Source: Ostreococcus lucimarinus
Lineage: Eukaryota
Assembly: GCA_000092065.1 (NCBI GenBank)
Contig: CP000583.1
Reading direction: 5' to 3' (one strand)
DNA length: 64,000 bases
Both the position numbers and the translations under genes were made by a program. The notes beneath the pieces were generated by a model. The model was given only the letters and a program-made list of their open reading frames with translations. It had not been told where the DNA came from and did no database searches. Each line of letters starts with the position of its first letter. Positions within the stretch are counted from its first letter, which is position 1. Below are positions 1 to 64,000 of this stretch, piece by piece.

Positions 1-424
1 GCGACCTTCGACGCGAGCGTCCGAGATTTGTTTCCTTTCGATCCCTCGCGAAGTCGCGCGCGAGAATCGAGAGGTCCGAGCGGCGCGCGCGGCGTCGCCG
101 AGTGTCGCGCGCGCGTCCTGCGGTTAGGGCGCCGCGCCGTCTCCACCGCGCCTCGCGCCCCGTGGACGCGCGCGGACCGCGGGAAATGGATCGCGCCGTC
201 GAGTCGCGATTCGTCGTTCGGGGGGGGGTCGGCGCGCGCGACGCGAAGATTCGGTGAGATCTCGATTTTTCGCGAAGGGGCGCGTCGTTTCGCCGTTGAT
301 GGCGTCTTGGAGGGATTAAACGCGTGAAATTTCTCGCATGTATACATAGGGCGCGGGGCACGCGACGCGAGGCGCCGTCGCGCCGTCGCGCCATCGCGCG
401 ACGCGGCGACCGCGCGACCGCGCG

Positions 425-2302
425 ATGGCGGTGGAGGACGCGGAGGACGTGGAGGACGTGGAGGATATCTTTCTCGACGTCGCGCGGCGCGCGGGACGGC
501 GCGGCGAGGACGCGCGGCGCGGCGAGGACGCGCGCGATGGCGCGGCGACGACGGCGGGCGCGGCGGCGACGGGGGGAGTGGGGACGGCCGAGCGAGGGCT
601 CGGACGGAGCGCGCGAGCGATGGAGGCGGTGGTGGACGCGCGCGCGCGACGGCGGGGGGGGGCGGGCGGTGACGGCGAAGGCGAAGGCGAAGGCGGAGGC
701 GAAGGCGGAGGCGGGCGCCGGCCGGGGACGGCGAAGATTTTCGTTCACACGTTTGGGTGCTCGCACAATCACTCGGATTCGGAGTTCATGGCGGGACAAT
801 TGCGGCGGTACGGGTACGAACTCGTGGACGCGCCGGAGAAGGCGGATGGGTGGTTGGTGAATACGTGCACGGTGAAGAATCCGAGCCAGAGCGCGATGAA
901 CACCGTCATCGAACGAGGCAAAGCGGCGAATAAAGCGATGGTCATCGCGGGATGCGTGCCGCAGGGCGATAAGGGTGCGAAGGAGTTACGAGATGTCAGC
1001 CTGTTGGGCGTGACGCAGATTGATCGCGTGGTGGAGGCGATGGAGCGAACGTTGGCGGGCGACACCGTGCGGATGCTGGAGAAGAAAGCCTTGCCCTCGC
1101 TCGATTTGCCAAAGGTGCGACGGAACGAGTTCGTGGAAATACTGCCGTTAAGCACGGGCTGTTTAGGTGCGTGTACGTATTGCAAGACGAAACACGCGCG
1201 CGGTGATCTCGGGTCGTACGAGATTTCTGCGTTGGTGAGTCGAGTCGAACAAGCGATGGCGGAGGGCGTCTCGGAAGTGTGGCTGTCTTCAGAAGACACT
1301 GGCGCGTATGGGATCGATTTGGGCACCGATGTCGCCGCATTATTTCGCGCCATCACTGCGGTTTTGCCCACGGATGGGTCGGTGATGCTTAGACTCGGCA
1401 TGACGAACCCACCGTACATCTTGGCGCACCTCGACGCCGTCGCCGAAGCGATGCGGCATCCATCAGTGTACGCCTGGATGCACATTCCGGTACAGAGTGG
1501 ATCCAACGCTGTCTTGGAGGGCATGAAGCGCGAGTACACGGTGGAAGAATTCAAACGCGTGTGCGATACGTTGCTCGCCGCCGTGCCAGGCATGGTCATC
1601 GCGACGGATATCATTTGCGGTTTCCCGGGGGAAACCGACGAGCAATGGCAAGAAACCATGAGCCTGATTGAAGAATATAAATTTCCAGAGGTTCACATTT
1701 CGCAGTTCTATCCTCGGCCTGGGACTCCCGCGGCGAAGATGAAGCGAGTGCCGACACAAATAGTCAAGGCACGTTCGCGCGAGCTCACAGCGCTCTTCGA
1801 GTCATACATGCCTCACGAGCACTTGGTTGGTAAAACCGAACGCGTTTGGGTGAGTGATATCGCGCGCGACGGCACATCGCTCGTCGCTCATACGAAAAAC
1901 TACACACAAATACTCTTACCTGGAGGCGAAGACCAAAGAGCGCGCTTGATGGGGCGGAGTGCCATGGTTGAAATTTACGAAGCGGCCCGTTGGTCTTGCA
2001 AGGCGAGAGTTTTAGAAGTCTTAGAAGTTGATCCTACCGTTGCCAGGGTAAAGCTTAACGTTATTTCGAGTGAAGAGGAGGCAAAAGCCATTCGTGAGAA
2101 GCTGACGAAAGGCAAACGCGTTCGCATGAAGAAGACTGAGGCGAACGGTTGCTCGACGTGCGGAAGCGACACTCCGTGCTCATCCGCCGAGACGACAGCA
2201 TTGTACGCGCGGTACTTTACGATTGAAGCCGCTTTAGTCGCCGGTGTGTGCGTTGGCGCAGTCGGTCTCGCGTATGCGACGTTATCTCGCTCTAGATACT
2301 AG
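425..2302 (+). CDS. CDKAL1: CDKAL1-like radical-SAM tRNA methylthiotransferase (MiaB/MtaB family) with low-complexity N-terminal extension and C-terminal TM helix
   Basis: UPF0004 N-domain [21 protein letters not shown], radical SAM CxxxCxxC ([18 protein letters not shown]), TRAM-like C-terminus and a terminal hydrophobic helix; ATG at 425 confirmed in sequence. Confidence 0.85.
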
Positions 2303-2332
2303 TTTGATATTGACAACCTACAGTTAGACGCG

Positions 2333-2959
2333 TCACGACGTCCGCCCGCGAGCAACTAGATAAATTTCCTTGCTCTCGCTTCGCGTCGCCTTCGGTTTGA
2401 ACCAATTTAGCTTGGCAAACCGTGGCTTACACGCTGCGACAAGTGCCTCTACGCTTCCGTCACCTTCTAAAATCTTCACTACCAAGTCGCCACGCAAACG
2501 CAACGCGCCTTCGCCGCCGCCGCGACTCATCGCGACATCTACCGCGCACTCTGCCAAATGCAACGACGCCGCCGCGTCTACGCTCGCAATGCCGCTCGTG
2601 TTCGCCATCATATCGCTAAGAATTAGATCGAACGAGTGCGCCCCGCCGAGTTCATTCAGAGTCGCTTCGTGCGCGTCCCGAACGAGCGTTCTCACGCGTG
2701 CCTCATCGATGTAGCGCATGCCCGATAATTCCACGTCTTGAAGGTCCACTCCTAACACTTCCGTGTGCTTCTCCCCGCGCGCGCAGCAGGCTTGGATCCA
2801 CGCCCCGGGCGCGCAGCCCAAATCGAGGATGCGGCTCTTCGAGCGCAGGAGACGAAACTTGTCGTCCAACTCGACGAGCTTGAGAGCGCTTCGCGCGACG
2901 TATCCGAGCTTACGGGCCGCGACGGCGATCGGGTCTATCGCACGCTTCGCCGCGGACAT
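2333..2959 (-). CDS. FtsJ/RlmE-type rRNA 2'-O-methyltransferase (MRM2-like)
   Basis: SALKLVELDDKFRLL..ILDLGCAPGAWIQ SAM-binding motif typical of FtsJ; first in-frame ATG (MSAAKRAID) at ~2959, ORF-track start 3019 is a non-ATG start. Confidence 0.8.
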   Translation of the reverse strand: MSAAKRAIDPIAVAARKLGYVARSALKLVELDDKFRLLRSKSRILDLGCAPGAWIQACCARGEKHTEVLGVDLQDVELSGMRYIDEARVRTLVRDAHEATLNELGGAHSFDLILSDMMANTSGIASVDAAASLHLAECAVDVAMSRGGGEGALRLRGDLVVKILEGDGSVEALVAACKPRFAKLNWFKPKATRSESKEIYLVARGRTS

Positions 2960-3011
2960 TTGTAGGGAGCATAGAATATGTAGGTGCGCTGACTTATGAC
3001 AAACAATAAGC

Positions 3012-3490
3012 TCAAGCACGCGACTTGTACGTGCCGTCTTCCGTGTTCACGATGATGGAGTCGCCGATGTTCACGAAGAGCGGCACGGTCACGACCGCAC
3101 CGGTTTCGATAGTCGCCGGCTTATCGCCACCACTCGCGGTGTTGCCCTTCAATCCCGGATCGGTCTGCACTACCTCGAACGTGTACGGGTTCGGCACCTC
3201 GCAGCCGATGACTTTGCTTTTCCACTGCACGATGCCGCAGTCCATGCCCTCCTTCACAAACTTACTCACCGCTAACGGCGGCACTCGAAGCTCTTCGAAA
3301 GTTTCCATGTTCATGAACATGTAGTCGTCGCCGTCCATGTACGTGTATTGCATAGTATCCTTGGTCACCTCGGCGAGCTCAAACTTTTCGCCAGAGCGAA
3401 ACGTCTTTTCGTTCGTGTTCCCGGTGAGTAAGTTCTTGAGCTTCGTGCGCACGAACGCCGACCCGCGACCGGGCTGTACGTGCATAAATT
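3012..3490 (-). CDS. efp: Elongation factor P (organellar EF-P), exon 3 of 3
   Basis: EFMHVQPGRGSAFVRTKLKNL..KDTMQYTYMDGDDYMFM..; KOW and OB domains of EF-P; exon begins after AG acceptor at ~3491-3492 (phase 1). Confidence 0.85.
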
Positions 3491-3632
3491 CTACTCAAGA
3501 CAATCGACGATCGATTTCCGTCAGTCGTGGCCTCGTCTTCGTGCATTTAAGCGATTTGCGCGAGCAGCCGTCGCTCTCGCGCCTGCGAGTGGATAAAGCG
3601 TACGCGTGCCGTTCGTCATCGCCCGCACGCAC

Positions 3633-3714
3633 CGGTGATTCTCCACGGGTTGGAGTCGATCTCGAGCGAGAGTCCAACCTTGAAATCCGCGGTCGAGCAC
3701 GTCAGCGCGTTCAC
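3633..3714 (-). CDS. efp: EF-P exon 2 (VNALTCSTADFKVGLSLEIDSNPWRIT)
   Basis: Reverse-strand translation gives the canonical EF-P N-terminus ADFKVGLSLEIDSNPWRI; donor GTGCGTGCGG at 3632, upstream in-frame stop forces an acceptor CAG at ~3715. Confidence 0.65.
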
Positions 3715-3828
3715 CTGCGGTCACAACGCGTCGTCAGTCGAGGACTCGTTCGCGGCGAGGCGAGGGCTGCTGTCGTCATCGTCATCCCGTCGAGTCGCGT
3801 CGCGAAGCGTCGTCTCGCGAAGGCGTAC

Positions 3829-3924
3829 CTTGACCGGACCGCGGACACTAGACGCACGCTTAGTGACGGTCGACGTGCGCGTGAATGCGCGGACGCTGGA
3901 GATGGATTGCGACGCGGAAAGCAT
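3829..3924 (-). CDS. efp: EF-P exon 1: 32-aa Ser/Arg/Thr-rich presumed organellar transit peptide (MLSASQSISSVRAFTRTSTVTKRASSVRGPVK)
   Basis: ATG at 3924..3922, phase-0 donor AAG|GTACGC at ~3828, branch ACTGACGACG 15 nt upstream of acceptor CAG; exon lengths 96/82/479 nt total 218 codons in frame. Confidence 0.55.
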
Positions 3925-3973
3925 CGTGTGTGCGTCTTAAAGTGCGGCGTCTGGGCGGGTTGGTTTTCTGTTG

Positions 3974-3978
3974 TTACA
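3974..3978 (-). promoter_or_regulatory. UGUAA-type poly(A) signal downstream of the NTE stop
   Basis: TGTAA on minus strand 18 nt after the stop; TGTAA also found just 3' of VAP (36262-36266, overlapping the stop), beta-amylase (~36387-36391), CCT-alpha (~27120), PDE (~31270) and DUF1295 (~20635). Confidence 0.45.
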
Positions 3979-3995
3979 CTGTCCTCGTGCGGACA

Positions 3996-6900
3996 TTAAT
4001 TTTGCGATTGCGTGCTCATGAACAGCGCTGGATCGATCGCTAAGGGAGCGTCTGATTGGCTGTGATCAGTGAACGTGCGAACAAGCTGGGAACCAGGACG
4101 CGGAGAGAGCGTAGACGCAGTCTCGGCGGGGTCGTTGCTCGGCAAGAGGGCGGCGCGAGGCGTGGCGCCGGATTTGCGAGTCGTGCGCTGCTTCATGGAG
4201 TCCGAAGCTCGCTCGGTGACAACGTTCACGCGCATATTCGGCGGTTTGGGCAAGCTCGTTGACTTTGACCCGCTCGTTCGCGGTGAGCGATGAGGTGAAA
4301 CGCGGTTTCTGTCGAAACTGTTGCGCGGAGAGACGTGAGGAGAGATGTTTGGCGACTCGGGATCGCTAACGGCGGCAAACGCCGATGCGGCCATTTGGAG
4401 TTCAGCGTGAGGTTTGTTGACGTCGACGTCTGAAATTCGCCGTTCCTCCTTCGCTTTGTGCTTCCAGTTCGTGATGGCGGTGTTCGTGTACGCTTGTGCC
4501 TTTCGCACCGCAGCGTCCATCTGAGACAACGTCAAGCCGTGAGCCATCCACGAAGACACGCCTGGAGGTCGGAGGTGCATGTTGATTCGATGGTCTCGCG
4601 CGACGAGCTCGAGGTGCTTCTTCGTCGTCGTCGCCGTCAATGCGTTCAGAACGTCCGCGTACGATGGGTGATCCAGTCGTTCTGAGGCACTCTTTGACTT
4701 GCGCGAGTCAAACGGGTTCAATCGATCCCACAGCAAGCCGAAACTGCTCATGCCTCCATCGTGCGGCGTGAGATCGCGGAAGCTAATGAAATCTTTGTCT
4801 TCTACGTCCACAACGATCACAGTCTCGACTCCCATCTCTTTTCGCATCACGTCTACGGGAACGCTGTTCAGGTAGCCCCCGTCAACGAGTAACTCACCAT
4901 TCTCGTCGCGAACCGGAGGCAAGAGCCCGAGAACCGTCATCGACGCTCGAATACACCGCCAAAGACGTCCAGAAGTGTGCACATTCAAACACTGTTTGTT
5001 TAAATTTGTGCTACAGCAGAAAAAGTTCAGCCACAGATCTTCGATGGAGGTATCAGCGCCCACGGAACTCTTGATGATGGTGTCCAAGCCCTTGCCGCTA
5101 AAGAGCGAAAGCAGCGGGAGTGTGAGATCGGTGAGCAAATGATGAGGAGAGTTCAGAACGTGCATGTTGTTGCGAAGCATTGGGAGTATGTGCGATGTTG
5201 ATAATGTCCTAGCATACATCCCTGCTGTGAGCGTGCCTTGACTGGTGCCACCGATACAATCGATTGGAATTCCATTCTCCTCGAGCGCACGTAACGCGCC
5301 CAAATGAGCCAAACCACCGCCGCCTCCGCCGGTCAAGATCACGCCAACGCTATGTCCGGACACATACCTCGCGAGGCGTGACATGTCATCCCTCGACGCT
5401 AGTCTCACGTGATGATGGCGTTTGATTGTAGTTCTGTTTTCCTGCCAAGTCTTTGTTTGCGACGGCGTGCTTCCAGGCTCGTGAATTAGTACCAGTTCTG
5501 GACGTGCGCTGTTTCGTGTGCGCCAAAGTAGTCGTTGCTCGTACAGAAGCGGCATCTTATTCTCATGATTGCCGTGTGCCACGACTAATACACAATCCGC
5601 TTGGCTCGCACAAACTTTACTCCAACTTGATGCACGCGGATCCGCTTGGAGGACGATGAAACGATGCACTTCCTCTTGTTCTGCCATCCATCCAGTGAGC
5701 TTTGAACGGTAAAACAGGTTGTCTAGGCGATGAGTCGTTTCGTCAGCGAAAATTTCATCGATAACTGAACTCGTTAGCAGCAGTGTGGATCCAAACATGG
5801 AAAGCGCACTTTGAAGAGCGCTTGCAAACTCGTTGATTTGTGTGCGTGGGCCCGCAGGTATGAGGCAGATCGTCACGAGCTCAGCGAGCGAACGGTCGCC
5901 AGTTCGAAGGTTATTCTGCAGTTTGCAAGCGACGAGTTCAAGAAGTCGACTCGATACCTCAGAGTGATGCGCGTTGATCAGTTTCAGCGCTCCGTGCGAC
6001 ATTCTGACGAGTTCTGTATCGCGTGAAGTGACTGCAGTTGAGGAATACTTCCCATGCGCGAGTAAAGGCGCTTCTCCGATGGTATCGCCTCGACCGCGTT
6101 CCCGAATTATTTCATCTCCACTACTCGTGTGACGTGGAAACCGTAAACGCACGCGTCCACTGATGATGACAAACATACTTGTGGCATCTTCATTGGTCAT
6201 AAAGACGTGATCTCCGCTTCTCAGCCACACTCGATTGAGACCGAAGCCGATGAAATTACGAATGAGAACGCCAAGAGACGAAGACGTTTGACGGAGCAAA
6301 GAGATGTATGCCTCAGTTTCAGCTGTACACAAATGCTCGAGAACTTCTCCTGTTATGACGAGCATTTCACAATCTTCATCCGCCTGTTGGGTTTCTCTGA
6401 AGAGTGAGCGTGTCATAAAGTGCGCCGAACCGATCAACTGTAACGCTCGCACCGGCTTCCCACGCAGCCCGTCGCCTTTCGGCCATGGAATGGCTTCCCG
6501 CGCAATCGATCCCTTCAGAAGGATGTAAAACGCATCCGTAGAATCTCCTTCGGCAAAAATAATCTCACCCTTTTTTATTTGTTTGCGTGCGCAATACTTC
6601 TCCACGGTCGGTAAGTGCTCCAAGAAATCTGAATTTGCGAGCGAGCATGCGTCGTCCGCCTCAGGTTGACCGCGAAGCGATTGCCGAGGCATGCCAAGAA
6701 AATCAATCAGCGAAAACTGCGCCACGCGCCACAATCGCGCGATCGCTTGTTGCAAATACAGCTGCAAAGTGTGCGGATGCTTTCGAACGAAGTCTAAGAA
6801 GATGCGCTGTGAGACTCGCACTACCTTTGCCCCGCCCTGCATGGTGATGCAACTCACGCTTCGTCTCGCGCTGTCGAGGATGTCTATATCTCCCACCGAC

Positions 6901-7348
6901 TCTCCCTCTTGTAAAATATTCGTCATCACAGGTGGCGCTCCATTCGTCGGTTGCAAATACACTCCCACCGATCCCTCGACGACGACGTATATCCCACTCG
7001 AACTATCGTCTCCTTGCCGAAAAAGCACTTCATTCGGCGCCAACACCTCCTCCTCCGACGCCTCAAACAGCTCTCTCGACAACTCCAACTCTAACACGCT
7101 AAAAAACTTCGTACTCGCGAAAAAATTAGGCGTGTTCTCATCGTTCACGTCTTCTCCACTCGCGCTCGCGAAAAACTGTCCCGACGTCCGCGACCCCTCC
7201 AGGTCGCCCTCGTCGCTCCAAAATTCATCCTCTCGACTCGTCGAGCTGCTCATCCCGCGCTGACTCTCGCGCGATCCGAACGACCCAACGCGCAGGACTT
7301 CCGCGCTGTCTCCACCGTCCACGCGCACGCCTCGTCGATTGCGTCCTC

Positions 7349-7385
<37 letters not shown>

Positions 7386-7484
7386 TTCCTCAGCCGCGTC
7401 ACCGCCGTCGTCGCGCGCGAACGCGACGTCCCACGCCTTTTTCACCGCGCACGCCGTCGCGACCGCGCTCGCGGCGTACCCCAT
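3996..7484 (-). CDS. NTE1: Neuropathy target esterase / PNPLA6-like lysophospholipase (cNMP-binding domains + patatin domain)
   Basis: Patatin motifs ILTGGGGGGLAHLGALRALEE and GTSQG, cNMP-binding domain signatures FAEGDSTDAFYILLKGS; probable start MGYAASAVATACAV at ~7484; the ORF-track N-terminal 210 aa (to 8120) are antisense of the PPIP5K gene and not coding. Confidence 0.85.
7345..7384 (-). repeat. (ACG)13 trinucleotide repeat encoding a poly-Thr tract in the NTE N-terminal region
   Basis: cgtcgtcgtcgtcgtcgtcgtcgtcgtcgtcgtcgtcgtc on plus strand; translates TTTTTTTTTTT in the minus-strand ORF. Confidence 0.85.
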
Positions 7485-7628
7485 CGCTCGCGCCGCGCGT
7501 CGTCCCCGCCCCGCGCCCGCGACGCCGCCATCCCGCGCCATGTCGTCGACGAATGCGGGGAATCGCGTCCTAACGACCGGGACGGCGGCCCGCCCGCCCG
7601 AAGCGTCATTCCCAGACGGACGCGCGCG
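7485..7628. promoter_or_regulatory. ~145-bp head-to-head intergenic spacer, putative bidirectional promoter (NTE / PPIP5K)
   Basis: Divergent start codons at ~7484 (minus) and 7629 (plus). Confidence 0.5.
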
Positions 7629-10600
7629 ATGTCCGAACACGCGGCGCCGACGCGCGACGCGCGGAAGCAAAGCTCGCGCTCGGGCGCGTCGAGCGCGTCC
7701 AAGCACCCGATCGTCACGCTGGGCGTGTGCGCGATGGATAAAAAGTCGCGCTCGAGCGCGATGCGAGAGATCCTGACGCGGATCGAATCGTTCGGGGAGT
7801 TTGAGATTGTGATATTCGGGGACGAGTGCGTGGTGAACGAACCGGTGGAAAATTGGCCCAAGGTGGACGCGCTGATCGCGTTCTACAGCAATGGGTTTCC
7901 GTTGCAAAAGGTGGAGCGGTACGTGGAGATGCACAAGCCCTTTGTGGTGAACGAGCCGAACGACCAGTGGACGCTGCTGGATCGGAGATTGGTGTATAAG
8001 CGGTTGCAGGAACACGATATTCCAGTGCCGAATCACGTGGTGGTGAATCGTAACGATTACATCAAGAAGGGGGCGCTCAGGAAGAAGCCGAAGGGGGATG
8101 AAGTGGCGTTGCCCGATCAACCGACGTTCGAGCCAAAGAATTTCTCACAGGACGAAGAGTACGTGGAAATCAACGGGAAAAGGATATATAAGCCCTTTGT
8201 GGAGAAGCCGGCGAACGCGGAGGATCATAACATTTTTATCTACTACCCACACAGCGTCGGTGGGGGGTACAAGCGCTTGTTTCGGAAGATTGGTAATCAA
8301 TCGAGTCAGTACTACCCTCCTCCTGAAACCACCGCGGCGGGCGAGTTGTCTTACGCCCCGGTTCGGGAGACGACATCTTTCATTTACGAAGATTTCATGT
8401 CAACGAACGGTACAGATGTAAAAGTGTATACTGTTGGTCCGAATTACGCCCACGCCGAAGCTAGAAAGAGTCCAGTCGTCGATGGAAGAGTGCAGAGAGA
8501 CGAGAGCGGCAAGGAGGTGCGTTACCCGGTATTGTTGACGCCAGAGGAGAAAGAAATCGCACGCCGTGTGTGTATAGCGTTTGGGCAGCGAGTTTGTGGA
8601 TTTGATTTACTTCGTGCGAAAGGTCGAAGCTACGTTTGTGACGTCAATGGATGGAGTTTTGTGAAAAACTCCAAAAAATACTATGACGACGCTTCGGTGT
8701 GCTTGCGAGCGATGATTTTGAAAGCCGTAGCGCCGAATCACTTTAGCACTCAGCCTGCTCAAAAAGCCGCGGCATCGGCTAGTGTTGAAGAGCCTGATAT
8801 CATTTTAGATGGTAATGATGCCGAATTGAAGGAAACCAGACTCGAGAAGGCGCCATCACCCAAGGAACCGCCTGAGGAGTTGCGCGCCGTACTCGGCGTC
8901 ATTCGGCACGGCGATCGCACGCCCAAGCAAAAGATGAAACTGAGAGTGAAAAATCGTGAACTTCTTGATCTCATGCTTCGATGCACGAACGGTCGAACTC
9001 GCAAGCAAGCTAAATTGAAGACGCCTCAGACATTGCAAGAACTCTTGAATATTTGCAGGGACATTTACAAAAGTTTGTCTAAGCAAACCTTGGCGCCGAA
9101 AGACGAGGAGGGACATGAAGAGGCGCAAGAAGAACTCGAAGCGTGGAAACAAGTAGTGTCGATTCTCGAAGAAGGAGGACACTTTAGTGGTATCAATCGT
9201 AAAGCGCAGCTCAAACCTCTTGAGTGGGAGACAATCGATGCTGGAACGCTAGACTCTCACACAGAAAAAGTCACCGAGGCTCTCCTCATCATCAAGTTCG
9301 GCGGTGTTTTGACTTATTTGGGTAAATATCAAGCCGAAACACTCGGTAAGGCATTTAGAGTACGAATGTATCCTCGTGGTAACTATTACGGCTCGGACGC
9401 TGATGGTTTACTGAGATTACATTCAACCTATCGCCACGATTTGAAGATTTACTCCTCCGATGAAGGTCGAGTGCAGATCACTGCTGCAGCTTTTGCGAAA
9501 GGTTTACTCGCCCTCGATACCCATCATGGACAGCTCACGCCGATTCTCGCTTCTCTCGTTACCAAAGATGCAAAGTTGTTGGATTTCGTGACTCATTACG
9601 TGGAAGAGGACATCTTACACTCAAAGCACAAGCTGTTCACGGCGATGACATACAAGCCAGATGCACAGCTGAATGACAAAAAGCCGACCGAAGAAGAAAT
9701 TGGGGGATTGTCGCAGACCTTGCGATTTGCTTCGCTGAATAAATTCAAGGTGGTGACACAAATGGTTATGGCTGCGCATCGCTTTCAAAGCGCTGGCGAA
9801 TCATCCCACCACGATACGACTCAAAAAGCTGTCACGCTTTCAACCAATCTCATGGGTGTACCGAAGCAGCCACTCAAGAAACTCGAAATGCTGTATGAAC
9901 TCACGAAATCAATTTCGGTGCAGCTTAGAACGATGCTTTCTAGCCACCAAGTGCGATATGATTCCGATTCCGGCACTAGAATCAACTGGGCCGACACGCA
10001 TTCCGCCGTCGCCCCACGTGGTTCACTTCCAAAAGGAGGTATTCAACAGCTTAAAACCATGATCGTTCCCGCTGGCGGTGAGTCCTTTTTGCTCATGTAT
10101 TCCAGATGGAAAAAGTTAGAGCAAGATCTTTACCATTCGCGTAAAGCTAGGTTTGACATCTCGAAAGTACCAGACGTCTACGACGCGGTAAAATACGATG
10201 CCATTCATAACGAACATTTGGCTTTAGAGGGACTCGAGGCGTTGTACGAAATCGCGAAAGAGCTAGCAGATTGCATTGTTCCGAATGAATACGGTACGAC
10301 GGCTTCGAGCAAGCTACGAATTGGGGGCACCGTTGCCAACAGCTTGATTGCAAAATTGCTAAGCGATTTGAACAACACTCGCGAGGAATCTTTCGCCGTC
10401 GAAAGCGGTGGAATGTCATCGAATGAAATGCGCCGTGTTTCTATCAGCGAAAAGATACCGGTTTTAAATGAAGAAGACGAGGCCGAAACGATCGACGAAG
10501 AGACTGAGCGAGAACGTGAGGAGCAGGAAGAAGAAGAGGAAGAGCTGAACACGACTCGATTGAATTTGCGATACGCCACGGCGCACGGTGTGCATAGCCC

Positions 10601-11363
10601 ATTCAGACACGTGCGCACGCGGCTTTATTTCACCTCTGAATCTCACTTGCATTCGCTCATCAATGTACTTCAGTACGCGCACCTGGACAAGCCTCGAGAA
10701 GATCGCGAGCGAGGTCGCTCTCCGTATCACACCGAACATAGCGAAAGCGACGTCGATGCAAAGGGTCCGACGAAACGCACTTCTACGAAGGGAAGCTCGC
10801 GCGCGAGCAGGGTACCGCCCGGTTTGCCGCTAGGGAGCCCGAAAAAGGAAGAGGATGCTACCAGCGCAAACTCAAGCGTGAGTGCTACGAATGAAACCGT
10901 CAGGCCTTCGCTCATCGACGATGCCTTGGGAGCGTTGTTTAAGCGCGAGAAGGAGCTCGATTATCTTACCCACATCGTGTTTAGAATGTTCGAACGTTTC
11001 CATGTTCCTCCGTCAGATCCTCGACGCTTTCGGATTGAAATTTTGTTCTCCAACGGCGTCAGTTTACACCCGTTTAAGACCAATGCCATCGAACTTTTCG
11101 ACAGCAGCGCTAGGAACGGTGTAGCAGATGAAGACGAGGAGATGATATCTGATGATTTGCTCAAAGAAATACAGATTCAAAACGATAAAATCATGCCTGG
11201 ACAGGATTATCTCACTCTTAGCACCATGGAAGAGTACTTGGTAAACTACAATCGACGCTGGAACAAGGGAGGGGATTCAGCCGATGGCACGCCCGGGAAA
11301 GGCGCGAGGAGCTCGAGTGTTGGCAGCGAGCGAATCAGGGCGGGAAAGAACCTCTTTACTTGA
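7629..11363 (+). CDS. VIP1: Inositol hexakisphosphate / diphosphoinositol-pentakisphosphate kinase (PPIP5K/VIP1): ATP-grasp kinase + histidine acid phosphatase domains
   Basis: N-terminal block IVTLGVCAMDKKSRSSAMREIL..NEPVENWPKVDALIAFYSNGFPL matches PPIP5K closely; RHGDRTPKQK histidine-phosphatase motif; ATG at 7629. Confidence 0.9.
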   Translation: MSEHAAPTRDARKQSSRSGASSASKHPIVTLGVCAMDKKSRSSAMREILTRIESFGEFEIVIFGDECVVNEPVENWPKVDALIAFYSNGFPLQKVERYVEMHKPFVVNEPNDQWTLLDRRLVYKRLQEHDIPVPNHVVVNRNDYIKKGALRKKPKGDEVALPDQPTFEPKNFSQDEEYVEINGKRIYKPFVEKPANAEDHNIFIYYPHSVGGGYKRLFRKIGNQSSQYYPPPETTAAGELSYAPVRETTSFIYEDFMSTNGTDVKVYTVGPNYAHAEARKSPVVDGRVQRDESGKEVRYPVLLTPEEKEIARRVCIAFGQRVCGFDLLRAKGRSYVCDVNGWSFVKNSKKYYDDASVCLRAMILKAVAPNHFSTQPAQKAAASASVEEPDIILDGNDAELKETRLEKAPSPKEPPEELRAVLGVIRHGDRTPKQKMKLRVKNRELLDLMLRCTNGRTRKQAKLKTPQTLQELLNICRDIYKSLSKQTLAPKDEEGHEEAQEELEAWKQVVSILEEGGHFSGINRKAQLKPLEWETIDAGTLDSHTEKVTEALLIIKFGGVLTYLGKYQAETLGKAFRVRMYPRGNYYGSDADGLLRLHSTYRHDLKIYSSDEGRVQITAAAFAKGLLALDTHHGQLTPILASLVTKDAKLLDFVTHYVEEDILHSKHKLFTAMTYKPDAQLNDKKPTEEEIGGLSQTLRFASLNKFKVVTQMVMAAHRFQSAGESSHHDTTQKAVTLSTNLMGVPKQPLKKLEMLYELTKSISVQLRTMLSSHQVRYDSDSGTRINWADTHSAVAPRGSLPKGGIQQLKTMIVPAGGESFLLMYSRWKKLEQDLYHSRKARFDISKVPDVYDAVKYDAIHNEHLALEGLEALYEIAKELADCIVPNEYGTTASSKLRIGGTVANSLIAKLLSDLNNTREESFAVESGGMSSNEMRRVSISEKIPVLNEEDEAETIDEETEREREEQEEEEEELNTTRLNLRYATAHGVHSPFRHVRTRLYFTSESHLHSLINVLQYAHLDKPREDRERGRSPYHTEHSESDVDAKGPTKRTSTKGSSRASRVPPGLPLGSPKKEEDATSANSSVSATNETVRPSLIDDALGALFKREKELDYLTHIVFRMFERFHVPPSDPRRFRIEILFSNGVSLHPFKTNAIELFDSSARNGVADEDEEMISDDLLKEIQIQNDKIMPGQDYLTLSTMEEYLVNYNRRWNKGGDSADGTPGKGARSSSVGSERIRAGKNLFT

Positions 11364-11509
11364 GCGTGCAGTAGCAACATAGCCAATATTGTTTAAAACG
11401 CTAAATAAATCAAATGTGGAGATAGGCAAAAGCAGGGGAAAGGCGATCAGCTTTAATTGGAACCTCGCTTCGCAGCGACGTTTCAAAACGAGTCGTCATA
11501 ATTTATAAT

Positions 11510-12997
11510 TTAATCACCGTTCTCCCACACGAGCATGGTGCGCTTGCCGACCATGACATCGACGAGTTGTCCAAGACGCGTGAACACGGACTCTTGCACG
11601 TAGGGGACACCATACTTCTCGCACACAGCCTTGACGCGCGGCTGCATGTTTTGGTACGCGCGCATGGACATGTCCGGGAACATGTGGTGCTCGATTTGGT
11701 AGTTCAACCAGCCGTGCATGAAATCGTTCGCATCGCCGCCAGTCTTGAAGTTCGCGGAGCCGATCACCGCGCGGAGGTAGAAATCATCCGAACGAGGCTT
11801 CGTTTCCGTCTCGAATCGGTAGATGTCGTCGCCGACGTGGTTGGTGGCGATGATGATGAACGAGTGAACGTTCGTCATAACGTCCGCGAGGACGGAAGTC
11901 ATGAACCAGGCGAGCGCAGCCTTCGGGCCGCCGATGGCGTAGCCAATCGCCGGCAGTGCGGCGAAAGACCAGAGCGCGTATGGAGCGAAGCACTTGATGG
12001 TTTCAGACACAGCAGCAAACTCGCCCTTGAACGCGCCTTGAGCGACCGTGAGAACGGTTGACGGAAGGCTGCCAGTCTTGAACGGGTTTGGCTTGGAGTT
12101 ACCAGCCTTGGCGGCTTCACGCTCCTTACGCGCGAGAAGTTCCTTCAACGTGTTCGGCGCGTAGTAAAACCACTTCCAGACGAGCGCGAGACCAGCGACT
12201 TGGAGATAACGCGACACCATCGGGGTGTTACCTTCGCGGAGCTCTTGCATGTTGCGCTCAACGAGATCCGGATCCGCATCTTCGCCGAGTTGATAATGGT
12301 GCAAGTGGTTGTGTTCTACGTCCCACGCCTCTGGGAGCATCCAATCCATCCAATCGGTGCATCGTCGCCACAAACCGCGCGCAAACTTTCTGCGGTGGAA
12401 TCGACCAGTGACTTCCCCGTTCGTGCTCTGCGCCGCGTTGTAACCACCGTGGCACGTGTGGTGACCGACCATAGTCCATCTCGCGCAAATCGCAGTCGAC
12501 ATCATGAACGCCGCGATCGGATTCATCCCGTTCAACCAAGCCGGCATGTTCAAACCCACCATCGGCATCGCCGTCAGCGCCGCCAACCCGCCAAAGTAGC
12601 ACAGGTTCGCCCACGTCAAAATCTTCTTCAAGTGCTTCACATCCTCCTCGAAGTGTTCCGGCGCCTTGAATTCCTTCTCTATCGCGCGCATTTCCGCCGC
12701 CCATCCCGCGAGATCGAGGTTCTCACGCCACTTCCCCGTCTCGTTGTACGTCATCGTCGTCATCGTCGCCAGAGAGTCAGAGCCGCTCGCCGCGCCGTCG
12801 ATCGCGATCGCCTTGTTCGCGCACGCATTCGCCCCGCGGTTCACGTCCCGCGTCGCGTTCGCGGAGATCGCACCAGCGCGCGCGATCGCGCGCGGCGTTT
12901 GCGCGACGCGTTGACGCGTCGTCGTCGCGCGCGCGCCGTTCGCGCGCGCCGCGGTCGGGCGCGCCGTCAACGTTCGCATCGCGAACGCGCTCATCGT
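11510..12997 (-). CDS. Membrane fatty-acid desaturase with front-end-type His boxes (HHTCH / HNHLHH / QIEHHMFP), no cytochrome b5 domain, Ala/Arg/Thr-rich presumed plastid transit peptide
   Basis: Three histidine boxes with QIEHH third box; N-terminus MSAFAMRTLTARPTAARANGARATTT transit-peptide-like; ORF-track start 13201 is GTG, first ATG ~12997. Confidence 0.7.
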   Translation of the reverse strand, partial: TMSAFAMRTLTARPTAARANGARATTTRQRVAQTPRAIARAGAISANATRDVNRGANACANKAIAIDGAASGSDSLATMTTMTYNETGKWRENLDLAGWAAEMRAIEKEFKAPEHFEEDVKHLKKILTWANLCYFGGLAALTAMPMVGLNMPAWLNGMNPIAAFMMSTAICARWTMVGHHTCHGGYNAAQSTNGEVTGRFHRRKFARGLWRRCTDWMDWMLPEAWDVEHNHLHHYQLGEDADPDLVERNMQELREGNTPMVSRYLQVAGLALVWKWFYYAPNTLKELLARKEREAAKAGNSKPNPFKTGSLPSTVLTVAQGAFKGEFAAVSETIKCFAPYALWSFAALPAIGYAIGGPKAALAWFMTSVLADVMTNVHSFIIIATNHVGDDIYRFETETKPRSDDFYLRAVIGSANFKTGGDANDFMHGWLNYQIEHHMFPDMSMRAYQNMQPRVKAVCEKYGVPYVQESVFTRLGQLVDVMVGKRTMLVWENGD

Positions 12998-13570
12998 CGT
13001 CTGTGCGGCGTTCGAGATCGAACGTGCGATCGCGGGCGTTGACGAAGGCGTCTTCGTCGTCGGCTTCGCGCGCGGGCGTCGGTCGGACGCGTCGCTGTGC
13101 CGCGCGAGCGTCGGCGGCGGGGCGCCAATCTTATCTCGGCGCGCGCGTGACGTCGTCGTCGTTCGATTTAATGGGTAGTCGGTGTGTTCGTATGCGTGCA
13201 CGCGGGCACTGTTTTTTTTCGGACATACGGGTCAGTCATTATCAGTTGTGTGCTGTTTATGTAAATACCCGGAATCGACGTCATTGGGTATAAGTCCGAA
13301 TGTCCGATTTTGCGGCTGAGGACGGAGTGATGGATGTAAATTTGAACCGATGGTGATGAAACTCCGCGAAATCACGCGTAATCAACGGTCGAAAATGGCT
13401 AGACGCCGCGCGCGCGGGCGCGCCGTGTCGGTCCGGCCGCAAAGATATGATTCAAAGTCTCGGTCGGTCGCGCGGCGGAGAGCGCGGGGAGGAAGTCTGG
13501 CTCGCGCGCGCGAAGGATCGCGCGCGAGAAAACTGTTTGCTTGTAAATAATCGTGGTGGTGATGATATTA

Positions 13571-14944
13571 TTATTCTTCAAACTCGGCGAAGAACGCGAT
13601 TGTGGATGTCAAGGCGTCGATGAAGGCGTCGACGTCGCTCGGGAGGTTGTAAAAGTAGAGGCTGGCGCGAGCGCTCCCGGGAACGTCGAGGTAACGGTGG
13701 AGGGGCTGAGTGCAGTGGTGACCGCTGCGACACGCGATTCCCGCTTGGTCTAGTAAGGTGCAAAGGTCGTTGGCGTGAATGCCGTCGACGTTGAAAGCGC
13801 AAAGCGAGGCTCGGCCGCGCGCGGGCGGAGGGCCGTATATCGTCACTCCAGGGACGGCGGAGAGCTTTTCGTACAGGTACGTCCCGATCTCGATCTCGTA
13901 GTCGTGGATTCTATCCATGCCTATTTTTGTGAGGTAGTCGCACGCCTCGCCCAAGGCAATGGCCTCAGCTATCGCGGGCGTCCCAGCCTCGAACCGTGAC
14001 GGAGGTTCGGCGTACGTGCTCTTTTCGAGGTACACGTCGGCGATCATCTCGCCGCCTCCCATCCACGGCGGCATGGTCTCTAAGACGTCCATACGACCCC
14101 ACAAAAATCCGATACCAGTCGGTCCGCACATTTTGTGCGAGCTACCCACGATCCAATCCGCACCGAGCGCTTGCACGTCCACCTTCATGTGCGGCAAGCT
14201 TTGGCACGCGTCGAGAAGCACCTTGGCGCCGACGCCTCGAGCGAGATCGATAATTTCCTTCACTGGTGCCACACCACCGGTGACATTACTCACGTGCGCC
14301 GTCGTGATGAGCCTCGTCTTTTCGTTCACCAAAGAGCGAAGCTGATCCATGTCCAGTTCCTGCGTATCCTTCGTCAATTCAACGAATTTCAACACGCACC
14401 CCGTCCGCTCAGCGAGCAGTTGCCACGGGACGATATTTGAGTGGTGCTCTAAAACGCTCAAAATTATCTCGTCACCGGCTTTGATGTGCTTGGTCCCCCA
14501 CGTGTTGGCCACCAGATTGATCGCCTCGCTCGCGTTTCTCGTGAAGACGATTTCCCTATCCGTCGTCGCGTTGACAAACGCCGCCACCTTTCTCCGCGAC
14601 AACTCGTACGCATCCGTGGCCTTGCTGCTCAGATAGTGCACCCCTCGATGGACATTGGAGTTATAATCCTTGTAGTAAAACATGTGCGCGTCGACGACTT
14701 GATTCGGCTTCTGGGACGTCGCCGCGTTGTCCAGATACACCAGCTGGGCGCCTGACTCTGTCTTTTGGTCGAGAATCGGAAAGTCTCCTCGTGTTTCCTC
14801 CCCCAGCGTCGACGTCGGCGCTTTCACCGCCGTCGCCGACGACGCAGCGCGTCGAACGCTCGCCGTCCGTTGCGTCGGCGAGACGCGGCGTCGCGGAGAC
14901 GACGTGGACGCGAACGCGGCGCGCGTGACGCCGGCCGCCGACAT
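13571..14944 (-). CDS. SUFS: Cysteine desulfurase SufS (plastid NFS2/CpNifS-type) with transit peptide
   Basis: [43 protein letters not shown] and C-terminal [11 protein letters not shown] motifs of group II SufS/CsdB. Confidence 0.9.
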
Positions 14945-15221
14945 GGGTGACGTCTTCGATTACGCGCTCGGTTCGCGCCTCGTGCGCGCGCTCGTGCCGA
15001 TGATGACTCGCGGGCGGGCGGGCGATCGGCGGTAACGCGTGCCGACCCGCGGTTTCGCGACGCACCGACGAGCGAACGCTGAGGTGTGCGGTGGGCGACG
15101 AAGAGAAGAACGTTTCTGAAGGGTGGCGACGCCGCACCCGAGTGGGTCTCGGATACAATGTTTTCGTCGAGAACGCGGGCTAAGACGCTCTGATGCGTCG
15201 TGAATCGTGAACCATGTGCGA

Positions 15222-18200
15222 TTATCGTGCGATGTCGGATTTTTCCATGTACTGGTACCCGGTGGGCAAGTCGCGATTGACCTTGTCCGCCTCGGGGGAC
15301 GTCAGGAGGGCGTCGCGAGGGAGCGCTCCGCCACGCAACGCACCGGTGTTTCGGGCTTGACCGCGCTGACCCGGTAGAAGATCGTCAAAGTTTTCTTCGG
15401 AATCGAACCCTGCGAGCGAAGAACCAGGGACACTACCAGGAAGCCTGTTGGCTTGTTGAAGATTGCTTCGAGTTTTCTTCGTCTTCGCCTTGGCGCTCGA
15501 CGGGAGTCCGCCAAAGGCGGCTCGCTTTTGTGTGTCTTTCGCGCGCATCGTCTCCCGGATCCGACGCATGGCTCCGTTCATTGGCGACACTCCGGTTGTA
15601 CCACCAGATAACGTGCGCTGCAAACCTCCAGATAGCTGTCTCTCTAACGGCGACTGATTGTACATTTCAACGAGCGCTGGAACAGGGTCTCCCACAAGGT
15701 TGACTGCGAGATCCTTTTCGCGTTCAGAACGCGAATGTTTCTCGCAAAAAGCAGTGAATCTTTTCTTGGAGTGGTCGACTGCGCGCATATGACACGCTGC
15801 TCGTCGGCAGCAGAGTGGATGAAAGACGGTTTGACAGTGCCCAAAGCAACAACGCATGAGCGTTCCATGCGAACGCGTACAGTATGTGCAAGACGCGTTG
15901 CGGCGCTCGCGAGGCACGTCCTCGATATTCACAGGTCTGATCACCGCTACGTGATTCATGATCCTATCGAACAAGTGCGCCTCGGGGACCCATTTCGCGC
16001 ACGCGACGTGACACCACTGGTTCCCGGTCAGCGTCTTCTTGAAGGCGCCCATTTTCACCGGGCAAAGCGTGCACTCCACTCCGCGGTAAAGAGCCAACTT
16101 GCCTTGTAACGTTATGCGCGACTTCTTTGAAGTCTTTGGAATTGCAGTGCCTGCTAACACGGCTGCATTGCACACAAAACACAACCACTTGGGATCCTTG
16201 ACATAAGCGTCACCCGTGATTCCGTAACAGTGCGGGTGCACGATAAGTTCACACTGCGAACACTTCATTGTTTCTTCCATCTTCTCCGCTTCTTCAGTCC
16301 CAGCACAGACACAGCAAGCTTTGTTATCGGACACGGCATGGAACGGATCCAGAAGAATCGATGACATCGGTGAACGAATCGGAGACGCTCCAAGAACAGG
16401 GGATCCGCTTCGAGGCGTGCCAGACAGGCTAAAAGACTTGAGGTGACTCGATGTGGTGGGGTCGAAGTTCGCGAGACCGAACATTTTTTTCACCCGACTT
16501 GGTGCCGCTTCTATTGCTTTCATCACCGCTTGGGTAGTCGGGGGCTTGTATGTTGGTATCAGGCTCTTCGGGTCGGGTGCCACTATTGCGGCTGAACCCA
16601 TCTCGCGTTTCGGTTTTGATTCGCGTCGCCCATCACCCACTGCTGCTTTGGCTCGCTCCAGTGCTGCCAGCTGGTCCGCTTCGCGCTTCTCTTTCTTCTG
16701 TTGACGTTTGACCTCTCTGATTCCCGACATGTACGTCGCGGCCTCATCGAGCTTTGCCTTGCGCTTTGCTTGTTCGTCGTTGTCCGACTCGATTCCGCTA
16801 GCTATTTTCTCTTGTGCCCTCTTGAGTTTCTGCCTGTTCGACTGTAGTTGCCAAAGAAGTTCATATTGAAGCGCAAGAATCTCTGCTTCTACTTCGTCTT
16901 TTGGAGCGCACGCCAAGAGCGTCGGGTTCGAACGCCAAGCGTCTTCAATTCGTTGCAACTCATCCTTTGCCGATGGACCGCCTTGTACACGGTTGGCGCG
17001 AGACGGCGCCCCAGGTAGTTGCAAATCTTTCGACTCGCCACTTTTCTTGAGACAATTCACGCTTCCTTCACTTGTACCGCATTTGCTCGACAACGTTTTC
17101 AATCTCACGCACACCGCGCATGGTTGAGATCCCCCCGAGCAACCTTGCTTGGGACCACTGGGAGTCTGTGAGGTAGACTCTTTGAGCCTGAACGCCTTGT
17201 CGAGCAAAATTTCCGTGTGAATGGCCATCGTCTCTTCTGTACAGCCTTGCTCAAAATGTTTCAGCTCTCCATCGATCCCAAATGCCGTTGTGCATTCGTA
17301 TCCGGTCTTTTCTCGCACATCCATATCCTTGTCACCGCCCAATTCTTCGTGCTCATCCCGAACGGGGTCGTTACCCACGACGGTCGTTCCCGCGCTGGAC
17401 GGTGAGTCGTCGATCCCTTGGCCGCCACTTAACGCTTGCTCGCTCGTAGTCGTCATATTTGTGAGGTTTGAAGGTACGTTAACGAGCCCGTAAGACGCTG
17501 CCATGTCTAGATTTTGCTCTGGGAAAATCATGTTTTTATCCAACTTTTTCTTCGCCTTGGTCGCCTCTTCTCGACGAGCATCTTGACGCGTATTCACGTG
17601 CGAAGCGCTCTCGTGACGAAGCCACATACGAAGGCACGACAACAGTTCGTCGGTGTCCGAGTTTTCACTCTTTATTTCGATCCCATTCTTGCTGCGTTTG
17701 CTATTGGTCTTGTTTTCGTACTTTCCAAGCCAGGCCTTCAACGCCGCGAGCGTTACTCTTGAAAATTTCGCAATCTCACGCATTTTTTCGCTCTCATCCC
17801 CCACTAAACTAACTAAAACTCTAATCGTCATCGCGACGTGTTCTGGTGGTAGATTCTGTACCAAATCGATCCCCTGTTCGTGTTCCTGCAACGGCGGTAT
17901 GACGAAGGGTTGCGTAGGTACGGCTGGAATAGTCCCGACAATGTGGTTCTTCTCCTCAAGTTTAATCGGCGAAGTCGGTGCCGATGTCGATGCGTGACTC
18001 TGATCTCCTTTTCTTCGGTACGTCAAACCGGGAATGGGAATTCCAATCTTGTCCTCTCCGACTTCATAATCCGGACCGACGCACGTAGTGTTCAGCGCGC
18101 TGTCAAACGTCCAAGGAGTGGCGGGCGCGATCCGAGCCAAGTCCGTCGCGTGAACCGGTCGAAAGAAATCTTCTGCATATCTCCACCAGGGCGCAACCTT

Positions 18201-18248
18201 CCGCGCCTCTTTTTCCTCCTCTACCCCGAGTCCGAACGTGCGTTTTCT
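15222..18248 (-). CDS. PZP-module protein (PHD finger - Zn knuckle - extended PHD; BRPF/JADE/AF10-like), main exon
   Basis: CCVCAGTEE..KCSQCELIVHPHCYG (PHD), CTLCP..GAFKKT..WCHVACAKW (Zn knuckle), ASCTYCTRSHGTLMRCCFGHCQTVFHPLCC (ePHD); ORF-track start is TTG so the true 5' end lies upstream. Confidence 0.7.
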   Translation of the reverse strand, partial: RKRTFGLGVEEEKEARKVAPWWRYAEDFFRPVHATDLARIAPATPWTFDSALNTTCVGPDYEVGEDKIGIPIPGLTYRRKGDQSHASTSAPTSPIKLEEKNHIVGTIPAVPTQPFVIPPLQEHEQGIDLVQNLPPEHVAMTIRVLVSLVGDESEKMREIAKFSRVTLAALKAWLGKYENKTNSKRSKNGIEIKSENSDTDELLSCLRMWLRHESASHVNTRQDARREEATKAKKKLDKNMIFPEQNLDMAASYGLVNVPSNLTNMTTTSEQALSGGQGIDDSPSSAGTTVVGNDPVRDEHEELGGDKDMDVREKTGYECTTAFGIDGELKHFEQGCTEETMAIHTEILLDKAFRLKESTSQTPSGPKQGCSGGSQPCAVCVRLKTLSSKCGTSEGSVNCLKKSGESKDLQLPGAPSRANRVQGGPSAKDELQRIEDAWRSNPTLLACAPKDEVEAEILALQYELLWQLQSNRQKLKRAQEKIASGIESDNDEQAKRKAKLDEAATYMSGIREVKRQQKKEKREADQLAALERAKAAVGDGRRESKPKREMGSAAIVAPDPKSLIPTYKPPTTQAVMKAIEAAPSRVKKMFGLANFDPTTSSHLKSFSLSGTPRSGSPVLGASPIRSPMSSILLDPFHAVSDNKACCVCAGTEEAEKMEETMKCSQCELIVHPHCYGITGDAYVKDPKWLCFVCNAAVLAGTAIPKTSKKSRITLQGKLALYRGVECTLCPVKMGAFKKTLTGNQWCHVACAKWVPEAHLFDRIMNHVAVIRPVNIEDVPRERRNASCTYCTRSHGTLMRCCFGHCQTVFHPLCCRRAACHMRAVDHSKKRFTAFCEKHSRSEREKDLAVNLVGDPVPALVEMYNQSPLERQLSGGLQRTLSGGTTGVSPMNGAMRRIRETMRAKDTQKRAAFGGLPSSAKAKTKKTRSNLQQANRLPGSVPGSSLAGFDSEENFDDLLPGQRGQARNTGALRGGALPRDALLTSPEADKVNRDLPTGYQYMEKSDIAR

Positions 18249-18364
18249 CTGCGTACGATGAAAGTCTCGTCAGTCGCCCGTTCTACGAGCCCAAATATTT
18301 CTCCTGATTCGCGCGATCATTTCTCAATCCTCTATCACCACGGCGCTAGTCGTAAGGAACATAC

Positions 18365-18577
18365 CGTCGAAGCCTTAGCCGCTGCCTTTTTCTCAATCTC
18401 ATCCAAGCTCACCGCCTCTGACACCGTGTACGGCGACCGCAGCCTCGGCGCACCGGGGCAACTCTTCGGCAGCAATGCGGCGACGTTCTTGAGATCTTTC
18501 TCCAGTCTGTCGATCGCATCCCTCACGGGTACACCATCCAAGGCTTTGAAGTCCCTCCCAGACGCGTTGGCGGGCAT
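18365..18577 (-). CDS. Probable 5' exon of the PZP-PHD gene (MPANASGRDFKALDGVPVRDAIDRLEKDLKNVAALLPK...)
   Basis: ATG at 18577, non-repetitive composition, phase-0 donor ACG|GTATGT at ~18364, branch GACTGACGAG, acceptor CAG at ~18249; joins in frame (108 nt, no stops) to the TTG-initiated main ORF. Confidence 0.45.
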
Positions 18578-18894
18578 GACTGCGACGTCACGTGTCGTTT
18601 TCTGTCCCGTCGCGCGTTCGTTCGACGATCCCCGTCGCCCCTTTTACGCCCTCGCGCGACGCCTCCTCGATATCGATCGCCGCGCGCGCGCGACGAACAA
18701 TCTCGATCACTTTCGCGTCGAACGTTCGCGAGCGGCGAGCGCGCGCGCGTCGCGATCGCCCGCGCGGCGCGACGTGTGGGATGAATGCGCGTCCCACGCG
18801 CGTCCCACACGTCCCTCGTCCAGCCTGCGCCGTCGGACCTCGATGCCGCGATCGATCGCGACCAAACTCGATCGACGCGTCTCTCGATGGACGA

Positions 18895-19090
18895 AAGTCG
18901 GTTCATTCGATCGATCGATCGATCGATCGATCGATCGATCTACACACGCGTCTCTCGATCGACGGAAGTGGGTTCAATCAATCGATCGATCGATCTACAC
19001 GTCTGTCGATCGACGTCGATCGATGTTTCGTCGACGCGAGTAGGTTCAATCGATCGATCGATCTACGCGTGCGTCGATCGACTTTCTAGA
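18895..19090. repeat. Three tandem ~65-bp units each containing a (GATC)4-8 tetranucleotide microsatellite
   Basis: ttcaatcgatcgatcgatcgatc...tacacg..gtcgatcgac repeated three times; lies in the divergent promoter region between the PZP-PHD gene and tRNA-IPT. Confidence 0.8.
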
Positions 19091-19278
19091 TGGTTCAGAC
19101 GGTTCACGCAAAAAACGCCGATCGATCGAACCCGATCGACGAGATTCGCATTTCGATCCCATGATCGATCGACTCGCTGAGCTTCGCGTGCGATCGATCG
19201 CGAAACCGCGCGACATCGCTCCCCTGGCGACCGGCTGCGCGGCACTTTCGCGCGCGCCGCGCGCGCGAGTCACCGCGA

Positions 19279-20601
19279 ATGCCGTCGCCACCGCGCGTGA
19301 TCGTGATCGTTGGTCCCACGGGGTCGGGAAAGTCCCGATTGGCCGTAGAACTTGCCCGCGCGCTCGGGGGAGACGTCATCAATGCGGACGCGTTGCAATT
19401 TCACGACTCGCTGCCAATCTGTACGGCGCGCGTTCGAGAAGATGAAATGGAAGGCGTGCGACATCATCTAGTTGGGTGCGTGAAATACGGTGAATACTTC
19501 GATGTGCGCGCGTTTCGAGCGCGCGCGGGATCGATCGTGCGCGAGTGCGTGGGTGAAGGGAGGTCGGTAATTGTGGTGGGCGGGAGCAACTACTACGCTC
19601 AAGCGCTCGTGTCCGACTCGCTGATGGATGTCAGAGATAGAGAAGAAGAAGAATGTATCAGTGATAAGAGTTTTATCGATGACATAGGACCGAATGGTGG
19701 ACGCCGAACGGCTGCCGAAGATGGAACGGTTGGCGTTGACGCGTCGACGGCGTACGCTCGGCTCGCCGAGGTTGATCCTGAGAGCGCTCAGAGACTTCAC
19801 CCGAACGATATCCGACGTGTTCGCCGGTATTTGGAAATCTTTGATACCACTGGTGAACGTCCGAGCGATGTATTCAAGCGAGAGCGCACTATGAAGAAGT
19901 TTGTGAGCCAATTTGACGTACTCGGTTGCCGGACCATCTTCATCGCGTTGAAATGTGACTCGAAAGTTCTTGACGAGATTCTTCGAGCGAGAGTCCTGTC
20001 CATGGTTGAAAACGGGTTGGTCGATGAACTGGAGCAGTTTGCGCGCTGTCATGGCGTTGAATCTCCGGACGGTGCTCGGGGAGACGTCCGTCAGGCGATC
20101 GGTTACGCGGAGTGGATGCCATACTTGCAAGCCAAAGTTAAAATGGACTCGACGCCTTGTGTCGACAGCGAACTCGCATCAATGCGTGATGAAGCCATCG
20201 AGGCGACTGTACGGCACACTTGTCGTCTATCACGACGTCAACAGTCACGTTTGACGACCTTTGCGAAGCAATACGGTTGGCCCGTGAGATTCGTCGATGT
20301 ATCGGATTCGTTGAGTAAGTTCTGTTCGGAGCGCGCCGCCTTCAAAGATAGCTGGTACGCGAATGTCGTTCATCGTGCCCTAGAACTGTGCGAACATGAA
20401 GACGTCGTCGAATTAGACTCAGGAAACAGCTCAAAACAGGTCGCTGTGCACACGTGCGAGGCGTGTGGGAAAACGTTGCGAGGCGAAATCGAGTGGCGAG
20501 CCCACCTGAATGGCAGGCGCCACCGAAAGGCTTCTGCCAATGCGAGGAAACGCCAGAGACTTGAGTTTGGGACAAAACATCCAAGGTTAGGTAGACAATA
20601 G
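19279..20601 (+). CDS. MOD5: tRNA dimethylallyl (isopentenyl) transferase, eukaryotic MOD5/TRIT1 type with C-terminal matrin-type zinc finger
   Basis: P-loop VIVIVGPTGSGKSRLAVELA..INADALQFH and C-terminal CEACGKTLRGEIEWRAHLNGRRHRK zinc finger. Confidence 0.9.
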   Translation: MPSPPRVIVIVGPTGSGKSRLAVELARALGGDVINADALQFHDSLPICTARVREDEMEGVRHHLVGCVKYGEYFDVRAFRARAGSIVRECVGEGRSVIVVGGSNYYAQALVSDSLMDVRDREEEECISDKSFIDDIGPNGGRRTAAEDGTVGVDASTAYARLAEVDPESAQRLHPNDIRRVRRYLEIFDTTGERPSDVFKRERTMKKFVSQFDVLGCRTIFIALKCDSKVLDEILRARVLSMVENGLVDELEQFARCHGVESPDGARGDVRQAIGYAEWMPYLQAKVKMDSTPCVDSELASMRDEAIEATVRHTCRLSRRQQSRLTTFAKQYGWPVRFVDVSDSLSKFCSERAAFKDSWYANVVHRALELCEHEDVVELDSGNSSKQVAVHTCEACGKTLRGEIEWRAHLNGRRHRKASANARKRQRLEFGTKHPRLGRQ

Positions 20602-20673
20602 CGTTATAGATCATTAGAAGGATAGGCAAAATTGTTTTACAAACGCGTGTTGAACCGTAAATCGATTGAGGTT

Positions 20674-21501
20674 TCACGTTCCTGGAAGCTTAGGCACGAG
20701 CACCGGAGTCTTCCTTTTGTACGACTGATACCCCTCGTCCTTGCCCCATCTCTCATCGGCCATTCGTTCCAAAATTGGAATACCGCTCATCTTTGTCAGC
20801 AAGTAGGTGACGAAGAGTGGCGACGCAAACGCTCCGGCCGCTCGACCCGGATTCGACGCCGCCAAACCGTTGCAAGCGATTCCCGCGACCCCGAACCACA
20901 TGCAAATCTCGCCGAAGTAGTTCGGATGACGAGACAGGGACCACAAACCGTGCTTGATGTACTTGCCTTTGTTCGACTTGTCCGACTTGAAGGCAAACTT
21001 TTGTACGTCGGCGACGACTTCGAAGACGAACCCAAAGGCCCAAAACGCCGCCAGCGTCCAATCCACCGCGTTCAGATCCACCAATTGACCCGGAGACCCG
21101 TTCAACAGATACACCGGTAACGACGTCACCCACACCCACACGCCTTGGAGGAACCAATACACCGCGAACACCCCGGGCTTGTCCTTCACGCCGTCGAATC
21201 GCGAGTCCCCGCCGTCCCTGTGCGCCCTCGCGCCCAAGAATATCCCCAATCTCGCCGTCCACGCCATCGCGAGCGCGCTCGCGAGCTTCTGCCGCGGCAT
21301 CATCGCCGACGTCCCCAGCGTCAGCGCCGCCGTCGTCGCGAACGCCGCGCTCCCCAGAATGTCGTAAAACTTCTCCGTCCGCAGCGTCGCCGCCGCCGCC
21401 CAACCGACGAGCTGGATCCCAAAGTCCACGAGCGCCGCGCCGAGCATGCTCGACTGCATCGCGCCGCCGCCCATCCACGACAGCGCGTCCGCGCGCGTCA
21501 T
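20674..21501 (-). CDS. DUF1295 / steroid 5-alpha-reductase-like polytopic membrane protein
   Basis: Multiple TM helices and C-terminal KHGLWSLSRHPNYFGE motif typical of the DUF1295/ICMT-like fold; start MTRADALSWMGG at ~21501. Confidence 0.6.
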   Translation of the reverse strand: MTRADALSWMGGGAMQSSMLGAALVDFGIQLVGWAAAATLRTEKFYDILGSAAFATTAALTLGTSAMMPRQKLASALAMAWTARLGIFLGARAHRDGGDSRFDGVKDKPGVFAVYWFLQGVWVWVTSLPVYLLNGSPGQLVDLNAVDWTLAAFWAFGFVFEVVADVQKFAFKSDKSNKGKYIKHGLWSLSRHPNYFGEICMWFGVAGIACNGLAASNPGRAAGAFASPLFVTYLLTKMSGIPILERMADERWGKDEGYQSYKRKTPVLVPKLPGT

Positions 21502-21750
21502 CGCACGCGAGGGCGCGCGCGCGCGCGCGCCGAGCGACGTTCCCGCGCGCGTCGAACGCGCGCCCTCGCCCTCGCGTCCCGCGCGCCCTCGCGCCGCGCG
21601 CGCGCCGCGCTCGGGCGCGCGCGCGCGTCGACGCGCGCGCCAGGCGACGTCGCGCCGCGCGCCGTCGCCGAACCGCGAGAGCGCGCTCGCTCGACCGCCG
21701 AAGGGCGACATGTGCGGCGGGGCGTCATCCGCATTCGTCGACGCGACGCC

Positions 21751-23445
21751 ATGTCGACGGCGACGCCGGCGCGCGCGGTCGCGCGCGCGCCGCCGCGATG
21801 GACCGGTAGGAGCGCGCGCGCGCGCGCGCGGGCGGTGACGCGCGCGGCGGAGGAGGACGACGCGCGAAGCGCGCGAGTGGTGGACTTGTTCGAAGCCGCG
21901 GCGACGCCCATGGGCGCGGCGGCGCGCGCGGAGGCGGCGATGGCGGCGGTGCGAGCGATGACGAGCGTGCGAGAGACGGCGACGTCGAAGACCGAGGCGG
22001 TGACGACGGGAGGAGGGGAAGGGGCGACGAGCGGGAGCGCGAGCGGGAGCGCGCCGAGGTCAACCGGGACGACGACCGGGGCGTCGGGCGCGGCTGACGG
22101 CGCGGTGATGAAGGGAGGGAGGTCCGCGAACGATTCAGGGTTGAAAAACACCGCGAAGAAGGCGTCGAAGCCGAAGGCGGAGACTTTCAACCCCGGGAGC
22201 GACTTTTGGACGTGGACGCCGCCGGAGGCGGCGGGTTCGGATAAAGTCGCCGCCGCCGCGGCGCCAAAGTTGCAGAGACAGACAGAGACTCGCGTGAGCG
22301 CGGCCGTGGCGGTCGCGGAGCGCGCGCCCGAGGCTTCGCTTCAGTTGAAGTTTCAAAGCGACGTCGAGACGCCGAGCGAGTTGAAGCTTGAATTCGAAAG
22401 CGACGTCGTTTTGGCGAAGGAACCGGCGCCGCTGAGCGACACGCCGACGGTGGAGCTAGAGGAAACTGCGACCGCCGTGCGCGAGCTCGGCGCAGATGGG
22501 GAAACCGAAGGTACACTTGAAAATGGTTCGAGGTGGTGGCGCGAGTCAGGCGAAGAGGAACTCGAAGGCGGGAAGCTGTGTCGATGGACGCTCGTCCGAG
22601 GCGCCTCCGCGGACGGTTCCGTCGAGTGGGAAGAAAAATGGTGGGAGACGAGCGATGCTTTCAACTATCGGGAACTCGGGGCGATCAAATCGGGGAGAGA
22701 CGCCAAGGGCAACGTGTGGCAAGAAAGCTGGCGTGAGCAAGTGACTCACGACACCACCACCGGTTTCTCAAACGCCTCGAAGCACATCATGAGAGAGGCG
22801 AACAAGTGGGGTGCGCAAGCCGACGGCGCCGAATGGCACGAAGTGTGGGACGAGAACTACTGGGGCGACGGTCAAGTGAAGCGTACATGTACAAAAAAAG
22901 GTGCGATCGCGAACGGCGCGACTCCAGACGACGGTCACGGTAATCGTTGGACGCACAAGTGGGGCGAGGAGTGGGACGGTCACGGTGGGTGCGTCAAGTG
23001 GACGGATTCCTTCGCCGACCGCGATCAGAGCGAGGACGGTGGAAGCGGACGTGCCTGGGGTGAAAAGTGGGAAGAACGATGGGGGGGATACGCTCACAAC
23101 GGGAGTGCGGGGAATCGCAACGGGAGCACATGGGACGATCGCGACGGGCACAAATTTGAGAAGACGTGGGGCGAGGAGCACTGGCACGACGGTCGCGTCC
23201 ACAAATGGGGCGCCACCACCGATGGTTCCGACGGTTGGGACACCTGGGAAGACAGTGCCGGTTGGTGGGAGCGCGCACCGAGCTTCGGATGGGACGAAGC
23301 CGTCTCGCACTCACCGCAACTCCTCAACGTCCCGCTTCGTCCGCGAGGCACCGGAGTCGAACCCGGAAAGAAAAAGTCCATCGGTCGAGCTCCCGGTCGA
23401 ACGATCAAGCCACCGCCGGGGTCGCGTCTTCACAATCCAGATTAG
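21751..23445 (+). CDS. Trp-rich repeat protein, candidate ESV1/LESV-like starch-granule-associated protein, with Ala/Arg-rich transit peptide
   Basis: C-terminal 250 aa consist of repeated acidic-Trp motifs (EEKWWE, HKWGEEWDG, RAWGEKWEERWGG, KTWGEEHWHDG, HKWGATTDG, DTWEDSAGWWE); N-terminus MSTATPARAVARAPP; ORF-track 5' part (21145-21750) is antisense to the DUF1295 gene. Confidence 0.45.
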   Translation: MSTATPARAVARAPPRWTGRSARARARAVTRAAEEDDARSARVVDLFEAAATPMGAAARAEAAMAAVRAMTSVRETATSKTEAVTTGGGEGATSGSASGSAPRSTGTTTGASGAADGAVMKGGRSANDSGLKNTAKKASKPKAETFNPGSDFWTWTPPEAAGSDKVAAAAAPKLQRQTETRVSAAVAVAERAPEASLQLKFQSDVETPSELKLEFESDVVLAKEPAPLSDTPTVELEETATAVRELGADGETEGTLENGSRWWRESGEEELEGGKLCRWTLVRGASADGSVEWEEKWWETSDAFNYRELGAIKSGRDAKGNVWQESWREQVTHDTTTGFSNASKHIMREANKWGAQADGAEWHEVWDENYWGDGQVKRTCTKKGAIANGATPDDGHGNRWTHKWGEEWDGHGGCVKWTDSFADRDQSEDGGSGRAWGEKWEERWGGYAHNGSAGNRNGSTWDDRDGHKFEKTWGEEHWHDGRVHKWGATTDGSDGWDTWEDSAGWWERAPSFGWDEAVSHSPQLLNVPLRPRGTGVEPGKKKSIGRAPGRTIKPPPGSRLHNPD

Positions 23446-23615
23446 TAAACGTATTATTTCGTTATTCCCGTGACGTCGATTACACGCAGCTTTCGATCGA
23501 GTACATGCTCGTGCGTGACTAGCCTCGCCGTAGGTCTCGTAGCAGGTTAACCAGAGACGCGACTCAGACCCATCCCACTCGTCGACGCCTCGCGCTCGCC
23601 GACGCGCTCCTCACG

Positions 23616-25649
23616 ATGCGCGTCGCGTCTGTCGCGTCGCGCGCCGTCGTCTCGCGCGCCTCGCCGCCGTCTCGCGCGTCCTCGCGCGCGCAATCGTCAC
23701 CGCCGTCGACGACCACGCCCGGCGGCGGCTCGCGGCGAATCGTCACCGCGCGCGCGAAGAAATCTTCGCGCGCGGGCGCGGGCGACGCCAAGTACGCGGT
23801 GAAAACGACGGAAGACGCGCTCAAGTACGACCCCACGAAGTCTCTCGCGGACGTCCTCGCGTCCAAGGACGACGCGGACGAAGCGAATGGGAATTCGAGC
23901 AACGACTGGGCGAGCTCGCTCGCGGCGTTTCGAGAAGAAAAGGCGACGAAGGATCGCACGCGAGCGGAGATGGGAGCGGAGATGGCGGACATGGAAAGGA
24001 AATCGAACGAAAGCGATGATTTGATGGACACGACGTGGGTGACGGAGGCTGGGACGGTCGCGAGACGAGAGTTTAGGGGATTGAACGCGGGAGAGGAGGA
24101 GGCGACGTTCGGAGACGACGAAGCCGAATTCGTGGCGTTTGGGACGAATGAGGACGACGGCGAGGAAGTTTGGGGACCCGGTGATGAAGGGTTTGAAGTG
24201 TACATGTACGATGACGATGATGACGAGGGGGAGGGTGAAGTCACTCAGGAACGGGGTCGGGGAATACCGCGGGAGATGCGGTGCTTTGACACGGCGAAAA
24301 TTTACGTAAAGGCTGGCGACGGCGGTGATGGTCAGGTTGCGTTCAGGCGAGAAAAGTTCGTGCCGCAAGGTGGACCATCGGGGGGTAACGGTGGGATCGG
24401 CGGCGCGGTGTATATTGTCGCCGATAAGAACATGAATTCTTTAGATGGATTTAGAAAAAAAGTGCACCATCGGGCCGAGGCGGGCAAACGGGGGCTCGGA
24501 TCGAAGTGTGCCGGCCGTAACGGTCGCGATTTGGAGATCTTGGTGCCACCCGGAACTATCATTCGCGACAGTCGGAGCAAAACAATCATCGCAGAGATCA
24601 CGAAGGCTGAACAGCGAGTGATGGTGCTCGCGGGCGGTCGAGGCGGTCGAGGGAACGCGTCCTTCAAGACGGCGAAGAATAAGGCTCCGATGATTGCGGA
24701 GTTGGGCGAAAAAGGACGTGAGTTCTGGGCTGAGATGGAACTCAAACTCGTCGCCGATGTGGGAATAATTGGCATACCCAACGCTGGGAAATCAACCTTA
24801 CTCGCGAGCGTGAGCGCGGCGAAACCAAAGATTGCCGACTACCCGTTTACGACCATCGTGCCAAATTTGGGCGTCGTAGAGCGCGACTACGAGCGCATGG
24901 TGTTTGCAGACATCCCGGGTTTGCTCGAAGGGGCGTCGGAAGGGATTGGTTTAGGTTTCGAGTTCCTTCGCCACACAAAGCGAACGCGCGTGCTCATTCA
25001 CGTCATCGACTGCGCGAGCGAGACGTGCTTTGAGGCGTACGACGCGATTCGCACCGAGCTCGAACTCTTCGACGAAGCCTTGCTCGAAAAGCCCGAAATC
25101 GTCGCTTTAAACAAAGTGGACGACATCGAAGCCACGGAGCGAGCGCTGCAAATGAAGGAAAAGTTTGACGCCGAGGGCATCTCTTCGCACTGCGTCTCCG
25201 CCGTCACGGGTGAGGGCGTGGAGGAGCTCCTCGCCGACGTCCAAGCCGCCCTTCGCGCCCTACCTCCGGTCGAAGATGCCTGGGCCGCTGATATCGCGGA
25301 AACGGGCGTGCGCGCCGCGGATGGAAAATCCATCGAAGATTTCACAATCGACGACACCCCGTACGCGTTCGTCGTCGCCGGCGAAGCCATCGAGCGTTTC
25401 ACGCAAATGACAAACTGGGACTATTTCGAGTCCTACAAGCGCTTCGGCCGCGTCCTCGAAATGGCTGGCATCGACGCCGCCCTCAACGCCGCGGGCGCGG
25501 GCGAGGGCGACCGTATCATCATCGGCGACTTCGAGTTCGAGTGGAGCAAGGACCGCCGCGACCGCACCCTGTACGAATCCTTCAGGCAACGCGTCGCCGA
25601 CGCCCCCGGCGGCCAGCGAGGCAGCCGCCACTGGCCCCACGCGTCGTGA
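23616..25649 (+). CDS. OBGC: Obg-family GTPase (plastid ObgC-type with long N-terminal extension)
   Basis: Obg fold glycine-rich motifs GDGGDGQVAFRREKFVPQGGPSGGNGGIGG, G-domain GIIGIPNAGKSTLL, C-terminal OCT/TGS-like domain. Confidence 0.9.
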   Translation: MRVASVASRAVVSRASPPSRASSRAQSSPPSTTTPGGGSRRIVTARAKKSSRAGAGDAKYAVKTTEDALKYDPTKSLADVLASKDDADEANGNSSNDWASSLAAFREEKATKDRTRAEMGAEMADMERKSNESDDLMDTTWVTEAGTVARREFRGLNAGEEEATFGDDEAEFVAFGTNEDDGEEVWGPGDEGFEVYMYDDDDDEGEGEVTQERGRGIPREMRCFDTAKIYVKAGDGGDGQVAFRREKFVPQGGPSGGNGGIGGAVYIVADKNMNSLDGFRKKVHHRAEAGKRGLGSKCAGRNGRDLEILVPPGTIIRDSRSKTIIAEITKAEQRVMVLAGGRGGRGNASFKTAKNKAPMIAELGEKGREFWAEMELKLVADVGIIGIPNAGKSTLLASVSAAKPKIADYPFTTIVPNLGVVERDYERMVFADIPGLLEGASEGIGLGFEFLRHTKRTRVLIHVIDCASETCFEAYDAIRTELELFDEALLEKPEIVALNKVDDIEATERALQMKEKFDAEGISSHCVSAVTGEGVEELLADVQAALRALPPVEDAWAADIAETGVRAADGKSIEDFTIDDTPYAFVVAGEAIERFTQMTNWDYFESYKRFGRVLEMAGIDAALNAAGAGEGDRIIIGDFEFEWSKDRRDRTLYESFRQRVADAPGGQRGSRHWPHAS

Positions 25650-25859
25650 AAACGTCAATCGCGCGCCCACCGTCGCCGTCGCGCGCCCGCGTCGTCGCCG
25701 CTGTAACCATCGAATCCAACGCGACGCCGCCTCCTCGCCGCGCCTCGCCACCGCCCCTCGGACGTCGACGCGCGCCCGAACGAAGCGCGCCTCTCCTCGC
25801 CCGCGCGGGACTCGAGCGCTCAACTGTACGCGCAAACAGTGTAAACAGCACCACCGCGA

Positions 25860-25950
25860 TCGCGACATCGCGCGCGCCAATCGAAACGCGCGATCTCGCG
25901 ATCTCGCGATCTCGCGATCTCGCGCGCCAATCAAAACGCGCGATCTCGAT
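25860..25950. repeat. Direct repeats: 28-bp unit cgcgcgccaatcgaaacgcgcgatctcg x2 flanking (cgatctcg)4
   Basis: Visible in sequence 25866-25945; intergenic Obg 3' / bZIP 5'. Confidence 0.75.
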
Positions 25951-26129
25951 CGTCGCGCGATGCGAGCCACTCGTCGTCGCGTCGTCGGCGCGTCGCGCCG
26001 CGACGTCGATCGGCACTCGCGCGCGCGCCGCGCGCGCCGCGCGCGCGCGCCCGGGAAGAAAACGAACGACGCGCGGTCGCGCGCGTCGGGACGTCGGGAC
26101 GTCGCGGTCGGGCGCGACGGTCGGGATAA

Positions 26130-26199
26130 CGCGCGCGACGGTTGGGATAACGCCGCGACGGTTGGGATAACGCCGCGACGGTTGGGATAACGCGCGCGA

Positions 26200-26243
<44 letters not shown>

Positions 26244-26250
26244 GGACGGC
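26130..26250. repeat. Tandem repeat block: ~19-bp unit gcgacggttgggataacgc x4 followed by (gacggc)9
   Basis: cgcgacggttgggataacgccgcgacggttgggataacgccgcgacggttgggataacgcgcgcgacgacggcgacggcgacggcgacggcgacggcgacggcg. Confidence 0.8.
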
Positions 26251-26312
26251 GAGGTGGGTGAGATCGAGGACGGGGATTCGCGCGACGCGCGCGCGATCGG
26301 GCGGGCGCGGCG

Positions 26313-26906
26313 ATGGCGGGACGGCGAGCGAGCGGTGGGGGGGGGGCGACGGCGAGCGACGGCGCGACGGGACGACGCGGGCGCGGGGCGAAGAAGAGCG
26401 AGAGCGGCGCGCGCGAGCGCGCGGAGAGAGAGAGGGCGCGGGAGGTCGAGACGGAGGAGGAGAACGCGCGATGGGACGTGCAAACGTATTTGGGTGGGTC
26501 GTCGCCGGCGCTCGCGCCGGCGACGTTATCGGGGTTACCGCCGTTTCCCATCGCGACTCAGATGCTGCAAAACATGACCCAAACGAACCCGTTTTGGGCA
26601 GCGCAAGCGATGCTCCATCGCGGGATCGCGATGGGGCAGAGCGCGGCGCTCCCGCAGGCGGGGGCGACGACGAACGGGGCGAGCGCGGCGACGGATGAGT
26701 TGACGCGGAAGAAATTGGCACGCAAGCAATCGAATCGCGATAGCGCGCGTAGAAGCCGGTTGCGCAAGCAGGCTGAAACGGTCGAGATAAACGTTAAAGT
26801 GAGCGAGCTCGAGCGAGAAGTCGTCGCGCTTCGTGAAGAAAATCAGCGTTTGAAAAAGCGCCTCGCCGAGAACGAAGGGCAACGTGAACGAAAAACGACA
26901 AAATGA
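26313..26906 (+). CDS. bZIP transcription factor
   Basis: Basic region RKKLARKQSNRDSARRSRLRKQAE followed by a leucine zipper VSELEREVVALREENQRLKKRLAEN; ATG at 26313. Confidence 0.75.
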   Translation: MAGRRASGGGGATASDGATGRRGRGAKKSESGARERAERERAREVETEEENARWDVQTYLGGSSPALAPATLSGLPPFPIATQMLQNMTQTNPFWAAQAMLHRGIAMGQSAALPQAGATTNGASAATDELTRKKLARKQSNRDSARRSRLRKQAETVEINVKVSELEREVVALREENQRLKKRLAENEGQRERKTTK

Positions 26907-27158
26907 CAACCGCCGCAAAACTTGCGCGCGTACGCTTCGAAACGAGATCCTGTGAAGGACCGGTGTATTCACGTAGTTCTAATCTCTTTTCATCCAAGCT
27001 TCCCCCACTCGATTCTTTGAATACATATATTATCATTATTCTTTCACGTCTGCAACCCCGCGGGGAGAAACGTTTGCGCCGCGCTGCGAGTGTTTCGTGG
27101 CTACCGTTCATCGCCGTCCCTGACCTCTCACTCTTACAATTAACTATTGGCCTAAAGC

Positions 27159-28649
27159 CTACTGACCCTCCTGTTCGGGTTCGAGTTGAATCAAGTCGTC
27201 GATGCGGAGAATCGTAATCGCAGCTTCAGTGGCAAACTGGATGCTCTTCACCTTGCTCAACGCCGGCTCGAGGACACCGCTGGCGATGTTGTCGCGAAGT
27301 TCGCCCTTGACGAGATCCAAGCCCATCCCGGCGAGCTCTTCGTTACCTTGACTCTGTGCTTGATGATGAATAGCTCGAAGCTTGGCCACGAGATCGGTGG
27401 AATCCTTCGCAGCGTTGACAGAGAGTACCTTTGGGATGACCAAGAGCGCGTTGGCAAACTCGGCGATGGCGAGCTGCTCCCGGCTACCCAGAGTAGTCGC
27501 CATATTCTCCAGATAAATGCTCAACGCAGCTTCGACGGCGCCACCACCAGCGACAACCTTGCCACTTTCCAACGTCCTCTTCACGATGCACAGTGCGTCG
27601 TGCACCGAGCGGTCGATCTCGTCGAGCATATAATCGTTTGCGCCTCGCAAGAGAATTGTACACGATTGGGTGCTCGCGCAGTCCTTGATGACGACCATAT
27701 CATCATCAGCCACGCGTTGCTCCACCACTTCGCCCGCAGTGCCAAGCATGGACTCGTCGAAAGTTTCTCCACCATCCATGTCGGACAGAGACAGCATCAC
27801 TTGCGCCCCCGTCGCCTTGGCGATGCGGCGCAAATCATCACGATTGACGCGACGACAGGCGATAGCCCCAGCCTCGACGAAGTACTTGAGCGCCATATCA
27901 TCGATGCCCTTAGAACAGAGCACGACATTGGCACCGGCGGCTAAGATCATCTTGATGCGATTGGCGGTGATTTCAAACTCTTGCTCGCGAATCTTTTCGA
28001 GTTCCTTCGGGTCGTTCACCAGCACTTGAATCCCCATCAACATCTTTGTCTTCTGCAAGTTGAAGTCGATGCACGCAATCTTTGCATTCTTGACTAACTT
28101 TGGCATCCCTTCCGCCGCACGACCGAGGTTAAGGGCGTATCCGTGCAACACCGATGACTCCTTCAAGCTCTTCCCGTGCGCCTTCAAAATGTTGATCGCC
28201 TTGATGGGATACCTGACGTCGCCCATGTCGTTGTACGTCTTGATGCTCGTGCACGCATCGACGACCAAATCCGCAAAGAAATCTTCTTCGGCACCGATGA
28301 TTTTCGAGCTCATGCTCGTCTTTGCGCACTGCAACAAGGCTTCCTTCCCGAGCGTCTCCACGTCTCTCGCCAACTTACCTTCGACGTACTTGACGCTTTC
28401 TCGCATCGCCAACCTGAACCCAGCGATGATGTTCGTCGGGTGAATCTTATTCCTCACCAACTCATTCGCCCGCTTCAAAAGCTCCGCGGCGAGAATCACC
28501 ACCGAAGTCGTTCCATCTCCCACTTCCTGATCCTGCAACTCGGCGAGCTCGACCAAGATCTTCGCCGCCGGGTGTTCAATCTCTAAAAGTTTCAAAATCG
28601 TCGCCCCATCGTTCGTGATCGTCACGTCACCGATATCATCCACGAGCAT
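27159..28649 (-). CDS. CCT1: T-complex protein 1 subunit alpha (CCT1/TCP-1 alpha), exon 3 of 3
   Basis: [72 protein letters not shown] is near-identical to animal and plant TCP-1 alpha; acceptor tAG|ATG at ~28650. Confidence 0.9.
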
Positions 28650-28767
28650 CTACGCGTCAAACCCTTTCATTCCGTCAGTCCTCGTCCCTCACCGCGCGCG
28701 CGCATCGTTTCGTCGATTCTCCGCGTCTCGTCCTCAAAGTCAACGCCTTCGCGTCTTCGTCACGCGC

Positions 28768-28832
28768 CTTGTCCAGTCCCACCGGCCCGAGCGACGTCTT
28801 CACGATGTTCGCCACCGCCATGACCGCCGTCG
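28768..28832 (-). CDS. CCT1: CCT-alpha exon 2 (A)[21 protein letters not shown]
   Basis: Matches TCP-1 alpha residues 22-43 ([22 protein letters not shown]); acceptor AACAG|CG with branch GACTGACGACG; downstream donor is non-canonical GC (AAG|GCGCGTG). Confidence 0.55.
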
Positions 28833-29021
28833 CTGTTCGCATCCCGCGTCGCGCGCGCGTCGTCGTCAGTCTCCGTCTCCGTCTCCGTCTCCGTCTCCCC
28901 GCTCGAAGTCGCGCGTCCCGTCGATCGTCGATCGTCGATCGTCGTCCTCGTCCCATCGCGTTCGAGATCGCGTCCCTCGTTCGCTCGCGCTTCGTCGCTC
29001 GTCGTCGTCCGCGCGCCGCAC

Positions 29022-29088
29022 CGTTCGTCTGTCGCACGTCCTGTCCGCTCTCGCGCTCGCCGAAGAAGACGTCGGATTGTCGTCGCAT
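29022..29088 (-). CDS. CCT1: CCT-alpha exon 1 ([22 protein letters not shown])
   Basis: Matches the TCP-1 alpha N-terminus SVFGDRSTGETIRSQN; ATG 29088, donor AACG|GTGCGGCG; the 189-bp intron carries (CGATCGA)3 and (GGAGAC)5 repeats. Confidence 0.5.
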
Positions 29089-29192
29089 GGCGCGCGGCGT
29101 CGCGCGTCGGCGAGTGGCGCGTCGGACGCGTTGACCGCGCGGCGCACTTCGCGTCGCGTCGCGTCGCGAGGCGACACAAGGCGTCGAGCGCG
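29089..29192. promoter_or_regulatory. ~105-bp head-to-head spacer, putative bidirectional promoter (CCT-alpha / TYW1)
   Basis: Divergent ATGs at 29088 (minus) and 29193 (plus). Confidence 0.5.
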
Positions 29193-31259
29193 ATGGCGCG
29201 CGTCGCGGCGTTCGCGATCGGCGTCGTCGCGGGCGCGAGCGCGTGCGTCGCGGGCGCCGCGCGCGCGGGATCGGCGCGCGGTGGCGGCGGCGACGGCGAC
29301 GCGCGCGCGGGCGGCGCGCGCGCGCGCGCGGCGGAGGCGAGCGCGCGGAGGCGCGCGGAGGACGAAGGCAAGACGCGCGCGGACGACGCGGACGACGGGG
29401 AGGACGGGGAGGACGGGGAGGACGAGACGCGGGTGGTGGTGTACGCCACGCGAACGGGGACGGCGAGGCGGTACGCGGCGACGATTCGACGACGGTTGAA
29501 CGATGAAGACGCGGCCGCGACGGGAGGAAAGCGAGGATACGCGCTCTTGGACGCGGCGAGCTTGGTGGATCCGGAAAAAGTGCTGGCGGGGGGGAAGAGG
29601 GTCGTCGCGATATTCGTGGTGAGCACGCACGACGGCGGCGAGGCGCCGGAATCGAGCGCGTGGTTCGCCCGTTGGGCGCGAGAGGCGGCGTACGATGAAC
29701 GCACGGGATGGATGTACTTGAAAAACGTGCGTTATGCGGTGTTCGGGTGCGGGAATAGGGAGTATGGGGATAACTTCAACCGAGCGGGGCGAGAGTTGGA
29801 CGCGCAGTTGGCGCGCATGGGGGGCGAACGCTTGGCGCGACGGTGCGACGGGGATGAAGCGAGCGGACGGATGGAGAAGCAGTTCGAGGAGTGGGGGGAA
29901 AAAGTTATCCGTCGGTTGTCAAATTCTACCGCATCGAGCGGGGACGATGCAGCGCACTCGCGCGTCGGTGTGGCGGAAGAACGGGACCAGTCTGAATACG
30001 CGAGCGAGGGCGAAGACGACGAGGGGGGGGCGAGCGCGGCAGGGAGCGAGGATGGTCAAGATATGGAGGACATCGCCGAAGGTGAGGGTGGAGAAAAGAA
30101 AGAAATGGTGACTGATGCTTTGCGTGGGGCGCTCACGAAGCAAGGTTACAAGATTCTTGGATCTCACTCGGGCGTGAAACTTTGTCGATGGACCAAGGCG
30201 ATGCTTCGCGGCAGAGGAGGTTGCTACAAACACACTTTCTACGGCATCGAAAGTCATCGATGCATGGAAACGACGCCGTCGCTTGCGTGTGCGAATAAGT
30301 GTACATTTTGTTGGCGGCATCACACGAATCCTGTCGGGAAAACGTGGCGTTGGCAGATGGACGATCCCTTGGAACTTGTCGAAGCCGCGGTTTCCGAGCA
30401 TTGCAAGATGGTGAAGCAAATGAAGGGGGTGCCAGGCGTTTTGCCCGAGAAGCTCGAAGAGGGTATGAATCCCAAACATTGTGCATTGTCTCTAGTCGGT
30501 GAACCAATCATGTACCCTGAGATTGGAAAGTTTGTAAGCGAGTTGCACTCGCGAAAAATCAGCACGTTTTTGGTGACGAATGCACAATTCCCTGAGGCAA
30601 TCACAAACTTGCCTCCAATAACGCAACTATACGTCTCTGTCGACGCCGCAACGCCAGAGACCTTGAAAGCAATCGATAGACCGCTATTTGCAGACTACTG
30701 GGATCGTTTCATTGGTTCTTTGACATCCTTAAAGGATAAACAACAGCGAACTGTCTACCGCTTGACACTCGTCTCGGGATGGAACATGGAAGAAGTTGCG
30801 GCGTACGCCAAGTTGATAGACCTCGGCCAACCCGATTTTATCGAGATCAAAGGCGTGACATACTGTGGAAGTAGTGATGCATCGTCACTCACGATGAAAA
30901 ACGTCCCTTATCACAAGGATGTGTGTGAATTTGGCGAGGCTATTGTCAATCTTCGTCGACGCGAAAACGGCGAGGAAGAATACGGCTTGGCGTGCGAGCA
31001 CGCGCATTCTTGCTGCATCTTGCTTGCTCGAACAGACAGGTACAAAATAGATGACGAGTGGTACACATGGATTGATTATGACAAATTTCAAACCCTCGTA
31101 GCGAGTGGAGAAAAGTTCAAAGCGCTCGACTATATCGAGCGGACGCCGAGCTGGGCGACGTATGGCGCGGAAGAAGCAGGATTTGACCCAGAGCAAACGC
31201 GCCATCGTAAAGTTCGTAATCACCCAGGGAAGTTAACGAGCGACGAACCGCCAGAATAG
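29193..31259 (+). CDS. TYW1: tRNA wybutosine-synthesizing protein 1 (TYW1): flavodoxin domain + radical-SAM domain
   Basis: Flavodoxin-like N-half ([19 protein letters not shown]), radical SAM core [27 protein letters not shown] and conserved C-terminal Wyosine_form domain. Confidence 0.9.
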
Positions 31260-31286
31260 ACTATAGACTAATGTGTTATTACACCT

Positions 31287-33131
31287 TTAACTCCCTGCGT
31301 GAGCCGCGGAGGCGACGTCGTTGCCGTACGCCGCGATGTTCTCTTCCAAAGTATCCAAGAGATGTCGCGAAGCCGCGGGCATGAACGCCTCGAGAACACA
31401 AAGTGAAGGCTTCACAACCAACTTGATAAAACCTAGCTGGTTGGATTGTGTGCTAGCCGGTCCCGCCAGACTTCTGTCCATGAAGGGTTCTACTCGCATC
31501 CCGAGTTTGCGTTGGCGATCTCCCTGCTTGTAGAACTCAGCCGTGACGGCTTGCGCCCAAGCCAACGCTAGCTCGTACGGGCGGGCGGGATTACTAATAT
31601 CTGCGCAATGTAGCGCGAATGCTAACGGTACCCAAATATTTTGCCACTGTTTAATCGGTTTGATACTATTCGTTTCCTCATCTTGTTCGTCCTCGATTTC
31701 CTTCAGCATTCGCTGCGTCAGCTCGCCATGGAACTCCATGTCGGTGTACATGATCATCTTTTGTAACCACTTCTTCAAGTCCGACTGCTCGGAATCTGTA
31801 AATTTCGCTAGCACCGCGTGCTTCTTGAGCAACGAAAAAGCTGTGAACAAGTGACCATTCTCGTTGACGCTCACATCGTTCCAACGCTCCGCCTCCGCGG
31901 ATTTACAGTTGACGAGAAATGTGTTGTTGACTCCAGGATGTCCCACATCGTGAGACATGGCGGCAACAAGCATTGCAAAAGTGTGTATAGGCTCAATCTG
32001 GGACTCTAAACTTGTCTCGATGAGATAAGCCGCGGCTTGAGTCACGTCGGTGGCGTGAACGCGATTGTGATAATCGTTGTCGCGATATTTCCTCTCAATG
32101 TCTGCAATAAAGTTTGAGACAGAATTGCGATCCAAAGGTAAAGCATGAAACAAATTGAAACGGTCAAACAAACCCATACTAAGCGTTTGAAGCGGACCTT
32201 TACGTCCGCGCTCGCACTCGCTGGCGAATTTGTAGATGTCGAACGACGTCCAACTCGTGTACATCGGATTCCTGCCTACATCGGCGAAAATTGTATTCAT
32301 GGACCCTCCCGGACTGTCCTCATCTCGCACGCCTTCACTGCTCGCCCGCGAAGGTAAAGAAGCGGCAGAATGATTTTGGCTCTGGATGTGATTTCTTGGT
32401 CCTCGCATCTCGATCGCCAACTGCGCCATGTTTTGCGCGAGCATGAGCGAGGAGTTGTCCGCCGTGAAAAACTGTTCGACGAAGCCTTTCGCGACTGGAT
32501 CGAGCAGATCCACCGCCGCCTGTTTGCTCGCCAAACTTCCATGAATCTGTAAAATCAACGCGTTCGCTAAACTCAGCGCGTTGGCGATCGCCTGTAACGT
32601 ATCTAATGGATCGCTATCTGAGCCGTGAGCGCGCTTGGAAGCTTCGAGGTCCACGAGACGGCGAACGGTGTGAAACATCGTGCGATACACCGAGTTCTCC
32701 GCAGCCGTCGACGTCCCCGGAACGAATTCACCGGTTTCCTCGTCCGCGATGATCTCATCGATCGCCGCATCCACCAACGCTTTCTTCGAGTTTGTCATCG
32801 TCGCGCCGGCGGCGGCTTGCCTGTACAGTTCGAGCGACCGTCTTCGAAGACTCTTTCGCCCCGGCGGTACCCGCGGGCTCGCGCTCGACGTCGCGAACTC
32901 CGTCAGCGTATCGCGAGACTCATAATCATCCAATTCGCTCGACTGCGACATCCGCTCGGTCCCCACCGCCCGAGTCGACCCGTTCTCGCTCAGCTCCCCG
33001 CTCCGCGCGCCCTTCGGCGACGTCGTCCCGTCCGCGCCGTCCCGAAGCGACCGTCTCCCCTCCGCGCTCGCGTTCTCCCTCCCCTCGTCCGAAGACGCTC
33101 GCGTCGACGTCTTCTTTCGAAAAAACCCCAT
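31287..33131 (-). CDS. 3',5'-cyclic nucleotide phosphodiesterase (class I catalytic domain)
   Basis: YHNRVHATDVTQAAAYL and HDVGHPGVNN metal-binding signatures of the PDEase_I domain. Confidence 0.8.
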   Translation of the reverse strand: MGFFRKKTSTRASSDEGRENASAEGRRSLRDGADGTTSPKGARSGELSENGSTRAVGTERMSQSSELDDYESRDTLTEFATSSASPRVPPGRKSLRRRSLELYRQAAAGATMTNSKKALVDAAIDEIIADEETGEFVPGTSTAAENSVYRTMFHTVRRLVDLEASKRAHGSDSDPLDTLQAIANALSLANALILQIHGSLASKQAAVDLLDPVAKGFVEQFFTADNSSLMLAQNMAQLAIEMRGPRNHIQSQNHSAASLPSRASSEGVRDEDSPGGSMNTIFADVGRNPMYTSWTSFDIYKFASECERGRKGPLQTLSMGLFDRFNLFHALPLDRNSVSNFIADIERKYRDNDYHNRVHATDVTQAAAYLIETSLESQIEPIHTFAMLVAAMSHDVGHPGVNNTFLVNCKSAEAERWNDVSVNENGHLFTAFSLLKKHAVLAKFTDSEQSDLKKWLQKMIMYTDMEFHGELTQRMLKEIEDEQDEETNSIKPIKQWQNIWVPLAFALHCADISNPARPYELALAWAQAVTAEFYKQGDRQRKLGMRVEPFMDRSLAGPASTQSNQLGFIKLVVKPSLCVLEAFMPAASRHLLDTLEENIAAYGNDVASAAHAGS

Positions 33132-33229
33132 CTCGCGCCGTCCGCCTCGTCCTCACCGCCGCGCGCGCGTCCTCGAGCGATCTCCGGCCCGCCTCGCGAT
33201 GAATCCTCGATGAATCCCCGCGTCGCGTC

Positions 33230-33570
33230 GTTCGACGCCCCGCGATCCCGCGATCCCGCGATCCCGCGATCCCGCGATTCGCGTCGCCTCGCGCGTCGTC
33301 GACCGCCGCGTCGTCGTCCCTCCGTCGACGCGCGCGATGAAGTCCCGCGTCGCCGTCGCCGTCGCCGTCGCCGTCGCGCGCGGGATAAACCCTAAGCGAC
33401 GCTTCACGACGCTTCACTCATGGGCTTTATCATCGCTCGAATGCGACGAAAACCATACGAGATCCGATCGGGCGATCGCGCGCGCCGATCGACGCACACC
33501 CGCGTGTGCGAATCCCGCGCGCGCCGATCGACGCACACCCGCGTGTGCGAATCCCGCGCGCGCGATCGCC
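33230..33570. repeat. Promoter-region repeat cluster: (cgcgatcc)5, (gtcgcc)5 and a tandem duplicated 40-bp unit containing the inverted repeat cgcaca-N6-tgtgcg
   Basis: gatcccgcgatcccgcgatcccgcgatcccgcgattcg at ~33235; cgatcgacgcacacccgcgtgtgcgaatcccgcgcgcgc present twice in tandem at ~33487-33565. Confidence 0.8.
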
Positions 33571-33845
33571 CGATCGGATCTCCCGCGCGAATCGGATCGC
33601 GTCGCGACGCGCGATCGATCTCATGGGCTCGAACATCGCGCGAACGCGAGGAAACCGACCGCGCGGGGATTTATATCATTTATATCGCGCCTCGCCCGCG
33701 CGCGCGCGCGTCCGACGTCGCGCGACAGGTCGCGACGCGCGACACGCGGATCGGATCGCGCGCGCGCCCGACGGTCGTCCGACGACGCGCGAACGAGGAC
33801 GACGCGCGACGCGCGAGACCGCGATCGAACGAGGACGCGCGAAGG

Positions 33846-34991
33846 ATGCGCGCGGCGACGACGACGACGCCGATGTCGCGGGCGATGCGGGCAACCGGTG
33901 TGGATAAACCTCGCGCGGTGCGGGCGTCCGCGGTGCGGGCGCGAGCGACGCGGGGAGGCGCGACGCGCGCGCGGGCGGCGGCGCAAGGGATCGAACAGGA
34001 GGTGAAGATCGACGCGGCGCCGACGACGCTGCTGAGAGAGGGATCGGGCGAGGAGGGGGACGCGACGCAGATGCGGGCGAGGTTTGAGAAGATGATTCGC
34101 GCGGCGCAAAATGAGATTTGCGACGCGATCACGGCGTTGGATGGGAAGCCGTTTCACGAGGACGCGTGGACGCGACCGGGTGGTGGTGGTGGGATCTCGC
34201 GCGTGTTGCAAGATGGGAACGTGTTCGAAAAGGCTGGCGTGAACGTGTCGGTGGTGTACGGACAGATGCCGCCCGAGGCGTATCGGGCGGCGACGGGGGA
34301 GGAAGGCGCGTCTAAGGAGATGATTCCGTTCTTCGCGGCGGGTATTTCGAGTGTTATGCACCCGCATAATCCGATGGCGCCGACCGTTCACTTCAACTAC
34401 CGTTATTTCGAGACGGATGCCCCCAAGGGCTCCGCGGGCGCGCCGCGCGCGTGGTGGTTTGGCGGCGGCACGGATTTGACGCCGTCGTACATTTTCGACG
34501 AAGACGTCACGCACTTCCACCAAACTTTGAAGGATATCTGCGATAAGCACGATGGCGAGTTTTACCCGAAGTTCAAGCAATGGGCGGATGATTATTTCAT
34601 GATCAAGCACCGCGGCGAACGTCGCGGCGTCGGCGGCGTCTTCTTTGACGACATGAACGACCGCAGCAAGGATGAACTCCTCGCGTTCGCGACGGACATG
34701 GCGGGCGGTGTCGTCCCGGCGTACGTCCCGCTCGTCGCCAAGCACAAGGACGATGAGTTCACGCCCGAACAACGCGCCTGGCAACAAATGCGCCGCGGTC
34801 GCTACGTCGAGTTCAACCTCGTGTACGACCGCGGGACGACGTTCGGTTTGAAAACCGGCGGTCGCATCGAATCCATCCTCATGTCTCTCCCGCGCTACTG
34901 CGAGTGGCAATACGACCACGCGCCCGAAGCCGGTTCTCGCGAGGCCGACGCGCTCGACGCTTTCAAGAACCCGAGAACGTGGTGCGCGTAA
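33846..34991 (+). CDS. CPOX: Oxygen-dependent coproporphyrinogen III oxidase (HemF/CPOX) with transit peptide
   Basis: [50 protein letters not shown] signature blocks; first plausible ATG ([14 protein letters not shown]) at 33846; TATA-like tttatatcatttatatcg ~160 bp upstream. Confidence 0.9.
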
Positions 34992-35393
34992 GCGCGCCTC
35001 GTCCCTCGAGCGCGTGCTCTCTTAGTTTCGCCTCGTTCCGTCGTCGCGTCGACGCGCGTCGACGCGCCGCCTGCCGAGGCCCCTTTACGCACCATTCAAT
35101 CATTCAAACGACGAAGATTCGAGTTTTAAAATCGAAATCAGAATTCACTCCCGTCGTCCCCGCGTCTCGCGCCCTCTCTCGCCGTCTCGCCCTCGTCCTC
35201 GCGCTCGCCCGCGGGCCACCGGTGGCTCGAGCCTCCGCCTCGCGCCGCGTCGCGTTCCGCACTCCTCCGCGCGCGCGACGTCCGCGCGCTCGACGCCGTC
35301 GCCGAAGAACGTCGACGCGAACGCGCGCGACTTCGTTCGCGCTTTCATCGACACGCACCGAGCTTCGACGCGCGGCGTCGAGCGTCGATCGCG

Positions 35394-35445
35394 ATGGGCG
35401 GAGACTCGTTGGTCGTCACCCCCACGGGAGAGCTTCCGTTTCAGT
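35394..35445 (+). CDS. VAP: VAP (VAMP-associated protein, MSP domain) exon 1: MGGDSLVVTPTGELPFQ
   Basis: ATG at 35394; donor T|GTGCGTGCG at ~35446; joins phase 1 to exon 2 giving ELPFQFELRKQ, matching plant VAP27 DLQFPFELKKQ. Confidence 0.65.
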
Positions 35446-35703
35446 GTGCGTGCGAACGACGCGCGAGCGCGCGGACGACGCGACGAGACGACGCGCGCGA
35501 CGCGCGCGCGAGAGACGGGATCGCGCGGCGACGCGCGACGCGAACGAGACGGTCGAAGGCGTTCGATCGCGAAGAGATCTTTGAATTTCAAAGTGGATTA
35601 TCGGAGACGCGGACGCGCGAGGCGCGCGTGTGATCGACGCGGTGACGAGGGAAGACGGGAGACTGACGATGAATCGATGAATGCGATGTTTCGCGAAACG
35701 CAG

Positions 35704-36266
35704 TCGAACTTAGAAAGCAGTGCGCGGCTGAACTGGTGTTGAAGAACCCCACGGGGGCGAAGCAGGCGTTCAAGGTGAAGACGACTTCGCCGAAGAAGTA
35801 TTGCGTCAAGCCAAACACTGGAATCGTCGAGCCCGGGGCCGAGATTAAGGTGACGGTGATGATGCAGGCGCATCGAGAGATGCCGGCGGACTTCAACGCG
35901 TGCAAGGATAAGTTTCTGATCCAATCGACGCCTAGCGGAGACTCTTCGGATATGACTGAGTTGTTCTCGCGACCGCCTACGAGTATCTCCGAGACTCGAC
36001 TTCGCGTGAAGTACGTCATGAGTGGTAAGACCGCGGCGATGGCCGAAGAGGTTACTCTTGCGCCGCCGCCGGCGAACGAGAGCGCGGAGCAGGAGCGGGC
36101 GCGCTTGCAGCGCGATGTGGCTCTCTTGCAGTCGCGAAACAAGGCGCTGGCGAACGACATGAATCTGATGATGAAGAAGGGCGGTAAGAGCATCGTTAAG
36201 GGTTTTACTTTGCTTCACATCTTACTCACGGCCATCTTGGCTTTCGTGCTCGGTCGTTATTTGTAA
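35704..36266 (+). CDS. VAP: VAP exon 2: MSP domain, coiled coil and C-terminal TM tail anchor
   Basis: (F)ELRKQCAAELVLKNPTGAKQAFKVKTTSPKKYCVKPNTGIV is the VAP/MSP signature; branch GACTGACGATG 40 nt upstream of acceptor CAG; C-terminal hydrophobic LLHILLTAILAFVLG; TGTAA overlaps the stop codon. Confidence 0.8.
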
Positions 36267-36387
36267 TCTCGAAATGTAGAAACGCCACTCAGAGTTGTGA
36301 CAATGAAAAAAGGTTTGCATTTATATTGAAACAAGCGCGCTTCTATGAATCAAAAGATAGAAGAAAAGATACACAAGACTGAAAAGA

Positions 36388-38103
36388 TTACAACCCGAGC
36401 TGCACGCGCGACTCGGATGATATTTCGTCGACATCTTCGGTTGACGCCTCTTCATCAGAGGTGTTGCCGATCGAGGTGTCGAGTAAACCGGTTTCGTCGC
36501 GCATGCGCTGAACGAAAATTCTGAACGACTCGAAAGCGAACGGACTGAAAAGCTCGGCGTTGAATCTCAAAAACGTGAAACAGGCCATCGGAGGAAGCAT
36601 TGTGCCCTCTCGCCACATTTCCTCGTCGTTGCCCTCTCCAGCGCAATTTTTGATGATTTTATCATACGCTGCCTGATCGAATCGACAGAGCGCGTTTTCG
36701 CCCGCGAAAGGGACATCGAATCGCGCACACGCTGAGCGAATCTGGCGCAATAAACCCTCGGGTCCGCAATAGCAGTACCACGGATGATCGCTGTCGTGCA
36801 TCTCGACACACGTAAAGTTCAAGCGAGCGCCGTGCTTCTTGCAAACTCTCACGATCGGGGCGTAGCCATCGCGTTCGGAAACAAATTCCCCGGCACGAGT
36901 GTTGAAATATCCAGCGGTAAGCTCTGCGGCGTGTGAACGAACGTTATACCACCAATGCACTCCTGCACATTTAATGGCGAGCGTCACTCCGCGTTTATCA
37001 AAGACTCGCTTCGTCATCTCGAGCATCCGATCGCCGTGGTTAACGAGTTCGCTCGAGTACCAAGACAAGAAGAACGATCCATATTCAGAGTCCCAACTAC
37101 CTCCGTCGTAACGAAAGAAACCGGTCTCAAAGGGTAGGTTGTTGTATCCGCCGGTGTCGTGCGGGCCCGATCCGCCCCACTCAATGTGTCCAGCCTCCGA
37201 CGCCGCGCGAGAGAGAGACAGAAGAGAGCGTTGATCGTAACATTGAAATTCACCAATACCGGGAAATCGCCATTGCGATGCTTTTTGCGCAAATCTGTTC
37301 TCTGGATACGCAGGATACCGCAACTCGCCGCATGGTCCGCAGCCGACGGCGATTTCAGTCAGCGTCGTTCCGAGCTCAGCCTTGAAGGTGTTTCTAAAAC
37401 TAATCATGAAGTCCTTGTACGTATTCATCGGTGTTCGTCCGGCCAACGTCGCGGCGTTGTCGGCCCAAAGCGAAATACACTCCGGATTCCGATAGCCGTA
37501 CTGATCGGTGAAGAACAAGTCTGGGTCCTTCTTCCCCGCTTCGAGCACCCAGTCGGGCAAAGGAATTTCCACGACGTCTCCAACGTTCGCCCCGCACGCG
37601 TGAAACGACATCACCGCCTGTACTTTCAAACCAGCGTCTTTTATCATGTCGATAACTTCTCTATACGCCGCCCAGTCGTACTTTCGCGGACCGTCGCGTT
37701 CGACGATGCCCCACCACACGTCGATCATCACGCCCTCGACTCCAATTTCGCTCAGCGCGCGCAACCCACGCTCGAGCGCCTCGGGATCGTTCACCTCACC
37801 ATCATTCGTCACCACGTTTAAAGGAAGCATCACGTACACCGGCACCGGCTTTCGCACGTACTTTGGCTCGAACGAATCCGCCGCCGCGCGTCCCACCTCC
37901 GCCGCGTCCCTCCCGTCGAACGCGCGCGTCCGCGTCATCGTCTCCCGTCGCCCCACCCCAGATCGTCGCTCGACCCACGCGCGTCGTCCGACTCCGCGCT
38001 CGCGTCGCGCGAGTCCTCCTCGCCGTTCGCGCCGCGCGTCCGCGCGCGTCGCGTTCGAAGACGTCCCCGCCGCGCCCACCATTTCCGCCCCCATCGCCCG
38101 CAT
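36388..38103 (-). CDS. BAM: Beta-amylase (glycoside hydrolase family 14) with N-terminal transit-like extension
   Basis: PVYVMLPLNVV..EIGVEGVMIDVWWGIVE and downstream GH14 blocks; TGTAA 3 nt after stop on the minus strand. Confidence 0.85.
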   Translation of the reverse strand: MRAMGAEMVGAAGTSSNATRADARRERRGGLARRERGVGRRAWVERRSGVGRRETMTRTRAFDGRDAAEVGRAAADSFEPKYVRKPVPVYVMLPLNVVTNDGEVNDPEALERGLRALSEIGVEGVMIDVWWGIVERDGPRKYDWAAYREVIDMIKDAGLKVQAVMSFHACGANVGDVVEIPLPDWVLEAGKKDPDLFFTDQYGYRNPECISLWADNAATLAGRTPMNTYKDFMISFRNTFKAELGTTLTEIAVGCGPCGELRYPAYPENRFAQKASQWRFPGIGEFQCYDQRSLLSLSRAASEAGHIEWGGSGPHDTGGYNNLPFETGFFRYDGGSWDSEYGSFFLSWYSSELVNHGDRMLEMTKRVFDKRGVTLAIKCAGVHWWYNVRSHAAELTAGYFNTRAGEFVSERDGYAPIVRVCKKHGARLNFTCVEMHDSDHPWYCYCGPEGLLRQIRSACARFDVPFAGENALCRFDQAAYDKIIKNCAGEGNDEEMWREGTMLPPMACFTFLRFNAELFSPFAFESFRIFVQRMRDETGLLDTSIGNTSDEEASTEDVDEISSESRVQLGL

Positions 38104-38919
38104 CCCTCCGTCGCTCGCGCTTCCGACGTCCCCGATTCACCGTCGCGTCCTCGCGCGCCGTTCGGTCGCGCGCGCGTCGCGCTTGCCCTCGCCTATCGCG
38201 CGAGCACCGCGTCGATCCCACGAATTCGCGCGTCCGACGACGATTGAATGCGCGGGAAACCTCGTCGTCGTCGCGTCGCGTCGCGCGCGTCCGCGCCCGC
38301 GCGTCGCGGACCCGTCGTCGCGGCGACCGCGATCGTCGCGCGCCTATCGCGCGAGCCGCGAGGCGTCCGCGATCGGCGCGCGCGTCTCTGGCGCGCGCGC
38401 GCGTCGACCGCGGTCGGCACCCGTCGCGATCGTCGGACTGTTTGCCCATAGGAAGGGACGTCCCGACGACGACGCCGTCGTCGGCGCGCGCGCGGCGCGA
38501 CTCGCCGACGCGCGCGCGCCGATCGCCGCATGGAGCCGGCGACGCTGACGGTCCTCGCGATCTGCGCGCTCGCGGGCGCGAAACTGTCCGTCGGGGGGTA
38601 CCTCGCGTGGACGCATCGCGGCGCGTGTCGACGCGAGCGCGGCGGACGCGCGGGCGCGGACGCGCGCGAGGAGGACGCGCGCGAGGACGCGAAGGCGGCG
38701 TGATTCGACGCGCGGGGATCGATCGGGGGCGCGGTCGGTCGGAACGCGCGCGCGCGCGCGCGCGCGGTGTGTTCGCGCTGGGAGTTTCGAGGGACGGTTG
38801 AATTAATCTCGTCGTCGTCGGCGCCGCGAGAAGAGACGCGCGCGCGCGGCGCGAGCGACGGGAGACGATGGGATGGACGGGAAGTTTGAGCGATTTTGCT
38901 ACTAAACGCTCGCTAGAGG

Positions 38920-40770
38920 TCATCGGACGCCGACGGAGACGATGTCCCACACGAGACGCCGACGGAAATATTCCATGTGTTTCTGGGAAAACGCGAGTTC
39001 GGCGCCGGCGGAGAGGTAGTCAGCGTATTTGATCATGAAGACGCCGCAATCGCATCCGTTCTTTTGCAGGGGGATGTCTTTGGGGTAGGCTTCGATCCAC
39101 TCGTCCGGGTCCCAGTCCTCGTTGAGTTTATTCTTTGCCTCGTCGATGAGCCAACGCTTGAGATTCTTCACCGCGACGCCGCTCTCGCCGAGGAGAGAGT
39201 CGTAGTAACTGATGCGCTTCTTGCGCGTATCGATCTCAGCGAGCACCCAGTGTACGGATTGATGAATCGGTACGAAGATTTTTTCGCAGCGCAACACGTC
39301 GTACTTGAGCTTCTTCGGCAACGTCCATCTTCGGACGTTCGAGTAGTCGTACATGTTGCTATCCTGGTACAACTTGTTGATGAAAAAGGTGCTGAAAAAG
39401 TGCACCTTTGGCTGCGTCTCTCCTTTGGGCATACTATTTATGGCGCGTTGAGACAGCAAACCGATGGCAAAATTTGCAACCTCGTCGTTCAACCACGTGC
39501 CCGTCTTCAGAGTGGCAATGTCTTTTCCAGTGGCGTCGAGTGCACCCTGACCGACGAACGAACCGCTCGCTAAGATCTGCGTCGACGGCGCTCGCAACGC
39601 ATCTTGAACAGCTTCGAGCTGAGCCGCGGTGAGCGGCTTGAGGAACTTTTTAGCGGCCTTTTCGCGCTCTCGTCGCCTCTTGTGTTCCTCAGCCTCGACG
39701 CTCAGGCGCGAGAGTTGTTCCTCTAACCCGCTCGAAGTGGACGCAGAGAGCACTTGGTTCAACTTCTCTCGCCTGATTCTCAACGTTTCTTGCATATCAC
39801 GAATTGTTGCCGCATGCTTTGCCGAGAGCGATTCCGTCGGCGCGGTCGCCGCGTCGCGGCGGCTGGCGCGGTCCTTCTCTAAAGCCGCTCTTTGCGAACG
39901 TCCGGCGAGCGTTCCGTTCTCATGAGACGCGATCAACGCCTTGTAGTCTGACAAACCTTTCGGATCGTCCCACTTGCGCGTGTTGACGTACTTTTTGAAC
40001 GCATCTCCGAAAATATTGACCTTTTCGAACCGCTTAAACGTCGCGGCGCCGCCAAATCCTCGCTCGACGTCGCGCCCGTTCGAATCTTCCAAAACGCGCG
40101 CGTCTCTCATCCCACTCTGCGTTGTCCCCATGATGACGTCCCCGTACCCTCTATATACTACAGCACCACCGATCTCACTTCGCACCGACGTCCCACCCGG
40201 TTTGCCAAACGCGCTCGCCGTCCTTCTCCACGCCGCGTCCCGTCTGGCCTCTCGCGCAAACGTTGACCCCGTCCCTCCGCCCTCCAGCGATCGATCGCGC
40301 CCACTCCCCCCCACAACGTCGTCAAACAATCCAAAACGTCTCGGCGGCGTCGAATACGGATGCGCACGCGCGTATGCCACGCGTTCGCTCCAAGGACTCG
40401 TTCGCTGCAGCGCCCCGCCCGGGACGAGCACCGGCGTCGCGTGATCGATCTCTCCCGACCTCGCCGCGGCGCGTCCGTGATCTCGCTCGAGCGCCTCTAG
40501 CGTAGAAATCGTCCTCTCGCCCGTCTGTCGATCGCGCGCGAGCCCGTCGCGGGCGTACGTCGTCGTCAGGGGATCTTTAAACACCGCGCTGCGCGGGTTC
40601 AAGTGGTGCTCGTGACGCGCGAGAATGTCGTCGCGCACGCTACCTCGAGCGCTCGCCGGCGCGTTCTCGTCGAACGGTCGATGCGATCGTGACATTCGCA
40701 CGCGTCGTGCGCGAGCACGGGACGCGGGACGCGCGCAGTGAGCGTCGCGGGACTCGAAGTGTGGGATCAT
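38920..40770 (-). CDS. ULP1: Ulp1-family SUMO-specific cysteine protease (peptidase C48)
   Basis: C-terminal catalytic domain with WLNDEVANFAIGLL, HQSVHWVLAEID (His), and QKNGCDCGVF (Gln/Cys) catalytic motifs; ATG at 40770. Confidence 0.8.
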   Translation of the reverse strand: MIPHFESRDAHCARPASRARARRVRMSRSHRPFDENAPASARGSVRDDILARHEHHLNPRSAVFKDPLTTTYARDGLARDRQTGERTISTLEALERDHGRAAARSGEIDHATPVLVPGGALQRTSPWSERVAYARAHPYSTPPRRFGLFDDVVGGSGRDRSLEGGGTGSTFAREARRDAAWRRTASAFGKPGGTSVRSEIGGAVVYRGYGDVIMGTTQSGMRDARVLEDSNGRDVERGFGGAATFKRFEKVNIFGDAFKKYVNTRKWDDPKGLSDYKALIASHENGTLAGRSQRAALEKDRASRRDAATAPTESLSAKHAATIRDMQETLRIRREKLNQVLSASTSSGLEEQLSRLSVEAEEHKRRREREKAAKKFLKPLTAAQLEAVQDALRAPSTQILASGSFVGQGALDATGKDIATLKTGTWLNDEVANFAIGLLSQRAINSMPKGETQPKVHFFSTFFINKLYQDSNMYDYSNVRRWTLPKKLKYDVLRCEKIFVPIHQSVHWVLAEIDTRKKRISYYDSLLGESGVAVKNLKRWLIDEAKNKLNEDWDPDEWIEAYPKDIPLQKNGCDCGVFMIKYADYLSAGAELAFSQKHMEYFRRRLVWDIVSVGVR

Positions 40771-40898
40771 CGTCCTGTCTTGTATGGGCGTCCGCTCGGC
40801 GACGGGGCGCGACGCGAGCGAGGACGTGGATGTGACGTGGATTGTGCAATATTCTGATTCGTGTTATTATGAGAAATGCTTCAGTTGCAGCGCTCAAA

Positions 40899-43800
40899 TC
40901 ACAGCTTGAGCCTATCGCGAATGAGTTCAGCGATGGAGTCCTCTCCGGGACCGATATCCTTGAAGGCGTCGAGAACTTCAACGATGACGTCTTGGCGGCG
41001 CTTCCACTTCGGGCTTCCCTTGTTCACACCCGTGGTGCTGAAGGTGCGCAAGACATCCACAGCGGCGGATGGCGTGAGCCCAGTCAAGAGAGTCGCGGCG
41101 AGTTTCACATCAGGTTCGGGTTTGTCTTCCGGCTTCTCCACGCCCGGGCGCGCGCCGAACCCGAGGCTCGCACGGCGAACAATGCTCACTTGTTCTTCAA
41201 TCTCCAATCCAGCATAAATAACCTTCGCAGTCTTGACGTTGCGGTTTGCAACGACGCGGAGGATTTCGACCCCGTTGTACACAACGCTTCGCAGGTAGTA
41301 CGGAAGGACGAATTCAGCGACACCAACCATGCGACCGGGCTCGGACATGTTAACCAAACCGATGGCGGCTTCGGCGTCTCCAAGGTTCTCCACCATAATG
41401 TCAATCAACGTCGCAGCACGGGTCAAATCGAGACCCATGAGCGCTTCAGCGCCTCGGGTATCTTTTGCGCGCCACAAAGCAGCTAGGGCTGTCGCCGCAG
41501 CTTCCACGTTGGCTGCTCCTTGAAGGATCAACGTTGCGGCGATCGGATCTTCGTCTTCAGAGAGCTCGAGGACAACCTCTTCGATTTCCTCCTTGGATGC
41601 GCTCTTTTCAAGTCGCTTTTGCAAACGAGATGCACGCTCATCGGTGACTTCGTTGTCCGGCTTTGACGCGGCTTCAGCTTGTTCGGCCGCGCGCTCCGCG
41701 GCGGCTGCAGCGTCCGCCTTTGCCTTTGCCTCAGCGGCTACGGCTTCCGCCTTTGCCTTGGCCTGTGCATCCGCCTTGGTCTTGGCCTGTGCATCCGCCT
41801 TTGCCTTGGCCTCTGCATCCGCCTTTGCCTTGGCCTCTGCATCCGCCTTTGCCTTGGCCTCTGCATCCGCCTTTGCCTTGGCCTCTGCCTCTGCCTTGGC
41901 GTCCGCCTTGGCTTTGGCCTCTGCCTCTGCCTTGGCTTTGGCCTCTGCCTCTGCCTTGGCCTTGGCGTCCGCCTTGGCTTTGGCCTCGGCATCCGCCTTT
42001 GCCTTGGCTTCAGCATCCGCCTTTGCCTTAGCCGCCTTCGCCTCTTCTTCAGCCTTACGCTTCGCTAATTCGGCTTCCTTTCGCTTCGCTTCCTCAGCAG
42101 CCTTCTGAGCTTTCGCAGCCTCCTCCTGCGCCTTGGCTTCCGCCTTGCGACGTTCTTCCGCCTCCTTCTCAGCGCGACGCTTCGCCTCGGCAGCCTCCTT
42201 CTCAGCTTGCTTTCTCTTCTCTTCTTGTTCCTTCTCGAGACGCTTCTTCTCCTCCTCAGCTCGTTTGGCAGCCGCCTTAGCGTCCTCGTCAGCTTTTTTC
42301 TTGGCGCGCGCAGCTTCCTCCTCAGCTTGCTTGGCCTTTGCCGCAGCTTCCTTCTCAGCTTGTTCTTTGGCGCGGCGCTGCTCTTCAGCTTGACGCTTCA
42401 AGTCTTCTGCTTGCTTTTTGGAGTCCTTCTTCGCTGCTTCAGCCGCCTTGCGACGGCTTTCCTCTTCGTCGAGGGCCAATTGCTTGCGTCTTTCCGAAGC
42501 AGCCACGCGCTCGGCCTCCGCCGCTGCAGTTGCAATTCGTAACTCCTCCGCGCGTTCAGCAGCTGCGACGGCTTCAAGACGACGGGATTCTTCGAAGCTG
42601 ATCGTCGAAGATTCTTTGAACAAAACGCCCTCAGTTTCGGTCTGGTTGAAAAATCTACGAGTGTCCTCGTCTTGTCTAGCGGCCCACTCTGAATCTCTCC
42701 TGCTCAAAGTTTCTGCGTTCCATGCAAGACGTCGAGCATCAATTTCAGCGATGATGGCGGCGAGCTCGGCTTCGAGCTGCTTGATACGCATCTCAGCCAC
42801 CTTTCTACGGGCGTCTTCCTCTTCACGTAGAGCTCGCTCGGCACGAACAGCTGCGTCAGCTTCCGCGCAGACAGCAGCGTGACGTCCATCTTCATTGTGA
42901 GTTCTAGTCTGCTCCTCCGTCACGGTGCGTTCAATGGACATCTGGGACTGAGCACGGCGCGCCTTAAACTCTTCGTAGTTGGCCGCTGCAGTCTTTTCGA
43001 GAGCTTGCAATTCGGGAATGAGGATTTGAAGTTGCGACTCCATCTGCGTAATAGTAGCGTTGAGATTCTGCATCATGTTGTCGATAGCAATAGGCGAAGC
43101 AGCGGCAAGTCGCCGCGCATCTTCCTTACGTTGTCTCTCCTCCATCATCTTCCTGAACTCGGCGCGACGAGCTTCCTCGGCGTTGAACAAAGCCTTGATC
43201 TTCGCCGCAAAGTCGTCAATCTCTTTCTGCTTGCGCTCGCACTGCGCGTCAAAATCAGCTCTTCGTTGTTTCTCAGCGGCCTCCTTTTGCGCGATGGCGT
43301 CGGCAGCTTGCTTACGGCGCATCTCCTCTTGAGTCTGTAAGAACTCCTCCTTGGCTTCAAGTTCCGCTCGGAACTTGTCGAGAATGTCCGGCAGTTCATC
43401 ACGGAATCGGTCGCGTCTAGCGTCCTCTTTCGCGATAATATCGTCGTCGATGGCCTTTTGATCGGCAATCTTCTTGTCCATCGCCTTGCGTCGGGCTTCT
43501 TCTTCGGCACGGCGCATGGCTTCGTCGCGCACAAGCTTCTTGAGCTCTTCACGCATTTGCAGCAGCTTGGCGTCTTCTCTCAGGCGCTCGGCCGCATCTT
43601 CCGCGCGAAGACGTTCATCTTCGGCTATAGCTTCTTCACGAGACTTTCTGAACTCCGTGACTCTTTGCGCTTCAGCCTCAAGTGCAGCCTTGGCGGCGGC
43701 ATCAGCTTCGCGTCGACGACGTTCCAAGTCGCGAATGAAATCGTCAATTTCTTGACGCTTTCTGGACACCTCATTCGCATGATCTTCACGTCTGCGTTCT

Positions 43801-46800
43801 TCCTGAGCGCGGAGATCTTCTTCAGCTCTTTGTTTTGCTTGGAGTTCAGCCTTGAAAGCTTCACGACGAGCAAGCTCGGAGGCCCACGCAGCGTCTTCGT
43901 CGGAGCGCATCTTTGTAATGCGTTCTTCCTCGGCGTTGCGACGAGCGTCTTCCTCGGCCATCTTCTTTCTCTCGGCTTCCGCAGCAGCACGAATAACATC
44001 TTCCGCTTCTTTAGCTCTAGCATCTTCTCTGGCGCGACGAGCTTGTTCTTCTGCGTCGCGACGCGCTTGTTCGCGATCCCAATCGGCACGGCGTTGATCT
44101 TCACGAGCTCGAGTGCGTGCCTCGTCTTCTTCGCGACGACGAAGCTCGTCAGCTGCGCGGGCTCGGCGATTCTCCTCCGCAACGATAGCACGCTCGAGCG
44201 CTTCTTTTCGCGTGCGACTCTCGCCTTCTTGCGCGCGACGTTTATTCTCGGCCTCCATACGTAACCGTTGCTCTTGTTGCTCCATGTCCCGCAACTTTTG
44301 CTCTGCGGCGACGCGACGGCGATTTTCAGCTTCCACTCTTTCGGCTTCCTTGCGCACAGCCTCGGCAGCAGCAGCATCGGCTTCACGTCGACGGCGCTCT
44401 TCCTCTTCACGCTTTCTACGCTCTGCTTCAGCAGCAGCCAAAAGGTCTTGCTTGGCTTGTTTACGTCTCGCTTCTTCCGCTTCACGTTGAAGCTGTTCCT
44501 TCGTCTTGAATTCATCCTTGTTGATGATGAAATCGATGCGACGAGAATCTTCAGAAGTGCGTCGCAGACCTTCTTGGGAATTGAAAATCAAATTCGCCTT
44601 GTCTTGTTCTTGCTGACGACGTGTTTCTTCTTCCTTCTTAGCCGCTTCTTCTCGAGCAAGTTCTTCTTCATGACGCTTATTTTCGGCACGACGTTGATCC
44701 TCTTCGGCACGAAGTCGGTTTTCAGCTTCTCGCGCAGCTCGAGCGGCATCGTCGTAAGCACGTCGACGCGCATCTTCGGCTTCTCTTTTGCGGCGTTCAG
44801 CATCCTCAGCGGCCTCAGCTTGCGCCTCGACACGAGCGCGCCGTTGATCTTCATCAGCAATTTTGCGCTTTTCAGCCTCTTCGAGGATCTTGATTTCTTC
44901 AAGTCGAGATTTGTGGTTGGCCTCAGCAGTGGCGATGCGTCGCACCTCTTCAGCGTTGATTCGAGCGATCTCTTGAGCATACTTTTGCCGTCGGTTTTCT
45001 TCCGTATCCTTAAGACGAATACCAAGCTGCTTGAACTCTTCAAGGGCTCGACGCTTAGCGGCGAGATCATCGTCCTCTGCCTTTCGCCGATCGCCTTCTG
45101 CCTTTGCAGCGGCTCGCATCGCAGCTTGCGCGTTCGCGGCGCGAATTTCTTCAGCCTTAAGCGCAGCTTCGATGTCTTGCTTTCTGCGATCAGCGTCATT
45201 TTCGGCAGCGATGCGTCGATCTTTTGTATCGCGTTCGAACTTGACAATCGCTTCCCGGAGAGCGTTGATGGCAGCTTCGGCTTCGCGGCGGCGCTTGTCC
45301 TCGTCGTCGCGACGCTTTGCCTCGTCATCCTCCATTTGTAGAAGCTTACGCGCAGCATCATCACGACGACGTTCCTCCGCAGCTTGACGATCGGCTTCTT
45401 CGCGTTCAAGACGCGCACGTTCATCATCAACTGCGCGTCTGATGTCTTCACGAGCCTGCTCTCGCCGGGTATCCTCCGTTTCCTGGAGACGCCTCTCTTC
45501 TTCAAGCTCACGCGCGTGTTCGTCATCCCACGCTCGTCGTCGAGCTTCTTCAGCGGAACGATCGGCGGCGAGAGCATCTCGCATACGTTGAATTCGAGCC
45601 TCAGCTTCCGCACGACGCCGATTTTCTTCATCTTGCAAACGAGCCTCCTTCTCCAAAAGAGATCGCGTCTCGGTGTCGAATCTTGCTCGAAGATCGGCCT
45701 CGAGTCCCTTCGCCTTCTCAAAGTTATTCTTCGCCAAGTTGATATCTTGTTCACCTTGCGCGCGGCGTAGTTGAATAGAGTTGCGAAGGGCATCGATTTC
45801 CTTTCGGCGGCGTTCGATTTCTTCGCGCAATTTCGCGACTGAAACGGGTGCGCCATCATCGCCACCCATGAGGTCCTCGAGGTCACCCTTTTGTGTCTCA
45901 GTGATGACCTTAGTCGTGATGATCTCTTCCGAGTAAATGGCTTCACATTCGTCGTACAGCCTATCGATCCTCTCCTTCTCGAGTCGACGACGTCTGTTCT
46001 CTTTACGCCGCTCGTTGTTTTCATCCTCGACAGCCTTTCGAAGAGCCTCCTCGGCTTCCTTGCGGCGTCTATCTTCCTCCTTGCGAAGTTTACGCTCGCG
46101 AGCATCGATTTCGTCGTGGTATTCCTCGTCCGGCAATTCTTCACGCCTACGGGCGAGACGCGTGTTCACCTTCTCTCGCGTCGTGATTATCGTCTTCTTC
46201 GTTCGTCCATCAAAGCTGTACGCTACCGATGTTGTGACGGTGCCTGCGGCGTCTCCGATGGATGCCGCGACTTCACCGAGCCTCACCGGCTTCATCTCAA
46301 GCAAGTGAATGAAGAGATAGACGATGAAAGCAATCGCAGCACCGATAATACTTGCGTACTCCATGTTCACTACGTACGTGTAGAACGCGCCAGAACCCGA
46401 GAAGGCACCGGCTTCGATCAAATAGGAAACACCAGAAATGAGTGAAAGCAAGTTGGGCGCCGCCGCGACGGCAATGGCAATCATGGCGCGTGGATTCACG
46501 CCCTTAAAGAACCAATATGGACCCTTAGTATCGCGCGTCTGCATTGCTCGTCGCGATAATTTGCCAGCACGCATAAGCCAGAAGTCACACAAAATCACAC
46601 CGAGCACGGGAGAGACTAACAACGAACCAACGCCAATGATCCACGAGGCAGCGGCGACGACTTGTTGCCACATCAACTGAGCCGGCGCAAAGAGGCCGAC
46701 AGCGCAGGTGATGATGAGCGCTGCTTGCTTGGACGAGATCGTACCACCAAGATAGTTCTTGGTCTTTGCCCACGGAAGCGAGAATTCTTGCATATACTCC

Positions 46801-48035
46801 TGCGGACCAACGACGTTTGCGGCACTGTTCGTCACGAGCGAGGCGATGGCAATGGACGCAAATAAAATCGGCTTCGGCGCTTGCGCCATGGCCGCGGCGA
46901 CGATAGCAAACAAACCGGACAGCAAGGGAAGCCAGAAAAACTGACCAATAGGTGCAGTTCTAGAGCCCTTGATGTGCGCTGTGTAATCTGGATACACGCT
47001 CGCGAGCGTCACCCAAACGCCCACCATAAGCCAAGCGTGCTTCCAGAACTCGTTCGGCAAGGCGCCCGGCATACCCGCGGAAATCAACGAACCGATCGCG
47101 GTCTGAGGAATACCTTGACGCAAAGTCCAAGCGATGAAACCTGCCACGAGCGCTAAGACGGTCTGACCAGACGCGAGAAGTCTCGATGAAGGGACGGTGC
47201 GCAAGGAAATTGCGAGCTGCACCACCCAAAACATCGCGTACGACATCGCTCGCACGACTACATCGCTTTCGATACTCGCGGCGATAAACGTCGTTTTGAA
47301 CAATCCGAACACCGCTTCGCCCCCGACCAAAGTTTGCACGGCGTAGAGCAAGAATCCAAGCGTCGCGCGACAGGCGTCGGTGAACTCCGCCCCCCAAATC
47401 CCGAAACTCGAACGCGCCAGGATCGGCATATTCAGTTCGTACTTCGCCGCGGGGTATCCGATTGCAGAGATAAATGGCATCGCCATCAAAGTACCGAGCG
47501 CTGTCGCCAAACCGAGTTCATACCAGAGCAACGGCGCGAGCGTGTGCAAGTTCCACCGAACGAAACCGTACGGCACCGAATACATCACCGCGCACGTCGC
47601 CAGCGCCGCCCACAGCGAGAGTTCCTTGCCCTTCTCGATCGCATTCTCCTCCGTCGTCGGCGGGATGATCAAATCCTCGTCCCCAGGCGCGACGATGAAC
47701 CCTTCGTCATCCTTATCGTCGTCGCCGGTTTGATCGGCGTACCCCAATCCGACGGCGTTCGCGCGCGTCGACGCCTCCCTCATCCCCACGCCTCGCCTTC
47801 GCGTCCCACCCGCGCACGCGGCCTCCCACGCCAATCCACATCGTTTCTTTCCTCCACCGACCACGCGCGCGACGACCGTCGCGCCCCGCGCGCGCGCCCC
47901 GCCCCCCGCCGTTGCCGCATGCGATTGCCCAACGATTGATTTCGCAAATGTCCCGATCGACCCCGCCCGTCGCCCGCTCTCGCGCGCGCCGCTCCGCCGC
48001 TCCGCCGCCGCGCTCGCGGCGGCGCGCAGCGCCAT
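40899..48035 (-). CDS. Giant (~2,380 aa) protein: N-terminal 12-TM permease domain (NCS1/purine-cytosine-permease-like), ~1,500-aa E/R/K/A-rich charged helical (SAH-like) region, KAKADAEA octapeptide array, ~280-aa C-terminal globular domain
   Basis: Single uninterrupted 7.2-kb ORF with coding-like codon periodicity throughout; TM core from ~LWAALATCAVMYSV to ~IVYLFIHLL; ORF-track start 48101 is GTG, first ATG (MALRAAAS) ~48035. Confidence 0.55.
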   Translation of the reverse strand: MALRAAASAAAERRSGARESGRRAGSIGTFAKSIVGQSHAATAGGGARARGATVVARVVGGGKKRCGLAWEAACAGGTRRRGVGMREASTRANAVGLGYADQTGDDDKDDEGFIVAPGDEDLIIPPTTEENAIEKGKELSLWAALATCAVMYSVPYGFVRWNLHTLAPLLWYELGLATALGTLMAMPFISAIGYPAAKYELNMPILARSSFGIWGAEFTDACRATLGFLLYAVQTLVGGEAVFGLFKTTFIAASIESDVVVRAMSYAMFWVVQLAISLRTVPSSRLLASGQTVLALVAGFIAWTLRQGIPQTAIGSLISAGMPGALPNEFWKHAWLMVGVWVTLASVYPDYTAHIKGSRTAPIGQFFWLPLLSGLFAIVAAAMAQAPKPILFASIAIASLVTNSAANVVGPQEYMQEFSLPWAKTKNYLGGTISSKQAALIITCAVGLFAPAQLMWQQVVAAASWIIGVGSLLVSPVLGVILCDFWLMRAGKLSRRAMQTRDTKGPYWFFKGVNPRAMIAIAVAAAPNLLSLISGVSYLIEAGAFSGSGAFYTYVVNMEYASIIGAAIAFIVYLFIHLLEMKPVRLGEVAASIGDAAGTVTTSVAYSFDGRTKKTIITTREKVNTRLARRREELPDEEYHDEIDARERKLRKEEDRRRKEAEEALRKAVEDENNERRKENRRRRLEKERIDRLYDECEAIYSEEIITTKVITETQKGDLEDLMGGDDGAPVSVAKLREEIERRRKEIDALRNSIQLRRAQGEQDINLAKNNFEKAKGLEADLRARFDTETRSLLEKEARLQDEENRRRAEAEARIQRMRDALAADRSAEEARRRAWDDEHARELEEERRLQETEDTRREQAREDIRRAVDDERARLEREEADRQAAEERRRDDAARKLLQMEDDEAKRRDDEDKRRREAEAAINALREAIVKFERDTKDRRIAAENDADRRKQDIEAALKAEEIRAANAQAAMRAAAKAEGDRRKAEDDDLAAKRRALEEFKQLGIRLKDTEENRRQKYAQEIARINAEEVRRIATAEANHKSRLEEIKILEEAEKRKIADEDQRRARVEAQAEAAEDAERRKREAEDARRRAYDDAARAAREAENRLRAEEDQRRAENKRHEEELAREEAAKKEEETRRQQEQDKANLIFNSQEGLRRTSEDSRRIDFIINKDEFKTKEQLQREAEEARRKQAKQDLLAAAEAERRKREEEERRRREADAAAAEAVRKEAERVEAENRRRVAAEQKLRDMEQQEQRLRMEAENKRRAQEGESRTRKEALERAIVAEENRRARAADELRRREEDEARTRAREDQRRADWDREQARRDAEEQARRAREDARAKEAEDVIRAAAEAERKKMAEEDARRNAEEERITKMRSDEDAAWASELARREAFKAELQAKQRAEEDLRAQEERRREDHANEVSRKRQEIDDFIRDLERRRREADAAAKAALEAEAQRVTEFRKSREEAIAEDERLRAEDAAERLREDAKLLQMREELKKLVRDEAMRRAEEEARRKAMDKKIADQKAIDDDIIAKEDARRDRFRDELPDILDKFRAELEAKEEFLQTQEEMRRKQAADAIAQKEAAEKQRRADFDAQCERKQKEIDDFAAKIKALFNAEEARRAEFRKMMEERQRKEDARRLAAASPIAIDNMMQNLNATITQMESQLQILIPELQALEKTAAANYEEFKARRAQSQMSIERTVTEEQTRTHNEDGRHAAVCAEADAAVRAERALREEEDARRKVAEMRIKQLEAELAAIIAEIDARRLAWNAETLSRRDSEWAARQDEDTRRFFNQTETEGVLFKESSTISFEESRRLEAVAAAERAEELRIATAAAEAERVAASERRKQLALDEEESRRKAAEAAKKDSKKQAEDLKRQAEEQRRAKEQAEKEAAAKAKQAEEEAARAKKKADEDAKAAAKRAEEEKKRLEKEQEEKRKQAEKEAAEAKRRAEKEAEERRKAEAKAQEEAAKAQKAAEEAKRKEAELAKRKAEEEAKAAKAKADAEAKAKADAEAKAKADAKAKAEAEAKAKAEAEAKAKADAKAEAEAKAKADAEAKAKADAEAKAKADAEAKAKADAQAKTKADAQAKAKAEAVAAEAKAKADAAAAAERAAEQAEAASKPDNEVTDERASRLQKRLEKSASKEEIEEVVLELSEDEDPIAATLILQGAANVEAAATALAALWRAKDTRGAEALMGLDLTRAATLIDIMVENLGDAEAAIGLVNMSEPGRMVGVAEFVLPYYLRSVVYNGVEILRVVANRNVKTAKVIYAGLEIEEQVSIVRRASLGFGARPGVEKPEDKPEPDVKLAATLLTGLTPSAAVDVLRTFSTTGVNKGSPKWKRRQDVIVEVLDAFKDIGPGEDSIAELIRDRLKL
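41700..42010 (-). repeat. 24-bp coding tandem repeat array (~12 units) encoding (KAKADAEA)n inside the giant ORF
   Basis: plus-strand gccttggcctctgcatccgcctttgccttg units; minus-strand translation AKAKADAEAKAKADAEAKAKAD... Confidence 0.85.
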
Positions 48036-48309
48036 TCGCGCTCGCGCTCGCGACGACTCGCGCGTCCGCGCCACGCACGTCCGCGCGCGCGGCGTTCTCA
48101 CGCGCGCGAAGAGCGAGCGAATTTAAGGGATCGTCGACGAAGATACGACGTCGCGGCGGTTCGCGCGCGTCCGTCGATCGATCGCGCGCGTCGGTCGATC
48201 GATCGCGCGAGGCTCGCGCGATCGATCGACGTCGCGCGCGCGCGACCGACCGAGGGATCGGCGGTCGGTCGACCGCGCGCGCGCGGCGCGAGAGCGCGGC
48301 GCGCGGGTT

Positions 48310-48313
<4 letters not shown>

Positions 48314-48343
<30 letters not shown>

Positions 48344-48745
48344 CGCGCGATGGCGCCGACGCGCGCGCGACCGGGTCGCGCGGCGAAGAGGGACGAGACG
48401 CGCGGAGGGGCGGTGACGCGCGCGGCGAAGGCGAGCGGTGGGCCGTACGAGGCGCGGAACGAGTTCGTGATCCCGGGCGGGGATGGCGGCGTCGTCGCGC
48501 GATTCGAGGAGGAGATGCGCGCGCGGGAGAAGATGGCGAAGGAGTGCGGGGCGACGGAGGCGAAATTGGTGAAGCTTAAGGCGAATGAGTACGCGTTTGA
48601 GCAGAAATGGGCGTCTAAGGAGGCGTACGAGGCGTACATGAACACCCCGGGGCGACGACGAAGCCACCTGACGGTGGGAGTGTATCAACGCTTGCCGAAG
48701 GATAAATGGAGCGTGCCGGAAAACTTTACGCCGGTGACGCGGTAA
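48314..48745 (+). CDS. Small ABM/Dabb-like (antibiotic-biosynthesis-monooxygenase fold) protein with poly-Thr N-terminus
   Basis: MTTTMTTTTT..; C-terminal block FEQKWASKEAYEAYMNTP resembles the ABM-domain signature; ATG at ~48314; encoded partly by (gacgac)n repeats. Confidence 0.45.
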
Positions 48746-48877
48746 GGCAGTGTGCGCGAGAGACGAGAGATATATTTGACGCCGCGCAACTTGTAAAACG
48801 AACGATTCAGTCAGGAAACATTTGCTTCATCACAACGCGCGGCGACGGGGACCGAAACGAAATTTCGTCGCTCGCTA

Positions 48878-50131
48878 CTAAGCCCCAATCTTTCCCTTGT
48901 AAAGATCGAGGAAAACATCCGCACCCCACACGGGTGATCCATTCGCACCCGTATCGAGTTTTGCGAGGTCCGAACCCATCGTCATCGCGGCATCTAAAGA
49001 ATCGGGATCGCCGGCTTGGTCGGGCGACAGCAAGAGCGCCGTCAAGCCGACGATGATGAAAATCGGCGCCGCGATGGCGCTCGCCAGCACGGCGTAAATC
49101 ACCGATACGTATTCTTGCTTGGACAACACCGAGGTGGTGTCTCCCATCTGTCGCTGAAAGCTTTGCCATTCGAGCTCGATGAGAACGTCCAGGAACCAAG
49201 ACGTTTCATTTTTCCCCGGCGGCGAGAGAGTGTTGTAAAACATGTTCACCGCCGTTTCTTCCGCTAGTTGCTCCCACTCCGCTTCCTCTTCTTCGGGCGT
49301 CTCGGGGAAGAAGTCGTCTCCAGATTGACTTCCAGGCTCGGGATCGGTGCGAAAATCAATCCTGTCCAAGCGACTGGCGATGAGGCCGTCCCTGTTCACC
49401 TTGTATGTCGTTCTCCCAAAGAGTCGGAAATTCAAGTCGGTTCTGGGTTCCTTCCCGTCCGCCACCGTCGCCGTCGCCGGGTATCCCGGTGCAACCTTCT
49501 CCCCGTACTCACCTTCCACGATCCTGCGAACTGCGCCTTCGTGCATGGAACCGAGCAAGAGATTACTAAACTTCTTGCCAAATCGCGCGCCCTCCCACAC
49601 CGCCGTCCACTGAATGAGCAACACCCCCGGCTCGATCGAGCTCGCTCTTCGCGTGACAAACTTGAACCCCTTCAACGCCGACTTCGTCGCATCGCTAAAG
49701 TGTTCCATGAGCTCTCGATACTCGTCCAATCCGCGCACGGCGTGCACGTCGTTGTCGTACTCGACGTTCGCCGCGAACGCCTCCCGCCCGAGCTCGCGCA
49801 GAAACGGATCTCTCTCGAACCCCTCGCGCAATCTTTGCGTCACCGCGATCTGCCGTTCCAACGACGATCCTTCTTTCGACGATCGCGCGGACGTCGACGC
49901 GCGATCACCTCCCCGGTCGCGCTCGCTCGCGGCGTTTCCCTCGCGATCGTCCCGCTCGCCCGCCGTCCCGCTCGCCGAGCTCTCGCGGCGAACCCTCCGC
50001 CTTCGCGCGTCGTCGCCTCGCATCGCGCGCGCGACGCGCGCGTTCGCGAGCGTTCGCGTCGCCCGCGTCGCGCGCGCGCGTCGCGCGACGCGCGCGGTCG
50101 TCGCCGCGGGCGCCGCGTTCGTCGCGCGCAT
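48878..50131 (-). CDS. Hypothetical protein: organelle-type presequence, NTF2/SnoaL-like region and a C-terminal TM helix
   Basis: Non-repetitive coding composition for ~350 aa (..FKFVTRRASSIEPGVLLIQWTAVWEGARFG..), hydrophobic segment VIYAVLASAIAAPIFIIVGLTALLL; start uncertain (ATG ~50131 or ~50242). Confidence 0.45.
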   Translation of the reverse strand: MRATNAAPAATTARVARRARATRATRTLANARVARAMRGDDARRRRVRRESSASGTAGERDDREGNAASERDRGGDRASTSARSSKEGSSLERQIAVTQRLREGFERDPFLRELGREAFAANVEYDNDVHAVRGLDEYRELMEHFSDATKSALKGFKFVTRRASSIEPGVLLIQWTAVWEGARFGKKFSNLLLGSMHEGAVRRIVEGEYGEKVAPGYPATATVADGKEPRTDLNFRLFGRTTYKVNRDGLIASRLDRIDFRTDPEPGSQSGDDFFPETPEEEEAEWEQLAEETAVNMFYNTLSPPGKNETSWFLDVLIELEWQSFQRQMGDTTSVLSKQEYVSVIYAVLASAIAAPIFIIVGLTALLLSPDQAGDPDSLDAAMTMGSDLAKLDTGANGSPVWGADVFLDLYKGKIGA

Positions 50132-50422
50132 GTCGTTATGCCGACCGCGACGGCGTCGGGGCGCGCCTCCGCGCGAACGGCGCGCAAACAGTCGGGCGCG
50201 CGCGCGCGGATTTATGATTTCCACGCGCGCGCGGCGCGTCATCGACGTTTGAATCGCCGAATGCGAAAGAAATGAAAATCGGCGAGAAAATCGATGCGCG
50301 CCGAATGTCCGAACGTACAATTAGGGCTTTCCGACGAGGGCTTTGCGATCGCGCGCGGCGCGCGATCCGTCTCTCCGCGACGCCGTCGACGCCTCGCGCG
50401 CGCACACACGAACGCGAACACG

Positions 50423-51295
50423 ATGGCTCCTCAAATGTCCCAAAAAGAGGCCGACATCGCGATGATGCTCGCCGCCGGGTGCCACCTCGGGACGAAGAAC
50501 GTGGACTTCCAAATGGAGCGCTACGTGTGGAAGCGACGGGCCGACGGGATCCACATCATCAACCTCGGACGGACGTGGGATAAGCTCATGCTCGCCGCGC
50601 GCATCATCGTTGCGTGCGAAAACCCGCAGGATGTGATCTGCCAAGCGGCGCGCCCGTACGGTCAACGCGCGGTGTTGAAGTTTGCGCAATACACCGGTGC
50701 GAAAGCCATCGCGGGTCGTCACACGCCGGGGACGTACACGAACCAAAAGGACGCGATTTTCGCGGAACCGCGCGTGTTGATCGTCACCGATCCGCGCACG
50801 GATGCGCAGCCTATTTCTGAGACCGCGTACGTCAACTTGCCGACGATTGCGTTCTGCGACACGGATTCTCCGTTGAAGAACGTCGACGTCGCCATTCCGG
50901 CGAACAACAAGGCGAAGCACTCGATCGGTTGCTTGTACTACTTGCTCGCGCGCATGGTTTTGCAAATGCGAGGCACGGTCTCCGCGGCGAACCCGTGGGA
51001 CGTGATGGTGGATTTGTTCTTCTACCGCGATCCGGAGGAGCTCGAGGCCAAGGAAGAGGAAGCCGCCGCCGCGGCGGCGGCTCCGGCGGAATCCGCGGGT
51101 TACAACGCCGTTGCGGACGCCGCGTACGGCGCCGAGTCTTGGGACGAGCAAAAGCCGGCCGAGGCGTTCCCGACGGGTGGTTTCGCTCCGGCTGCGGGTA
51201 ACTGGTCCGAGGCGCCCGCGCCCACGGGCTGGGATGCTCAGCAAGGTGGTGACTTTGGCTCTGGCTTTGGCGCGATGCCGCCGCAAGGCTACTAA
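50423..51295 (+). CDS. RPSA: 40S ribosomal protein SA (uS2; laminin-receptor homolog)
   Basis: [55 protein letters not shown] near-identical to eukaryotic RPSA; acidic C-terminal tail. Confidence 0.9.
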
Positions 51296-51538
51296 GTCTT
51301 CGTTTGAATGCGAAAGTCATTCTTTCGGTGAAGCGCGCCGTCGTCTCGACGGCGACGCGCGGCACACGAGCTCGTTTGGTTGGTGATACACGCGGCATCT
51401 AATTTCTAGGCGGCGGAATAGCCAGCGCGAGCTAACATAACACGTTTTTGTAGTACGAACGTAGTTTTCTTCACAACGACGTCCCTCGCCGACGCGCCGA
51501 CTCTAATCGATCGCTAACCGATCTCTACCCACACAAAC

Positions 51539-51964
51539 CTACCCTCGCTCGTTCACCGACCGCGCGATATCCGCGATCGCCACGTCGAACAACTCACACC
51601 GCACCGGCATCTCCACCTCGTAAAACGGATTCTTCAGCGCGTAGTCGCAGTACGCCCGGTGCGTCCTTCGCAGCGTCCCGCTCGCGTCCGCGCTCCCTTT
51701 CGTCATCGTCACGAATATCTTCATCCCCGTCTCCGCTTGAAAGCAATACAAATCAAACGTATCGCACTCCAGGCTCTCTATCCCCGCGCACCCCGTCACC
51801 GGCGCCACCTTCCTCGAGATCGCGTGCAGCGAGTGCCACACGCTCGCCAGGCGCAGGCACGCGTTCGCGTCCAGCGTCGGCGCGTCCTCGCGCAGCGCGC
51901 GGTGATAGATCAGTCCCCCGGACTTGTTCACGAGCCACACCGCGAGGAGCTTCCCGGTCGCCAT
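51539..51964 (-). CDS. BET5: TRAPP complex subunit 1 (Bet5/TRAPPC1, sybindin-like)
   Basis: 141 aa from MATGKLLAVWLVNKSGGLIY; alignable blocks LYCFQAETGMKIFVTMT and KNPFYEVEMPVRCELFD to TRAPPC1. Confidence 0.7.
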   Translation of the reverse strand: MATGKLLAVWLVNKSGGLIYHRALREDAPTLDANACLRLASVWHSLHAISRKVAPVTGCAGIESLECDTFDLYCFQAETGMKIFVTMTKGSADASGTLRRTHRAYCDYALKNPFYEVEMPVRCELFDVAIADIARSVNERG

Positions 51965-52158
51965 CGGTCCGCGCGCCGTCGTCGAGCGCGTCGCGCGCGC
52001 GTCGCGCGCTGGGGCGACCGCGGCGACCGACCGCGAATCCGCGCGGATCCGCGGCGCGCGAAAAACCCGCGTGTGCGCCGCCGTCGACGGCGACGGTTGC
52101 CACACGCGCGCGCGACGAGGCGCGACGACGCGCGAGCGACGACGCGCGGGCGAACGCG

Positions 52159-53439
52159 ATGACGGGCGCGATCGATGCGATGACGCGAGCGACGGCGCGC
52201 GCGGTGACGCCGACGACGGGAAGCGCGACGCGAAGGATGCGATCGGGACGCGCGATGCGCTTTTTGAATCGACCGCGCGACGACGCGGGCGCGAACGAGA
52301 CGCGAGGAGGGCGCGCGGTGGCGCGCGCGGGCGCGAGACCGGGCGCGGGGAATCGGTTGTATAACTTTTCGGCGGGACCGGCGACGCTGCCGTTGGACGT
52401 GCTCGAGGAGATTCAACGGGACTTGGTCGATTATAAGGGCAGCGGGATGAGCGTGCTGGAGATGTCGCATCGAGGGAAGGATTACATGGCGATCGCGGAG
52501 AAGGCGGAGAAGGATCTGCGAGAGTTGGTTGGAATTCCTGATAACTATAAGGTGCTGTTTTTGCAAGGCGGGGCGTCGACGATGATGGCGTCTAACTGCC
52601 ATAACTTGGCGGCGGCGACGGACAGCGCGGATTTCGTCGTCACCGGGGCGTGGAGCGTCAAGGCGCAAAAAGAAGGGGCGAAGATGCTCGCGAAGGCGAA
52701 TGTGATCGCGTCGTCTAAGGATCAGTCGTTCACGACGATTCCGGACGTTAAGGACTGGAAATTCACCGAAGGATCCAAGTTTGTCCACATCTGCTCCAAC
52801 GAAACCATCGGCGGCGTCGAGTTCAAGGAAGTCCCGGACGTGGGCAACCGCGTGCTCGTCGCGGACATGTCTTCCAACTACTTGTCCAAGCCGATTGAAG
52901 TTGAAAAGTACGGTATCATTTACGGTGGCGTGCAAAAGAACATCGGTCCGGCGGGCATGGGTATCGCCATCGTTCGCGAAGATTTGATGGGCAACACTCG
53001 CGCGGATACCCCGTCCATGTTCGATTACAAGCTCATGGCTGACAACGACTCCATGTACAACACCCCGCCGTGCTTTACGTGGTACGTCTCTGGTCTCGTC
53101 TTCGCCAAGCTTCTCAAGGATGGTGGTCTCAAGGCGATGGAGCAGCGCAACATCGAAAAGGCGAATGTTTTGTACGGCGCCATCGACGGGAGCGGCGGCT
53201 ACTACGTCTCCCCGGTTGACACCAAGTACCGTTCCTTGATGAACGTCCCTTTCACCTTGGCAGGAGGTGAAGAATTGGAAAAGAAGTTCCTCGCCGAAGC
53301 CAAGGCTGAGGGCTTCGAGGCGCTCAAGGGTCACCGCTCCGTTGGAGGCGCGCGCGCGTCCATTTACAACGCCATGCCCAAGGAAGGCGTCGAAGCGCTC
53401 GTGTCCTTCATGAAGGATTTCCAAGCTCGCAACGCGTGA
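52159..53439 (+). CDS. PSAT: Phosphoserine aminotransferase (SerC/PSAT) with transit peptide
   Basis: NFSAGPATLPLDVLEEIQRDLVDYKGSGMSVLEMSHRGKDY.. and PLP-lysine region; ATG at 52159. Confidence 0.9.
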   Translation: MTGAIDAMTRATARAVTPTTGSATRRMRSGRAMRFLNRPRDDAGANETRGGRAVARAGARPGAGNRLYNFSAGPATLPLDVLEEIQRDLVDYKGSGMSVLEMSHRGKDYMAIAEKAEKDLRELVGIPDNYKVLFLQGGASTMMASNCHNLAAATDSADFVVTGAWSVKAQKEGAKMLAKANVIASSKDQSFTTIPDVKDWKFTEGSKFVHICSNETIGGVEFKEVPDVGNRVLVADMSSNYLSKPIEVEKYGIIYGGVQKNIGPAGMGIAIVREDLMGNTRADTPSMFDYKLMADNDSMYNTPPCFTWYVSGLVFAKLLKDGGLKAMEQRNIEKANVLYGAIDGSGGYYVSPVDTKYRSLMNVPFTLAGGEELEKKFLAEAKAEGFEALKGHRSVGGARASIYNAMPKEGVEALVSFMKDFQARNA

Positions 53440-53471
53440 TTTACGAAGGATGAAATTTTGCTACAGATTAT

Positions 53472-54650
53472 CTAATACAACGCATCTACTTTAGTGCCAC
53501 GCACCCACCACGGTTCGAACGCTCGAATGATCGTGCCGCTCGGGCCGAGCGCGCAGTCGCGCTTGATGTGCATCTCTGAGGCTTGCAAACCGAGATATTC
53601 GCTCGGTTTCTGCACCCTCACCTCGCCATCGTCGCCCGGAGCGCGGTACAGCGTCTCACCTACCAAAGGAGCACTCAAAGCCGCGAATTGCGCGCGAATT
53701 TGATGCGTTCGTCCGGTTAAGAGTTCCACCTTTGTCTCCCATCGCGCCGGGGCGATGTTTTCGCTCTTCAACACTCGCAAAATACAGCGCTTCGGCCCAC
53801 TCACGCCTCCCCGCTCGCCACCACCGCGTTCTGCCGATCGTTCTATTTCACCATCGATGTCGTCGGTGTCGACCTTCGTCATGATCATCTTTCGCGGACC
53901 CTCGGTCGCCGGCTCGGCGTCGTGGATGTGAACGCCGCGAGGCACGGCGTTCTCCGTCAGCACGCGATACACCTTGGTGACGCTCCTGTCCGCCAACATA
54001 TCACCGAACTCCTTCGCAAAGGCACTCGTCGTACCGAGCACTAAAACCCCTTCCGTGCCGACGTCCAAGCGATGAATCGGCTTTAATGTTCCCTCCTTCA
54101 GACCCGCGGCGCGTTCGAGCATCGCCAGACACGATTCCTTGACGTTATCGACCGTCGGCACCACGCTCACGCCCGCCGGTTTATGCGCACAAACGTACCC
54201 CTCACCCACTTTCAACACGCACGCCTTCCAATCGACCGCGAACGCCGCCGGAAACCGCTTCGGTTGCACGTGAACGCGAAGATAGTTGCCCGCCCGCAGC
54301 GGCGCATCCGCGTCGCGAGGCGACAACCGCCTCGCGCGCGCCGTTCTCGGCACCCCTCTCAGTTCCCTCGGCGGCTGCGCCGTCGCGAACCACACCGCAC
54401 CGATGTCCAACAACTCTTCGGCGTACGTCTCGTCCACGCCCTCGTCCCCGAGCGTCTTCGCGAGGTATTTCGTCACCGTCAGCGCCGTCCCGGTCCCGCC
54501 GTCGTCGTCCACGACCAGGTGCGCCACTTTCGCCGGCAGAGGCTCGGCGAGAGGAAACAACCGCAGCGCGCACGCGCGCGCCGACATCGTCGCCCTCGAC
54601 GCGCGTCGCAAAGCCACCGTCGCGCGTCGCAAGGCCAGCGCGATGCGCAT
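53472..54650 (-). CDS. RluA-family RNA pseudouridine synthase
   Basis: Catalytic HRLDVGTEGVLVLGTTSAFAKEF (HRLD motif) and ENAVPRGVHIHD blocks; probable ATG (MRIALALRRA) at ~54650; the ORF-track N-terminal ~230 aa up to 55349 are antisense of RsmE and not coding. Confidence 0.75.
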   Translation of the reverse strand: MRIALALRRATVALRRASRATMSARACALRLFPLAEPLPAKVAHLVVDDDGGTGTALTVTKYLAKTLGDEGVDETYAEELLDIGAVWFATAQPPRELRGVPRTARARRLSPRDADAPLRAGNYLRVHVQPKRFPAAFAVDWKACVLKVGEGYVCAHKPAGVSVVPTVDNVKESCLAMLERAAGLKEGTLKPIHRLDVGTEGVLVLGTTSAFAKEFGDMLADRSVTKVYRVLTENAVPRGVHIHDAEPATEGPRKMIMTKVDTDDIDGEIERSAERGGGERGGVSGPKRCILRVLKSENIAPARWETKVELLTGRTHQIRAQFAALSAPLVGETLYRAPGDDGEVRVQKPSEYLGLQASEMHIKRDCALGPSGTIIRAFEPWWVRGTKVDALY

Positions 54651-54746
54651 GGGACAAAAAGTGCTTTTCCGCAAATGTTCGCGCGCGCGAATGACGCGCT
54701 GACGCGAGCGCCGCCGGCGCGAAAGCGCGTCGAACGATGCGTGACG

Positions 54747-55580
54747 ATGCGTAATCGCATTCTCTTCGAGCGCGCCGAGATCGACGCCCGAACGCGGACG
54801 GTGACGCTGCGCGCGGACGACGCGCGCGCGACGCACGCGCGAGAGGTGCTGCGAAGCGACGTCGGCGACCACGTGCGCGCGGGAACGATCGACGTCGGCG
54901 CGTGCGAGGCGACGATCGCGACGATGGATGATGATGAAATCGTGCTGAAGCTCGGAGACGACGCGCGCGGACGCGGGAGGCCGGAGATCGACTTGTTGCT
55001 CGCGACGCCGCGGCCTAAAGTTTTGAGGCGGCTGTGGGCGCCGCTCGCGTCGCTGGGCCTCGGTCGTGTCGTGCTGGCGAACGCGCAAAAGGTGGAGCGA
55101 TATTACTTTGATAGTAAAGCGTTGGACGCAGAGACGATTCGTGGGGAGATATTGCGCGGTTTGGAGCAGGCGGGGGATTTTTTGGTGCCGCAAGTGGGCG
55201 TGGCGATGCGGTTGCCGCCGGTCGTGGACCGGTTGAAGGGCGCTTTGGGGAATTCGAGCGTCACGAATGGGTTCGAGTGGTTGTTGGATGGACCACGTGA
55301 GCTCGGTTGGGATGAGTTCGACGCGGCCGATGTGCGCTTGCTGGCGCATCCAGGGGATTCTGGGACGAGCGTGGCGGAAGCGTTGGAGGGCGTCGACGCG
55401 CGGCGCTCGCGCGTGCTCATCGCCGTCGGACCCGAGGGCGGATGGACGGATTATGAGCTCGATTTATTCGAGGGCGCCGGGTTCAAGCGCGTTGGCCTAG
55501 GAACGAGAACATTTACCACGGACGTGGCGTGTATCTCGCTCGTGAGCGCGGTTCGAGAGCGGTTGCAGTCGTGGTCGTGA
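54747..55580 (+). CDS. rsmE: 16S rRNA (uracil-N3)-methyltransferase RsmE family (SPOUT fold)
   Basis: MRNRILFE.. PUA-like N-terminus and C-terminal LIAVGPEGGWTDYELDLFEGAGFKRVGLGTRTFTTDVACISLVS SPOUT motif. Confidence 0.8.
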   Translation: MRNRILFERAEIDARTRTVTLRADDARATHAREVLRSDVGDHVRAGTIDVGACEATIATMDDDEIVLKLGDDARGRGRPEIDLLLATPRPKVLRRLWAPLASLGLGRVVLANAQKVERYYFDSKALDAETIRGEILRGLEQAGDFLVPQVGVAMRLPPVVDRLKGALGNSSVTNGFEWLLDGPRELGWDEFDAADVRLLAHPGDSGTSVAEALEGVDARRSRVLIAVGPEGGWTDYELDLFEGAGFKRVGLGTRTFTTDVACISLVSAVRERLQSWS

Positions 55581-55624
55581 AATGACTAGAATTGACGACT
55601 ACAAATTAGATAGCGCACTTAGGC

Positions 55625-56380
55625 TTAGGACATCGAAAAGACGATGTACAGCGTGTAAAGCATCATGCAAGGATACGTCACGATCATGCGTTTGCCCTCC
55701 GACTGCGGCATCGCCTGTATCAACCCCACGCTCGCCTTTCTCGAGCTCCACGTCACGCAGAGCACCGCGAGCGCCTTGCTCAACATCCCAGTTTTCGAAG
55801 GTAAAAACAGCACGATCCCACTGTACCCCACCACGGGCAGCAGCGCGTAGCCTAAAATACTCCCGCACCGGTTCAACCCGATCCCTTCCCCTCCGCCGAT
55901 GATTTGGTTCAACAACCAGTACATCCCGAGCGACGCGAGCGTGCTCCAACCCAAAATGTACCCAAAGTGCAACTTCCCCGCCAGTAAGTTACACGCGCCC
56001 ATGACGAGACAAAACAACAGCGGTCCCGCGAGATCTTCATCCGTGCTATCCTCGACCCTGAACGGATGCATCACACCCATCGTCCGACGATAAATCTGCT
56101 TCGGATCCACGCCGAGTTCCTCGAGCAACGGCACCTCGTCCTCGACGTGCGCGTACGACCCTCCCACGTCGCCGTCGCGCGCCCCGAACCCGAACCCACC
56201 GCCCTGGTGTCCCGAGCCGTGTCCACCACCCCCCCCGTACCCGTGCGAGCCCGAACTCGTCGCTCGCGGCGCGTACGCGTCGTAGTTCGGGTACGCCTGC
56301 GCGCGATTAAAATCCATAAACTGCATGTTCGCGTTCGCGCCCTGCGCGCCCTGCGGCATCGGTCGCGGTATGTCCGCCAT
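55625..56380 (-). CDS. YIP1: Yip1-domain (YIPF/YIF1-type) Golgi membrane protein
   Basis: Gly-rich N-terminus then EEPLLEELGVD..GPLLFCLVMGACNLLAGKLHFGYILGWS.. multi-TM Yip1 domain; start MADIPRPMPQ ~56380. Confidence 0.75.
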   Translation of the reverse strand: MADIPRPMPQGAQGANANMQFMDFNRAQAYPNYDAYAPRATSSGSHGYGGGGGHGSGHQGGGFGFGARDGDVGGSYAHVEDEVPLLEELGVDPKQIYRRTMGVMHPFRVEDSTDEDLAGPLLFCLVMGACNLLAGKLHFGYILGWSTLASLGMYWLLNQIIGGGEGIGLNRCGSILGYALLPVVGYSGIVLFLPSKTGMLSKALAVLCVTWSSRKASVGLIQAMPQSEGKRMIVTYPCMMLYTLYIVFSMS

Positions 56381-56587
56381 ATCTCGCCGTTCCGTCGCGC
56401 GCGCGTCCGCGTCGCCCGAGACGCGCGTCGCGGTCGCCCGTCGCGCGTCGCGGTGCGTCGCCAACGGGACGCGGCGCGCGCGTCTCGGGCGACGCGAGTC
56501 TCACACACGGACCACGACGCCCGCGACCGCGCGCGGTCTCCTCGCGACCCGCGCGCGCGTTCTCTTCGCGACGCGCGCGACGCGAAC

Positions 56588-56590
56588 ATG
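56588..56590 (+). CDS. RPL39: 60S ribosomal protein L39 (eL39) exon 1: ATG only
   Basis: Only ATG immediately followed by the consensus donor GTGCGTG within 400 bp upstream of exon 2; needed to give the conserved MPSNKTF N-terminus. Confidence 0.45.
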
Positions 56591-56962
56591 GTGCGTGACC
56601 TCGAGCGAGCGACGAAAGACGACGCGAGCGCGAACGACGCGCGCGCCGGTGGCGCGCGACGGCCGGGACGCGCGTCGGGCGGACGCGCGCGGACGGAACG
56701 ACCGCGGACGAGACGCGGCGATCGCGACGACGCGCGCGCGCGTTCGAGGGCGGTCGCGCGCGATGCGATCGTCGCGCGCGCGGTCGGCGCGCGCGGATGA
56801 AGGGTGGATATCGTGAATTCGACGCCGGCGCGGCGCGCGGCGGCGACGGCGGCGGTGGGAGGGCGACGGGCGGGCGATGGGGGGGCGCGGCGCAAGCCCT
56901 AGAGTCGACGACGGCGCGAACGCGACGCGCGGAGGACTGACCGAGACGTTTTATCGACGCAG

Positions 56963-57066
56963 CCGTCCAACAAGACTTTCAAGGTGAAGAAGATTTTGGG
57001 GAAGAAGCAAAAGCAAAACCGCCCGCTTCCCCAATGGATCCGCATGCGCACGGGTAACACCATTCG
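56963..57066 (+). CDS. RPL39: RPL39 exon 2: [34 protein letters not shown](R)
   Basis: Matches eL39 (Arabidopsis [51 protein letters not shown]); acceptor GACGCAG| with branch GGACTGACCGAG; donor CG|GTACGTACG. Confidence 0.85.
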
Positions 57067-57194
57067 GTACGTACGCGTTTAGGTTTTTTCGCGCGACGAG
57101 CGCCGACGAGTCGCGCGAACGACGCGATCGATGACGCGATTTTGACGACGACGACGCGCGAGTACTGACGATGATGATGTGTTCGTACGCGCAG

Positions 57195-57243
57195 CTACAA
57201 CGCGAAGCGTCGACACTGGAGACGCACCAAGCTCAACTTGTAA
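57195..57243 (+). CDS. RPL39: RPL39 exon 3: (R)[15 protein letters not shown]
   Basis: Acceptor CGCGCAG|C, branch AGTACTGACGATG; total CDS 3+104+49 nt = 51 aa + stop. Confidence 0.85.
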
Positions 57244-57591
57244 GCGAGCGCGGTGGGATTTGTGTAGACGAACGAGCAGAGTCGTGTTCGACGTCGGCGC
57301 TCTCGAGCGGAATAGCGTTCTGTAGTGGAACTCGCGCGAGGGCACGAACGGAGATGAGACGAACATCGCACGTAACTTAGCGATTTAAGAAGCAGAATTA
57401 GTTCTTCCTCATCGCGTCGCGCGACGCCGACGCGTCCGCCCGCCCGCGCCGTCGTCTCGTCCCCCGAACGCGCCCTCGCGCGCGCGACGACGTCACGACG
57501 CGCGCGCGACCGCACTCCCATCACTCGCAGTATTATTTCGTATTATTTCAATCTTCATCCATCGCGATCCCGCTTCGCGCGCGATCTCGTC

Positions 57592-57924
57592 TCAACCGTC
57601 GGCGCCTTCGCTCGCGCATCCGTCCCCCTCCCGCGTCGACGTCGCGTCCCCCTCGCGCGCGCCTCGCTCGTCCGGTTCCCTCGCGCTGTCCTCCGTCGTC
57701 CCCTCCCCCATCGCGCGCCCCTCGCTCCTCGTCGCCGCCGTCCCGCCCGCGTCCCGCCGCCGCGCCTCCTCCGCGCTCTTCCGCATCGCCCAATCCGCGC
57801 TGTCGAAGTGTTTCACGTCCGTCGCGATCAACCGCGGTTTCGGTCGCAGATCGTCGCCGTACTTCGCCCTGAACGCGCGCTCCGCCTCCGTCGCCGCCGT
57901 CGCCGCCGTCGCCTCCCGCGCCAT
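57592..57924 (-). CDS. ENSA: Endosulfine/ARPP-19-like (ENSA family) small phosphoprotein
   Basis: MAREATAATAATEAERAFRAKYGDDLRPKPRLIATDVKHFDSADWAMRKS carries the ENSA-family FDSGDY-type Greatwall-site motif (here FDSADW) with upstream AKY and basic stretch; lies in the 3' part of a long antisense artefact ORF. Confidence 0.5.
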   Translation of the reverse strand: MAREATAATAATEAERAFRAKYGDDLRPKPRLIATDVKHFDSADWAMRKSAEEARRRDAGGTAATRSEGRAMGEGTTEDSAREPDERGAREGDATSTREGDGCASEGADG

Positions 57925-58506
57925 GTCGCGCGTCGCGCGATGCGCGCGATCGCGCGACGCGCGCGCGGCGCCATCCGACGTGGCGGGGCGCGCGCGACGG
58001 ATTCGCGCCGCGCGACTGTTTGCGCATACGACAGAGGGTTCGTCTCGAGTCGCGAACGGTCGACGCACGCGCTCGCGCCGGCGCGCGCGAAACGACGAAT
58101 CGTGACTCGTGACTCGATAAACGACGAATCGTGACTCACGACTCGATGGCCGGCGTCCATACGTACCCCCCGACTCTTGAGTCACGATCGGTCGTTTCAC
58201 AACCCTCGACACGAGGCTCGAATCCGCCGGCGTCGACGTCCGCGCGCGACGCGCGACCGACCGCGCGCGCGACGCGAGATCGCGGCGCGTTCGCGCGACG
58301 AGCGACGCGCTCGAGCGCGTCGACGTCGGCGTCGCGCGCCGAGCGAAAGCGCCGCGCGCGCGCGCGAACGCGGCGACGCGACGGACGCGAATCATCGATC
58401 GCGGGCGTCGATCGCGCGATTCGTCGCGGCGATCGATCGACCGATCGCGGGCGCGGACGCGCGCGAAGACGCGCGGGAGGGCGCACGCGCGGGCGCGGGA
58501 CGCGGG

Positions 58507-60432
58507 ATGCGCGCGGCGGTGACGCGGGCGACGCCGGGGGGGCGCGCGGGCGAGGCGAGCGGGCGGGGGGGAGGGAGGGCGCGCGCGGGGACGCGCGGGA
58601 CGCGGGCGACGCGGGGACGCGCGCGATTCGTGGCGACGCGCACGAGCGGTAGCGTGGGGGACGCGGAAGCGCAGGAGGGAGATGAGCCGGACGTGAACGA
58701 TATGTTCGCGGCGGCGGCGAATGAAATGCAGGCGTCGGAACGATTGGAGCGGGACATTCCGGAGTCGATGACGGTGAGGAAGTCGGCGCCGAGGACGATG
58801 GCGTCGTTCGACGGCGCGGACGAGGATGATGAGGGGAACACTGTGTTGGAAACCGTTCTCGATGTCGCGCGCGATCCGGAGAAGGTCATCAAGGGCGTTG
58901 CCGCGGCGGTGACGTTGGGGACGGCGTACACGGTGGCGAGCGAGCCGGCCTTGGCCGCGGGAGGGGCGGCGGCGGCGCTCCTCGTCATCAAGGTTCTCGA
59001 AGCGTTGGCGAAGGAGGGAGATCAAACTCCGGCTGAATTCCAAGCGTCGCTTAAGAAGGATATCAAACCGTTGATGGAAAAGTTGCCGAAAGATTTCGAC
59101 GCGGAGGCGCTCACGAAGAAGGCGTCGGAGACCGGGGCGAAACTCTTTGAAAGGGCGCAGTCGGTGACTGATTCTTTCGATGAGGTGTTTGGTGGGTTGA
59201 ACTTTGGTGGCGACGCAGACGATGAAGCCGAAGCCGCGGCTTCCAAGTTGCTTGAAATCCGTAGGGCGGACGAGAAGGCTGCGTTGGAAGCGCAAGCCGC
59301 CGAAGACGCCGCGGCGTCGTTCGCCGAAACCGAGGCCAAGGCCAAGGCTGACGCTGCCGCCGCCGCCGCCGCCGCCGCCGCTGAAGCCAAGGCGAAGGCT
59401 GACGCCGAAGCCGCGAAGATTGCCGCCGAAGCCAAGGCGAAGGCTGACGCCGAAGCCAAGGCGAAGGCTGACGCCGAAGCCGCGAAGATTGCCGCCGAAG
59501 CCAAGGCGAAGGCTGATGCCGAAGCCAAGGCGAAGGCTGATGCCGAAGCCAAGGCGAAGGCTGACGCCGAAGCCGCGAAGATTGCCGCCGAAGCCAAGGC
59601 GAAGGCTGACGCCGAAGCCAAGGCGAAGGCTGACGCCGAAGCCAAGGCGAAGGCTGACGCCGAAGCCGCGAAGATTGCCGCCGAAGCCAAGGCGAAGGCT
59701 GATGCCGAAGCCAAGGCGAAGGCTGACGCCGAAGCCAAGGCGAAGGCTGACGCCGAAGCCGCGAAGATTGCCGCCGAAGCCAAGGCGAAGGCTGACGCCG
59801 AAGCCGCGAAGATTGCTGCTGCCAAGGCGAAGGCTGACGCCGAAGCCAAGGCGAAGGCTGATGCCGAAGCTGCGAAGGTTGCCGCTGCCAAGGCAAAGGC
59901 TGATGCCGACGCCGAAGTTAAGGCGAAACGCGCGGCTGAAGCTGAAGCCAAGAAGCGCTCGCAAGAGGAAGCCGAACAGAAGGTTGCGCAACAAGTGATG
60001 GCGGCACAGAAGGTGGCGAAGAAACAAGAAGAGTGGGAGAACTCTTTGCTAAAATTGCAGTACAGCGAGCAGATCATTGAAGATATTCGCGTCGCGGACG
60101 CAAACGCGGTTGAACGCGCGCATGCGCGTCGCCTCGGATTGGATTTCACCCCAGAAGTGGCAAAACAAATGCCAGGAACCGAGTACTCTTGGGGCTCGCA
60201 GACGAACGTCAAACCTGGTGAAGTGATCAGCGCTTTGAACTCCGCCGATGAAGGTTTTGCGTCGTCGAAGAACCGCGCTCGTTCGGCGCTCGGATTGCCG
60301 CAGAAAGACGACCAGCCGGTGGCGGAGAAGCAAGAGCCGTGGTGGGCGACTTTCATAAGAGTTTTCGTGAACATGTTGATCGCTGCCGCCATCGCTGCGT
60401 TCACGTACTTGGTCGTTCGTAGCATGCTGTAA
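58507..60432 (+). CDS. Tail-anchored protein with transit-like N-terminus, helical N-domain, ~190-aa (AEAKAKAD / AEAAKIAA)n array and C-terminal TM helix
   Basis: Non-repetitive N-domain (MFAAAANEMQASERLERD...KLFERAQSVTDSF), 24-bp coding tandem repeats 59340-59900, C-terminus EPWWATFIRVFVNMLIAAAIAAFTYLVVRSML*. Confidence 0.6.
   Translation: MRAAVTRATPGGRAGEASGRGGGRARAGTRGTRATRGRARFVATRTSGSVGDAEAQEGDEPDVNDMFAAAANEMQASERLERDIPESMTVRKSAPRTMASFDGADEDDEGNTVLETVLDVARDPEKVIKGVAAAVTLGTAYTVASEPALAAGGAAAALLVIKVLEALAKEGDQTPAEFQASLKKDIKPLMEKLPKDFDAEALTKKASETGAKLFERAQSVTDSFDEVFGGLNFGGDADDEAEAAASKLLEIRRADEKAALEAQAAEDAAASFAETEAKAKADAAAAAAAAAAEAKAKADAEAAKIAAEAKAKADAEAKAKADAEAAKIAAEAKAKADAEAKAKADAEAKAKADAEAAKIAAEAKAKADAEAKAKADAEAKAKADAEAAKIAAEAKAKADAEAKAKADAEAKAKADAEAAKIAAEAKAKADAEAAKIAAAKAKADAEAKAKADAEAAKVAAAKAKADADAEVKAKRAAEAEAKKRSQEEAEQKVAQQVMAAQKVAKKQEEWENSLLKLQYSEQIIEDIRVADANAVERAHARRLGLDFTPEVAKQMPGTEYSWGSQTNVKPGEVISALNSADEGFASSKNRARSALGLPQKDDQPVAEKQEPWWATFIRVFVNMLIAAAIAAFTYLVVRSML
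59340..59900 (+). repeat. 24-bp coding tandem repeat array (gccgaagccaaggcgaaggctgac; higher-order 72/96-bp units) encoding AEAKAKADAEAKAKADAEAAKIA...
   Basis: Near-perfect DNA repeats visible 59341-59900. Confidence 0.9.
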
Positions 60433-60491
60433 ATTTCGCGCATAAGGACACATTTAATGAGCAAACTTGATCTTATCATTACACTTCTCGT

Positions 60492-63467
60492 TTAGGACGC
60501 TTTCAGTAGAACCTCGAGGATGGAGTCGGGCGCGATTCTTGCCACGTCGTCGTCGTCCGCAATCAAGGTGTCCGGTACCTTGAAAATCTGAAGCACTTGC
60601 ACGGGCTTAACTCTGAATTTGAGCGCAATCTCTTCTCGTAGTTCAAGGTACGTCTGTCGACCGAAAGGAATCTCGCGATAGTAACGCTCATTTGGAACCT
60701 TCACCTTGAGAGACACCGCTTGGTCGATAGGAAGTCCGATGGCTTGCTTGTCGACCTTGGCACGCATTCGGCGCGTATTATCAATGATTGTCGCCGCGTC
60801 TTCTGGCGTTAGCACCGCCGCTTCTTGCAATTCGGTGAAAAATCTAATCTTCAACGTCTCTGGACGAAGCTTTGCCGGTACTGATGCTCGTCTGGTTATC
60901 GTGAGATGCACATCGAGCAGAAATCCATGCTTGACGTCGTACACGAGTTCAATGATGGGGAGGTATCCTTCCCAACGCGTGATATCTTCCTCTTGCCACC
61001 TGACGCGCTGAATTGTGGTATCACCATTCGCGACACCATCTTCGCCAATGATAGCTTTGAACGCCAAATACTCGTCGAGAGCGTCGAGATTCATTGGTTT
61101 GTTCACCTTGATGCGATATGAAATTGCTCCCGCAGACTTGTCATCGATCGCCCTCGTTAAATAATACACGCCAAACGCAACCCCGACCCACGTACACATG
61201 CTAAGAATGAACCAGACCAGTGGTTTGTTCATAAACGGATCAACAATGTACGATCGAGCCCACTCTGTGTGCACGACGCTCCATTCGCCAGTGAGTCTGT
61301 CGAGCAACTCAAACGCAAGCATACCCGCGAAAATGAACTGCATGGTGTATAAGCTTGTCCCTTGTTTGCTGTTCGACTTGATTTGCACCAGCATCTCTCC
61401 ACTACTACCGCGAATGTCTTCGTGCACGCGCAACGCCTGCGACTCGGCTACTGTGTCCACCATGATTCGTAACCCATCGATTTCTTTGCGCGCCGCCTCG
61501 AGGATTTTCCGCATATCCGCCACACGAACCGTGAGATCAGCGAGCATAACTTTCAGGCCAAGGATTTCATAAAGTCTTCTTCCGCTTTCAGTATCTGGAA
61601 TGGTGTGAATACTCTCGTCTTGTTCGATTGATTCCTTCAAGTACACCAGGATTTCCTCGAGCAAAATGATGTCGCGCGAAGTCTCAGCGAGAGTGTGACG
61701 AATATTCGCAACACTGTTCGGATCTTCCTCGTGATTTTTAATCATCTGCCGGACGAGCTTGAGAATGTCATCCGTCATAAATATTCTGTTGAATACGTTG
61801 TGCACGAAGACATCTCTGGACATGATGGACAGGTACATCAACATCACTGGTTCCTGCGCCTTGGCGTTTGGGCCCGTGAGTAAGATGCCGTGAGAACCGG
61901 TGATGACGACATCACGGTCGCTCAAATCGTACGCTTCGTGCGTATCACCTAATACTTGTCTTAACTCGTTTTCGAACGCGTCCTTATCCATGTACATGTC
62001 CGCAGCCTGTTGCGGGGCAATGCGCTCGGCGATGATGATGTTAATTTTGTCTCGTCGTTCGGCGTTACCGAGGAAAACAGTTTGGAGCAAATCACGCTGA
62101 TGATCGCTCAATAGCGAATCTAAAATCGTACTTGAGTCCATATGCACGTCCACGAGTAAGCGCGCCAAGTTATCGAGCGAGATATTGTCCAAAATTCGAT
62201 CCATGACTGATTCAATCATCAAACCGTGCACAATGGTGCCGTCTTTGCGCAAGTGAATGCCAAAGTGCTCGACTTGCACGATACCATCGTCCTCAGGGAA
62301 GTGTACTTGAGCCTCAATGTTGGTGAACGTCGTCATATCATGGTCCAAAATGCTTACATTTGTCAAACCAGCTGGGATCTCACACGTTGCGTTGGTCGAG
62401 TCCGTATCCACCGTGGGGGTGAAGAATCCGCCCTGACATCTGTCGTTTGATCCCAGCTTCATGTTCAACTTGACGATTTGATTCACTCCGAACGGAATCC
62501 ATTCACCAACTAAGATTGTCACGTTGGATACCGTCATGACCTCGTCCAAATCATCGCGAATCGTGCTGTCTTTAGCCGCGCTCTCCGACGCTCGGTGCGA
62601 ATTTGACGACGTCACGGGACCACCTACACGCCGTAAAGCCAACGGAAGATACGGTGATACGACGTACGACACGTCTTCTACATCAGTTATTGTCGATTCG
62701 AACGAAATCGTTTCATTTCTCAAGTAAAAGGTCTCATCTTCCCACACCACTTGCAAAAGTTTCCCGTCGGCGACGCACAGCTCGTCCACCAACTGTCGAT
62801 CCTCTTCGCTCATGCGCTTACTCACGAGCGCCAACCCAGCGGCGGTGATCTGAAACGCCAAAACGCTCTGATGTTCCGCACTGCTCAGCCTCAACCCACG
62901 AATGAGCTCTCCCTCGATCAAATCGTCCAAATCGTCCACCCCCTCCTGCGACACGTTCAAGTACAAGCGCGTATTCTTCACCACCGTCGACTCCGGCGCG
63001 TAATCGTACTCGAACACCTTCTGCACGATCCCCTCATAAATCAACACCAACAGCGGCAACTTCCGCACCCACACCTCCTTCTCGTACGCCGACTGCGCGC
63101 GGTGCGAATACTTCGACACCAAGTACAACAGCTTCAGGTGGCTCACCGTCCAGTAATCGTCGTGAAACTCTCGACGCACTCTCGGCGTCAACCGCGCCGT
63201 CTCCGCCCTCGCGTCGACCAACGGTTTATCCTCGTACCCACTCCCCATCGTTTCCCACCCCCCCCCGCCGCGCCCGTCCTCGCCGTCGTCCTCGCGCGCG
63301 CCCTCGCGCGCGCCGTTCCCCCGCGGCTCGCGTCCCATCGTCGTCGTCGTCGTCCCCCCCCGCGCGTCGTCGCGCGTCCGCTCGCGCCGCACCGCGCCGT
63401 CGCGCACCGCCCGCTGCGCCTCGCGCGCGCCCGCGTCCGCGAGTCGCGCGATCGCGCGCGCGTCCAT
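60492..63467 (-). CDS. Large conserved hypothetical protein (~990 aa) with two C-proximal TM helices in a CorA/MRS2-like topology (no GMN motif) and a ~250-aa tail ending in a ubiquitin-like/PB1-like segment
   Basis: Long non-repetitive ORF; coiled-coil then TM1 SLYTMQFIFAGMLAF and TM2 PLVWFILSMCTWVGVAFGVYYL; C-terminal LKVKVPNERYYREIPFGRQTYLELREEIALKFRV..VLQIFKVPDTLIADDDDV. Confidence 0.5.
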   Translation of the reverse strand: MDARAIARLADAGAREAQRAVRDGAVRRERTRDDARGGTTTTTMGREPRGNGAREGAREDDGEDGRGGGGWETMGSGYEDKPLVDARAETARLTPRVRREFHDDYWTVSHLKLLYLVSKYSHRAQSAYEKEVWVRKLPLLVLIYEGIVQKVFEYDYAPESTVVKNTRLYLNVSQEGVDDLDDLIEGELIRGLRLSSAEHQSVLAFQITAAGLALVSKRMSEEDRQLVDELCVADGKLLQVVWEDETFYLRNETISFESTITDVEDVSYVVSPYLPLALRRVGGPVTSSNSHRASESAAKDSTIRDDLDEVMTVSNVTILVGEWIPFGVNQIVKLNMKLGSNDRCQGGFFTPTVDTDSTNATCEIPAGLTNVSILDHDMTTFTNIEAQVHFPEDDGIVQVEHFGIHLRKDGTIVHGLMIESVMDRILDNISLDNLARLLVDVHMDSSTILDSLLSDHQRDLLQTVFLGNAERRDKINIIIAERIAPQQAADMYMDKDAFENELRQVLGDTHEAYDLSDRDVVITGSHGILLTGPNAKAQEPVMLMYLSIMSRDVFVHNVFNRIFMTDDILKLVRQMIKNHEEDPNSVANIRHTLAETSRDIILLEEILVYLKESIEQDESIHTIPDTESGRRLYEILGLKVMLADLTVRVADMRKILEAARKEIDGLRIMVDTVAESQALRVHEDIRGSSGEMLVQIKSNSKQGTSLYTMQFIFAGMLAFELLDRLTGEWSVVHTEWARSYIVDPFMNKPLVWFILSMCTWVGVAFGVYYLTRAIDDKSAGAISYRIKVNKPMNLDALDEYLAFKAIIGEDGVANGDTTIQRVRWQEEDITRWEGYLPIIELVYDVKHGFLLDVHLTITRRASVPAKLRPETLKIRFFTELQEAAVLTPEDAATIIDNTRRMRAKVDKQAIGLPIDQAVSLKVKVPNERYYREIPFGRQTYLELREEIALKFRVKPVQVLQIFKVPDTLIADDDDVARIAPDSILEVLLKAS

Positions 63468-63734
63468 CGTCGCGCGCGCGTCGCTTAGTGCGACGCGCGC
63501 GCGACGCGAACGGGCGCCGCGGGCGCGCACGGTGCGCGATGCGGGACGGGATTTCGTGACGCGTTTTTACCCCGATCGATCGATCGGACGTTGGACGCGC
63601 ACATAGCACTAACGGCGCGTACACTACGCGCGACGCGAACGAATAGGGGCGCGACGCGGGACGGGATTTTGTGATTTGACGGCGCGGATTCGATTCGATT
63701 CGATTCGACGCGACGGGCGTCGGACGGCGACGCG

Positions 63735-64000
63735 ATGCCGGCGGTGGACGACCCGAAGTGGCGCGACGACGAGCGCAAGGGCGCGCCGGTCGTCACGCTG
63801 CACACGACGCACGGGGACGTGACGGTGGAGCTGTACTATAAACACGCGCCGCGGACGTGCGAAAACTTTTTCGAGCTCGCGAAGCGCGGGTACTACGACG
63901 GGACGATCTTCCATCGCGTGATCGCGGAGTTCGTGATCCAGGGGGGGGATCCGACGGGGACGGGGCGGGGGGGGGAGAGCGCGTTCGGCGGGACGTTCGA
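63735..64000 (+). CDS. PPIL1: Cyclophilin-type peptidyl-prolyl isomerase, PPIL1-like (5' partial, runs off window)
   Basis: MPAVDDPKWRDDERKGAPVVTLHTTHGDVTVELYYKHAPRTCENFFELAKRGYYDGTIFHRVIAEFVIQGGDPTGTGRGGES matches PPIL1 closely; not in ORF track because no stop codon in window. Confidence 0.8.
   Translation, partial: MPAVDDPKWRDDERKGAPVVTLHTTHGDVTVELYYKHAPRTCENFFELAKRGYYDGTIFHRVIAEFVIQGGDPTGTGRGGESAFGGTF

Follow-up and report, generated by a model that had tools for sequence, protein, structure and literature searches.

Gene structure of the EF-P locus

The minus strand at positions 3012..3924 of the window (the whole 64,000-nt stretch that was analysed, from the tiny marine green alga Ostreococcus lucimarinus) carries a nuclear gene for translation elongation factor P (EF-P) in three exons, confirming what the initial annotation had proposed. 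Exact matches between ORFs of the window and CCE9901 proteins support the species assignment. Exon 1 (3829..3924, 96 nt) contains the start codon and the 32-residue Ser/Thr/Arg-rich presequence that had been read there (MLSASQSISSVRAFTRTSTVTKRASSVRGPVK, found at 3924..3829). Exon 2 (3633..3714, 82 nt) holds the end of the presequence and the start of the KOW-like domain (VNALTCSTADFKVGLSLEIDSNPWRIT plus the first base of a Glu codon), and ADFKVGLSLEIDSNPWRIT was found within it (3714..3633), on the same strand and upstream of the listed open reading frame (ORF). Exon 3 (3012..3490, 479 nt, including the stop codon at 3014..3012) encodes the remaining KOW domain with its QPGRG loop, the OB domain and the C-terminal domain. 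The exons are separated by intron 1 (3715..3828, 114 nt; minus strand), with a GTACGCC donor, GACTGACG at 3739..3732 and a CGCAG acceptor (GTACGCC...cGACTGACGa...CGCAG), and intron 2 (3491..3632, 142 nt; minus strand), with a GTGCGTG donor, GACTGACG at 3526..3519 and an AGTAG acceptor (GTGCGTG...cGACTGACGg...AGTAG); the putative branch A lies 20 and 31 nt from the 3′ splice site, respectively. Exon lengths of 96, 82 and 479 nt had been said to keep the frame, and they do: joined, they give 657 nt and a single ORF of 218 codons plus stop, that is, a product of 218 aa. Translation of the unspliced strand meets stop codons within both introns, and the ATG is preceded by an in-frame TAA at 3939..3937. 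The ORF list gives the last exon only, as had been observed, in the form of a 157-aa frame (3012..3485, minus strand; MHVQPGRGSAF...).

Family membership and the loop tip

Pfam analysis of the 218-aa product returned EFP_N (PF08207; residues 39–96, 87.3 bits, model positions 1–58 of 58), EFP (PF01132; residues 105–154, 57.8 bits) and Elong-fact-P_C (PF09285; residues 164–217, 84.7 bits), all above the respective Pfam cut-offs, and the EFP_N match crosses the exon 2/3 junction. The ‘efp’ equivalog model TIGR00038 scored 221.8 bits (cut-off, 185.8), and the paralogue models EfpL (110.6 bits; cut-off, 216) and YeiP (98.6 bits; cut-off, 264) stayed below threshold. The protein shares with bacterial EF-P (TIGR00038; 6rk3, 1yby, 3a5z, 6enj and 1ueb) the three-domain architecture, an alignment over the full length and a basic loop tip, and differs in being nuclear-encoded and in having spliceosomal introns, a 38-residue presequence and a Pro-Gly-Arg-Gly loop. 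Residues 39–217 align to solved EF-P structures (chain residues 3–184; E = 2e-53).

EF-P helps bacterial-type ribosomes to form peptide bonds between consecutive prolines, and the tip of its β3–β4 loop reaches the peptidyl-transferase centre. In the window product this tip is basic, with Arg and not Lys (hvqpgRgsaf versus hvkpgKgsaf in the solved EF-P structures). Arg is found at the tip in Ostreococcus and Bathycoccus-like relatives (Pro-Gly-Arg-Gly), and a Pro-Gly-Lys-Gly loop in Micromonas, Mantoniella, land plants, cyanobacteria and most bacteria; given Lys in most relatives, some details of its activity may deviate from those of model EF-Ps. Among Arg-type EF-Ps, only 2.33% combine the tip Arg with Pro at position −2 (PMC6544042). 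With Pro at −2, functional activation by EarP, the known Arg modifier in bacteria, is blocked. The rarity of this loop in bacteria, together with the EarP block, raises the tentative and on balance rather unlikely idea that the organellar EF-P works unmodified or through an undescribed modification, which would amount to a switch of EF-P activation strategy in a eukaryotic organelle.

Presequence and destination organelle

The N-terminal extension comprises 38 residues before the first domain (8 Ser, 5 Thr, 4 Arg, 2 Lys and no Asp or Glu), is specified by exon 1 together with the first part of exon 2, and diverges fast between lineages. Comparable N-terminal extensions are present in green-lineage EF-P homologues (Micromonas, Mantoniella and land plants). 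The acid-free, Ser/Thr/Arg-rich character of the extension and these homologues suggest that the protein is organelle-targeted, as the initial annotation had it, and the plastid is the most likely destination judging from the green-lineage homologues and general knowledge. The presequence could instead lead to the mitochondrion, or to both organelles—bacterial-type ribosomes occur in both, a basic, hydroxylated and acid-free presequence is compatible with either kind of targeting peptide, and EF-P similarity shows no clear preference for cyanobacteria over other bacteria (224 bits for Apilactobacillus and 215 bits for Oscillatoria). However, every close eukaryotic homologue recovered comes from a photosynthetic group, the green lineage or another, and is similarly extended at its N terminus, and in land plants the orthologue resides in the chloroplast stroma. 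A further point against a mitochondrial destination is that TACO1/YebC is reported as the mitochondrial factor for polyproline motifs (bioRxiv 10.64898/2026.05.28.728419). We consider a mitochondrial or dual destination clearly unlikely, and plastid import is the preferred reading.

Splicing evidence and relatives of the locus

Eight contigs from eight runs (L014–L021; 99.8–100% identity to the window) lack exactly 3828..3715 and 3632..3491, with exon 1 directly joined to exon 2. The exact 218-aa product is present in the protein collection (P0227), and the same EF-P junctions occur in a 218-aa MMETSP transcript ORF (P0230) and in an annotated O. tauri protein of 217 aa (XP_022838516.1); the split into three exons that had been predicted from the DNA is thus corroborated by contigs, transcript ORF and sister-species protein. 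We infer that the intron-less contigs are RNA-derived, a reading that the MMETSP transcript ORF backs. The sequence records behind the intron-less contigs are SRR28369057, SRR28369157, SRR22270282, SRR28369074, SRR22270300, SRR22270299, SRR28369184, SRR17229574 and ERZ4842495. The O. tauri protein (‘Translation elongation factor P/YeiP, central’; XP_022838516.1 / CEF97154.1) clusters with the window protein at 90% identity and shares the N-terminal presequence, the QPGRG loop and the sequence context of the junctions (GPVK|V and WRIT|EF), although it comes from a different species and its presequence is one residue shorter. No O. lucimarinus CCE9901 accession for the EF-P protein was found in this cluster or among the top 120 matches, and the 2007 reference annotation may therefore be without an EF-P model.

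Contigs of this kind could also be genomic, representing natural alleles or strains in which both introns were precisely lost, or a retrocopy, so that splicing would be unproven here. The genome-like look of one of them (L014, 6.2 kb), which is colinear with the window from 6924 to 436 across four genes on both strands, fits such an origin; however, in so compact a genome overlapping transcripts can assemble as multi-gene contigs, P0230 (218 aa) is expressly designated as an MMETSP transcript ORF, another contig from a different run (L022) lacks both CCT-alpha introns with equal precision, and genomic contigs from the same population (L007–L013) retain the EF-P introns. A genomic origin is thus very improbable, and even then the precise loss at GT..AG boundaries would mark the two segments as spliceosomal introns. 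RNA-derived contigs remain the preferred explanation.

Exons and introns of the locus have evolved differently. In relatives (at least two other Ostreococcus lineages), exon 2 is exactly 82 nt long, with 78–84% identity and no gaps, and exon 1 is 96–99 nt, always a multiple of 3, and 61–76% identical. Between lineages the introns have 33–46% identity and lengths of 91–142 nt, with GT[AG]CG, ACT[GA]AC and YAG kept: orthologues of intron 1 (114–126 nt, 35–43% identical) have their own ACTGAC or ACTAAC, and those of intron 2 (91–116 nt, 33–46% identical) all have the GTGCGTG donor and ACTGAC. The ACTGAC or ACTAAC of the relatives’ introns lies 25–41 nt from the 3′ splice site.

Other introns in the window

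Six further introns were verified in four other genes, the support being purely comparative for the one in the PZP-PHD gene. In the CCT-alpha gene (minus strand), intron 1 (28833..29021, 189 nt; GTGCGGC donor, GACTGACG, AACAG) is missing from the spliced contig L022, and intron 2 (28650..28767, 118 nt) is of the GC-AG type (AAG|GCGCGTG...GACTGACG...CGTAG|ATG). The GC donor suspected for one CCT-alpha intron holds: L022 joins the exons as ...GGACTGGACAAG|ATGCTCGTG..., and every aligned homologue has GLDK|MLVDD unchanged across the junction. The gene was resolved through L022 and the protein P0278, each one residue off the window. The first 276 nt of L022 have no match in the window, and the contig is probably a chimeric assembly. 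The 542-aa reference CCT-alpha model probably has a two-residue error at the GC-AG intron; canonical sites were considered as the source of its extra ‘AR’, and no GT-AG combination yields these residues.

The intron of the gene for VAP, an MSP-domain protein (35446..35703, plus strand, 258 nt; GTGCGTG...GACTGACG...CGCAG), gives on removal a 204-aa product identical to XP_001416683.1, in which the Pfam Motile_Sperm match (residues 6–107) crosses the junction at residue 18. RPL39 (plus strand) has an intron right after its ATG (56591..56962, 372 nt, 76% GC; ATG|GTGCGTG...GACTGACC...CGCAG) and a second one (57067..57194, 128 nt; GTACGTA...TACTGACG...CGCAG), and its spliced product of 51 aa equals XP_001416689.1. 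The PZP-PHD gene intron (18249..18364, minus strand, 116 nt) has a GTATGTT donor, GACTGACG and a CGCAG acceptor. A single homologue was found for this gene. In the relative L023, similarity at the protein level sets in precisely where exon 2 begins, at residue 72; conservation of its exon 1 extends as far as TCG|GTACGTG, and its intron, which is shorter, has its own GGACTGAC...AACAG. Pfam returned no domain spanning the PZP-PHD junction, and an exact look-up of the predicted CCT-alpha and PZP-PHD products gave no match.

Splice signals and their statistics

Each of the eight introns contains exactly one ACTGAC (8/8), which stands within GACTGACG in six. The A of this hexamer is the putative lariat branch point; it lies 20–38 nt from the 3′ splice site, and the hexamer ends 16–34 nt before the AG, within the range of 15–45 nt given earlier for all introns. 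The description of GACTGAC[GC] as near-invariant is likewise accurate, with G before ACTGAC in seven of the eight and G or C after it in all. The donors (GTACGCC, GTGCGTG in three introns, GTGCGGC, GCGCGTG, GTACGTA and GTATGTT) are more variable than had been stated: the forms G[T/C]GCGTG or GTACG[CT] cover six of the eight, and CCT-alpha intron 1 (GTGCGGC) and the PZP-PHD intron (GTATGTT) depart from them. By position, G is constant at +1 and +5 (8/8 each), +2 is T in seven and C in one, +3 is G in five and A in three, +4 is C in seven and T in one, and +6 is T in six. The core common to all eight is thus G-Y-R-Y-G, with the exact GTGCGTG in 3/8; the strong, atypical donor GTGCGTG (GYGCGY) is a consensus and not an invariant.

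Across both strands of the 64-kb window, ACTGAC occurs at 13 sites (21.6 ± 4.6 in dinucleotide shuffles), of which 8 fall in the 1,437 nt of intron, a 141-fold enrichment (Fisher P = 3e-13). The sites at 27161(+) and 46940(+) were rejected as introns, being the complement of coding sequence (the CCT-alpha C-terminus and a 2,400-aa ORF), as were those at 11063(−) and 8310(−), which lie antisense inside the plus-strand ORF 7629..11363; a fifth site, at 13236(−), was not accepted either. What makes the signals discriminating is the depletion of ACTGAC in non-intron sequence; a loosely defined donor contributes little, the DNA being rich in GC. The scan for donor, branch and acceptor triplets that had been suggested gave counts not above chance in the window: a loose donor...ACTGAC...YAG search returned 10 candidates (11.3 ± 3.6 in shuffles), and one with a degenerate branch motif returned 21 (37.6 ± 6.4 in shuffles).

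Shared motifs would also be expected if the introns were copies of one mobile introner family, as in Micromonas, and local alignment scores of several intron pairs do exceed those of mononucleotide shuffles (z up to 10.7). Against dinucleotide-preserving shuffles, however, the scores were 58 versus 48.9 ± 3.6 (maximum, 59), 49 versus 46.0 ± 4.1 and 45 versus 47.0 ± 3.3. Because these shuffles remove the excess, the similarity reflects CGCG/GACG-rich composition, and the window introns show no similarity beyond splice signals and base composition of the kind that defines introners. Intron positions are, moreover, conserved among Ostreococcus lineages and the sequence between the signals is not, which leaves an introner origin scarcely credible.

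Comparison with known intron systems

The signals are those already published for this species. Among 319 EST-confirmed O. lucimarinus introns outside chromosome 2, ACTGAC occurs in 87.2% and GACTGACG in 66.5%, and the donor has an ‘atypical consensus GTGCGTG’ of 4.8 bits; chromosome 2 carries a second intron class with weak signals (Irimia & Roy 2008, PLoS Genet 4:e1000148, PMC2483917). The ‘very constrained’ signal set of the initial annotation agrees with these figures and is a rediscovery. Nothing substantive separates the window introns from that class—same species, same signals—and the window adds single examples, among them an intron of the GC-AG type and a donor reading GTATGT. Intron-poor eukaryotes converge on a strong donor and a near-invariant branch hexamer near the 3′ splice site (PMC2483917). 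Saccharomyces (GTATGT, TACTAAC) is alike in both respects, in the short fixed distance of the hexamer and in having no need of a polypyrimidine tract; in Ostreococcus, by contrast, ACTGAC takes the place of ACTAAC, and position +4 of the donor is C.

Mamiellales prefer GYGCGY donors and have a standard U1 snRNA (Roy & Bowser 2022, bioRxiv 10.1101/2022.06.08.495308); this preference, which allows either pyrimidine at +2 and has C at +4, accommodates the GT as well as the GC donors of the window. A co-evolved U1 snRNA was considered as an explanation for +4C and dropped, because the published U1 candidates of Mamiellales retain the standard pairing sequence and show no compensatory change (bioRxiv 10.1101/2022.06.08.495308). 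That work concerns U1 snRNA genes, of which the window has none: when it was searched with Rfam for snRNAs and other RNAs, nothing matched at gathering thresholds.

Interpretation

With exon structure, junctions, EF-P family membership and signal statistics established, it is very probable that, taken together, the locus is a nuclear gene for a bacterial-type EF-P with two U2-type introns and a likely plastid presequence, and that its introns belong to the standard Ostreococcus class. Transcription from the minus strand and removal of two U2-type spliceosomal introns (114 and 142 nt) would yield a 657-nt coding sequence and a 218-aa precursor. The first ~38 residues would direct import, most likely into the plastid, and the remaining 180 would constitute a complete three-domain EF-P with a predicted polyproline-rescue activity. 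All eight introns of the window would represent the standard class found outside chromosome 2, with a GYRYG-type donor (consensus GTGCGTG, at times with GC for GT) and a (G)ACTGAC(G) branch site 20–38 nt before YAG, without a polypyrimidine tract and with a CGCG/GACG-rich filler that would be free to evolve.

The notion that only the 157-aa ORF (3012..3485) is real, and that the EF-P-like and presequence-like stretches upstream are chance or a decayed remnant, fits the exact product reported by prokaryote-style gene callers on metagenome contigs (1,225 blocks of the collection in the index; P0001–P0004 are the same shortened form), yet it is refuted by intron-less contigs and a transcript ORF that encode the full 218 aa, by an exon 2 that stays at 82 nt without gaps across lineages while its flanks diverge, and by the fact that the short form lacks the first 24 of the 58 EFP_N model positions, all of which the spliced protein matches.

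The spliced, three-exon gene carries little biological weight in itself: the signal rule has been out since 2008, the gene structure is already annotated in the sister species O. tauri, and the locus is ordinary. For the reference annotation of O. lucimarinus, the analysis suggests a two-residue error in CCT-alpha at the GC-AG intron and an EF-P model that is perhaps missing. Prokaryote-style gene callers systematically shorten this EF-P to 157 aa on marine metagenome contigs, and the practical value of the finding is that the strict splice signals of Ostreococcus suffice for locating short, hidden exons in raw sequence.

Structure and transcription of the EF-P gene

EF-P is encoded on the minus strand in three exons (3924..3829, 96 nt; 3714..3633, 82 nt; 3490..3012, 479 nt), as the initial annotation had proposed; joining and translating the exons showed its coordinates, exon lengths and motif descriptions all to be exact. 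The joined exons (96 + 82 + 479 = 657 nt) form one 218-codon frame with a single terminal stop. Read unspliced, the gene meets stops in intron 1 and in intron 2, and an in-frame TAA (3939..3937) lies just 5′ of the ATG. Only the last exon is evident as such in the ORF list (3012..3485, 157 aa, MHVQPGRGSAF...); two short minus-strand ORFs containing ...ADFKVGLSLEIDSNPWRIT... and MLSASQSISSVRAFTRTSTVTKRASSVRGPVK... lie at the upstream coding segments. Intron 1 (3828..3715, minus strand, 114 nt) has the donor GTACGCC, one GACTGACG and the 3′ end CGCAG, and intron 2 (3632..3491, minus strand, 142 nt) has the donor GTGCGTG, one GACTGACG and the 3′ end AGTAG.

The 218-aa product has an identical entry in a public collection (protein P0227), where it is encoded by eight contigs from eight different runs that match the window at 99.8–100% identity in three aligned blocks. 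Window parts missing from all eight are exactly 3828..3715 and 3632..3491 (gap placement is ambiguous by 1–4 nt and resolves to GT...AG). One of these contigs, L014, is colinear with window 6924..436 except for the two intron gaps, and both introns are retained in genomic contigs of the same population. An explicitly transcript-derived 218-aa MMETSP ORF (P0230) differs from the window EF-P at three residues. The EF-P region is transcribed through, and both introns are precisely removed to yield a complete EF-P with its presequence. The 6.2-kb L014, with EF-P in spliced form, covers four genes on both strands (NTE/patatin, EF-P, FtsJ and the next ORF), which points to overlapping transcripts from adjacent genes in a very compact genome. 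Spacers between genes at the locus measure about 70 nt or less, and the FtsJ ORF end (3019) overlaps the EF-P stop (3012). Among the intronless ORFs of the window, several are identical to O. lucimarinus proteins (for example, XP_001416969.1 of CCE9901) and O. ‘lucimarinus’ MMETSP transcripts. No EF-P accession for CCE9901 was found in the 90%-identity cluster of the product or among its best 120 matches, and the 2007 CCE9901 annotation may have missed the gene; in O. tauri, by contrast, the gene structure is already annotated (XP_022838516.1, 217 aa).

We aligned the locus with its syntenic counterparts (NTE/patatin, EF-P, FtsJ) in two or more further Ostreococcus lineages, whose exon 3 is about 88% identical. 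Exon 2 was exactly 82 nt and gap-free in these lineages (78–84% identity) and exon 1 was 96 or 99 nt, whereas the introns shared 33–46% identity and varied in length (114–126 nt for intron 1, 91–142 nt for intron 2). Each aligned intron nevertheless began with GT[AG]CG, contained one ACTGAC (ACTAAC once) 25–41 nt before its end and closed with YAG. Conserved exons and diverged introns with retained signals mark these as spliceosomal introns on which selection acts at the signals only. Bathycoccus-like (P0051, P0065 and P0079) and Micromonas-like (P0068, P0083 and P0096) genomic ORFs stop at or just upstream of EF(M/Q)HV, a break point that coincides with the Ostreococcus intron 2 position; judging from these sequences, this position may be conserved across Mamiellales.

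Introns of CCT-alpha, VAP, RPL39 and the PZP-PHD gene

CCT-alpha exon 2 ends in ...GPVGLDK and exon 3 begins with MLVDD, a stretch that is invariant and uninterrupted in all aligned homologues except one reference model with an AR insert. AAG|GCGCGTG is the only donor that gives this junction, and the spliced contig L022, which codes for P0278 (540 aa), reads ...GGACTGGACAAG|ATGCTCGTG... across it; the GC-AG intron suspected from the initial reading is therefore real. L022 also lacks CCT-alpha intron 1 (donor GTGCGGC). The extra ‘AR’ between GLDK and MLVDD in the reference CCE9901 protein (P0279, 542 aa) corresponds to the intron's initial six bases, GCGCGT (28767..28762, minus strand), and is absent from L022/P0278 and every homologue; on this sequence comparison, the GC donor probably led to a mistake in the annotation. 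Nucleotides 1–276 of L022 (the end of a 77-aa Gly/Arg-rich ORF) have no match in the window, the match starting abruptly at 29107, and reflect either a chimeric transcript assembly or a strain with another upstream neighbour.

Splicing of VAP gives exactly XP_001416683.1, and removal of the two RPL39 introns gives exactly XP_001416689.1. In RPL39 (56588..56962, plus strand), the first coding exon is the ATG only, followed at once by the 372-nt intron 1, which is the longest and most GC-rich (76% G+C) of the eight introns. For the PZP-PHD gene (donor GTATGTT), similarity to the ORF of a relative starts exactly at the first residue of predicted exon 2; exon 1 of the relative is conserved as far as TCG|GTACGTG, and its intron is shorter, with its own GGACTGAC...AACAG.

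Splice signals

ACTGAC occurs exactly once in every intron (8/8), bearing out the near-invariant branch motif proposed initially. It is preceded by G in seven and followed by G or C in all eight, with GACTGACG present in six; the branch A lies 20–38 nt from the 3′ splice site and the acceptor is always YAG. No polypyrimidine tract precedes the acceptor in any of the eight. Donors carry G at +1 and +5 throughout, T (seven) or C (one) at +2, G (five) or A (three) at +3, C (seven) or T (one) at +4, and T at +6 in six. The literal donor pattern first put forward fits six of the eight and fails for CCT-alpha intron 1 (GTGCGGC) and PZP-PHD (GTATGTT), making the rule slightly too narrow. The window contains 13 ACTGAC sites on both strands, against 21.6 ± 4.6 in dinucleotide shuffles, and eight of them are intronic (1,437 nt of intron in total; 141-fold enriched, p = 3e-13 by Fisher's test). 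The window-wide shortage, with five sites outside verified introns, could stem from selection that removes cryptic branch sites, or just from codon and composition effects. A loose form of the donor–branch–acceptor scan suggested initially gave window counts not above those of shuffles, so a genome scan should rely on the branch motif and a strict donor.

That the introns are copies of one element was rejected, as their pairwise similarity vanishes with dinucleotide-preserving shuffles; this control attributes the apparent similarity to CGCG/GACG-rich composition. CGCG, GACG and CGAC tetramers dominate intron interiors, except in the PZP-PHD intron (50% G+C). Two further sites resemble intron ends. 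At 13241..13209 (minus strand), just 5′ of the long ORF 11510..13201 in an AT-richer stretch, an A-run follows TGACTGACC, with a CAG 27 nt downstream; no strict donor was found nearby, and the site may mark where a 5′-UTR intron ends or be due to chance. Near the window end (63608..63646, plus strand), GCACTAACGG precedes ...AATAG, with GTGCGCG 76 nt upstream; lying outside the long minus-strand ORF 60492..63530, it is possibly an intron of a gene running off the window.

The generalization of these signals is an accurate rediscovery of what is already known: O. lucimarinus has its own section in Irimia & Roy 2008 (PMC2483917), where EST-confirmed introns outside chromosome 2 have ACTGAC in 87.2% and GACTGACG in 66.5% and a 5′ splice site with “the atypical consensus GTGCGTG” (4.8 bits). 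Introns on chromosome 2 are a known exception with weak signals (PMC2483917), so many introns lacking ACTGAC, the observation named initially as counting against the generalization, would be met on that chromosome. The donor preference in Mamiellales is GYGCGY (Roy & Bowser 2022 preprint, bioRxiv 10.1101/2022.06.08.495308), which places C at +2 within the known consensus. U1 snRNA candidates identified in Mamiellales retain the standard pairing sequence (same preprint), and the +4 C is therefore not due to a co-evolved U1. The donor would be recognized despite imperfect U1 pairing (as established for U2-type splicing, and for intron-poor genomes in PMC2483917), the (G)ACTGAC(G) box would pair with the U2 branch-site recognition sequence with the penultimate A bulged, and the first YAG 20–38 nt past the box would serve as acceptor.

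The EF-P product

Spliced EF-P matches all three Pfam EF-P domains, with the KOW-like N-terminal domain matched over its full model (1–58/58, residues 39–96) across the exon 2/3 junction. It scores 221.8 bits against the NCBIfam equivalog TIGR00038 ‘efp’ (cut-off, 185.8) and is under threshold for the EfpL/YeiP paralogue models. Solved EF-P structures align end to end (residues 39–217 versus 3–184). The N-terminal 38 residues lie outside this alignment and contain 8 Ser, 5 Thr, 4 Arg, 2 Lys but neither Asp nor Glu, a composition typical of an organellar presequence; similar extensions occur in Micromonas, Mantoniella and land-plant homologues. The three-exon reading is confirmed and its interpretation supported, while the organelle assignment is one that we infer. 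Given the distribution of green-lineage homologues and general knowledge of the plant orthologue, the putative destination is likely to be the plastid. The precursor would be imported there and its presequence removed, and mature EF-P would relieve polyproline stalling of organellar ribosomes.

The β3–β4 loop reads Q-P-G-R-G (3478..3464, minus strand; residues 64–68), with Arg67 at the tip, where E. coli has Lys34, and with Pro retained at −2. Q-P-G-R-G was found in all Ostreococcus sequences seen and H-P-G-R-G in Bathycoccus-like ORFs; 106 other retrieved relatives have K-P-G-K-G, the loop seen in Micromonas, Mantoniella, plant, cyanobacterial and Lactobacillales hits. Pro at −2 of a tip Arg is reported for bacteria in just 2.33% of Arg-type EF-Ps and blocks functional activation via EarP rhamnosylation (Volkwein et al. 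2019, PMC6544042). Of the features described here, only this combination of Arg and Pro in the loop might come as a mild surprise to a specialist.

Follow-up and report, generated by a model that had tools for sequence, protein, structure and literature searches.

Within the window, the 64,000 nucleotides of Ostreococcus lucimarinus DNA analysed here, the minus-strand gene at 11510..12994 encodes, with a probability that we put at roughly 0.93, an orthologue of the non-canonical acyl-lipid omega-3 desaturase of plastids (methyl-end, delta15 on C18), known as Otp-omega3-Des or OtN3 in O. tauri and as EhDES15 or EhN3 in Emiliania huxleyi. As the orthologue of a published and functionally characterised enzyme, the gene is already known. 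A sequence-only reading had taken it for a front-end-type desaturase; its underlying observation, a desaturase ORF with the histidine boxes, with a presequence and without cytochrome b5, was confirmed, and its front-end assignment was overturned by an 82%-identical syntenic orthologue that adds an omega-3 bond and by a glutamine box that is common to the omega-3 family. The E. huxleyi plastidial delta15/omega-3 desaturase EhDES15 was reportedly described by Kotajima et al. 2014, and the Thraustochytrium omega-3 desaturase TcN3 is said to have been described by Meesapyodsuk & Qiu 2016.

Coding sequence and gene order

An uninterrupted minus-strand ORF spans 11510..13201, and its first in-frame ATG is found at 12994, where the protein begins MSAFAMRTLTAR. 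The resulting 494-aa gene call recurs, 100% identical, on at least 24 public metagenome contigs, which supports a coding sequence of 11510..12994; the gene is single-copy and its ORF is intact. The interval first proposed was 11510-12997, of which the lower end holds and the upper end is a slip of 3 nt, 12997 lying one Thr codon upstream of the ATG. Because the frame stays open for 69 codons above the ATG, mechanical ORF lists, which start at a GTG, give 563 aa. These 69 open codons (12995-13201, minus strand) contain no ATG, and the stretch is absent from the 494-aa gene call of the public assemblies. The gene, its parts and its neighbours are located as follows.

11510..12994, minus strand: full coding sequence without introns (494 aa and a stop codon), encoding the orthologue of the plastidial omega-3 fatty-acid desaturase, from the ORF and its first ATG
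12755..12994, minus strand: presequence, putative chloroplast transit peptide (aa 1-80), ending right before the conserved MTYNET
11513..12754, minus strand: mature desaturase (aa 81-494), with hydrophobic stretches at about aa 125-154 and 332-384
11594..12505, minus strand: Pfam PF00487 FA_desaturase (aa ~164-467), E 2.5e-20, bit score 73.7 (cut-off 29.7); coordinates are shifted by one residue, the Pfam query having begun one codon before the ATG
12449..12463, minus strand: histidine box 1, HHTCH (aa 178-182)
12296..12313, minus strand: histidine box 2, HNHLHH (aa 228-233)
11837..11866, minus strand: H377, in hydrophobic helix 4, and H386, within TNH, putative extra iron ligands
11684..11698, minus strand: histidine box 3 with glutamine, QIEHH (aa 433-437), followed by MFP and lying within the family signature LNYQIEHH
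~3996-7541, minus strand: cNMP-binding patatin/NTE-type lipase, flanking the desaturase, order conserved in O. tauri
7629-11363, plus strand: PPIP5K/VIP1 inositol-pyrophosphate kinase, adjoining the desaturase, order conserved in O. tauri
13571-14944, minus strand: SufS-like cysteine desulfurase (Aminotran_5) with a transit-peptide-like N-terminus of its own, the next gene upstream of the desaturase
15222-18140, minus strand: PHD-finger protein, order conserved in O. tauri

In a database search the closest named homologue was the O. tauri protein OUS43900.1 / XP_003078215.2, and, when aligned directly with OUS43900.1, the window protein was 82% identical across 487 aa and 88% identical across the 414 aa of the mature part. 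Gene order was compared between a 957-kb metagenomic contig containing the window and the O. tauri scaffold KZ155826.1 (GCA_002158475.1), and the succession PHD-finger / Aminotran_5 / FA_desaturase / PPIP5K / cNMP-binding patatin-NTE was identical in the two. This shared order, together with the 82% identity, makes the gene the positional orthologue of the O. tauri gene, and both are intronless. OUS43900.1/XP_003078215.2 is the characterised Otp-omega3-Des (PMC8018280, Suppl. Figs 7-8; PMC11269151, Fig. 1 legend), and the orthologues of O. lucimarinus, of two Micromonas species and of Bathycoccus were already aligned in the supplementary figures of the former study (PMC8018280).

The surrounding window is uneven in composition: GC is 0.49-0.52 in the 2-kb bins at 8001-12000, 16001-18000, 30001-32000 and 60001-62000 and 0.60-0.69 elsewhere, with the lowest value covering the PPIP5K gene beside the desaturase. 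A very long minus-strand ORF of 2400 aa (40899-48101) lies in a region whose AT skew is strongly negative (-0.32 to -0.33).

Desaturase domain and histidine boxes

The match to the desaturase family is far beyond what chance would give for such a sequence, and no Pfam domain other than PF00487 was matched in the protein even at E<=1. A database search found 1103 homologues at E<=0.001, and the best 120 of these carry PF00487 and no other Pfam domain. An NCBIfam scan of the protein gave no family match, and a sequence search of the PDB found nothing meaningful, the best hit being an LDH at E 2.1. In an AlphaFold2 model built from a 61-sequence alignment (mean pLDDT 85.3) and in structural comparison, the fold was that of the membrane di-iron desaturases.

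The three histidine boxes that had been read from the letters as HHTCH, HNHLHH and QIEHHMFP are indeed present, the first two in the contexts GHHTCHGGY and VEHNHLHH. Among 61 relatives H178, H179 and H182 of box 1 and Q433, H436 and H437 of box 3 are invariant, and H228, H232 and H233 of box 2 are at least 90% conserved, being invariant in a set of 16 sequences. H377 and H386 are likewise invariant in the 61 relatives. In EhN3 the histidine His361 in TM4, the counterpart of H377, was modelled as an iron ligand (PMC11269151); by analogy, the residues of the boxes would hold the irons in the window protein too, and H377 and H386 probably serve as additional ligands. The boxes of Otp-omega3-Des were published as HHTCH, HNHLHH and YQIEHH (Degraeve-Guilbault et al. 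2021, PMC8018280), and all three motifs are found verbatim in the window protein.

Presequence and probable plastid location

[quoted passage not shown] Residues 1-80 are 61% Ala/Ser/Thr/Arg (A23, T11, R10), with 11 basic against 3 acidic residues. In the AlphaFold2 model residues 1-71 are predicted to be disordered (pLDDT <50), and almost all of the remainder is above 90. Identity to O. tauri is 50% in the presequence and, as given above, far higher in the mature part. It was reported that the Mamiellophyceae enzymes have a predicted transit peptide followed by a conserved sequence beginning with Met, and MTYNET is where the O. tauri construct stripped of its transit peptide begins (PMC8018280). 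The same MTYNET stands at residue 81 of the window protein, a verbatim match to the O. tauri mature start, and the putative cleavage site, judged from this sequence context, would lie at or near it.

The proposed plastid location found support through the orthologue, since the YFP fusion of Otp-omega3-Des was seen in chloroplasts only when expressed in N. benthamiana (PMC8018280). By analogy the O. lucimarinus protein would be located in the plastid as well.

Published function of the orthologues

The function of the window protein may be transferred from its 82%-identical orthologue, and its omega-3 regiospecificity and lipid head-group range would then follow those shown for the orthologues. 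In Synechocystis at 32 C, Otp-omega3-Des was shown to convert 18:2n6 to 18:3n3 and 18:3n6 to 18:4n3, similar to DesB, and the products were found in galactolipids, SQDG and PG (PMC8018280). Its activity in N. benthamiana was subtle. In the O. tauri overexpressor all omega-6 PUFAs were lowered and mostly minor fatty acids changed; extraplastidic lipids were altered too, with a decrease of 20:4n6 in DGTA and changes in TAG, and for C16 the shifts were poorly significant (PMC8018280). In that work the gene stood as the sole candidate for an omega-3 desaturase in Mamiellophyceae, and chilling induced its transcript (PMC8018280). In a more recent study it was established that EhN3 of E. huxleyi has omega-3 activity on C18 and C20 omega-6 substrates, four in all, in galactolipids when expressed in Synechococcus, and none in yeast (Sun et al. 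2024, PMC11269151).

Placed beside these enzymes, the window protein shares with Otp-omega3-Des/OtN3 the histidine boxes, the MTYNET start, the make-up of a transit peptide and a desaturase without Cyt-b5, and the flanking genes; it differs in coming from another Ostreococcus lineage and in the presequence, which is only half identical and slightly longer. EhDES15/EhN3 likewise has a QIEHH third box, a transit peptide, no Cyt-b5, four TM helices and an iron-ligand histidine in TM4 (PMC11269151), but is more distant in sequence and comes from a haptophyte; as the plastid there is secondary, the targeting sequence may be different. Activity on C20 substrates was shown for EhN3, whereas the data for the Ostreococcus enzyme concern C18 substrates. 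TcN3 (Thraustochytrium sp. 26185, AOG21010) falls in a cluster with the Mamiellophyceae enzymes and has the same box motifs, but its host is free of plastids, hence electron donor and lipid substrates must be others, and C20 fatty acids are reportedly accepted (PMC8018280).

The canonical omega-3 desaturases (FAD3/7/8, CrFAD7, DesB) catalyse the same reaction, and FAD7/8 and DesB also act on plastid or thylakoid glycerolipids. However, they form a separate sequence lineage, and their boxes are HXXXH, HXXHH and HXXHH, with a histidine in the third box where the window protein has a glutamine. The Mamiellophyceae enzymes were accordingly described as 'unrelated to green omega-3-Des' and as diverging from the canonical hallmark boxes (PMC8018280).

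Cytochrome b5 and electron donor

The absence of a fused cytochrome b5 was borne out. Pfam found no Cyt-b5 domain in the window protein, and in the entire 64-kb window none of the six frames contains an HPGG motif. The spacer of 573 bp that separates the ATG from the upstream SufS-like gene (13571..14944) has stops in every frame and no ORF coding for b5; this translated spacer and the six-frame HPGG scan gave no sign of a hidden upstream b5 exon, the finding that would have told against a b5-less enzyme.

Since there is no b5 domain, and since the orthologues were active in two cyanobacterial hosts and EhN3 was inactive in yeast, electron supply to the window desaturase is probably of the ferredoxin type. 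The ferredoxin dependence proposed at the outset is thus plausible for the Ostreococcus enzyme. Members of the family are also found in plastid-free organisms, namely thraustochytrids, Goniomonas and many bacteria, and ferredoxin dependence is therefore not a trait of the family as such.

The glutamine box and alternative readings

The front-end assignment had been drawn from the third histidine box, in which a glutamine was taken as diagnostic of front-end desaturases. This does not hold, as the authors of the EhN3 study report that the omega-3 family has a glutamine in its third box, as front-end enzymes do (PMC11269151); a paper on desaturase classification is silent on the glutamine box (PMC5037126). 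In the front-end enzymes Ot05, Ot10, Ot13 (acyl-CoA delta6) and CrD4FAD (plastidial delta4, Chlamydomonas) the first histidine of box 3 is replaced by glutamine as well, and Ot05, Ot10 and CrD4FAD are also targeted to the plastid. Unlike the window protein, however, these enzymes have an N-terminal Cyt-b5 whose HPGG is required for activity, and they add their double bond on the carboxyl side. The boxes of the plastidial delta6 desaturases Ot05 and Ot10 are xHDYxHGRx, WWSxKHNxHH and QLEHHFLP, and mutation of HPGG abolishes their activity; the alternative signatures of boxes 1 and 2 in front-end enzymes of Ostreococcus are QHEGGHSSL and WNQMHNKHH, and neither set matches the window protein. An alignment with characterised Ostreococcus desaturases had been suggested as a check; direct comparison gave the 82% identity to the omega-3 Otp-omega3-Des, and boxes 1 and 2 are unlike those published for Ot05/Ot10. 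Resemblance of the histidine motif to that of front-end enzymes is a documented peculiarity of the omega-3 family and does not point to a new front-end enzyme.

It could still be argued that the enzyme is of the front-end type after all, a plastidial delta3, delta4 or delta6 desaturase that lacks b5, depends on ferredoxin and introduces the carboxyl-side double bonds found in 16:4 or 18:5, given the glutamine in the third box, the plastid-type presequence and a delta3 step to 18:5 that has no assigned enzyme in the literature. We consider this highly improbable, and published assays on the orthologues have already largely disproved it. The orthologue gave omega-3 products only (18:3n3, 18:4n3) in Synechocystis, where no front-end product was reported (PMC8018280), EhN3 showed omega-3 activity only, on four substrates (PMC11269151), and the plastidial front-end enzymes known from Ostreococcus, Ot05 and Ot10, have other boxes and are strictly dependent on the Cyt-b5 fused to them. 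Furthermore, diatoms carry the family, yet are not among the 18:5-containing groups listed in the 2021 paper (PMC8018280). No result points to the window gene as the one responsible for the delta3 step that yields 18:5. A connection with 16:4 and 18:5, as first drawn for the gene, survives in an indirect form, in that the enzyme would supply the n-3 bond to the 16:4, 18:4 and 18:5 pools, while the delta4 and delta3 steps belong to other enzymes. A diatom-type 'plastid delta6FAD' for 16:3 was also considered and rejected, since Phatr_50443 has a fused Cyt-b5 and is a homologue of the delta6 desaturases of the ER, as was a sphingolipid delta4 desaturase (DEGS/DES1), whose Lipid_DES domain is missing from the protein at the same relaxed Pfam threshold of E<=1.

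It was also weighed whether the omega-3 desaturase might have a wider reach, being dual-located, or acting on C16, C20/C22 or extraplastidic lipids (DGTA, TAG precursors), and thus serving as the only such enzyme of the whole cell. Its standing as the only omega-3 desaturase candidate in Mamiellophyceae, the lowered 20:4n6 in DGTA and the changed TAG of the O. tauri overexpressor (PMC8018280), and the acceptance of C20 substrates by EhN3 (PMC11269151) and, as reported, by the thraustochytrid homologue (PMC8018280) all speak for it. However, the YFP fusion was confined to chloroplasts, the C16 changes were of poor significance (PMC8018280), and the extraplastidic effects could reflect the export of n-3 acyl chains made in the plastid, so that we regard this broader role as unlikely, if worth keeping in mind. 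Far less credible, to the point of being negligible, is an inactive or decaying paralogue, or a desaturase fold recruited for a non-catalytic role, a thought raised by the best structural match of the model, 8xks_K/8xqw_M, a subunit with a desaturase domain in the Orf2971-FtsHi motor complex for protein import into the plastid of Chlamydomonas. Sequence identity to the matched chain is only 13%, all the catalytic His and Gln residues are conserved as described above, the gene has an intact ORF, is present in one copy and shares its synteny with the active O. tauri gene, and the identical protein is found in many environmental assemblies.

Bacterial homologues

Full-length homologues in bacteria are 35-47% identical over the whole mature domain and have the HxxLHH and QIEHH boxes, no Cyt-b5, no presequence and a length of ~375-380 aa. 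They occur in Myxococcota, Methylococcales, Campylobacterota (Sulfurovum, Sulfurimonas), Planctomycetes, a few Gammaproteobacteria and others, and Actinomycetota gave weaker, partial matches. The bacterial loci bear the numbers L006-L074, examples being L017 (2965-4110) of Cystobacter fuscus and L030 (2905-4029) of Methylomonas defluvii. Among the best 80 prokaryotic loci there was no true cyanobacterium, one Sericytochromatia MAG being present, in a scan by the family-specific patterns DWMxPEAW and LNYQIEHH, which may miss DesD. Delta-proteobacterial sequences were already included in the 2021 tree (PMC8018280). Redox partners were looked for beside bacterial loci on the model of the DesA3/Rv3230c pairing, but neither a ferredoxin nor a reductase is encoded beside the two inspected, those of Cystobacter (L017) and Methylomonas (L030), the neighbours of which encode an AAA ATPase, a DUF1275 protein, a SulP-carbonic anhydrase, a type I restriction subunit, a DUF805 protein and a DnaJ.

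Such a distribution would fit an origin of the algal enzyme outside the cyanobacteria, perhaps by horizontal transfer. The bolder proposal, that algae acquired this b5-less lineage with its glutamine box from bacteria and that the Ostreococcus enzyme is at the same time the cell's sole omega-3 desaturase beyond plastid C18 (on C16, on C20/22 and on extraplastidic lipids), is speculative and, taken as a whole, rather improbable. If it were true, the family would represent a natural case of methyl-end regiochemistry combined with a front-end-type glutamine box, and would be useful for finding the determinants of regioselectivity.

Proposed mechanism and significance

For the omega-3 desaturase that we take the gene to encode, a mode of action may be outlined. 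The nuclear-encoded precursor would be imported into the chloroplast by means of its ~80-residue transit peptide, and the mature enzyme would be a four-helix integral-membrane di-iron protein whose two irons are held by the His/Gln boxes and by the two conserved histidines. Since cytochrome b5 is not fused to it, it would receive its electrons from a soluble partner protein, ferredoxin being the likeliest. Two hydrogens would be removed at the omega-3 position of omega-6 chains on the plastid glycerolipids MGDG, DGDG, SQDG and PG, turning 18:2n6 into 18:3n3, 18:3n6 into 18:4n3 and probably C16 n-6 chains into their n-3 forms. In this way the enzyme may determine the ratio of omega-3 to omega-6 chains; in chilled O. 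tauri that ratio goes up together with the transcript of the gene. Its role may not be strictly confined to the plastid, because the O. tauri overexpressor also altered extraplastidic lipids.

For annotation, the lesson is that a glutamine-containing third histidine box is by itself no marker of a front-end desaturase, as a whole lineage of marine-algal omega-3 desaturases has this box, and has been in the literature since 2014-2024. By analogy with the role already described for the O. tauri orthologue, the gene would set, in a temperature-responsive manner, the balance of omega-3 and omega-6 fatty acids in a dominant marine picoalga.

Follow-up and report, generated by a model that had tools for sequence, protein, structure and literature searches.

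LESV resembles the starch-binding modules of the CBM20, CBM45, CBM48 and CBM53 families in binding alpha-glucans non-catalytically by way of aromatic platforms. The family formed by ESV1 and LESV is said to have been first described by Feike and colleagues in 2016.

Arabidopsis LESV fosters amylopectin phase transition (Liu et al. 2023, PMC10219597), and a further source for the Arabidopsis LESV model is Osman et al. 2023 (bioRxiv 10.1101/2023.06.09.544376). In rice, LESV is reported to work with FLO6 and to bring isoamylase 1 to granules (PMC11062427; PMC12510319). In Ostreococcus tauri, a single starch granule is split between the daughter cells, and SS4 is absent (PMC6210743; bioRxiv 10.1101/2024.10.03.616402). 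No functional data on any prasinophyte LESV were found in the literature searched.

The order presequence, N-terminal helix, PGxDFWxWTPP, FQS/PPFQS motifs and then a Trp/acidic domain is common to Arabidopsis LESV (At3g55760, 578 aa) and to the product of a gene located in the window, the 64,000-nucleotide stretch of Ostreococcus lucimarinus DNA that was analysed. In both proteins the Trp/acidic domain measures about 270 aa and is predicted as a 16-strand antiparallel sheet with a loop of equal length between strands 9 and 10. The gene is very probably the Ostreococcus orthologue of LESV, coding for a nuclear-encoded, plastid-targeted, non-catalytic starch-binding protein.

The gene and its product

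21751..23445, + strand: LESV-type coding sequence, 564 aa, intronless, complete including the stop (translation)

The reading frame starts with an ATG at 21751 and ends with a stop at 23443-23445, comprising 564 codons and no in-frame stop, exactly where the original prediction had placed it. Its GC3 is 0.75 in frame versus 0.59-0.63 out of frame. The seven peptides quoted earlier as irregular Trp repeats (EEKWWETSD, NVWQESWREQ, AEWHEVWDENYWGDG, HKWGEEWDGHGG, RAWGEKWEERWGG, KTWGEEHWHDG and HKWGATTDGSDGWDTWEDSAGWWE) were all recovered in the translation. The Trp-rich region assigned to residues ~500-766 is likewise present, but that numbering derived from a mechanical open reading frame starting at a TTG at 21145, and the region corresponds to residues ~250-530 of the real protein. 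Trp makes up 28 of the 266 residues from 255 to 520 (10.5%), together with 19.5% Asp+Glu and 14.7% Gly; in the N-terminal residues 1-250, Trp amounts to 1.2% and Ala to 22%.

The coding sequence is unchanged in 14 metagenome contigs. The window protein shares 99.6% identity with a protein that was derived from a transcriptome and carries the label Ostreococcus 'lucimarinus', and it differs from O. tauri CEG02037.1 at 4 residues. By tblastn, it is the single ESV1/LESV family member within the window.

Relationship to ESV1 and LESV

Similarity to the Arabidopsis proteins was examined by BLASTP with composition adjustment, using ESV1 (At1g42430, 426 aa) and LESV (578 aa) sequences reconstructed from the alignments in PMC10219597 (Data S1a/S1b). 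Both aligned significantly over the whole Trp-rich region, in keeping with the kinship first proposed: Arabidopsis LESV (AtLESV) gave 205 bits and 35% identity over 405 aa (window protein residues 141-527 against LESV 185-571), and Arabidopsis ESV1 (AtESV1) gave 162 bits and 37% identity over 286 aa. A precomputed PF28232:LESV match is recorded on a 564-aa protein with one residue difference and the same gene order, as well as for all 39 homologues, PF28232 being also present on proteins named 'EARLY STARVATION 1, chloroplastic' by NCBI. When the window protein was scanned against a Pfam-A set lacking PF28232, no match was obtained at E<=1. A word-indexed protein search with the alignment as query did not find land-plant sequences; named ESV1 proteins were retrieved only from an ESV1-type query.

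The Trp-rich domain

22498..23340, + strand: Trp-rich acidic domain, residues 250-530, putative amylopectin double-helix binding surface (predicted 16-strand antiparallel beta-sheet)
22906..22944, + strand: strand 9-10 loop IANGATPDDGHGN, residues 386-398 (alignment to AtLESV and AtESV1)
23341..23442, + strand: basic Pro/Gly-rich C-terminal tail (…GKKKSIGRAPGRTIKPPPGSRLHNPD), residues 531-564 (alignment, pLDDT <60)

AlphaFold2 predicted 16 antiparallel strands across residues 250-530 with pLDDT mostly >90, so that the long antiparallel sheet foreseen for an ESV1/LESV protein was obtained with the expected strand number and order. The notion of irregular Trp repeats held in part. Generic W-x(1-4)-W pairs showed no excess over composition-preserving shuffles (10 observed versus 8.8 +/- 2.2), whereas W-x3-W was enriched (7 observed versus 2.8 +/- 1.5, P about 0.015) and W-x-W did not occur (0 observed versus 2.8). 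Since the W-x3-W pairs lie on alternate predicted strands (4, 6, 8, 10 and 12) with a spacing of 30-39 residues, the repeat unit is a beta-hairpin, and this placement on the model is consistent with two aromatic stripes.

The strong composition bias, along with a generic W-x(1-4)-W frequency no higher than composition predicts, could also be expected if the protein were unrelated to ESV1/LESV and resembled them by composition alone, as a cell-surface or wall protein with Trp-rich, acidic repeats of low-complexity or lectin-like kind. However, the similarity persists under the composition-based statistics of BLASTP and is position-specific, the window protein having Trp in 15 and Phe in 2 of the 17 columns occupied by Trp in plant ESV1 and LESV alike. 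It also extends into the N-terminal region outside the Trp-rich domain, where hhalign of the N-terminal regions alone gave a probability of 98.6% and an E value of 1e-15 over 186 columns (window protein 32-248 against AtLESV 98-303). The predicted fold, which is confident and has as many strands as expected, points the same way, and the protein gave no specific match to any other Pfam-A family or to a sequence or fold in the PDB. An unrelated repeat protein is effectively refuted by the BLASTP, Trp-column and N-terminal hhalign results, and its probability is very small.

The N-terminal region

21751..21849, + strand: putative plastid transit peptide, residues 1-33, Ala/Arg/Ser/Thr-rich (composition)
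21868..21960, + strand: conserved N-terminal helix VVDLFEAAATPMGAAARAEAAMAAVRA, residues 40-70 (chlorophyte homologue alignment)
22192..22224, + strand: PGSDFWTWTPP, LESV-specific Trp-pair motif, residues 148-158 (BLASTP, hhalign, alignment)
22336..22404, + strand: paired L-x-L-x-FQS / LEFES motifs, residues 196-218 (alignment, BLASTP, hhalign)

Residues 1-33 contain 8 Arg/Lys, 11 Ala, 6 Ser/Thr and no acidic residue, are not conserved in the alignment of homologues, and have a pLDDT <50 over residues 1-19 in the AlphaFold2 model. This composition is consistent with a presequence, and plastid targeting is putative. Further on, helices are predicted at residues 21-50 and 53-81, and the conserved helix VVDLFEAAATPMGAAARAEAAMAAVRA is the counterpart of the conserved LESV N-terminal helix (...VVDRAAAAISAARAIL), its residues 40-70 being paired by hhalign with AtLESV residues ~125-145.

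The Trp-pair motif, whose land-plant form is PGPDFWSWTPP, contains five positions (F152, W153, W155, P157 and P158) that are invariant in a 12-sequence alignment. PGxDFWxWTPP is found in LESV-type proteins and is missing from ESV1-type proteins. The L-x-L-x-FQS / LEFES motifs match LESV 'SLSIPYES...PPFESL'. A regular-expression search of the window protein for the ESV1 motif RDTPPxRDTGIAxEKDWGI found no occurrence. Rice LESV (FLO9) is a presumed orthologue of the window protein, and a partner-recruiting role may therefore be suggested for the N-terminal region.

LESV type versus ESV1 type

The original proposal of an algal ESV1/LESV family member is thus supported and can be refined to the LESV type rather than ESV1. 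With subfamily HMMs built from the published alignments, the Trp-rich domain of the window protein scored 220 bits against the LESV model, compared with 166 bits against that of ESV1. In BLASTP alignments, the strand 9-10 loop is ungapped against AtLESV and shows a 9-residue gap against AtESV1; it is of LESV length (land-plant LESV ...TPLDAGHAH...), ESV1-type proteins being 9 residues shorter and chlorophyte ESV1-type sequences likewise short. It is not a universal marker, since the LESV-side proteins of Volvox and Apatococcus are also short there.

AtESV1 has the PF28232 Trp-rich domain and Trp columns in common with the window protein. Unlike it, AtESV1 possesses a short, unrelated N-terminus with an RDTPPKRDTGIAxEKDWGI motif, the shorter loop and a poly-Pro tail, and falls on the other side of the main split of the tree described below. 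Chlorophyte ESV1-type proteins (XP_002503244.1; Cymbomonas KAK3249828.1; the Ostreococcus-like metagenome protein P0302) share the domain family and the algal order of the window protein. They are nevertheless its paralogues, not orthologues, cluster with plant ESV1, and are short, with a (K/R)PP(E/Q)RDTGIA motif.

Differences from Arabidopsis LESV were also found. The window protein lacks the 'SYLDMWK...' segment seen at the N-terminus in land plants, several LESV-specific Trp are replaced (383, 433, 462, 482), the C-terminal motif is GW...QLL where LESV has GF...C..NS..L, and the basic Pro-rich tail at residues 531-564 is specific to Ostreococcus, its conservation in the alignment being limited to that genus. 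Kimura distances over the Trp-rich domain were 0.99 between the window protein and LESV, 1.07 between the window protein and ESV1, and 0.84 between plant LESV and ESV1. At subfamily-diagnostic positions, W297, W417, G433, W514 and the GW...QLL motif are ESV1-like, so that the window protein need not be functionally equivalent to plant LESV.

These ESV1-like residues, the good alignment of the Trp-rich domain with AtESV1 (above) and a C-terminal 'FGWDEAVSHSPQLLNV' closer to the 'YGWADVVGDSTQLLSI' of ESV1 than to the 'FGFFHCFDNSVQLRAV' of LESV would fit a protein that is functionally ESV1, stabilising already crystalline starch and slowing its degradation instead of promoting crystallisation as LESV does. 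Such a function is improbable. The window protein carries the long LESV N-terminus (helix, FWxWxPP, FQS) without the ESV1 motif, its loop is of LESV length, its LESV HMM score is 54 bits higher, it stands on the LESV side of the tree, and Mamiellales own a distinct ESV1-type lineage.

Phylogeny and age of the duplication

A distance-based neighbour-joining tree without outgroup (47 sequences, 260 columns, 300 bootstraps) separated ESV1-type from LESV-type proteins with 100% bootstrap support, green algae occurring in both halves. The window protein lies on the LESV side, within a prasinophyte LESV clade supported at 99%, and the streptophyte LESV clade also received 99%. Cymbomonas has one ESV1-type and one LESV-type protein, and the separate ESV1-type lineage of Mamiellales is represented by Micromonas commoda XP_002503244.1 and three Ostreococcus-like contigs (L001-L003). 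Because ESV1-type and LESV-type proteins are both present in Mamiellales, the ESV1/LESV duplication, judged from these sequences, is older than the chlorophyte-streptophyte split.

Genomic neighbourhood and the O. tauri copy

21617..23711, no strand assigned: 2.1-kb stretch recurring at a non-syntenic site in two O. tauri assemblies (blastn)

Many metagenome contigs have the same 564-aa gene call, with PF28232:LESV, flanked by DUF1295 and Obg; in the syntenic order, IPPT precedes DUF1295 and Cpn60 follows Obg. For the neighbouring tRNA-IPT protein, identity to O. lucimarinus CCE9901 XP_001416677.1 is 100%. The beta-amylase gene noted 13 kb away is real, being a GH14 gene at 36391-38103 on the - strand (Pfam E 7e-111), but its proximity carries no evidential weight. 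The intervening genes are unrelated housekeeping genes, and a starch gene cluster including the beta-amylase is rejected for this reason.

Both public O. tauri assemblies contain a ~99% identical copy of the 2.1-kb stretch, located at a non-syntenic position beside a HAD hydrolase gene. Besides the LESV gene, the stretch takes in the initial ~95 nt of the DUF1295 coding sequence and the initial 96 nt of that of Obg. In CAID01000014.2, the junctions are at ~9864, 11712, 13876 and 14114 of locus L014, and the RCC1115 copy shows an apparent 1-bp deletion. In the O. tauri RCC4221 copy, codons 84-565 of the coding sequence are 100% identical to the window, and the syntenic LESV orthologues of three other Ostreococcus lineages show about 75% DNA identity. 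The non-syntenic copy points either to a transfer in the very recent past or to an artefact. Tentatively, and with slightly less than even confidence, the lucimarinus-type LESV gene and the stubs of its neighbours may have been copied very recently as a 2.1-kb piece into O. tauri chromosome 14. A virus-mediated route is without support, because the viral contigs searched contained no relative of LESV or of the O. tauri spacer ORF.

The name 'HAD-like domain' given by NCBI/UniProt to the near-identical O. tauri protein XP_003082922.2 would make the window protein a HAD-like hydrolase. This identity, proposed by the database name only, is vanishingly improbable: neither a HAD domain nor any other Pfam-A family was matched at E<=1, no HAD fold or HAD catalytic motif was found, and directly upstream of the LESV copy O. 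tauri has a distinct gene for a 253-aa HAD hydrolase. Most likely, the name arose because this adjacent gene was merged with the LESV copy in the gene model.

Proposed mechanism and significance

For the LESV orthologue, non-catalytic templating of amylopectin crystallisation by a plastid-targeted protein is a likely function by analogy with Arabidopsis. Following the published work on Arabidopsis LESV, the protein would first be imported into the plastid, where its flat sheet would display aromatic side chains, Trp among them, in stripes with a spacing of about 14 A; in the window protein, W-x3-W on alternate strands would give rise to them. These stripes could dock and align the double helices of amylopectin, which would favour the passage from soluble to semi-crystalline amylopectin, the protein itself staying inside the granule. 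Glucan or partner specificity probably owes something to the N-terminal helix and the FWxWxPP motif.

The gene itself is ordinary, namely the Ostreococcus version of the known non-enzymatic plant protein LESV, and its identification is of modest value. It corrects the misleading public names 'HAD-like domain' and 'hypothetical protein', and shows that an LESV-type gene has been retained in the smallest free-living green algae. Given the one granule of O. tauri and its lack of SS4, Ostreococcus could be a minimal system in which to ask whether amylopectin crystallisation is templated by proteins. The O. tauri copy, if confirmed, would count as evidence of recent DNA exchange among Ostreococcus species and would matter more than the LESV identification itself; if true, it would represent a rare, datable interspecies transfer of a starch-organising gene in free-living picoeukaryotes.

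Sequence features and family membership

The coding sequence at 21751-23445 (+) forms an uninterrupted ORF of 564 codons, and a longer mechanical ORF from a TTG at 21145 runs antisense to the adjoining DUF1295 gene as a result of the high G+C content. All the peptides quoted in the original prediction were found in the translation. Residues 255-520 contain 10.5% Trp (28/266), 19.5% Asp+Glu and 14.7% Gly, in agreement with the Trp/acidic-rich region described from the sequence, while the N-terminal 250 residues contain 22% Ala and 1.2% Trp, with no acidic and eight basic residues at positions 1-33. The irregular Trp repeats proposed earlier were only partly upheld: short-spacing Trp pairs overall are not more frequent than expected from composition and W-x-W is absent from the protein, whereas W-x3-W is enriched (7 versus 2.8 +/- 1.5 expected, P about 0.015). 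The W-x3-W pairs lie on alternate predicted strands, 30-39 residues apart, indicating that the irregular repeat is a beta-hairpin repeat.

The protein had no match in a PDB sequence search or in a Pfam-A search, the Pfam-A copy used being one without PF28232. Precomputed PF28232 annotations were present on 39/39 homologue clusters from the protein database; this family is named 'LESV' in later tables and is also assigned to proteins that NCBI names 'protein EARLY STARVATION 1, chloroplastic'. Arabidopsis LESV (578 aa) and ESV1 (426 aa) were rebuilt from the Clustal alignments of Liu et al. 2023 (PMC10219597, Data S1a/S1b), and the lengths obtained agree with the residue numbering of these files. 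BLASTP with composition-based statistics, the comparison suggested with the original ESV1/LESV assignment, gave significant matches of residues 141-527 to LESV (35% identity, 405 aa, 205 bits) and of residues 254-538 to ESV1 (37% identity, 286 aa, 162 bits). Plant ESV1 and LESV share 17 Trp columns; the window protein keeps Trp at 15 of these and has Phe at the other 2, which bears out that assignment. Searching 1.84 billion representative proteins with a profile recovered no more than 484 relatives at E<=1e-3, which marks the family as small and specific; UniRef A0A7R9T2J3, labelled Ostreococcus 'lucimarinus', is 99.6% identical to the window protein. No second family member was found by tblastn within the 64-kb window. 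Green-algal homologues have been mentioned (PMC8343138), and the searched literature holds no description of a prasinophyte LESV. These results place the protein in a known family, as a new member yet to be characterised.

Predicted structure

AlphaFold2, run on a 38-sequence alignment, predicts 16 consecutive antiparallel strands at residues 250-530, mostly with pLDDT >90, and helices at residues 21-81 and at 233-249, separated by disordered linkers; the antiparallel sheet anticipated in the original prediction is thus recovered in the model. The published ESV1 and LESV proteins are described as extended twisted sheets of 16 antiparallel strands, with flanking helices in LESV only (PMC10219597; bioRxiv 10.1101/2023.06.09.544376). 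The predicted model resembles both in its strands and LESV in its helices. No specific fold match was found among solved structures, consistent with the stated absence of an ESV1 or LESV crystal structure (bioRxiv 10.1101/2023.06.09.544376).

Assignment to the LESV subfamily

With one HMM per subfamily, each made from six published land-plant/charophyte sequences, the window domain scored 220 bits for LESV versus 166 bits for ESV1, and all prasinophyte homologues also leaned towards LESV. The N-terminal regions, compared by hhalign without the Trp domain, matched between chlorophyte homologues and streptophyte LESV (98.6%, E 1e-15), pairing the helix ERAEAALAAARA with DRAAAAISAARA as well as the PGxDFWxWTPP and FQS/PPFQS motifs; ESV1, on the other hand, lacks this helix and these motifs and has RDTPPKRDTGIAxEKDWGI instead. 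The strand 9-10 loop has the LESV length in the window protein and is 9 residues shorter in ESV1.

ESV1-type proteins also occur in chlorophytes: Cymbomonas has both types (KAK3249828.1, ESV1-type; CYMTET_40889, LESV-type), Micromonas commoda XP_002503244.1 is ESV1-type, and one further gene lies on three compact, 57%-GC, Ostreococcus-like metagenome contigs (L001-L003):

L001-L003, 6001-7014, plus strand: ESV1-type gene, 337 aa, with KPPQRDTGIA motif and PF28232

This gene is flanked by DEAD-box helicase and DNA primase small-subunit genes, with a UDP-glucose pyrophosphorylase gene two genes away, and suggests that Ostreococcus encodes proteins of the ESV1 type as well as of the LESV type.

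In an unrooted, distance-based NJ tree (47 domains, 260 columns, 300 bootstraps), in which the taxon labels of several metagenome sequences are inferred, the ESV1-type/LESV-type split received 100% bootstrap, each side holding a chlorophyte and a streptophyte subclade, and the window protein fell on the LESV side, within a prasinophyte clade supported at 99%. Such a topology points to a duplication older than the chlorophyte/streptophyte split. The window domain diverges more from plant ESV1 and LESV than these two from each other, and some of its diagnostic residues are ESV1-like. Taken together, the HMM scores, N-terminus, loop length, chlorophyte ESV1-type proteins and NJ tree agree and support the window gene as an orthologue of LESV, not ESV1.

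Elsewhere on the LESV side, the homologues of Volvox (P0125), Apatococcus (P0123), Picocystis (P0142) and Chlorokybus (P0124) keep the long N-terminus and PPLQS motifs; the FWxWxPP motif was not found in them with the regex used, and the strand 9-10 loop is short in Volvox and Apatococcus, so that these markers are not universal for the LESV side.

Genomic neighbourhood

Window features around the LESV gene
19279-20598: tRNA isopentenyltransferase (IPPT), protein 100% identical to O. lucimarinus CCE9901 XP_001416677.1
20677-21711, minus strand: DUF1295 gene, head-to-head with the LESV gene
23616-25646, plus strand: Obg-type GTPase with a ~220-residue N-terminal extension
36391-38103, minus strand: GH14 beta-amylase, 571 aa, about 90 residues before the catalytic domain

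Housekeeping genes surround the LESV gene (fatty-acid desaturase, cysteine desulfurase-type aminotransferase, PHD-finger protein, IPPT, DUF1295, Obg GTPase, TCP-1/Cpn60, TYW1-like radical SAM and cyclic-nucleotide phosphodiesterase). The beta-amylase gene pointed out nearby is real, but it is not part of a cluster with other starch genes. Only 39 bp separate the first ATG of DUF1295 from that of LESV; since the DUF1295 Pfam match begins at residue 104, in-frame Met codons occur at 71, 80, 85 and 89, and the gene call on one contig gives a 275-aa product, the true start may lie further downstream and the divergent promoter region may be longer. The Obg extension opens with an Ala/Ser/Arg-rich presequence resembling that of the LESV protein, and the gene is probably a plastid ObgC homologue.

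Many contigs from marine metagenomes repeat the order IPPT / DUF1295 / LESV / Obg GTPase / Cpn60, with about 99% identity in DNA. Together with the IPPT and UniRef matches, this assigns the window to a lucimarinus-type Ostreococcus. Across 14 metagenome contigs from different samples (L004-L013, L020-L023), the LESV coding sequence is invariant except at A61, where the window differs from all the others (Ser21 versus Gly), and the intergenic DNA downstream carries several indels.

A near-identical copy in O. tauri assemblies

Among NCBI proteins, the closest to the window protein carry an O. tauri label: CEG02037.1/XP_003082922.2 (named 'HAD-like domain', with 4 differences) and OUS45893.1. 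In both O. tauri assemblies, RCC4221 (L014, CAID01000014.2) and RCC1115 (L019, GCA_002158475.1 KZ155785.1), the copy lies at a non-syntenic position, on a chromosome 14 contig of ~550 kb, with SSRP1 and a HAD hydrolase gene upstream of it.

Features of the O. tauri loci
L014 8955-9713, plus strand: HAD hydrolase gene, 253 aa, directly upstream of the LESV copy
L014 9864-14114 and L019 5864-9968: counterparts of window 21617-23711
L014 11829-13925, plus strand: spacer ORF, 628-698-aa protein with one predicted membrane (hydrophobic) segment and a long poly-Pro/Ser tract
L019 6001-7712: RCC1115 LESV copy (OUS45893.1), with 1 bp deleted at CDS position 1338, 18 bp inserted at 1583 and further changes

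Window 21617-23462 is 99.1% identical in RCC4221 and 97.9% in RCC1115, and window 23473-23711 is 100% identical over 239 bp, the two pieces being parted by a spacer of about 2.1 kb. The spacer protein, whose final residues are encoded in the 239-bp piece, had no Pfam match and no relative on the viral contigs searched. The shared segment holds stubs of the neighbouring genes, ~95 nt from the start of the DUF1295 CDS and 96 nt from that of Obg, and therefore derives from the syntenic locus; three other Ostreococcus lineages have only 70-81% DNA identity to the window at that locus, and the orthologues there are about 75% identical. Codons 84-565 are identical between the window and RCC4221, all six differing codons falling within codons 21-83, and two changes are common to both O. 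tauri copies. The copy is most simply read either as DNA passed very recently from a lucimarinus-type genome to O. tauri or as contamination or mislabelling in both O. tauri assemblies, and it merits its own separate check.

In RCC1115, the deletion and insertion are either errors of sequencing or signs that a redundant copy is decaying. Deposited OUS45893.1 skips strand 12 (RAWGEKWEERWG -> LGRTMG), presumably through a modelled intron. Public records misname this family member: an HAD-like identity is very unlikely, as no HAD domain is present in the LESV protein and the HAD gene next to the copy is separate, and the name of XP_003082922.2, plausibly due to this neighbour, looks like the relic of a merged gene model.

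Possible role in starch organisation

By analogy with the Arabidopsis work (PMC10219597; bioRxiv 10.1101/2023.06.09.544376), the window protein would enter the plastid, and the aromatic stripes of its sheet would align amylopectin double helices, promote their transition to semi-crystalline lamellae and leave the protein in the starch granule afterwards. Judging from the spacing, W-x3-W within a strand would leave about 13-14 A between two Trp that lie on one face, which could account simply, from the sequence, for a pair of stripes with the distance published. The N-terminal helix, together with the Trp pair, may bring in partner proteins, for instance isoamylase, or broaden the specificity for glucans.

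Follow-up and report, generated by a model that had tools for sequence, protein, structure and literature searches.

Two neighboring genes in the window, i.e., the whole stretch of 64,000 nucleotides of DNA that was analyzed from the very small green alga Ostreococcus lucimarinus, encode tandem arrays of the octapeptide AEAKAKAD. Both arrays are coding minisatellites that probably encode helical spacers of variable length, and not binding sites for a partner. As judged from the clades compared, the array in a giant ORF (array A) is old, i.e., ancient within Ostreococcus, and the array in the second gene (array B in gene B) is young, specific for O. lucimarinus, and stands in place of a Pro-rich minisatellite.

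The giant ORF and array A

The first host gene has the following features:

40899..48101, minus strand: giant ORF of 2,400 codons (ORF list and translation)
46404..47531, minus strand: NCS1-type nucleobase/cation permease domain, the membrane anchor of the giant protein (Pfam PF02133)
42035..46136, minus strand: long charged helical region of the giant ORF (composition and i/i+4 scan)
41746..42034, minus strand: array A, a 24-bp coding minisatellite of AEAKAKAD and variants (Tandem Repeats Finder, codon table)
40902..41690, minus strand: C-terminal all-helical domain of the giant protein (candidate MgtE-N/FliG-like fold)

The encoded protein has a length of 2,300-2,400 aa, and the ATG at 48035 or at 47783 is the likely start. 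Its layout is an NCS1 permease, a Pro/Gly-free, E/R/K/A-rich helix of about 1,450 aa, the octad array, and a C-terminal helical domain. The permease domain was detected with an E-value of 2.1e-28 at residues 85-460, counted from the start at 47783; the score was 99.8 bits versus a gathering cut-off of 23.5, and the match spans profile positions 39-429 of 440. The long charged region is composed of 21% A, 19% E, 16% R, 9% K, and 8% D, Pro and Gly are nearly absent, and opposite-charge i/i+4 pairs are abundant. For the C-terminal domain, Pfam gave no match at E-values up to 10, and a homologue search returned five fragmentary gene calls only. The orthologous giant-ORF loci were recovered from the contigs of these calls and by a metagenome scan. 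An uninterrupted ORF of the same layout was also found in other clades (loci L001 and L002), and the architecture is conserved in related algae outside Ostreococcus. An exact-sequence look-up with either candidate Met as start did not find the giant protein, and a literature search on Ostreococcus and NCS1 yielded nothing relevant. With its NCS1 permease, its helix of about 1,450 residues, and its candidate MgtE-N-like domain, the host protein is perhaps more interesting than the repeat.

Tandem Repeats Finder (TRF) described array A as a 24-bp period with 11.8 copies, 86% matches, and 4% indels. Eight exact AEAKAKAD units were counted in frame, and the commonest spelling was GCA GAG GCC AAG GCA AAG GCG GAT (4 units). 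The variant units AEAKAKAE, AQAKAKAD, and AQAKTKAD contain D/E swaps as well as Q and T substitutions, and 6-residue indels were also present.

At the site of array A, each of the five or six Ostreococcus clades that were sampled has an array. It is of the AKAKA(D/E)A(D/E) type, and the unit is AEAKAKAD, AEAKAKAE, or AAAKAKADAD, depending on the clade; two clades other than that of the window use AEAEAKAK. The reading frame was intact in all of the 50+ orthologous loci, without a frameshift. Among the clade-A loci the array varied by one or two units. The DNA of the clades compared for the octad is only about 74% identical, and in three other clades the commonest AEAKAKAD unit differed from the unit of the window by four to five synonymous codon changes and by no non-synonymous change. 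The subclades L023 and L030, which share 96% amino acid identity, already differ at two to three codons of the unit. Because all differences between the clades with this octad are synonymous, the octad peptide of the giant ORF is, on this codon comparison, under purifying selection, while its codon spelling turns over. Selection on the peptide had been proposed in a first, sequence-only reading of this DNA, and it was borne out at least for the giant ORF.

Gene B and array B

The second host gene has the following features:

58702..60432, plus strand: gene B, 576 aa (P0017 100% identical)
58933..59010, plus strand: internal hydrophobic segment, gene B residues 78-103 (Kyte-Doolittle)
59328..59904, plus strand: array B including degenerate edge units (TRF, codons, unit maps)
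60340..60429, plus strand: C-terminal hydrophobic anchor, gene B residues 547-576 (WWATFIRVFVNMLIAAAIAAFTYLVVRSML; hydropathy)

The gene B product is identical to an NCBI 'predicted protein' of O. lucimarinus CCE9901. The family has only eight representatives among 1.8 billion proteins, all of them from close relatives, which we take to be the order Mamiellales, and Pfam gave no match for gene B at E-values up to 10. Residues 78-103 exceed 1.6 in a 19-residue Kyte-Doolittle window and are conserved in the alignment. The C-terminal segment reaches a hydropathy of up to 2.34, and this hydrophobic tail and a PWW motif are kept in all orthologues. Together with the PF02133 domain of the giant ORF, the conserved hydrophobic C-terminus agrees with the earlier view that both hosts are membrane proteins. 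This C-terminal segment is compatible with the tail anchor that had been assigned to gene B. However, because of the internal hydrophobic segment and a possible Arg-rich N-terminal extension, which an in-frame upstream ATG at 58507 would add, gene B probably does not encode a simple tail-anchored protein.

The TRF core of array B (59379-59870) has a 24-bp period and 21 copies, and as a 93-bp higher-order unit the array has 5.0 copies with 93% matches. Both arrays had been described as nearly perfect, which applies to array B but not to array A with its 86% matches, indels, and substitutions. Array B is made up of 14 exact AEAKAKAD units that are punctuated by six AEAAKIA heptamers. The octads are spelled GCC GAA GCC AAG GCG AAG GCT GAC (9 units), or they end with GAT (4 units). 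The variant unit had been read as AEAAKIAA within 72/96-bp units; because it is actually the 21-bp heptamer AEAAKIA, the higher-order periods are 45, 69, and 93 bp. About 80 aa of non-repetitive A/E/K/Q-rich sequence surround the array, roughly 40 aa on each side.

Array B was found to be highly variable. A 962-kb contig of a second chromosome-scale assembly equals the window outside array B except for one amino acid change, and the order of the units differs. In environmental sequences with near-identical flanks the array B region spans 46-195 aa, and the unit maps of 45 such variants include D-to-E units. Thus, the copy number, for which a comparison among strains had been suggested, does vary between strains, and so does the unit order. 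For both arrays, such comparisons are subject to the caveat that repeats can collapse in short-read assemblies. Furthermore, the series AEAKAKAA, AEAAKAA, AEAAKVA, and AEAAKIA is present within gene B arrays.

All homologues outside the group of at least 97% identical O. lucimarinus sequences have a Pro/Val/Glu/Lys-rich linker at the site of array B. The arrays of this linker differ by clade (24 bp, 45 bp); some orthologues carry 24-bp KPEPVEEV arrays, and the protein lengths step by 8 aa. On the sister-clade contig MDTE01000600.1, an AEAKAKAD array in the giant ORF is combined with a KPEPVEEV array in gene B. In each of the Ostreococcus clades sampled, both sites were occupied by a repeat array of some kind.

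As a side observation, the loci L008 and L009 form a second group of gene B with a PEVK-type linker.

Charge pattern and predicted structure

The octad has Ala at the odd positions and the charges -,+,+,- at the even positions. Due to this pattern, each charged residue has an opposite charge at i±4 on both sides. All 20 charged residues in a 40-residue stretch of the pure octad are in opposite-charge i/i+4 pairs, and there is no like-charge pair. The windows of the gene B array have 13-17 opposite-charge pairs per 40 residues and no like pair, and the main window of the giant array (from residue 1951) has 18 and two, respectively. The array composition is 50% Ala and 50% charged residues; per 40 residues, both arrays contain zero or one L/I/V/M/F/W/Y and neither Pro nor Gly. 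A hydrophobic heptad seam is absent from both arrays, and the 8-residue period is incompatible with heptads. An Ala-based sequence with opposite charges at i±4 is a classic design for a helix that is stable, soluble, and rod-like.

AlphaFold2 (AF2) modeled residues 176-477 of gene B as a helix with a pLDDT of 70-87, and at the array end of the giant protein it also gave a helix, with a pLDDT of 70-80. For helices of low complexity, such AF2 confidence values do not count as strong evidence. The gene B helix has a hairpin bend at residues 303-315, and outside of it the confidence of the model is low (mean pLDDT 56). Among the solved structures searched, none contains an AEAKAKAD-type array. A helical conformation is predicted for both arrays.

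The arrays as spacers

According to the proposed explanation, arrays of 24-bp units would grow, shrink, and become homogenized by slippage and unequal exchange, and each array would form a charge-patterned, Ala-based helix as a spacer between a membrane anchor and a distal domain. Array A would be the last segment of the helical rod of about 1,450 residues that leads from the NCS1 permease to the candidate MgtE-N-like end domain. Array B would have replaced the Pro-rich, PEVK-like minisatellite that is located at the corresponding linker site in all other clades, and the feature conserved in gene B would be a repetitive spacer at this site rather than the AEAKAKAD peptide. Because gene B seems to keep a repetitive spacer and not the peptide, the shared octad can be regarded as a common physical solution, for which a partner is not required. 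In addition, the Pro-rich and the Ala-rich linkers of gene B are interchangeable, which is an argument for a spacer role. Judged purely from the architecture, both arrays would have this role. The coincidence that the same octad occurs in two genes only 17 kb apart is only partly absorbed by a common physical solution.

The sequence-only reading had suggested a shared binding partner, i.e., the identical peptide would be kept because both proteins bind the same partner or each other via the array. That two membrane proteins of the same cell have an identical octad, and that the giant-ORF peptide is under purifying selection, would fit, and sequences of the EAK16 type, which are ionically self-complementary, can associate (PMC2387071). 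However, the other clades combine a Pro-rich linker in gene B with an A/K/acidic array that is retained in the giant ORF, within O. lucimarinus the array B region varies between 46 and 195 aa and includes D-to-E units, and sequence comparison gave no other sign of co-evolution between the two proteins. As all gene B orthologues outside O. lucimarinus are Pro-rich at the array site, a shared partner is very unlikely. Even less probable is the idea that the EAK16-II-like arrays zip together, as sheets or as paired helices, and tether two membranes or compartments, following the capture of the neighbor's repeat by gene B. Array A is at the tip of the permease-anchored rod, which could be about 200 nm long in a cell of 1 micrometer. 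If this idea were true, O. lucimarinus would have rewired gene B, the neighbor's repeat replacing the PEVK-like linker.

The arrays could also be neutral low-complexity expansions, i.e., tolerated slippage products that have no role beyond not disturbing their proteins. The free drift of copy number and unit order in array B and the interchangeable linker chemistry of gene B between clades would be expected for such products. They are, nevertheless, an unlikely explanation: zero non-synonymous versus four to five synonymous changes were found in the giant-ORF octad between clades that are about 74% identical in DNA, neither site lacks an array in any of the Ostreococcus clades sampled, and the frame is unbroken in 50+ loci. 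Length-variable helical spacers are the preferred explanation for both arrays.

Relationship of the two arrays and origin of array B

The arrays are 17.3 kb apart on opposite strands, and other Ostreococcus clades have the same gene order; hence, the two genes cannot be called unlinked, as they had been. No further AEAKAKAD array was found in the 64-kb window in any frame. TRF and in-frame counts (8 exact units in array A, 14 in array B) verified that the octapeptide is the same, and the two different codon spellings that had been quoted were both found, each dominant in its own array. The consensus units are identical at 19 of 24 nt. The third positions match at three of eight codons and differ at five, and random synonymous spelling with the codon usage of the window predicts 3.5-4.05 matches. 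A blastn comparison of array A with array B gave about 70% identity and no alignment beyond the arrays. With the third positions at random level and the similarity confined to the arrays, the conclusion that they are not recent DNA copies of each other was upheld. When gene B, with its array removed, was compared with the giant protein by BLASTP, the best E-value was 0.15, and there was no similarity outside the arrays; on this comparison the two proteins are not paralogues, contrary to what had been considered. The different codons need not speak against a common ancestry, because the orthologous arrays of the giant ORF are respelled equally thoroughly between clades.

One origin of array B, with a little less than an even chance, is ectopic seeding. 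In the O. lucimarinus lineage, an inverted copy of a piece of the giant-ORF array and its 3' junction would have entered the gene B linker and replaced the Pro-rich repeat, and separate homogenization would have followed until the spellings diverged. In accordance with this, array A, the supposed donor, is older than array B, and the two are just 17 kb apart and the sole such arrays in 64 kb. The dominant gene B unit is one codon away from the dominant giant-ORF unit of the sister clade L023, and a minor gene B unit, GCT GAA GCC AAG GCG AAG GCT GAC, is identical to it. Array B is 87% identical to the giant array of L023 over 338 nt (309 bits), versus only 86% over 66 nt (60 bits) for the giant array of its own genome. 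Directly after both arrays comes A-K-R-A-A-E-(Q)-A-E-A in nearly identical codon spelling, and Smith-Waterman comparison of the junction with codon shuffles gave p=0.045 for the window and p=0.008 for the strain variant L013. Orthologous arrays are respelled at four to five of eight codons between clades, and therefore a random-level match today does not exclude descent.

Several observations speak against seeding. Within the O. lucimarinus genome the third positions are at chance level, and the giant-type spelling is present in no gene B array of the four strains. The sister-clade match comprises about five freely varying sites and many comparisons, and a rough chance estimate is 1-10%. As L023 and L030 already differ at two to three codons, retention of a spelling since the clade split is not expected. 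The junction match was post hoc; a window-wide search with the non-repeat flanks of gene B did not single out the giant-array junction, and the flanks of about 40 aa on each side of array B have no counterpart in the giant ORF.

Close to even is also the chance that array B arose by convergence. In this case the gene B linker, a minisatellite hotspot in every clade, would have turned into an Ala/Glu/Lys helix in O. lucimarinus, with independent amplification of the one simple octad that has Ala at the odd positions and all charges paired at i±4. Tandems of the exact octad are also found in many unrelated small proteins, which are bacterial wherever an organism is named, and residual synonymous-site similarity is absent within the genome. 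The non-repetitive A/E/K/Q-rich surroundings of array B could have seeded it. The linker holds a different array in each clade (24 bp, 45 bp), indicating that the site readily makes repeats, and the series from AEAKAKAA via AEAAKAA and AEAAKVA to AEAAKIA demonstrates local diversification in the gene B arrays. On the other hand, the exact octad of the neighboring gene would be a coincidence, as AEAKAKAE and AAAKAKADAD are also used in the genus, and both the sister-clade spelling match and the junction match would have to be due to chance.

Three further possibilities were rejected. Codon optimization does not explain the spelling shared with L023, as GCG and GAG are the favored codons of the neighboring ORFs. 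The absence of the giant-type spelling from the gene B arrays of four strains contradicts an ongoing gene conversion between arrays A and B. An origin of one repeat type from the other by a frameshift or from the opposite strand was dismissed: as we read it, the KPEPVEEV unit encodes SPSPSRRS, ARARRGGQ, and DLLDGLGL in its other frames, and the +1 frame of the AEAKAKAD array is PKPRRRLT, as in the frameshifted calls P0045 and P0048.

Significance and comparison with known systems

Taken together, the case is genuine and rather attractive as an example of how repeats evolve, but it is an ordinary one and establishes no new class of system. It clearly shows that purifying selection can hold a low-complexity peptide through the whole depth of a genus while concerted evolution rewrites its codons, and that the linker of orthologous proteins can be exchanged entirely, with an Ala/charged repeat in place of a Pro-rich one. 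For tandem arrays, different codons are a weak argument against common descent. Furthermore, the EAK16-II pattern, which is known mainly from peptide materials science, occurs naturally in arrays of 100-200 residues.

None of the papers searched contains the octad in any rotation. The EAK16-II motif (AEAEAKAKAEAEAKAK) of yeast zuotin has Ala alternating with charged residues in the pattern --++, and the 16-residue peptide was modeled as a helix, yet it forms very stable beta-sheet fibers in vitro (PMC2387071). The octad can be rotated to ADAEAKAK, i.e., the EAK16-II pattern with one Glu replaced by Asp, and the strict alternation and the i/i+4 ion-pair geometry are shared. In contrast to the single 16-residue stretch of EAK16-II, 12-25 units are present here within large membrane proteins, and, while the isolated 16-mer forms beta-sheet fibers, the Ostreococcus arrays are helical by prediction only.

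The resemblance to TolA domain II, which had been pointed out before, is real as far as composition is concerned. A database search with the octad returned many small bacterial proteins named TolA or 'colicin uptake' by their sources, in which exact AEAKAKAD tandems occur. Of the 120 matches listed, 67 contain the exact octad, 18 of them in tandem with up to 5 copies; the proteins with these tandems are small, unrelated, and bacterial wherever the source names an organism. A membrane anchor followed by a long Ala/Lys/acidic helical stalk is common to TolA and the two proteins. However, the host organism belongs to the eukaryotes, the two proteins are anchored by an NCS1 permease and by a C-terminal hydrophobic tail, respectively, and a Pfam scan of both proteins detected no TolA-specific domain (only PF02133 in the giant ORF and nothing in gene B).

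Charged single alpha-helix (SAH, ER/K) domains occur in myosins, INCENP, CAF-1, and drebrin. They have been described as a rigid connector or spring between protein domains (PMC5812594, PMC4183817). Both arrays share with them the dense opposite-charge i/i+4 pairs without a hydrophobic seam, and the approximately 1,450 residues upstream of array A resemble a typical ER/K region. In contrast, the arrays are less charged than textbook ER/K helices, with 50% Ala, they contain Lys/Asp rather than mostly Glu/Arg/Lys, and they are exact tandem repeats instead of aperiodic charged sequence.

PEVK of titin is an example of a Pro-rich repeat linker. The 24-bp KPEPVEEV arrays of the gene B orthologues, which are located at the site of array B and vary in length, belong to this type, while an extended Pro-rich chain and an Ala-rich helix are of opposite chemistry. 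Lastly, both arrays have the hallmarks of coding minisatellites (VNTRs), i.e., head-to-tail in-frame units of 24, 21, 18, and 30 bp with the frame kept, concerted evolution within the arrays, and polymorphism of copy number and order between strains. They differ from these in that two neighboring, non-homologous genes share one unit peptide in different spellings.

Two arrays of one octapeptide in neighbouring genes

The octapeptide AEAKAKAD is encoded in tandem at two sites, and a search in all frames across the 64 kb revealed no octapeptide array besides the two (copies and matches from Tandem Repeats Finder, TRF):

40899-48101, minus: giant ORF, 2,400 codons, host of array A
41746-42034, minus: array A, 24-bp unit, 11.8 copies, 86% matches
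58177-60432, plus: ORF of gene B (58702-60432, 576 aa), host of array B
59379-59870, plus: array B, 24-bp unit, about 21 copies

Array A reads ...AKAKADAEAKAKADAEAKAKADAKAKAEAEAKAKAEAE...AEAKAKADAAAAAER. Its dominant spelling is GCA GAG GCC AAG GCA AAG GCG GAT (four of eight exact units), and it is visibly degenerate, not nearly perfect as the sequence-only reading had it. Array B reads (AEAKAKAD)1-3 punctuated by AEAAKIA, with GCC GAA GCC AAG GCG AAG GCT GAC/T as the dominant spelling (13 of 14 exact units). It is best described as a 93-bp higher-order unit (5.0 copies, 93% matches, TRF). The variant unit, previously read as AEAAKIAA in 72/96-bp units, is the heptamer AEAAKIA (GCC GAA GCC GCG AAG ATT GCC), and therefore the periods are 45, 69 and 93 bp.

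As had been claimed, the two genes spell the same peptide with different codons. Between the consensus units, 19 of 24 bases are identical and no more than three of eight third positions, and 3.5-4.05 third-position matches are expected from two random synonymous spellings with the window's codon usage. Blastn of array against array gave about 70% identity and no alignment beyond the arrays; the two are not a recent duplication, in agreement with the earlier claim. The genes had also been called unlinked, which is wrong, because the arrays lie 17.3 kb apart on opposite strands. The intergenic DNA is full of CG-rich and TCGA-type short tandem repeats (e.g., 18849-19063, 26112-26243, 33477-33568 and 58243-58645; 104 TRF rows per 64 kb).

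The host genes

The uninterrupted layout of the giant ORF was also found in other Ostreococcus clades and in a relative with a 46% identical end domain (L001, L002), and, thus, it is one real, conserved gene. Its G+C content (40899-47783) is about 0.55, below that of the surroundings (0.60-0.69), and its use of alanine codons is very different, with a GCG share of 0.29 versus 0.65 in five neighbouring ORFs. Metagenome assemblies often break or frameshift within the arrays, as seen from N runs in ENA scaffolds (L001-L007) and PKPRRRL-type out-of-frame translations (P0045, P0048), and gene callers of the prokaryotic type report the giant ORF in pieces; full-length orthologues were therefore missed in the protein database search.

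Gene B is 100% identical to the NCBI "predicted protein" P0017 of O. lucimarinus CCE9901 (576 aa, 983-kb contig). No Pfam domain was found in it. Its N-terminal part is conserved and includes a hydrophobic segment; the linker that carries the array, a strongly conserved block (LLKLQYSEQIIEDIRVADANAVERAHARRLGLDFTPEVAK) and a hydrophobic C-terminus follow. The earlier view that both hosts are membrane proteins is correct. The conserved C-terminus of gene B fits the proposed tail anchor, but with the other hydrophobic segment and what may be an Arg-rich extension at the N-terminus the protein would not be a simple tail-anchored one. Among 1.8 billion proteins, the family is represented by just eight, all of which we take to be close relatives within the Mamiellales. 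BLASTP detected no similarity between the two proteins outside the arrays (best E=0.15), and, thus, they are not the paralogous pair that had been suggested. On one O. lucimarinus-like contig (L012), the MJ1567-like gene downstream of gene B is directly followed by a gene call of 2,516 aa (5737-12279, minus) in which the domains Helitron_like_N and PIF1 occur; the window stops before the equivalent position.

An old array with changing codons in the giant ORF

Seven ENA contigs and 56 metagenome loci (JGI/NCBI) in which the array is complete provided the orthologous region. In a neighbour-joining tree built from the end domain, the Ostreococcus sequences fell into the window's clade, its sister group and three groups that branch deeper, and the non-Ostreococcus relatives lay outside these.

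Table. Array site of the giant ORF by tree group, with dominant units of three clades (codon changes from the window's unit in brackets, all synonymous)
Window's clade (L013-L022): AEAKAKAD and variants, like the window
Sister group (L023 type; L030/L007 type): (AEAKAKAD)n with AEAKAKAA or AQAKAKAD variants
L023 unit: GCT GAA GCC AAG GCG AAG GCT GAC (5)
L030 unit: GCC GAG GCC AAG GCT AAG GCT GAC (4)
Deeper group (L037 type): AEAKAKAE and AEAKAKAD, mixed
L037 unit: GCG GAA GCC AAA GCC AAG GCG GAC (5)
Deeper group (L002 type): AEAEAKAK
Deeper group (L005/L043 type): decamer AAAKAKADAD
Non-Ostreococcus relatives (L059-L068): Ala-rich, without periodicity

Across the locus, DNA identity of the L023, L030 and L037 clades to the window is only about 71-74%. 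That the units nevertheless differ by synonymous changes only shows that the octapeptide of the giant ORF is under purifying selection while its codon spelling turns over. Selection on the peptide had been proposed from the different spellings of the two genes, and the proposal is supported for the giant ORF. The comparison also shows that spelling differs even between certainly homologous giant-ORF arrays.

A recent, length-variable array in gene B

Outside the linker, 47 database proteins match gene B with at least 97% identity, and all 45 of them that are complete have AEAKAKAD-type arrays. All remaining homologues have a Pro/Val/Glu/Lys-rich linker instead, which makes the proposed shared binding partner of the two proteins unlikely. 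Among the orthologues of other Ostreococcus clades (P0049-P0120), one group has a 24-bp array encoding KPEPVEEV (L010, 10738-10893: 6.5 copies, 96% matches), and its protein lengths rise in 8-aa steps (380, 388, 396 ... 461); another has a 45-bp Pro-rich unit at the same site (L008, 7610-7730). The linker site is thus a length-variable minisatellite in every clade. On the sister-group contig MDTE01000600.1 the two genes are again 17 kb apart, the giant ORF (L030) with (AEAKAKAD)n and gene B (L072 = P0112) with the KPEPVEEV array. Together with the Pro-rich linkers of all other homologues, this shows that the Ala/charged array of gene B arose newly in the O. lucimarinus lineage, where it replaced a chemically opposite repeat.

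A comparison of strains for length polymorphism had been suggested, and such polymorphism was found. Within O. lucimarinus the array region spans 46-195 aa, a range that may be inflated by short-read collapse, the order of octapeptide and heptamer units differs, and AEAKAKAE, AEAAKAA and AAAKAKAD occur as extra units. The variation is well supported in two cases: a 962-kb contig of another, separate assembly, with one residue different outside the array and a different unit order, and L012 of the same species, with unit types missing from the reference. Before the array (58702-59514), non-synonymous exceed synonymous differences among strains, although the numbers are small: 5:1 in L012 over 271 codons from the upstream ATG, and 3:1 (L076) and 1:0 (L075) over 202 codons. 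Past the array, 174 codons show no differences.

How gene B acquired the octapeptide

Gene B may have converged on the octapeptide independently, or its array may have been seeded from the neighbouring giant ORF, and we regard the two origins as about equally probable. Convergence is consistent with the chance-level match of synonymous sites within the genome and with the recurrence of the motif elsewhere: among the 120 best database matches, 18 contain AEAKAKAD tandems (2-5 exact copies) and 67 single copies, and the octapeptide-bearing matches are unrelated small proteins, bacterial wherever the organism is named.

Seeding has just as good a chance of being correct. The giant-ORF array is the older one and only 17 kb away, and the gene B spelling is one codon off that of the sister clade's giant-ORF array (L023), with one minor gene B unit identical to it. 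Array B matches the sister-clade array with 87% over 338 nt, versus 86% over 66 nt for the giant array of its own genome. In addition, AKRAAE(Q)AEA follows both arrays in nearly the same codons (codon shuffles, p=0.045 in the window and p=0.008 in L013, a strain variant of its clade). However, the spelling match depends on roughly five variable sites and on a large number of comparisons, the 96% identical subclades L023 and L030 are already 2-3 codons apart, the junction match was not prominent in a window-wide search, and the giant-type spelling occurs in no gene B array.

Predicted conformation and comparison with known repeats

In the octapeptide all odd positions are Ala and the even positions follow the pattern -,+,+,-, without bulky hydrophobic residues, Pro or Gly. 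Each of the 20 charged residues per 40 is paired with an opposite charge at i+4, and like-charge pairs are absent. This pattern is the design rule of stable Ala-based helices with Glu-Lys ion pairs, such as the Marqusee-Baldwin peptides and (EAAAK)n linkers. AlphaFold2 models residues 176-477 of gene B as a helix (pLDDT 70-87), with a hairpin bend that is probably an artefact, and also predicts a helix for the giant protein at its array end. The same rule applies to single alpha-helix domains, which act as rigid connectors or springs (PMC5812594, PMC4183817). Because the arrays lie between a membrane anchor and a conserved domain, and because a PEVK-like repeat is interchangeable with the array in gene B, a length-variable spacer is the simplest reading.

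Written as ADAEAKAK, the octapeptide differs from the EAK16-II motif of yeast zuotin by a single Glu-to-Asp replacement, and AEAEAKAK itself is used by two clades. The EAK16-II 16-mer was modelled as a helix, yet in vitro it assembles into beta-sheet fibres of very high stability (PMC2387071). An array of the octapeptide type occurs in none of the solved structures searched, and the helical conformation of the arrays is thus a prediction. The nearest array in solved-structure sequences is the tail of ribosomal protein eL29 (PDB 6d90_b, 11he_29, 7nfx_b), an unrelated protein with another Ala/Lys octapeptide array of the A-Q-A-K-P-K-A-Q type. The resemblance to the TolA stalk that had been pointed out was borne out, several octapeptide-bearing database matches being named TolA-like. 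The two arrays can be counted among the coding minisatellites for low-complexity, probably helical spacers, which are a known kind. Three of their aspects are instructive: conservation is deep although the codons turn over, the type of linker was switched, and an EAK16-like polymer occurs in nature.
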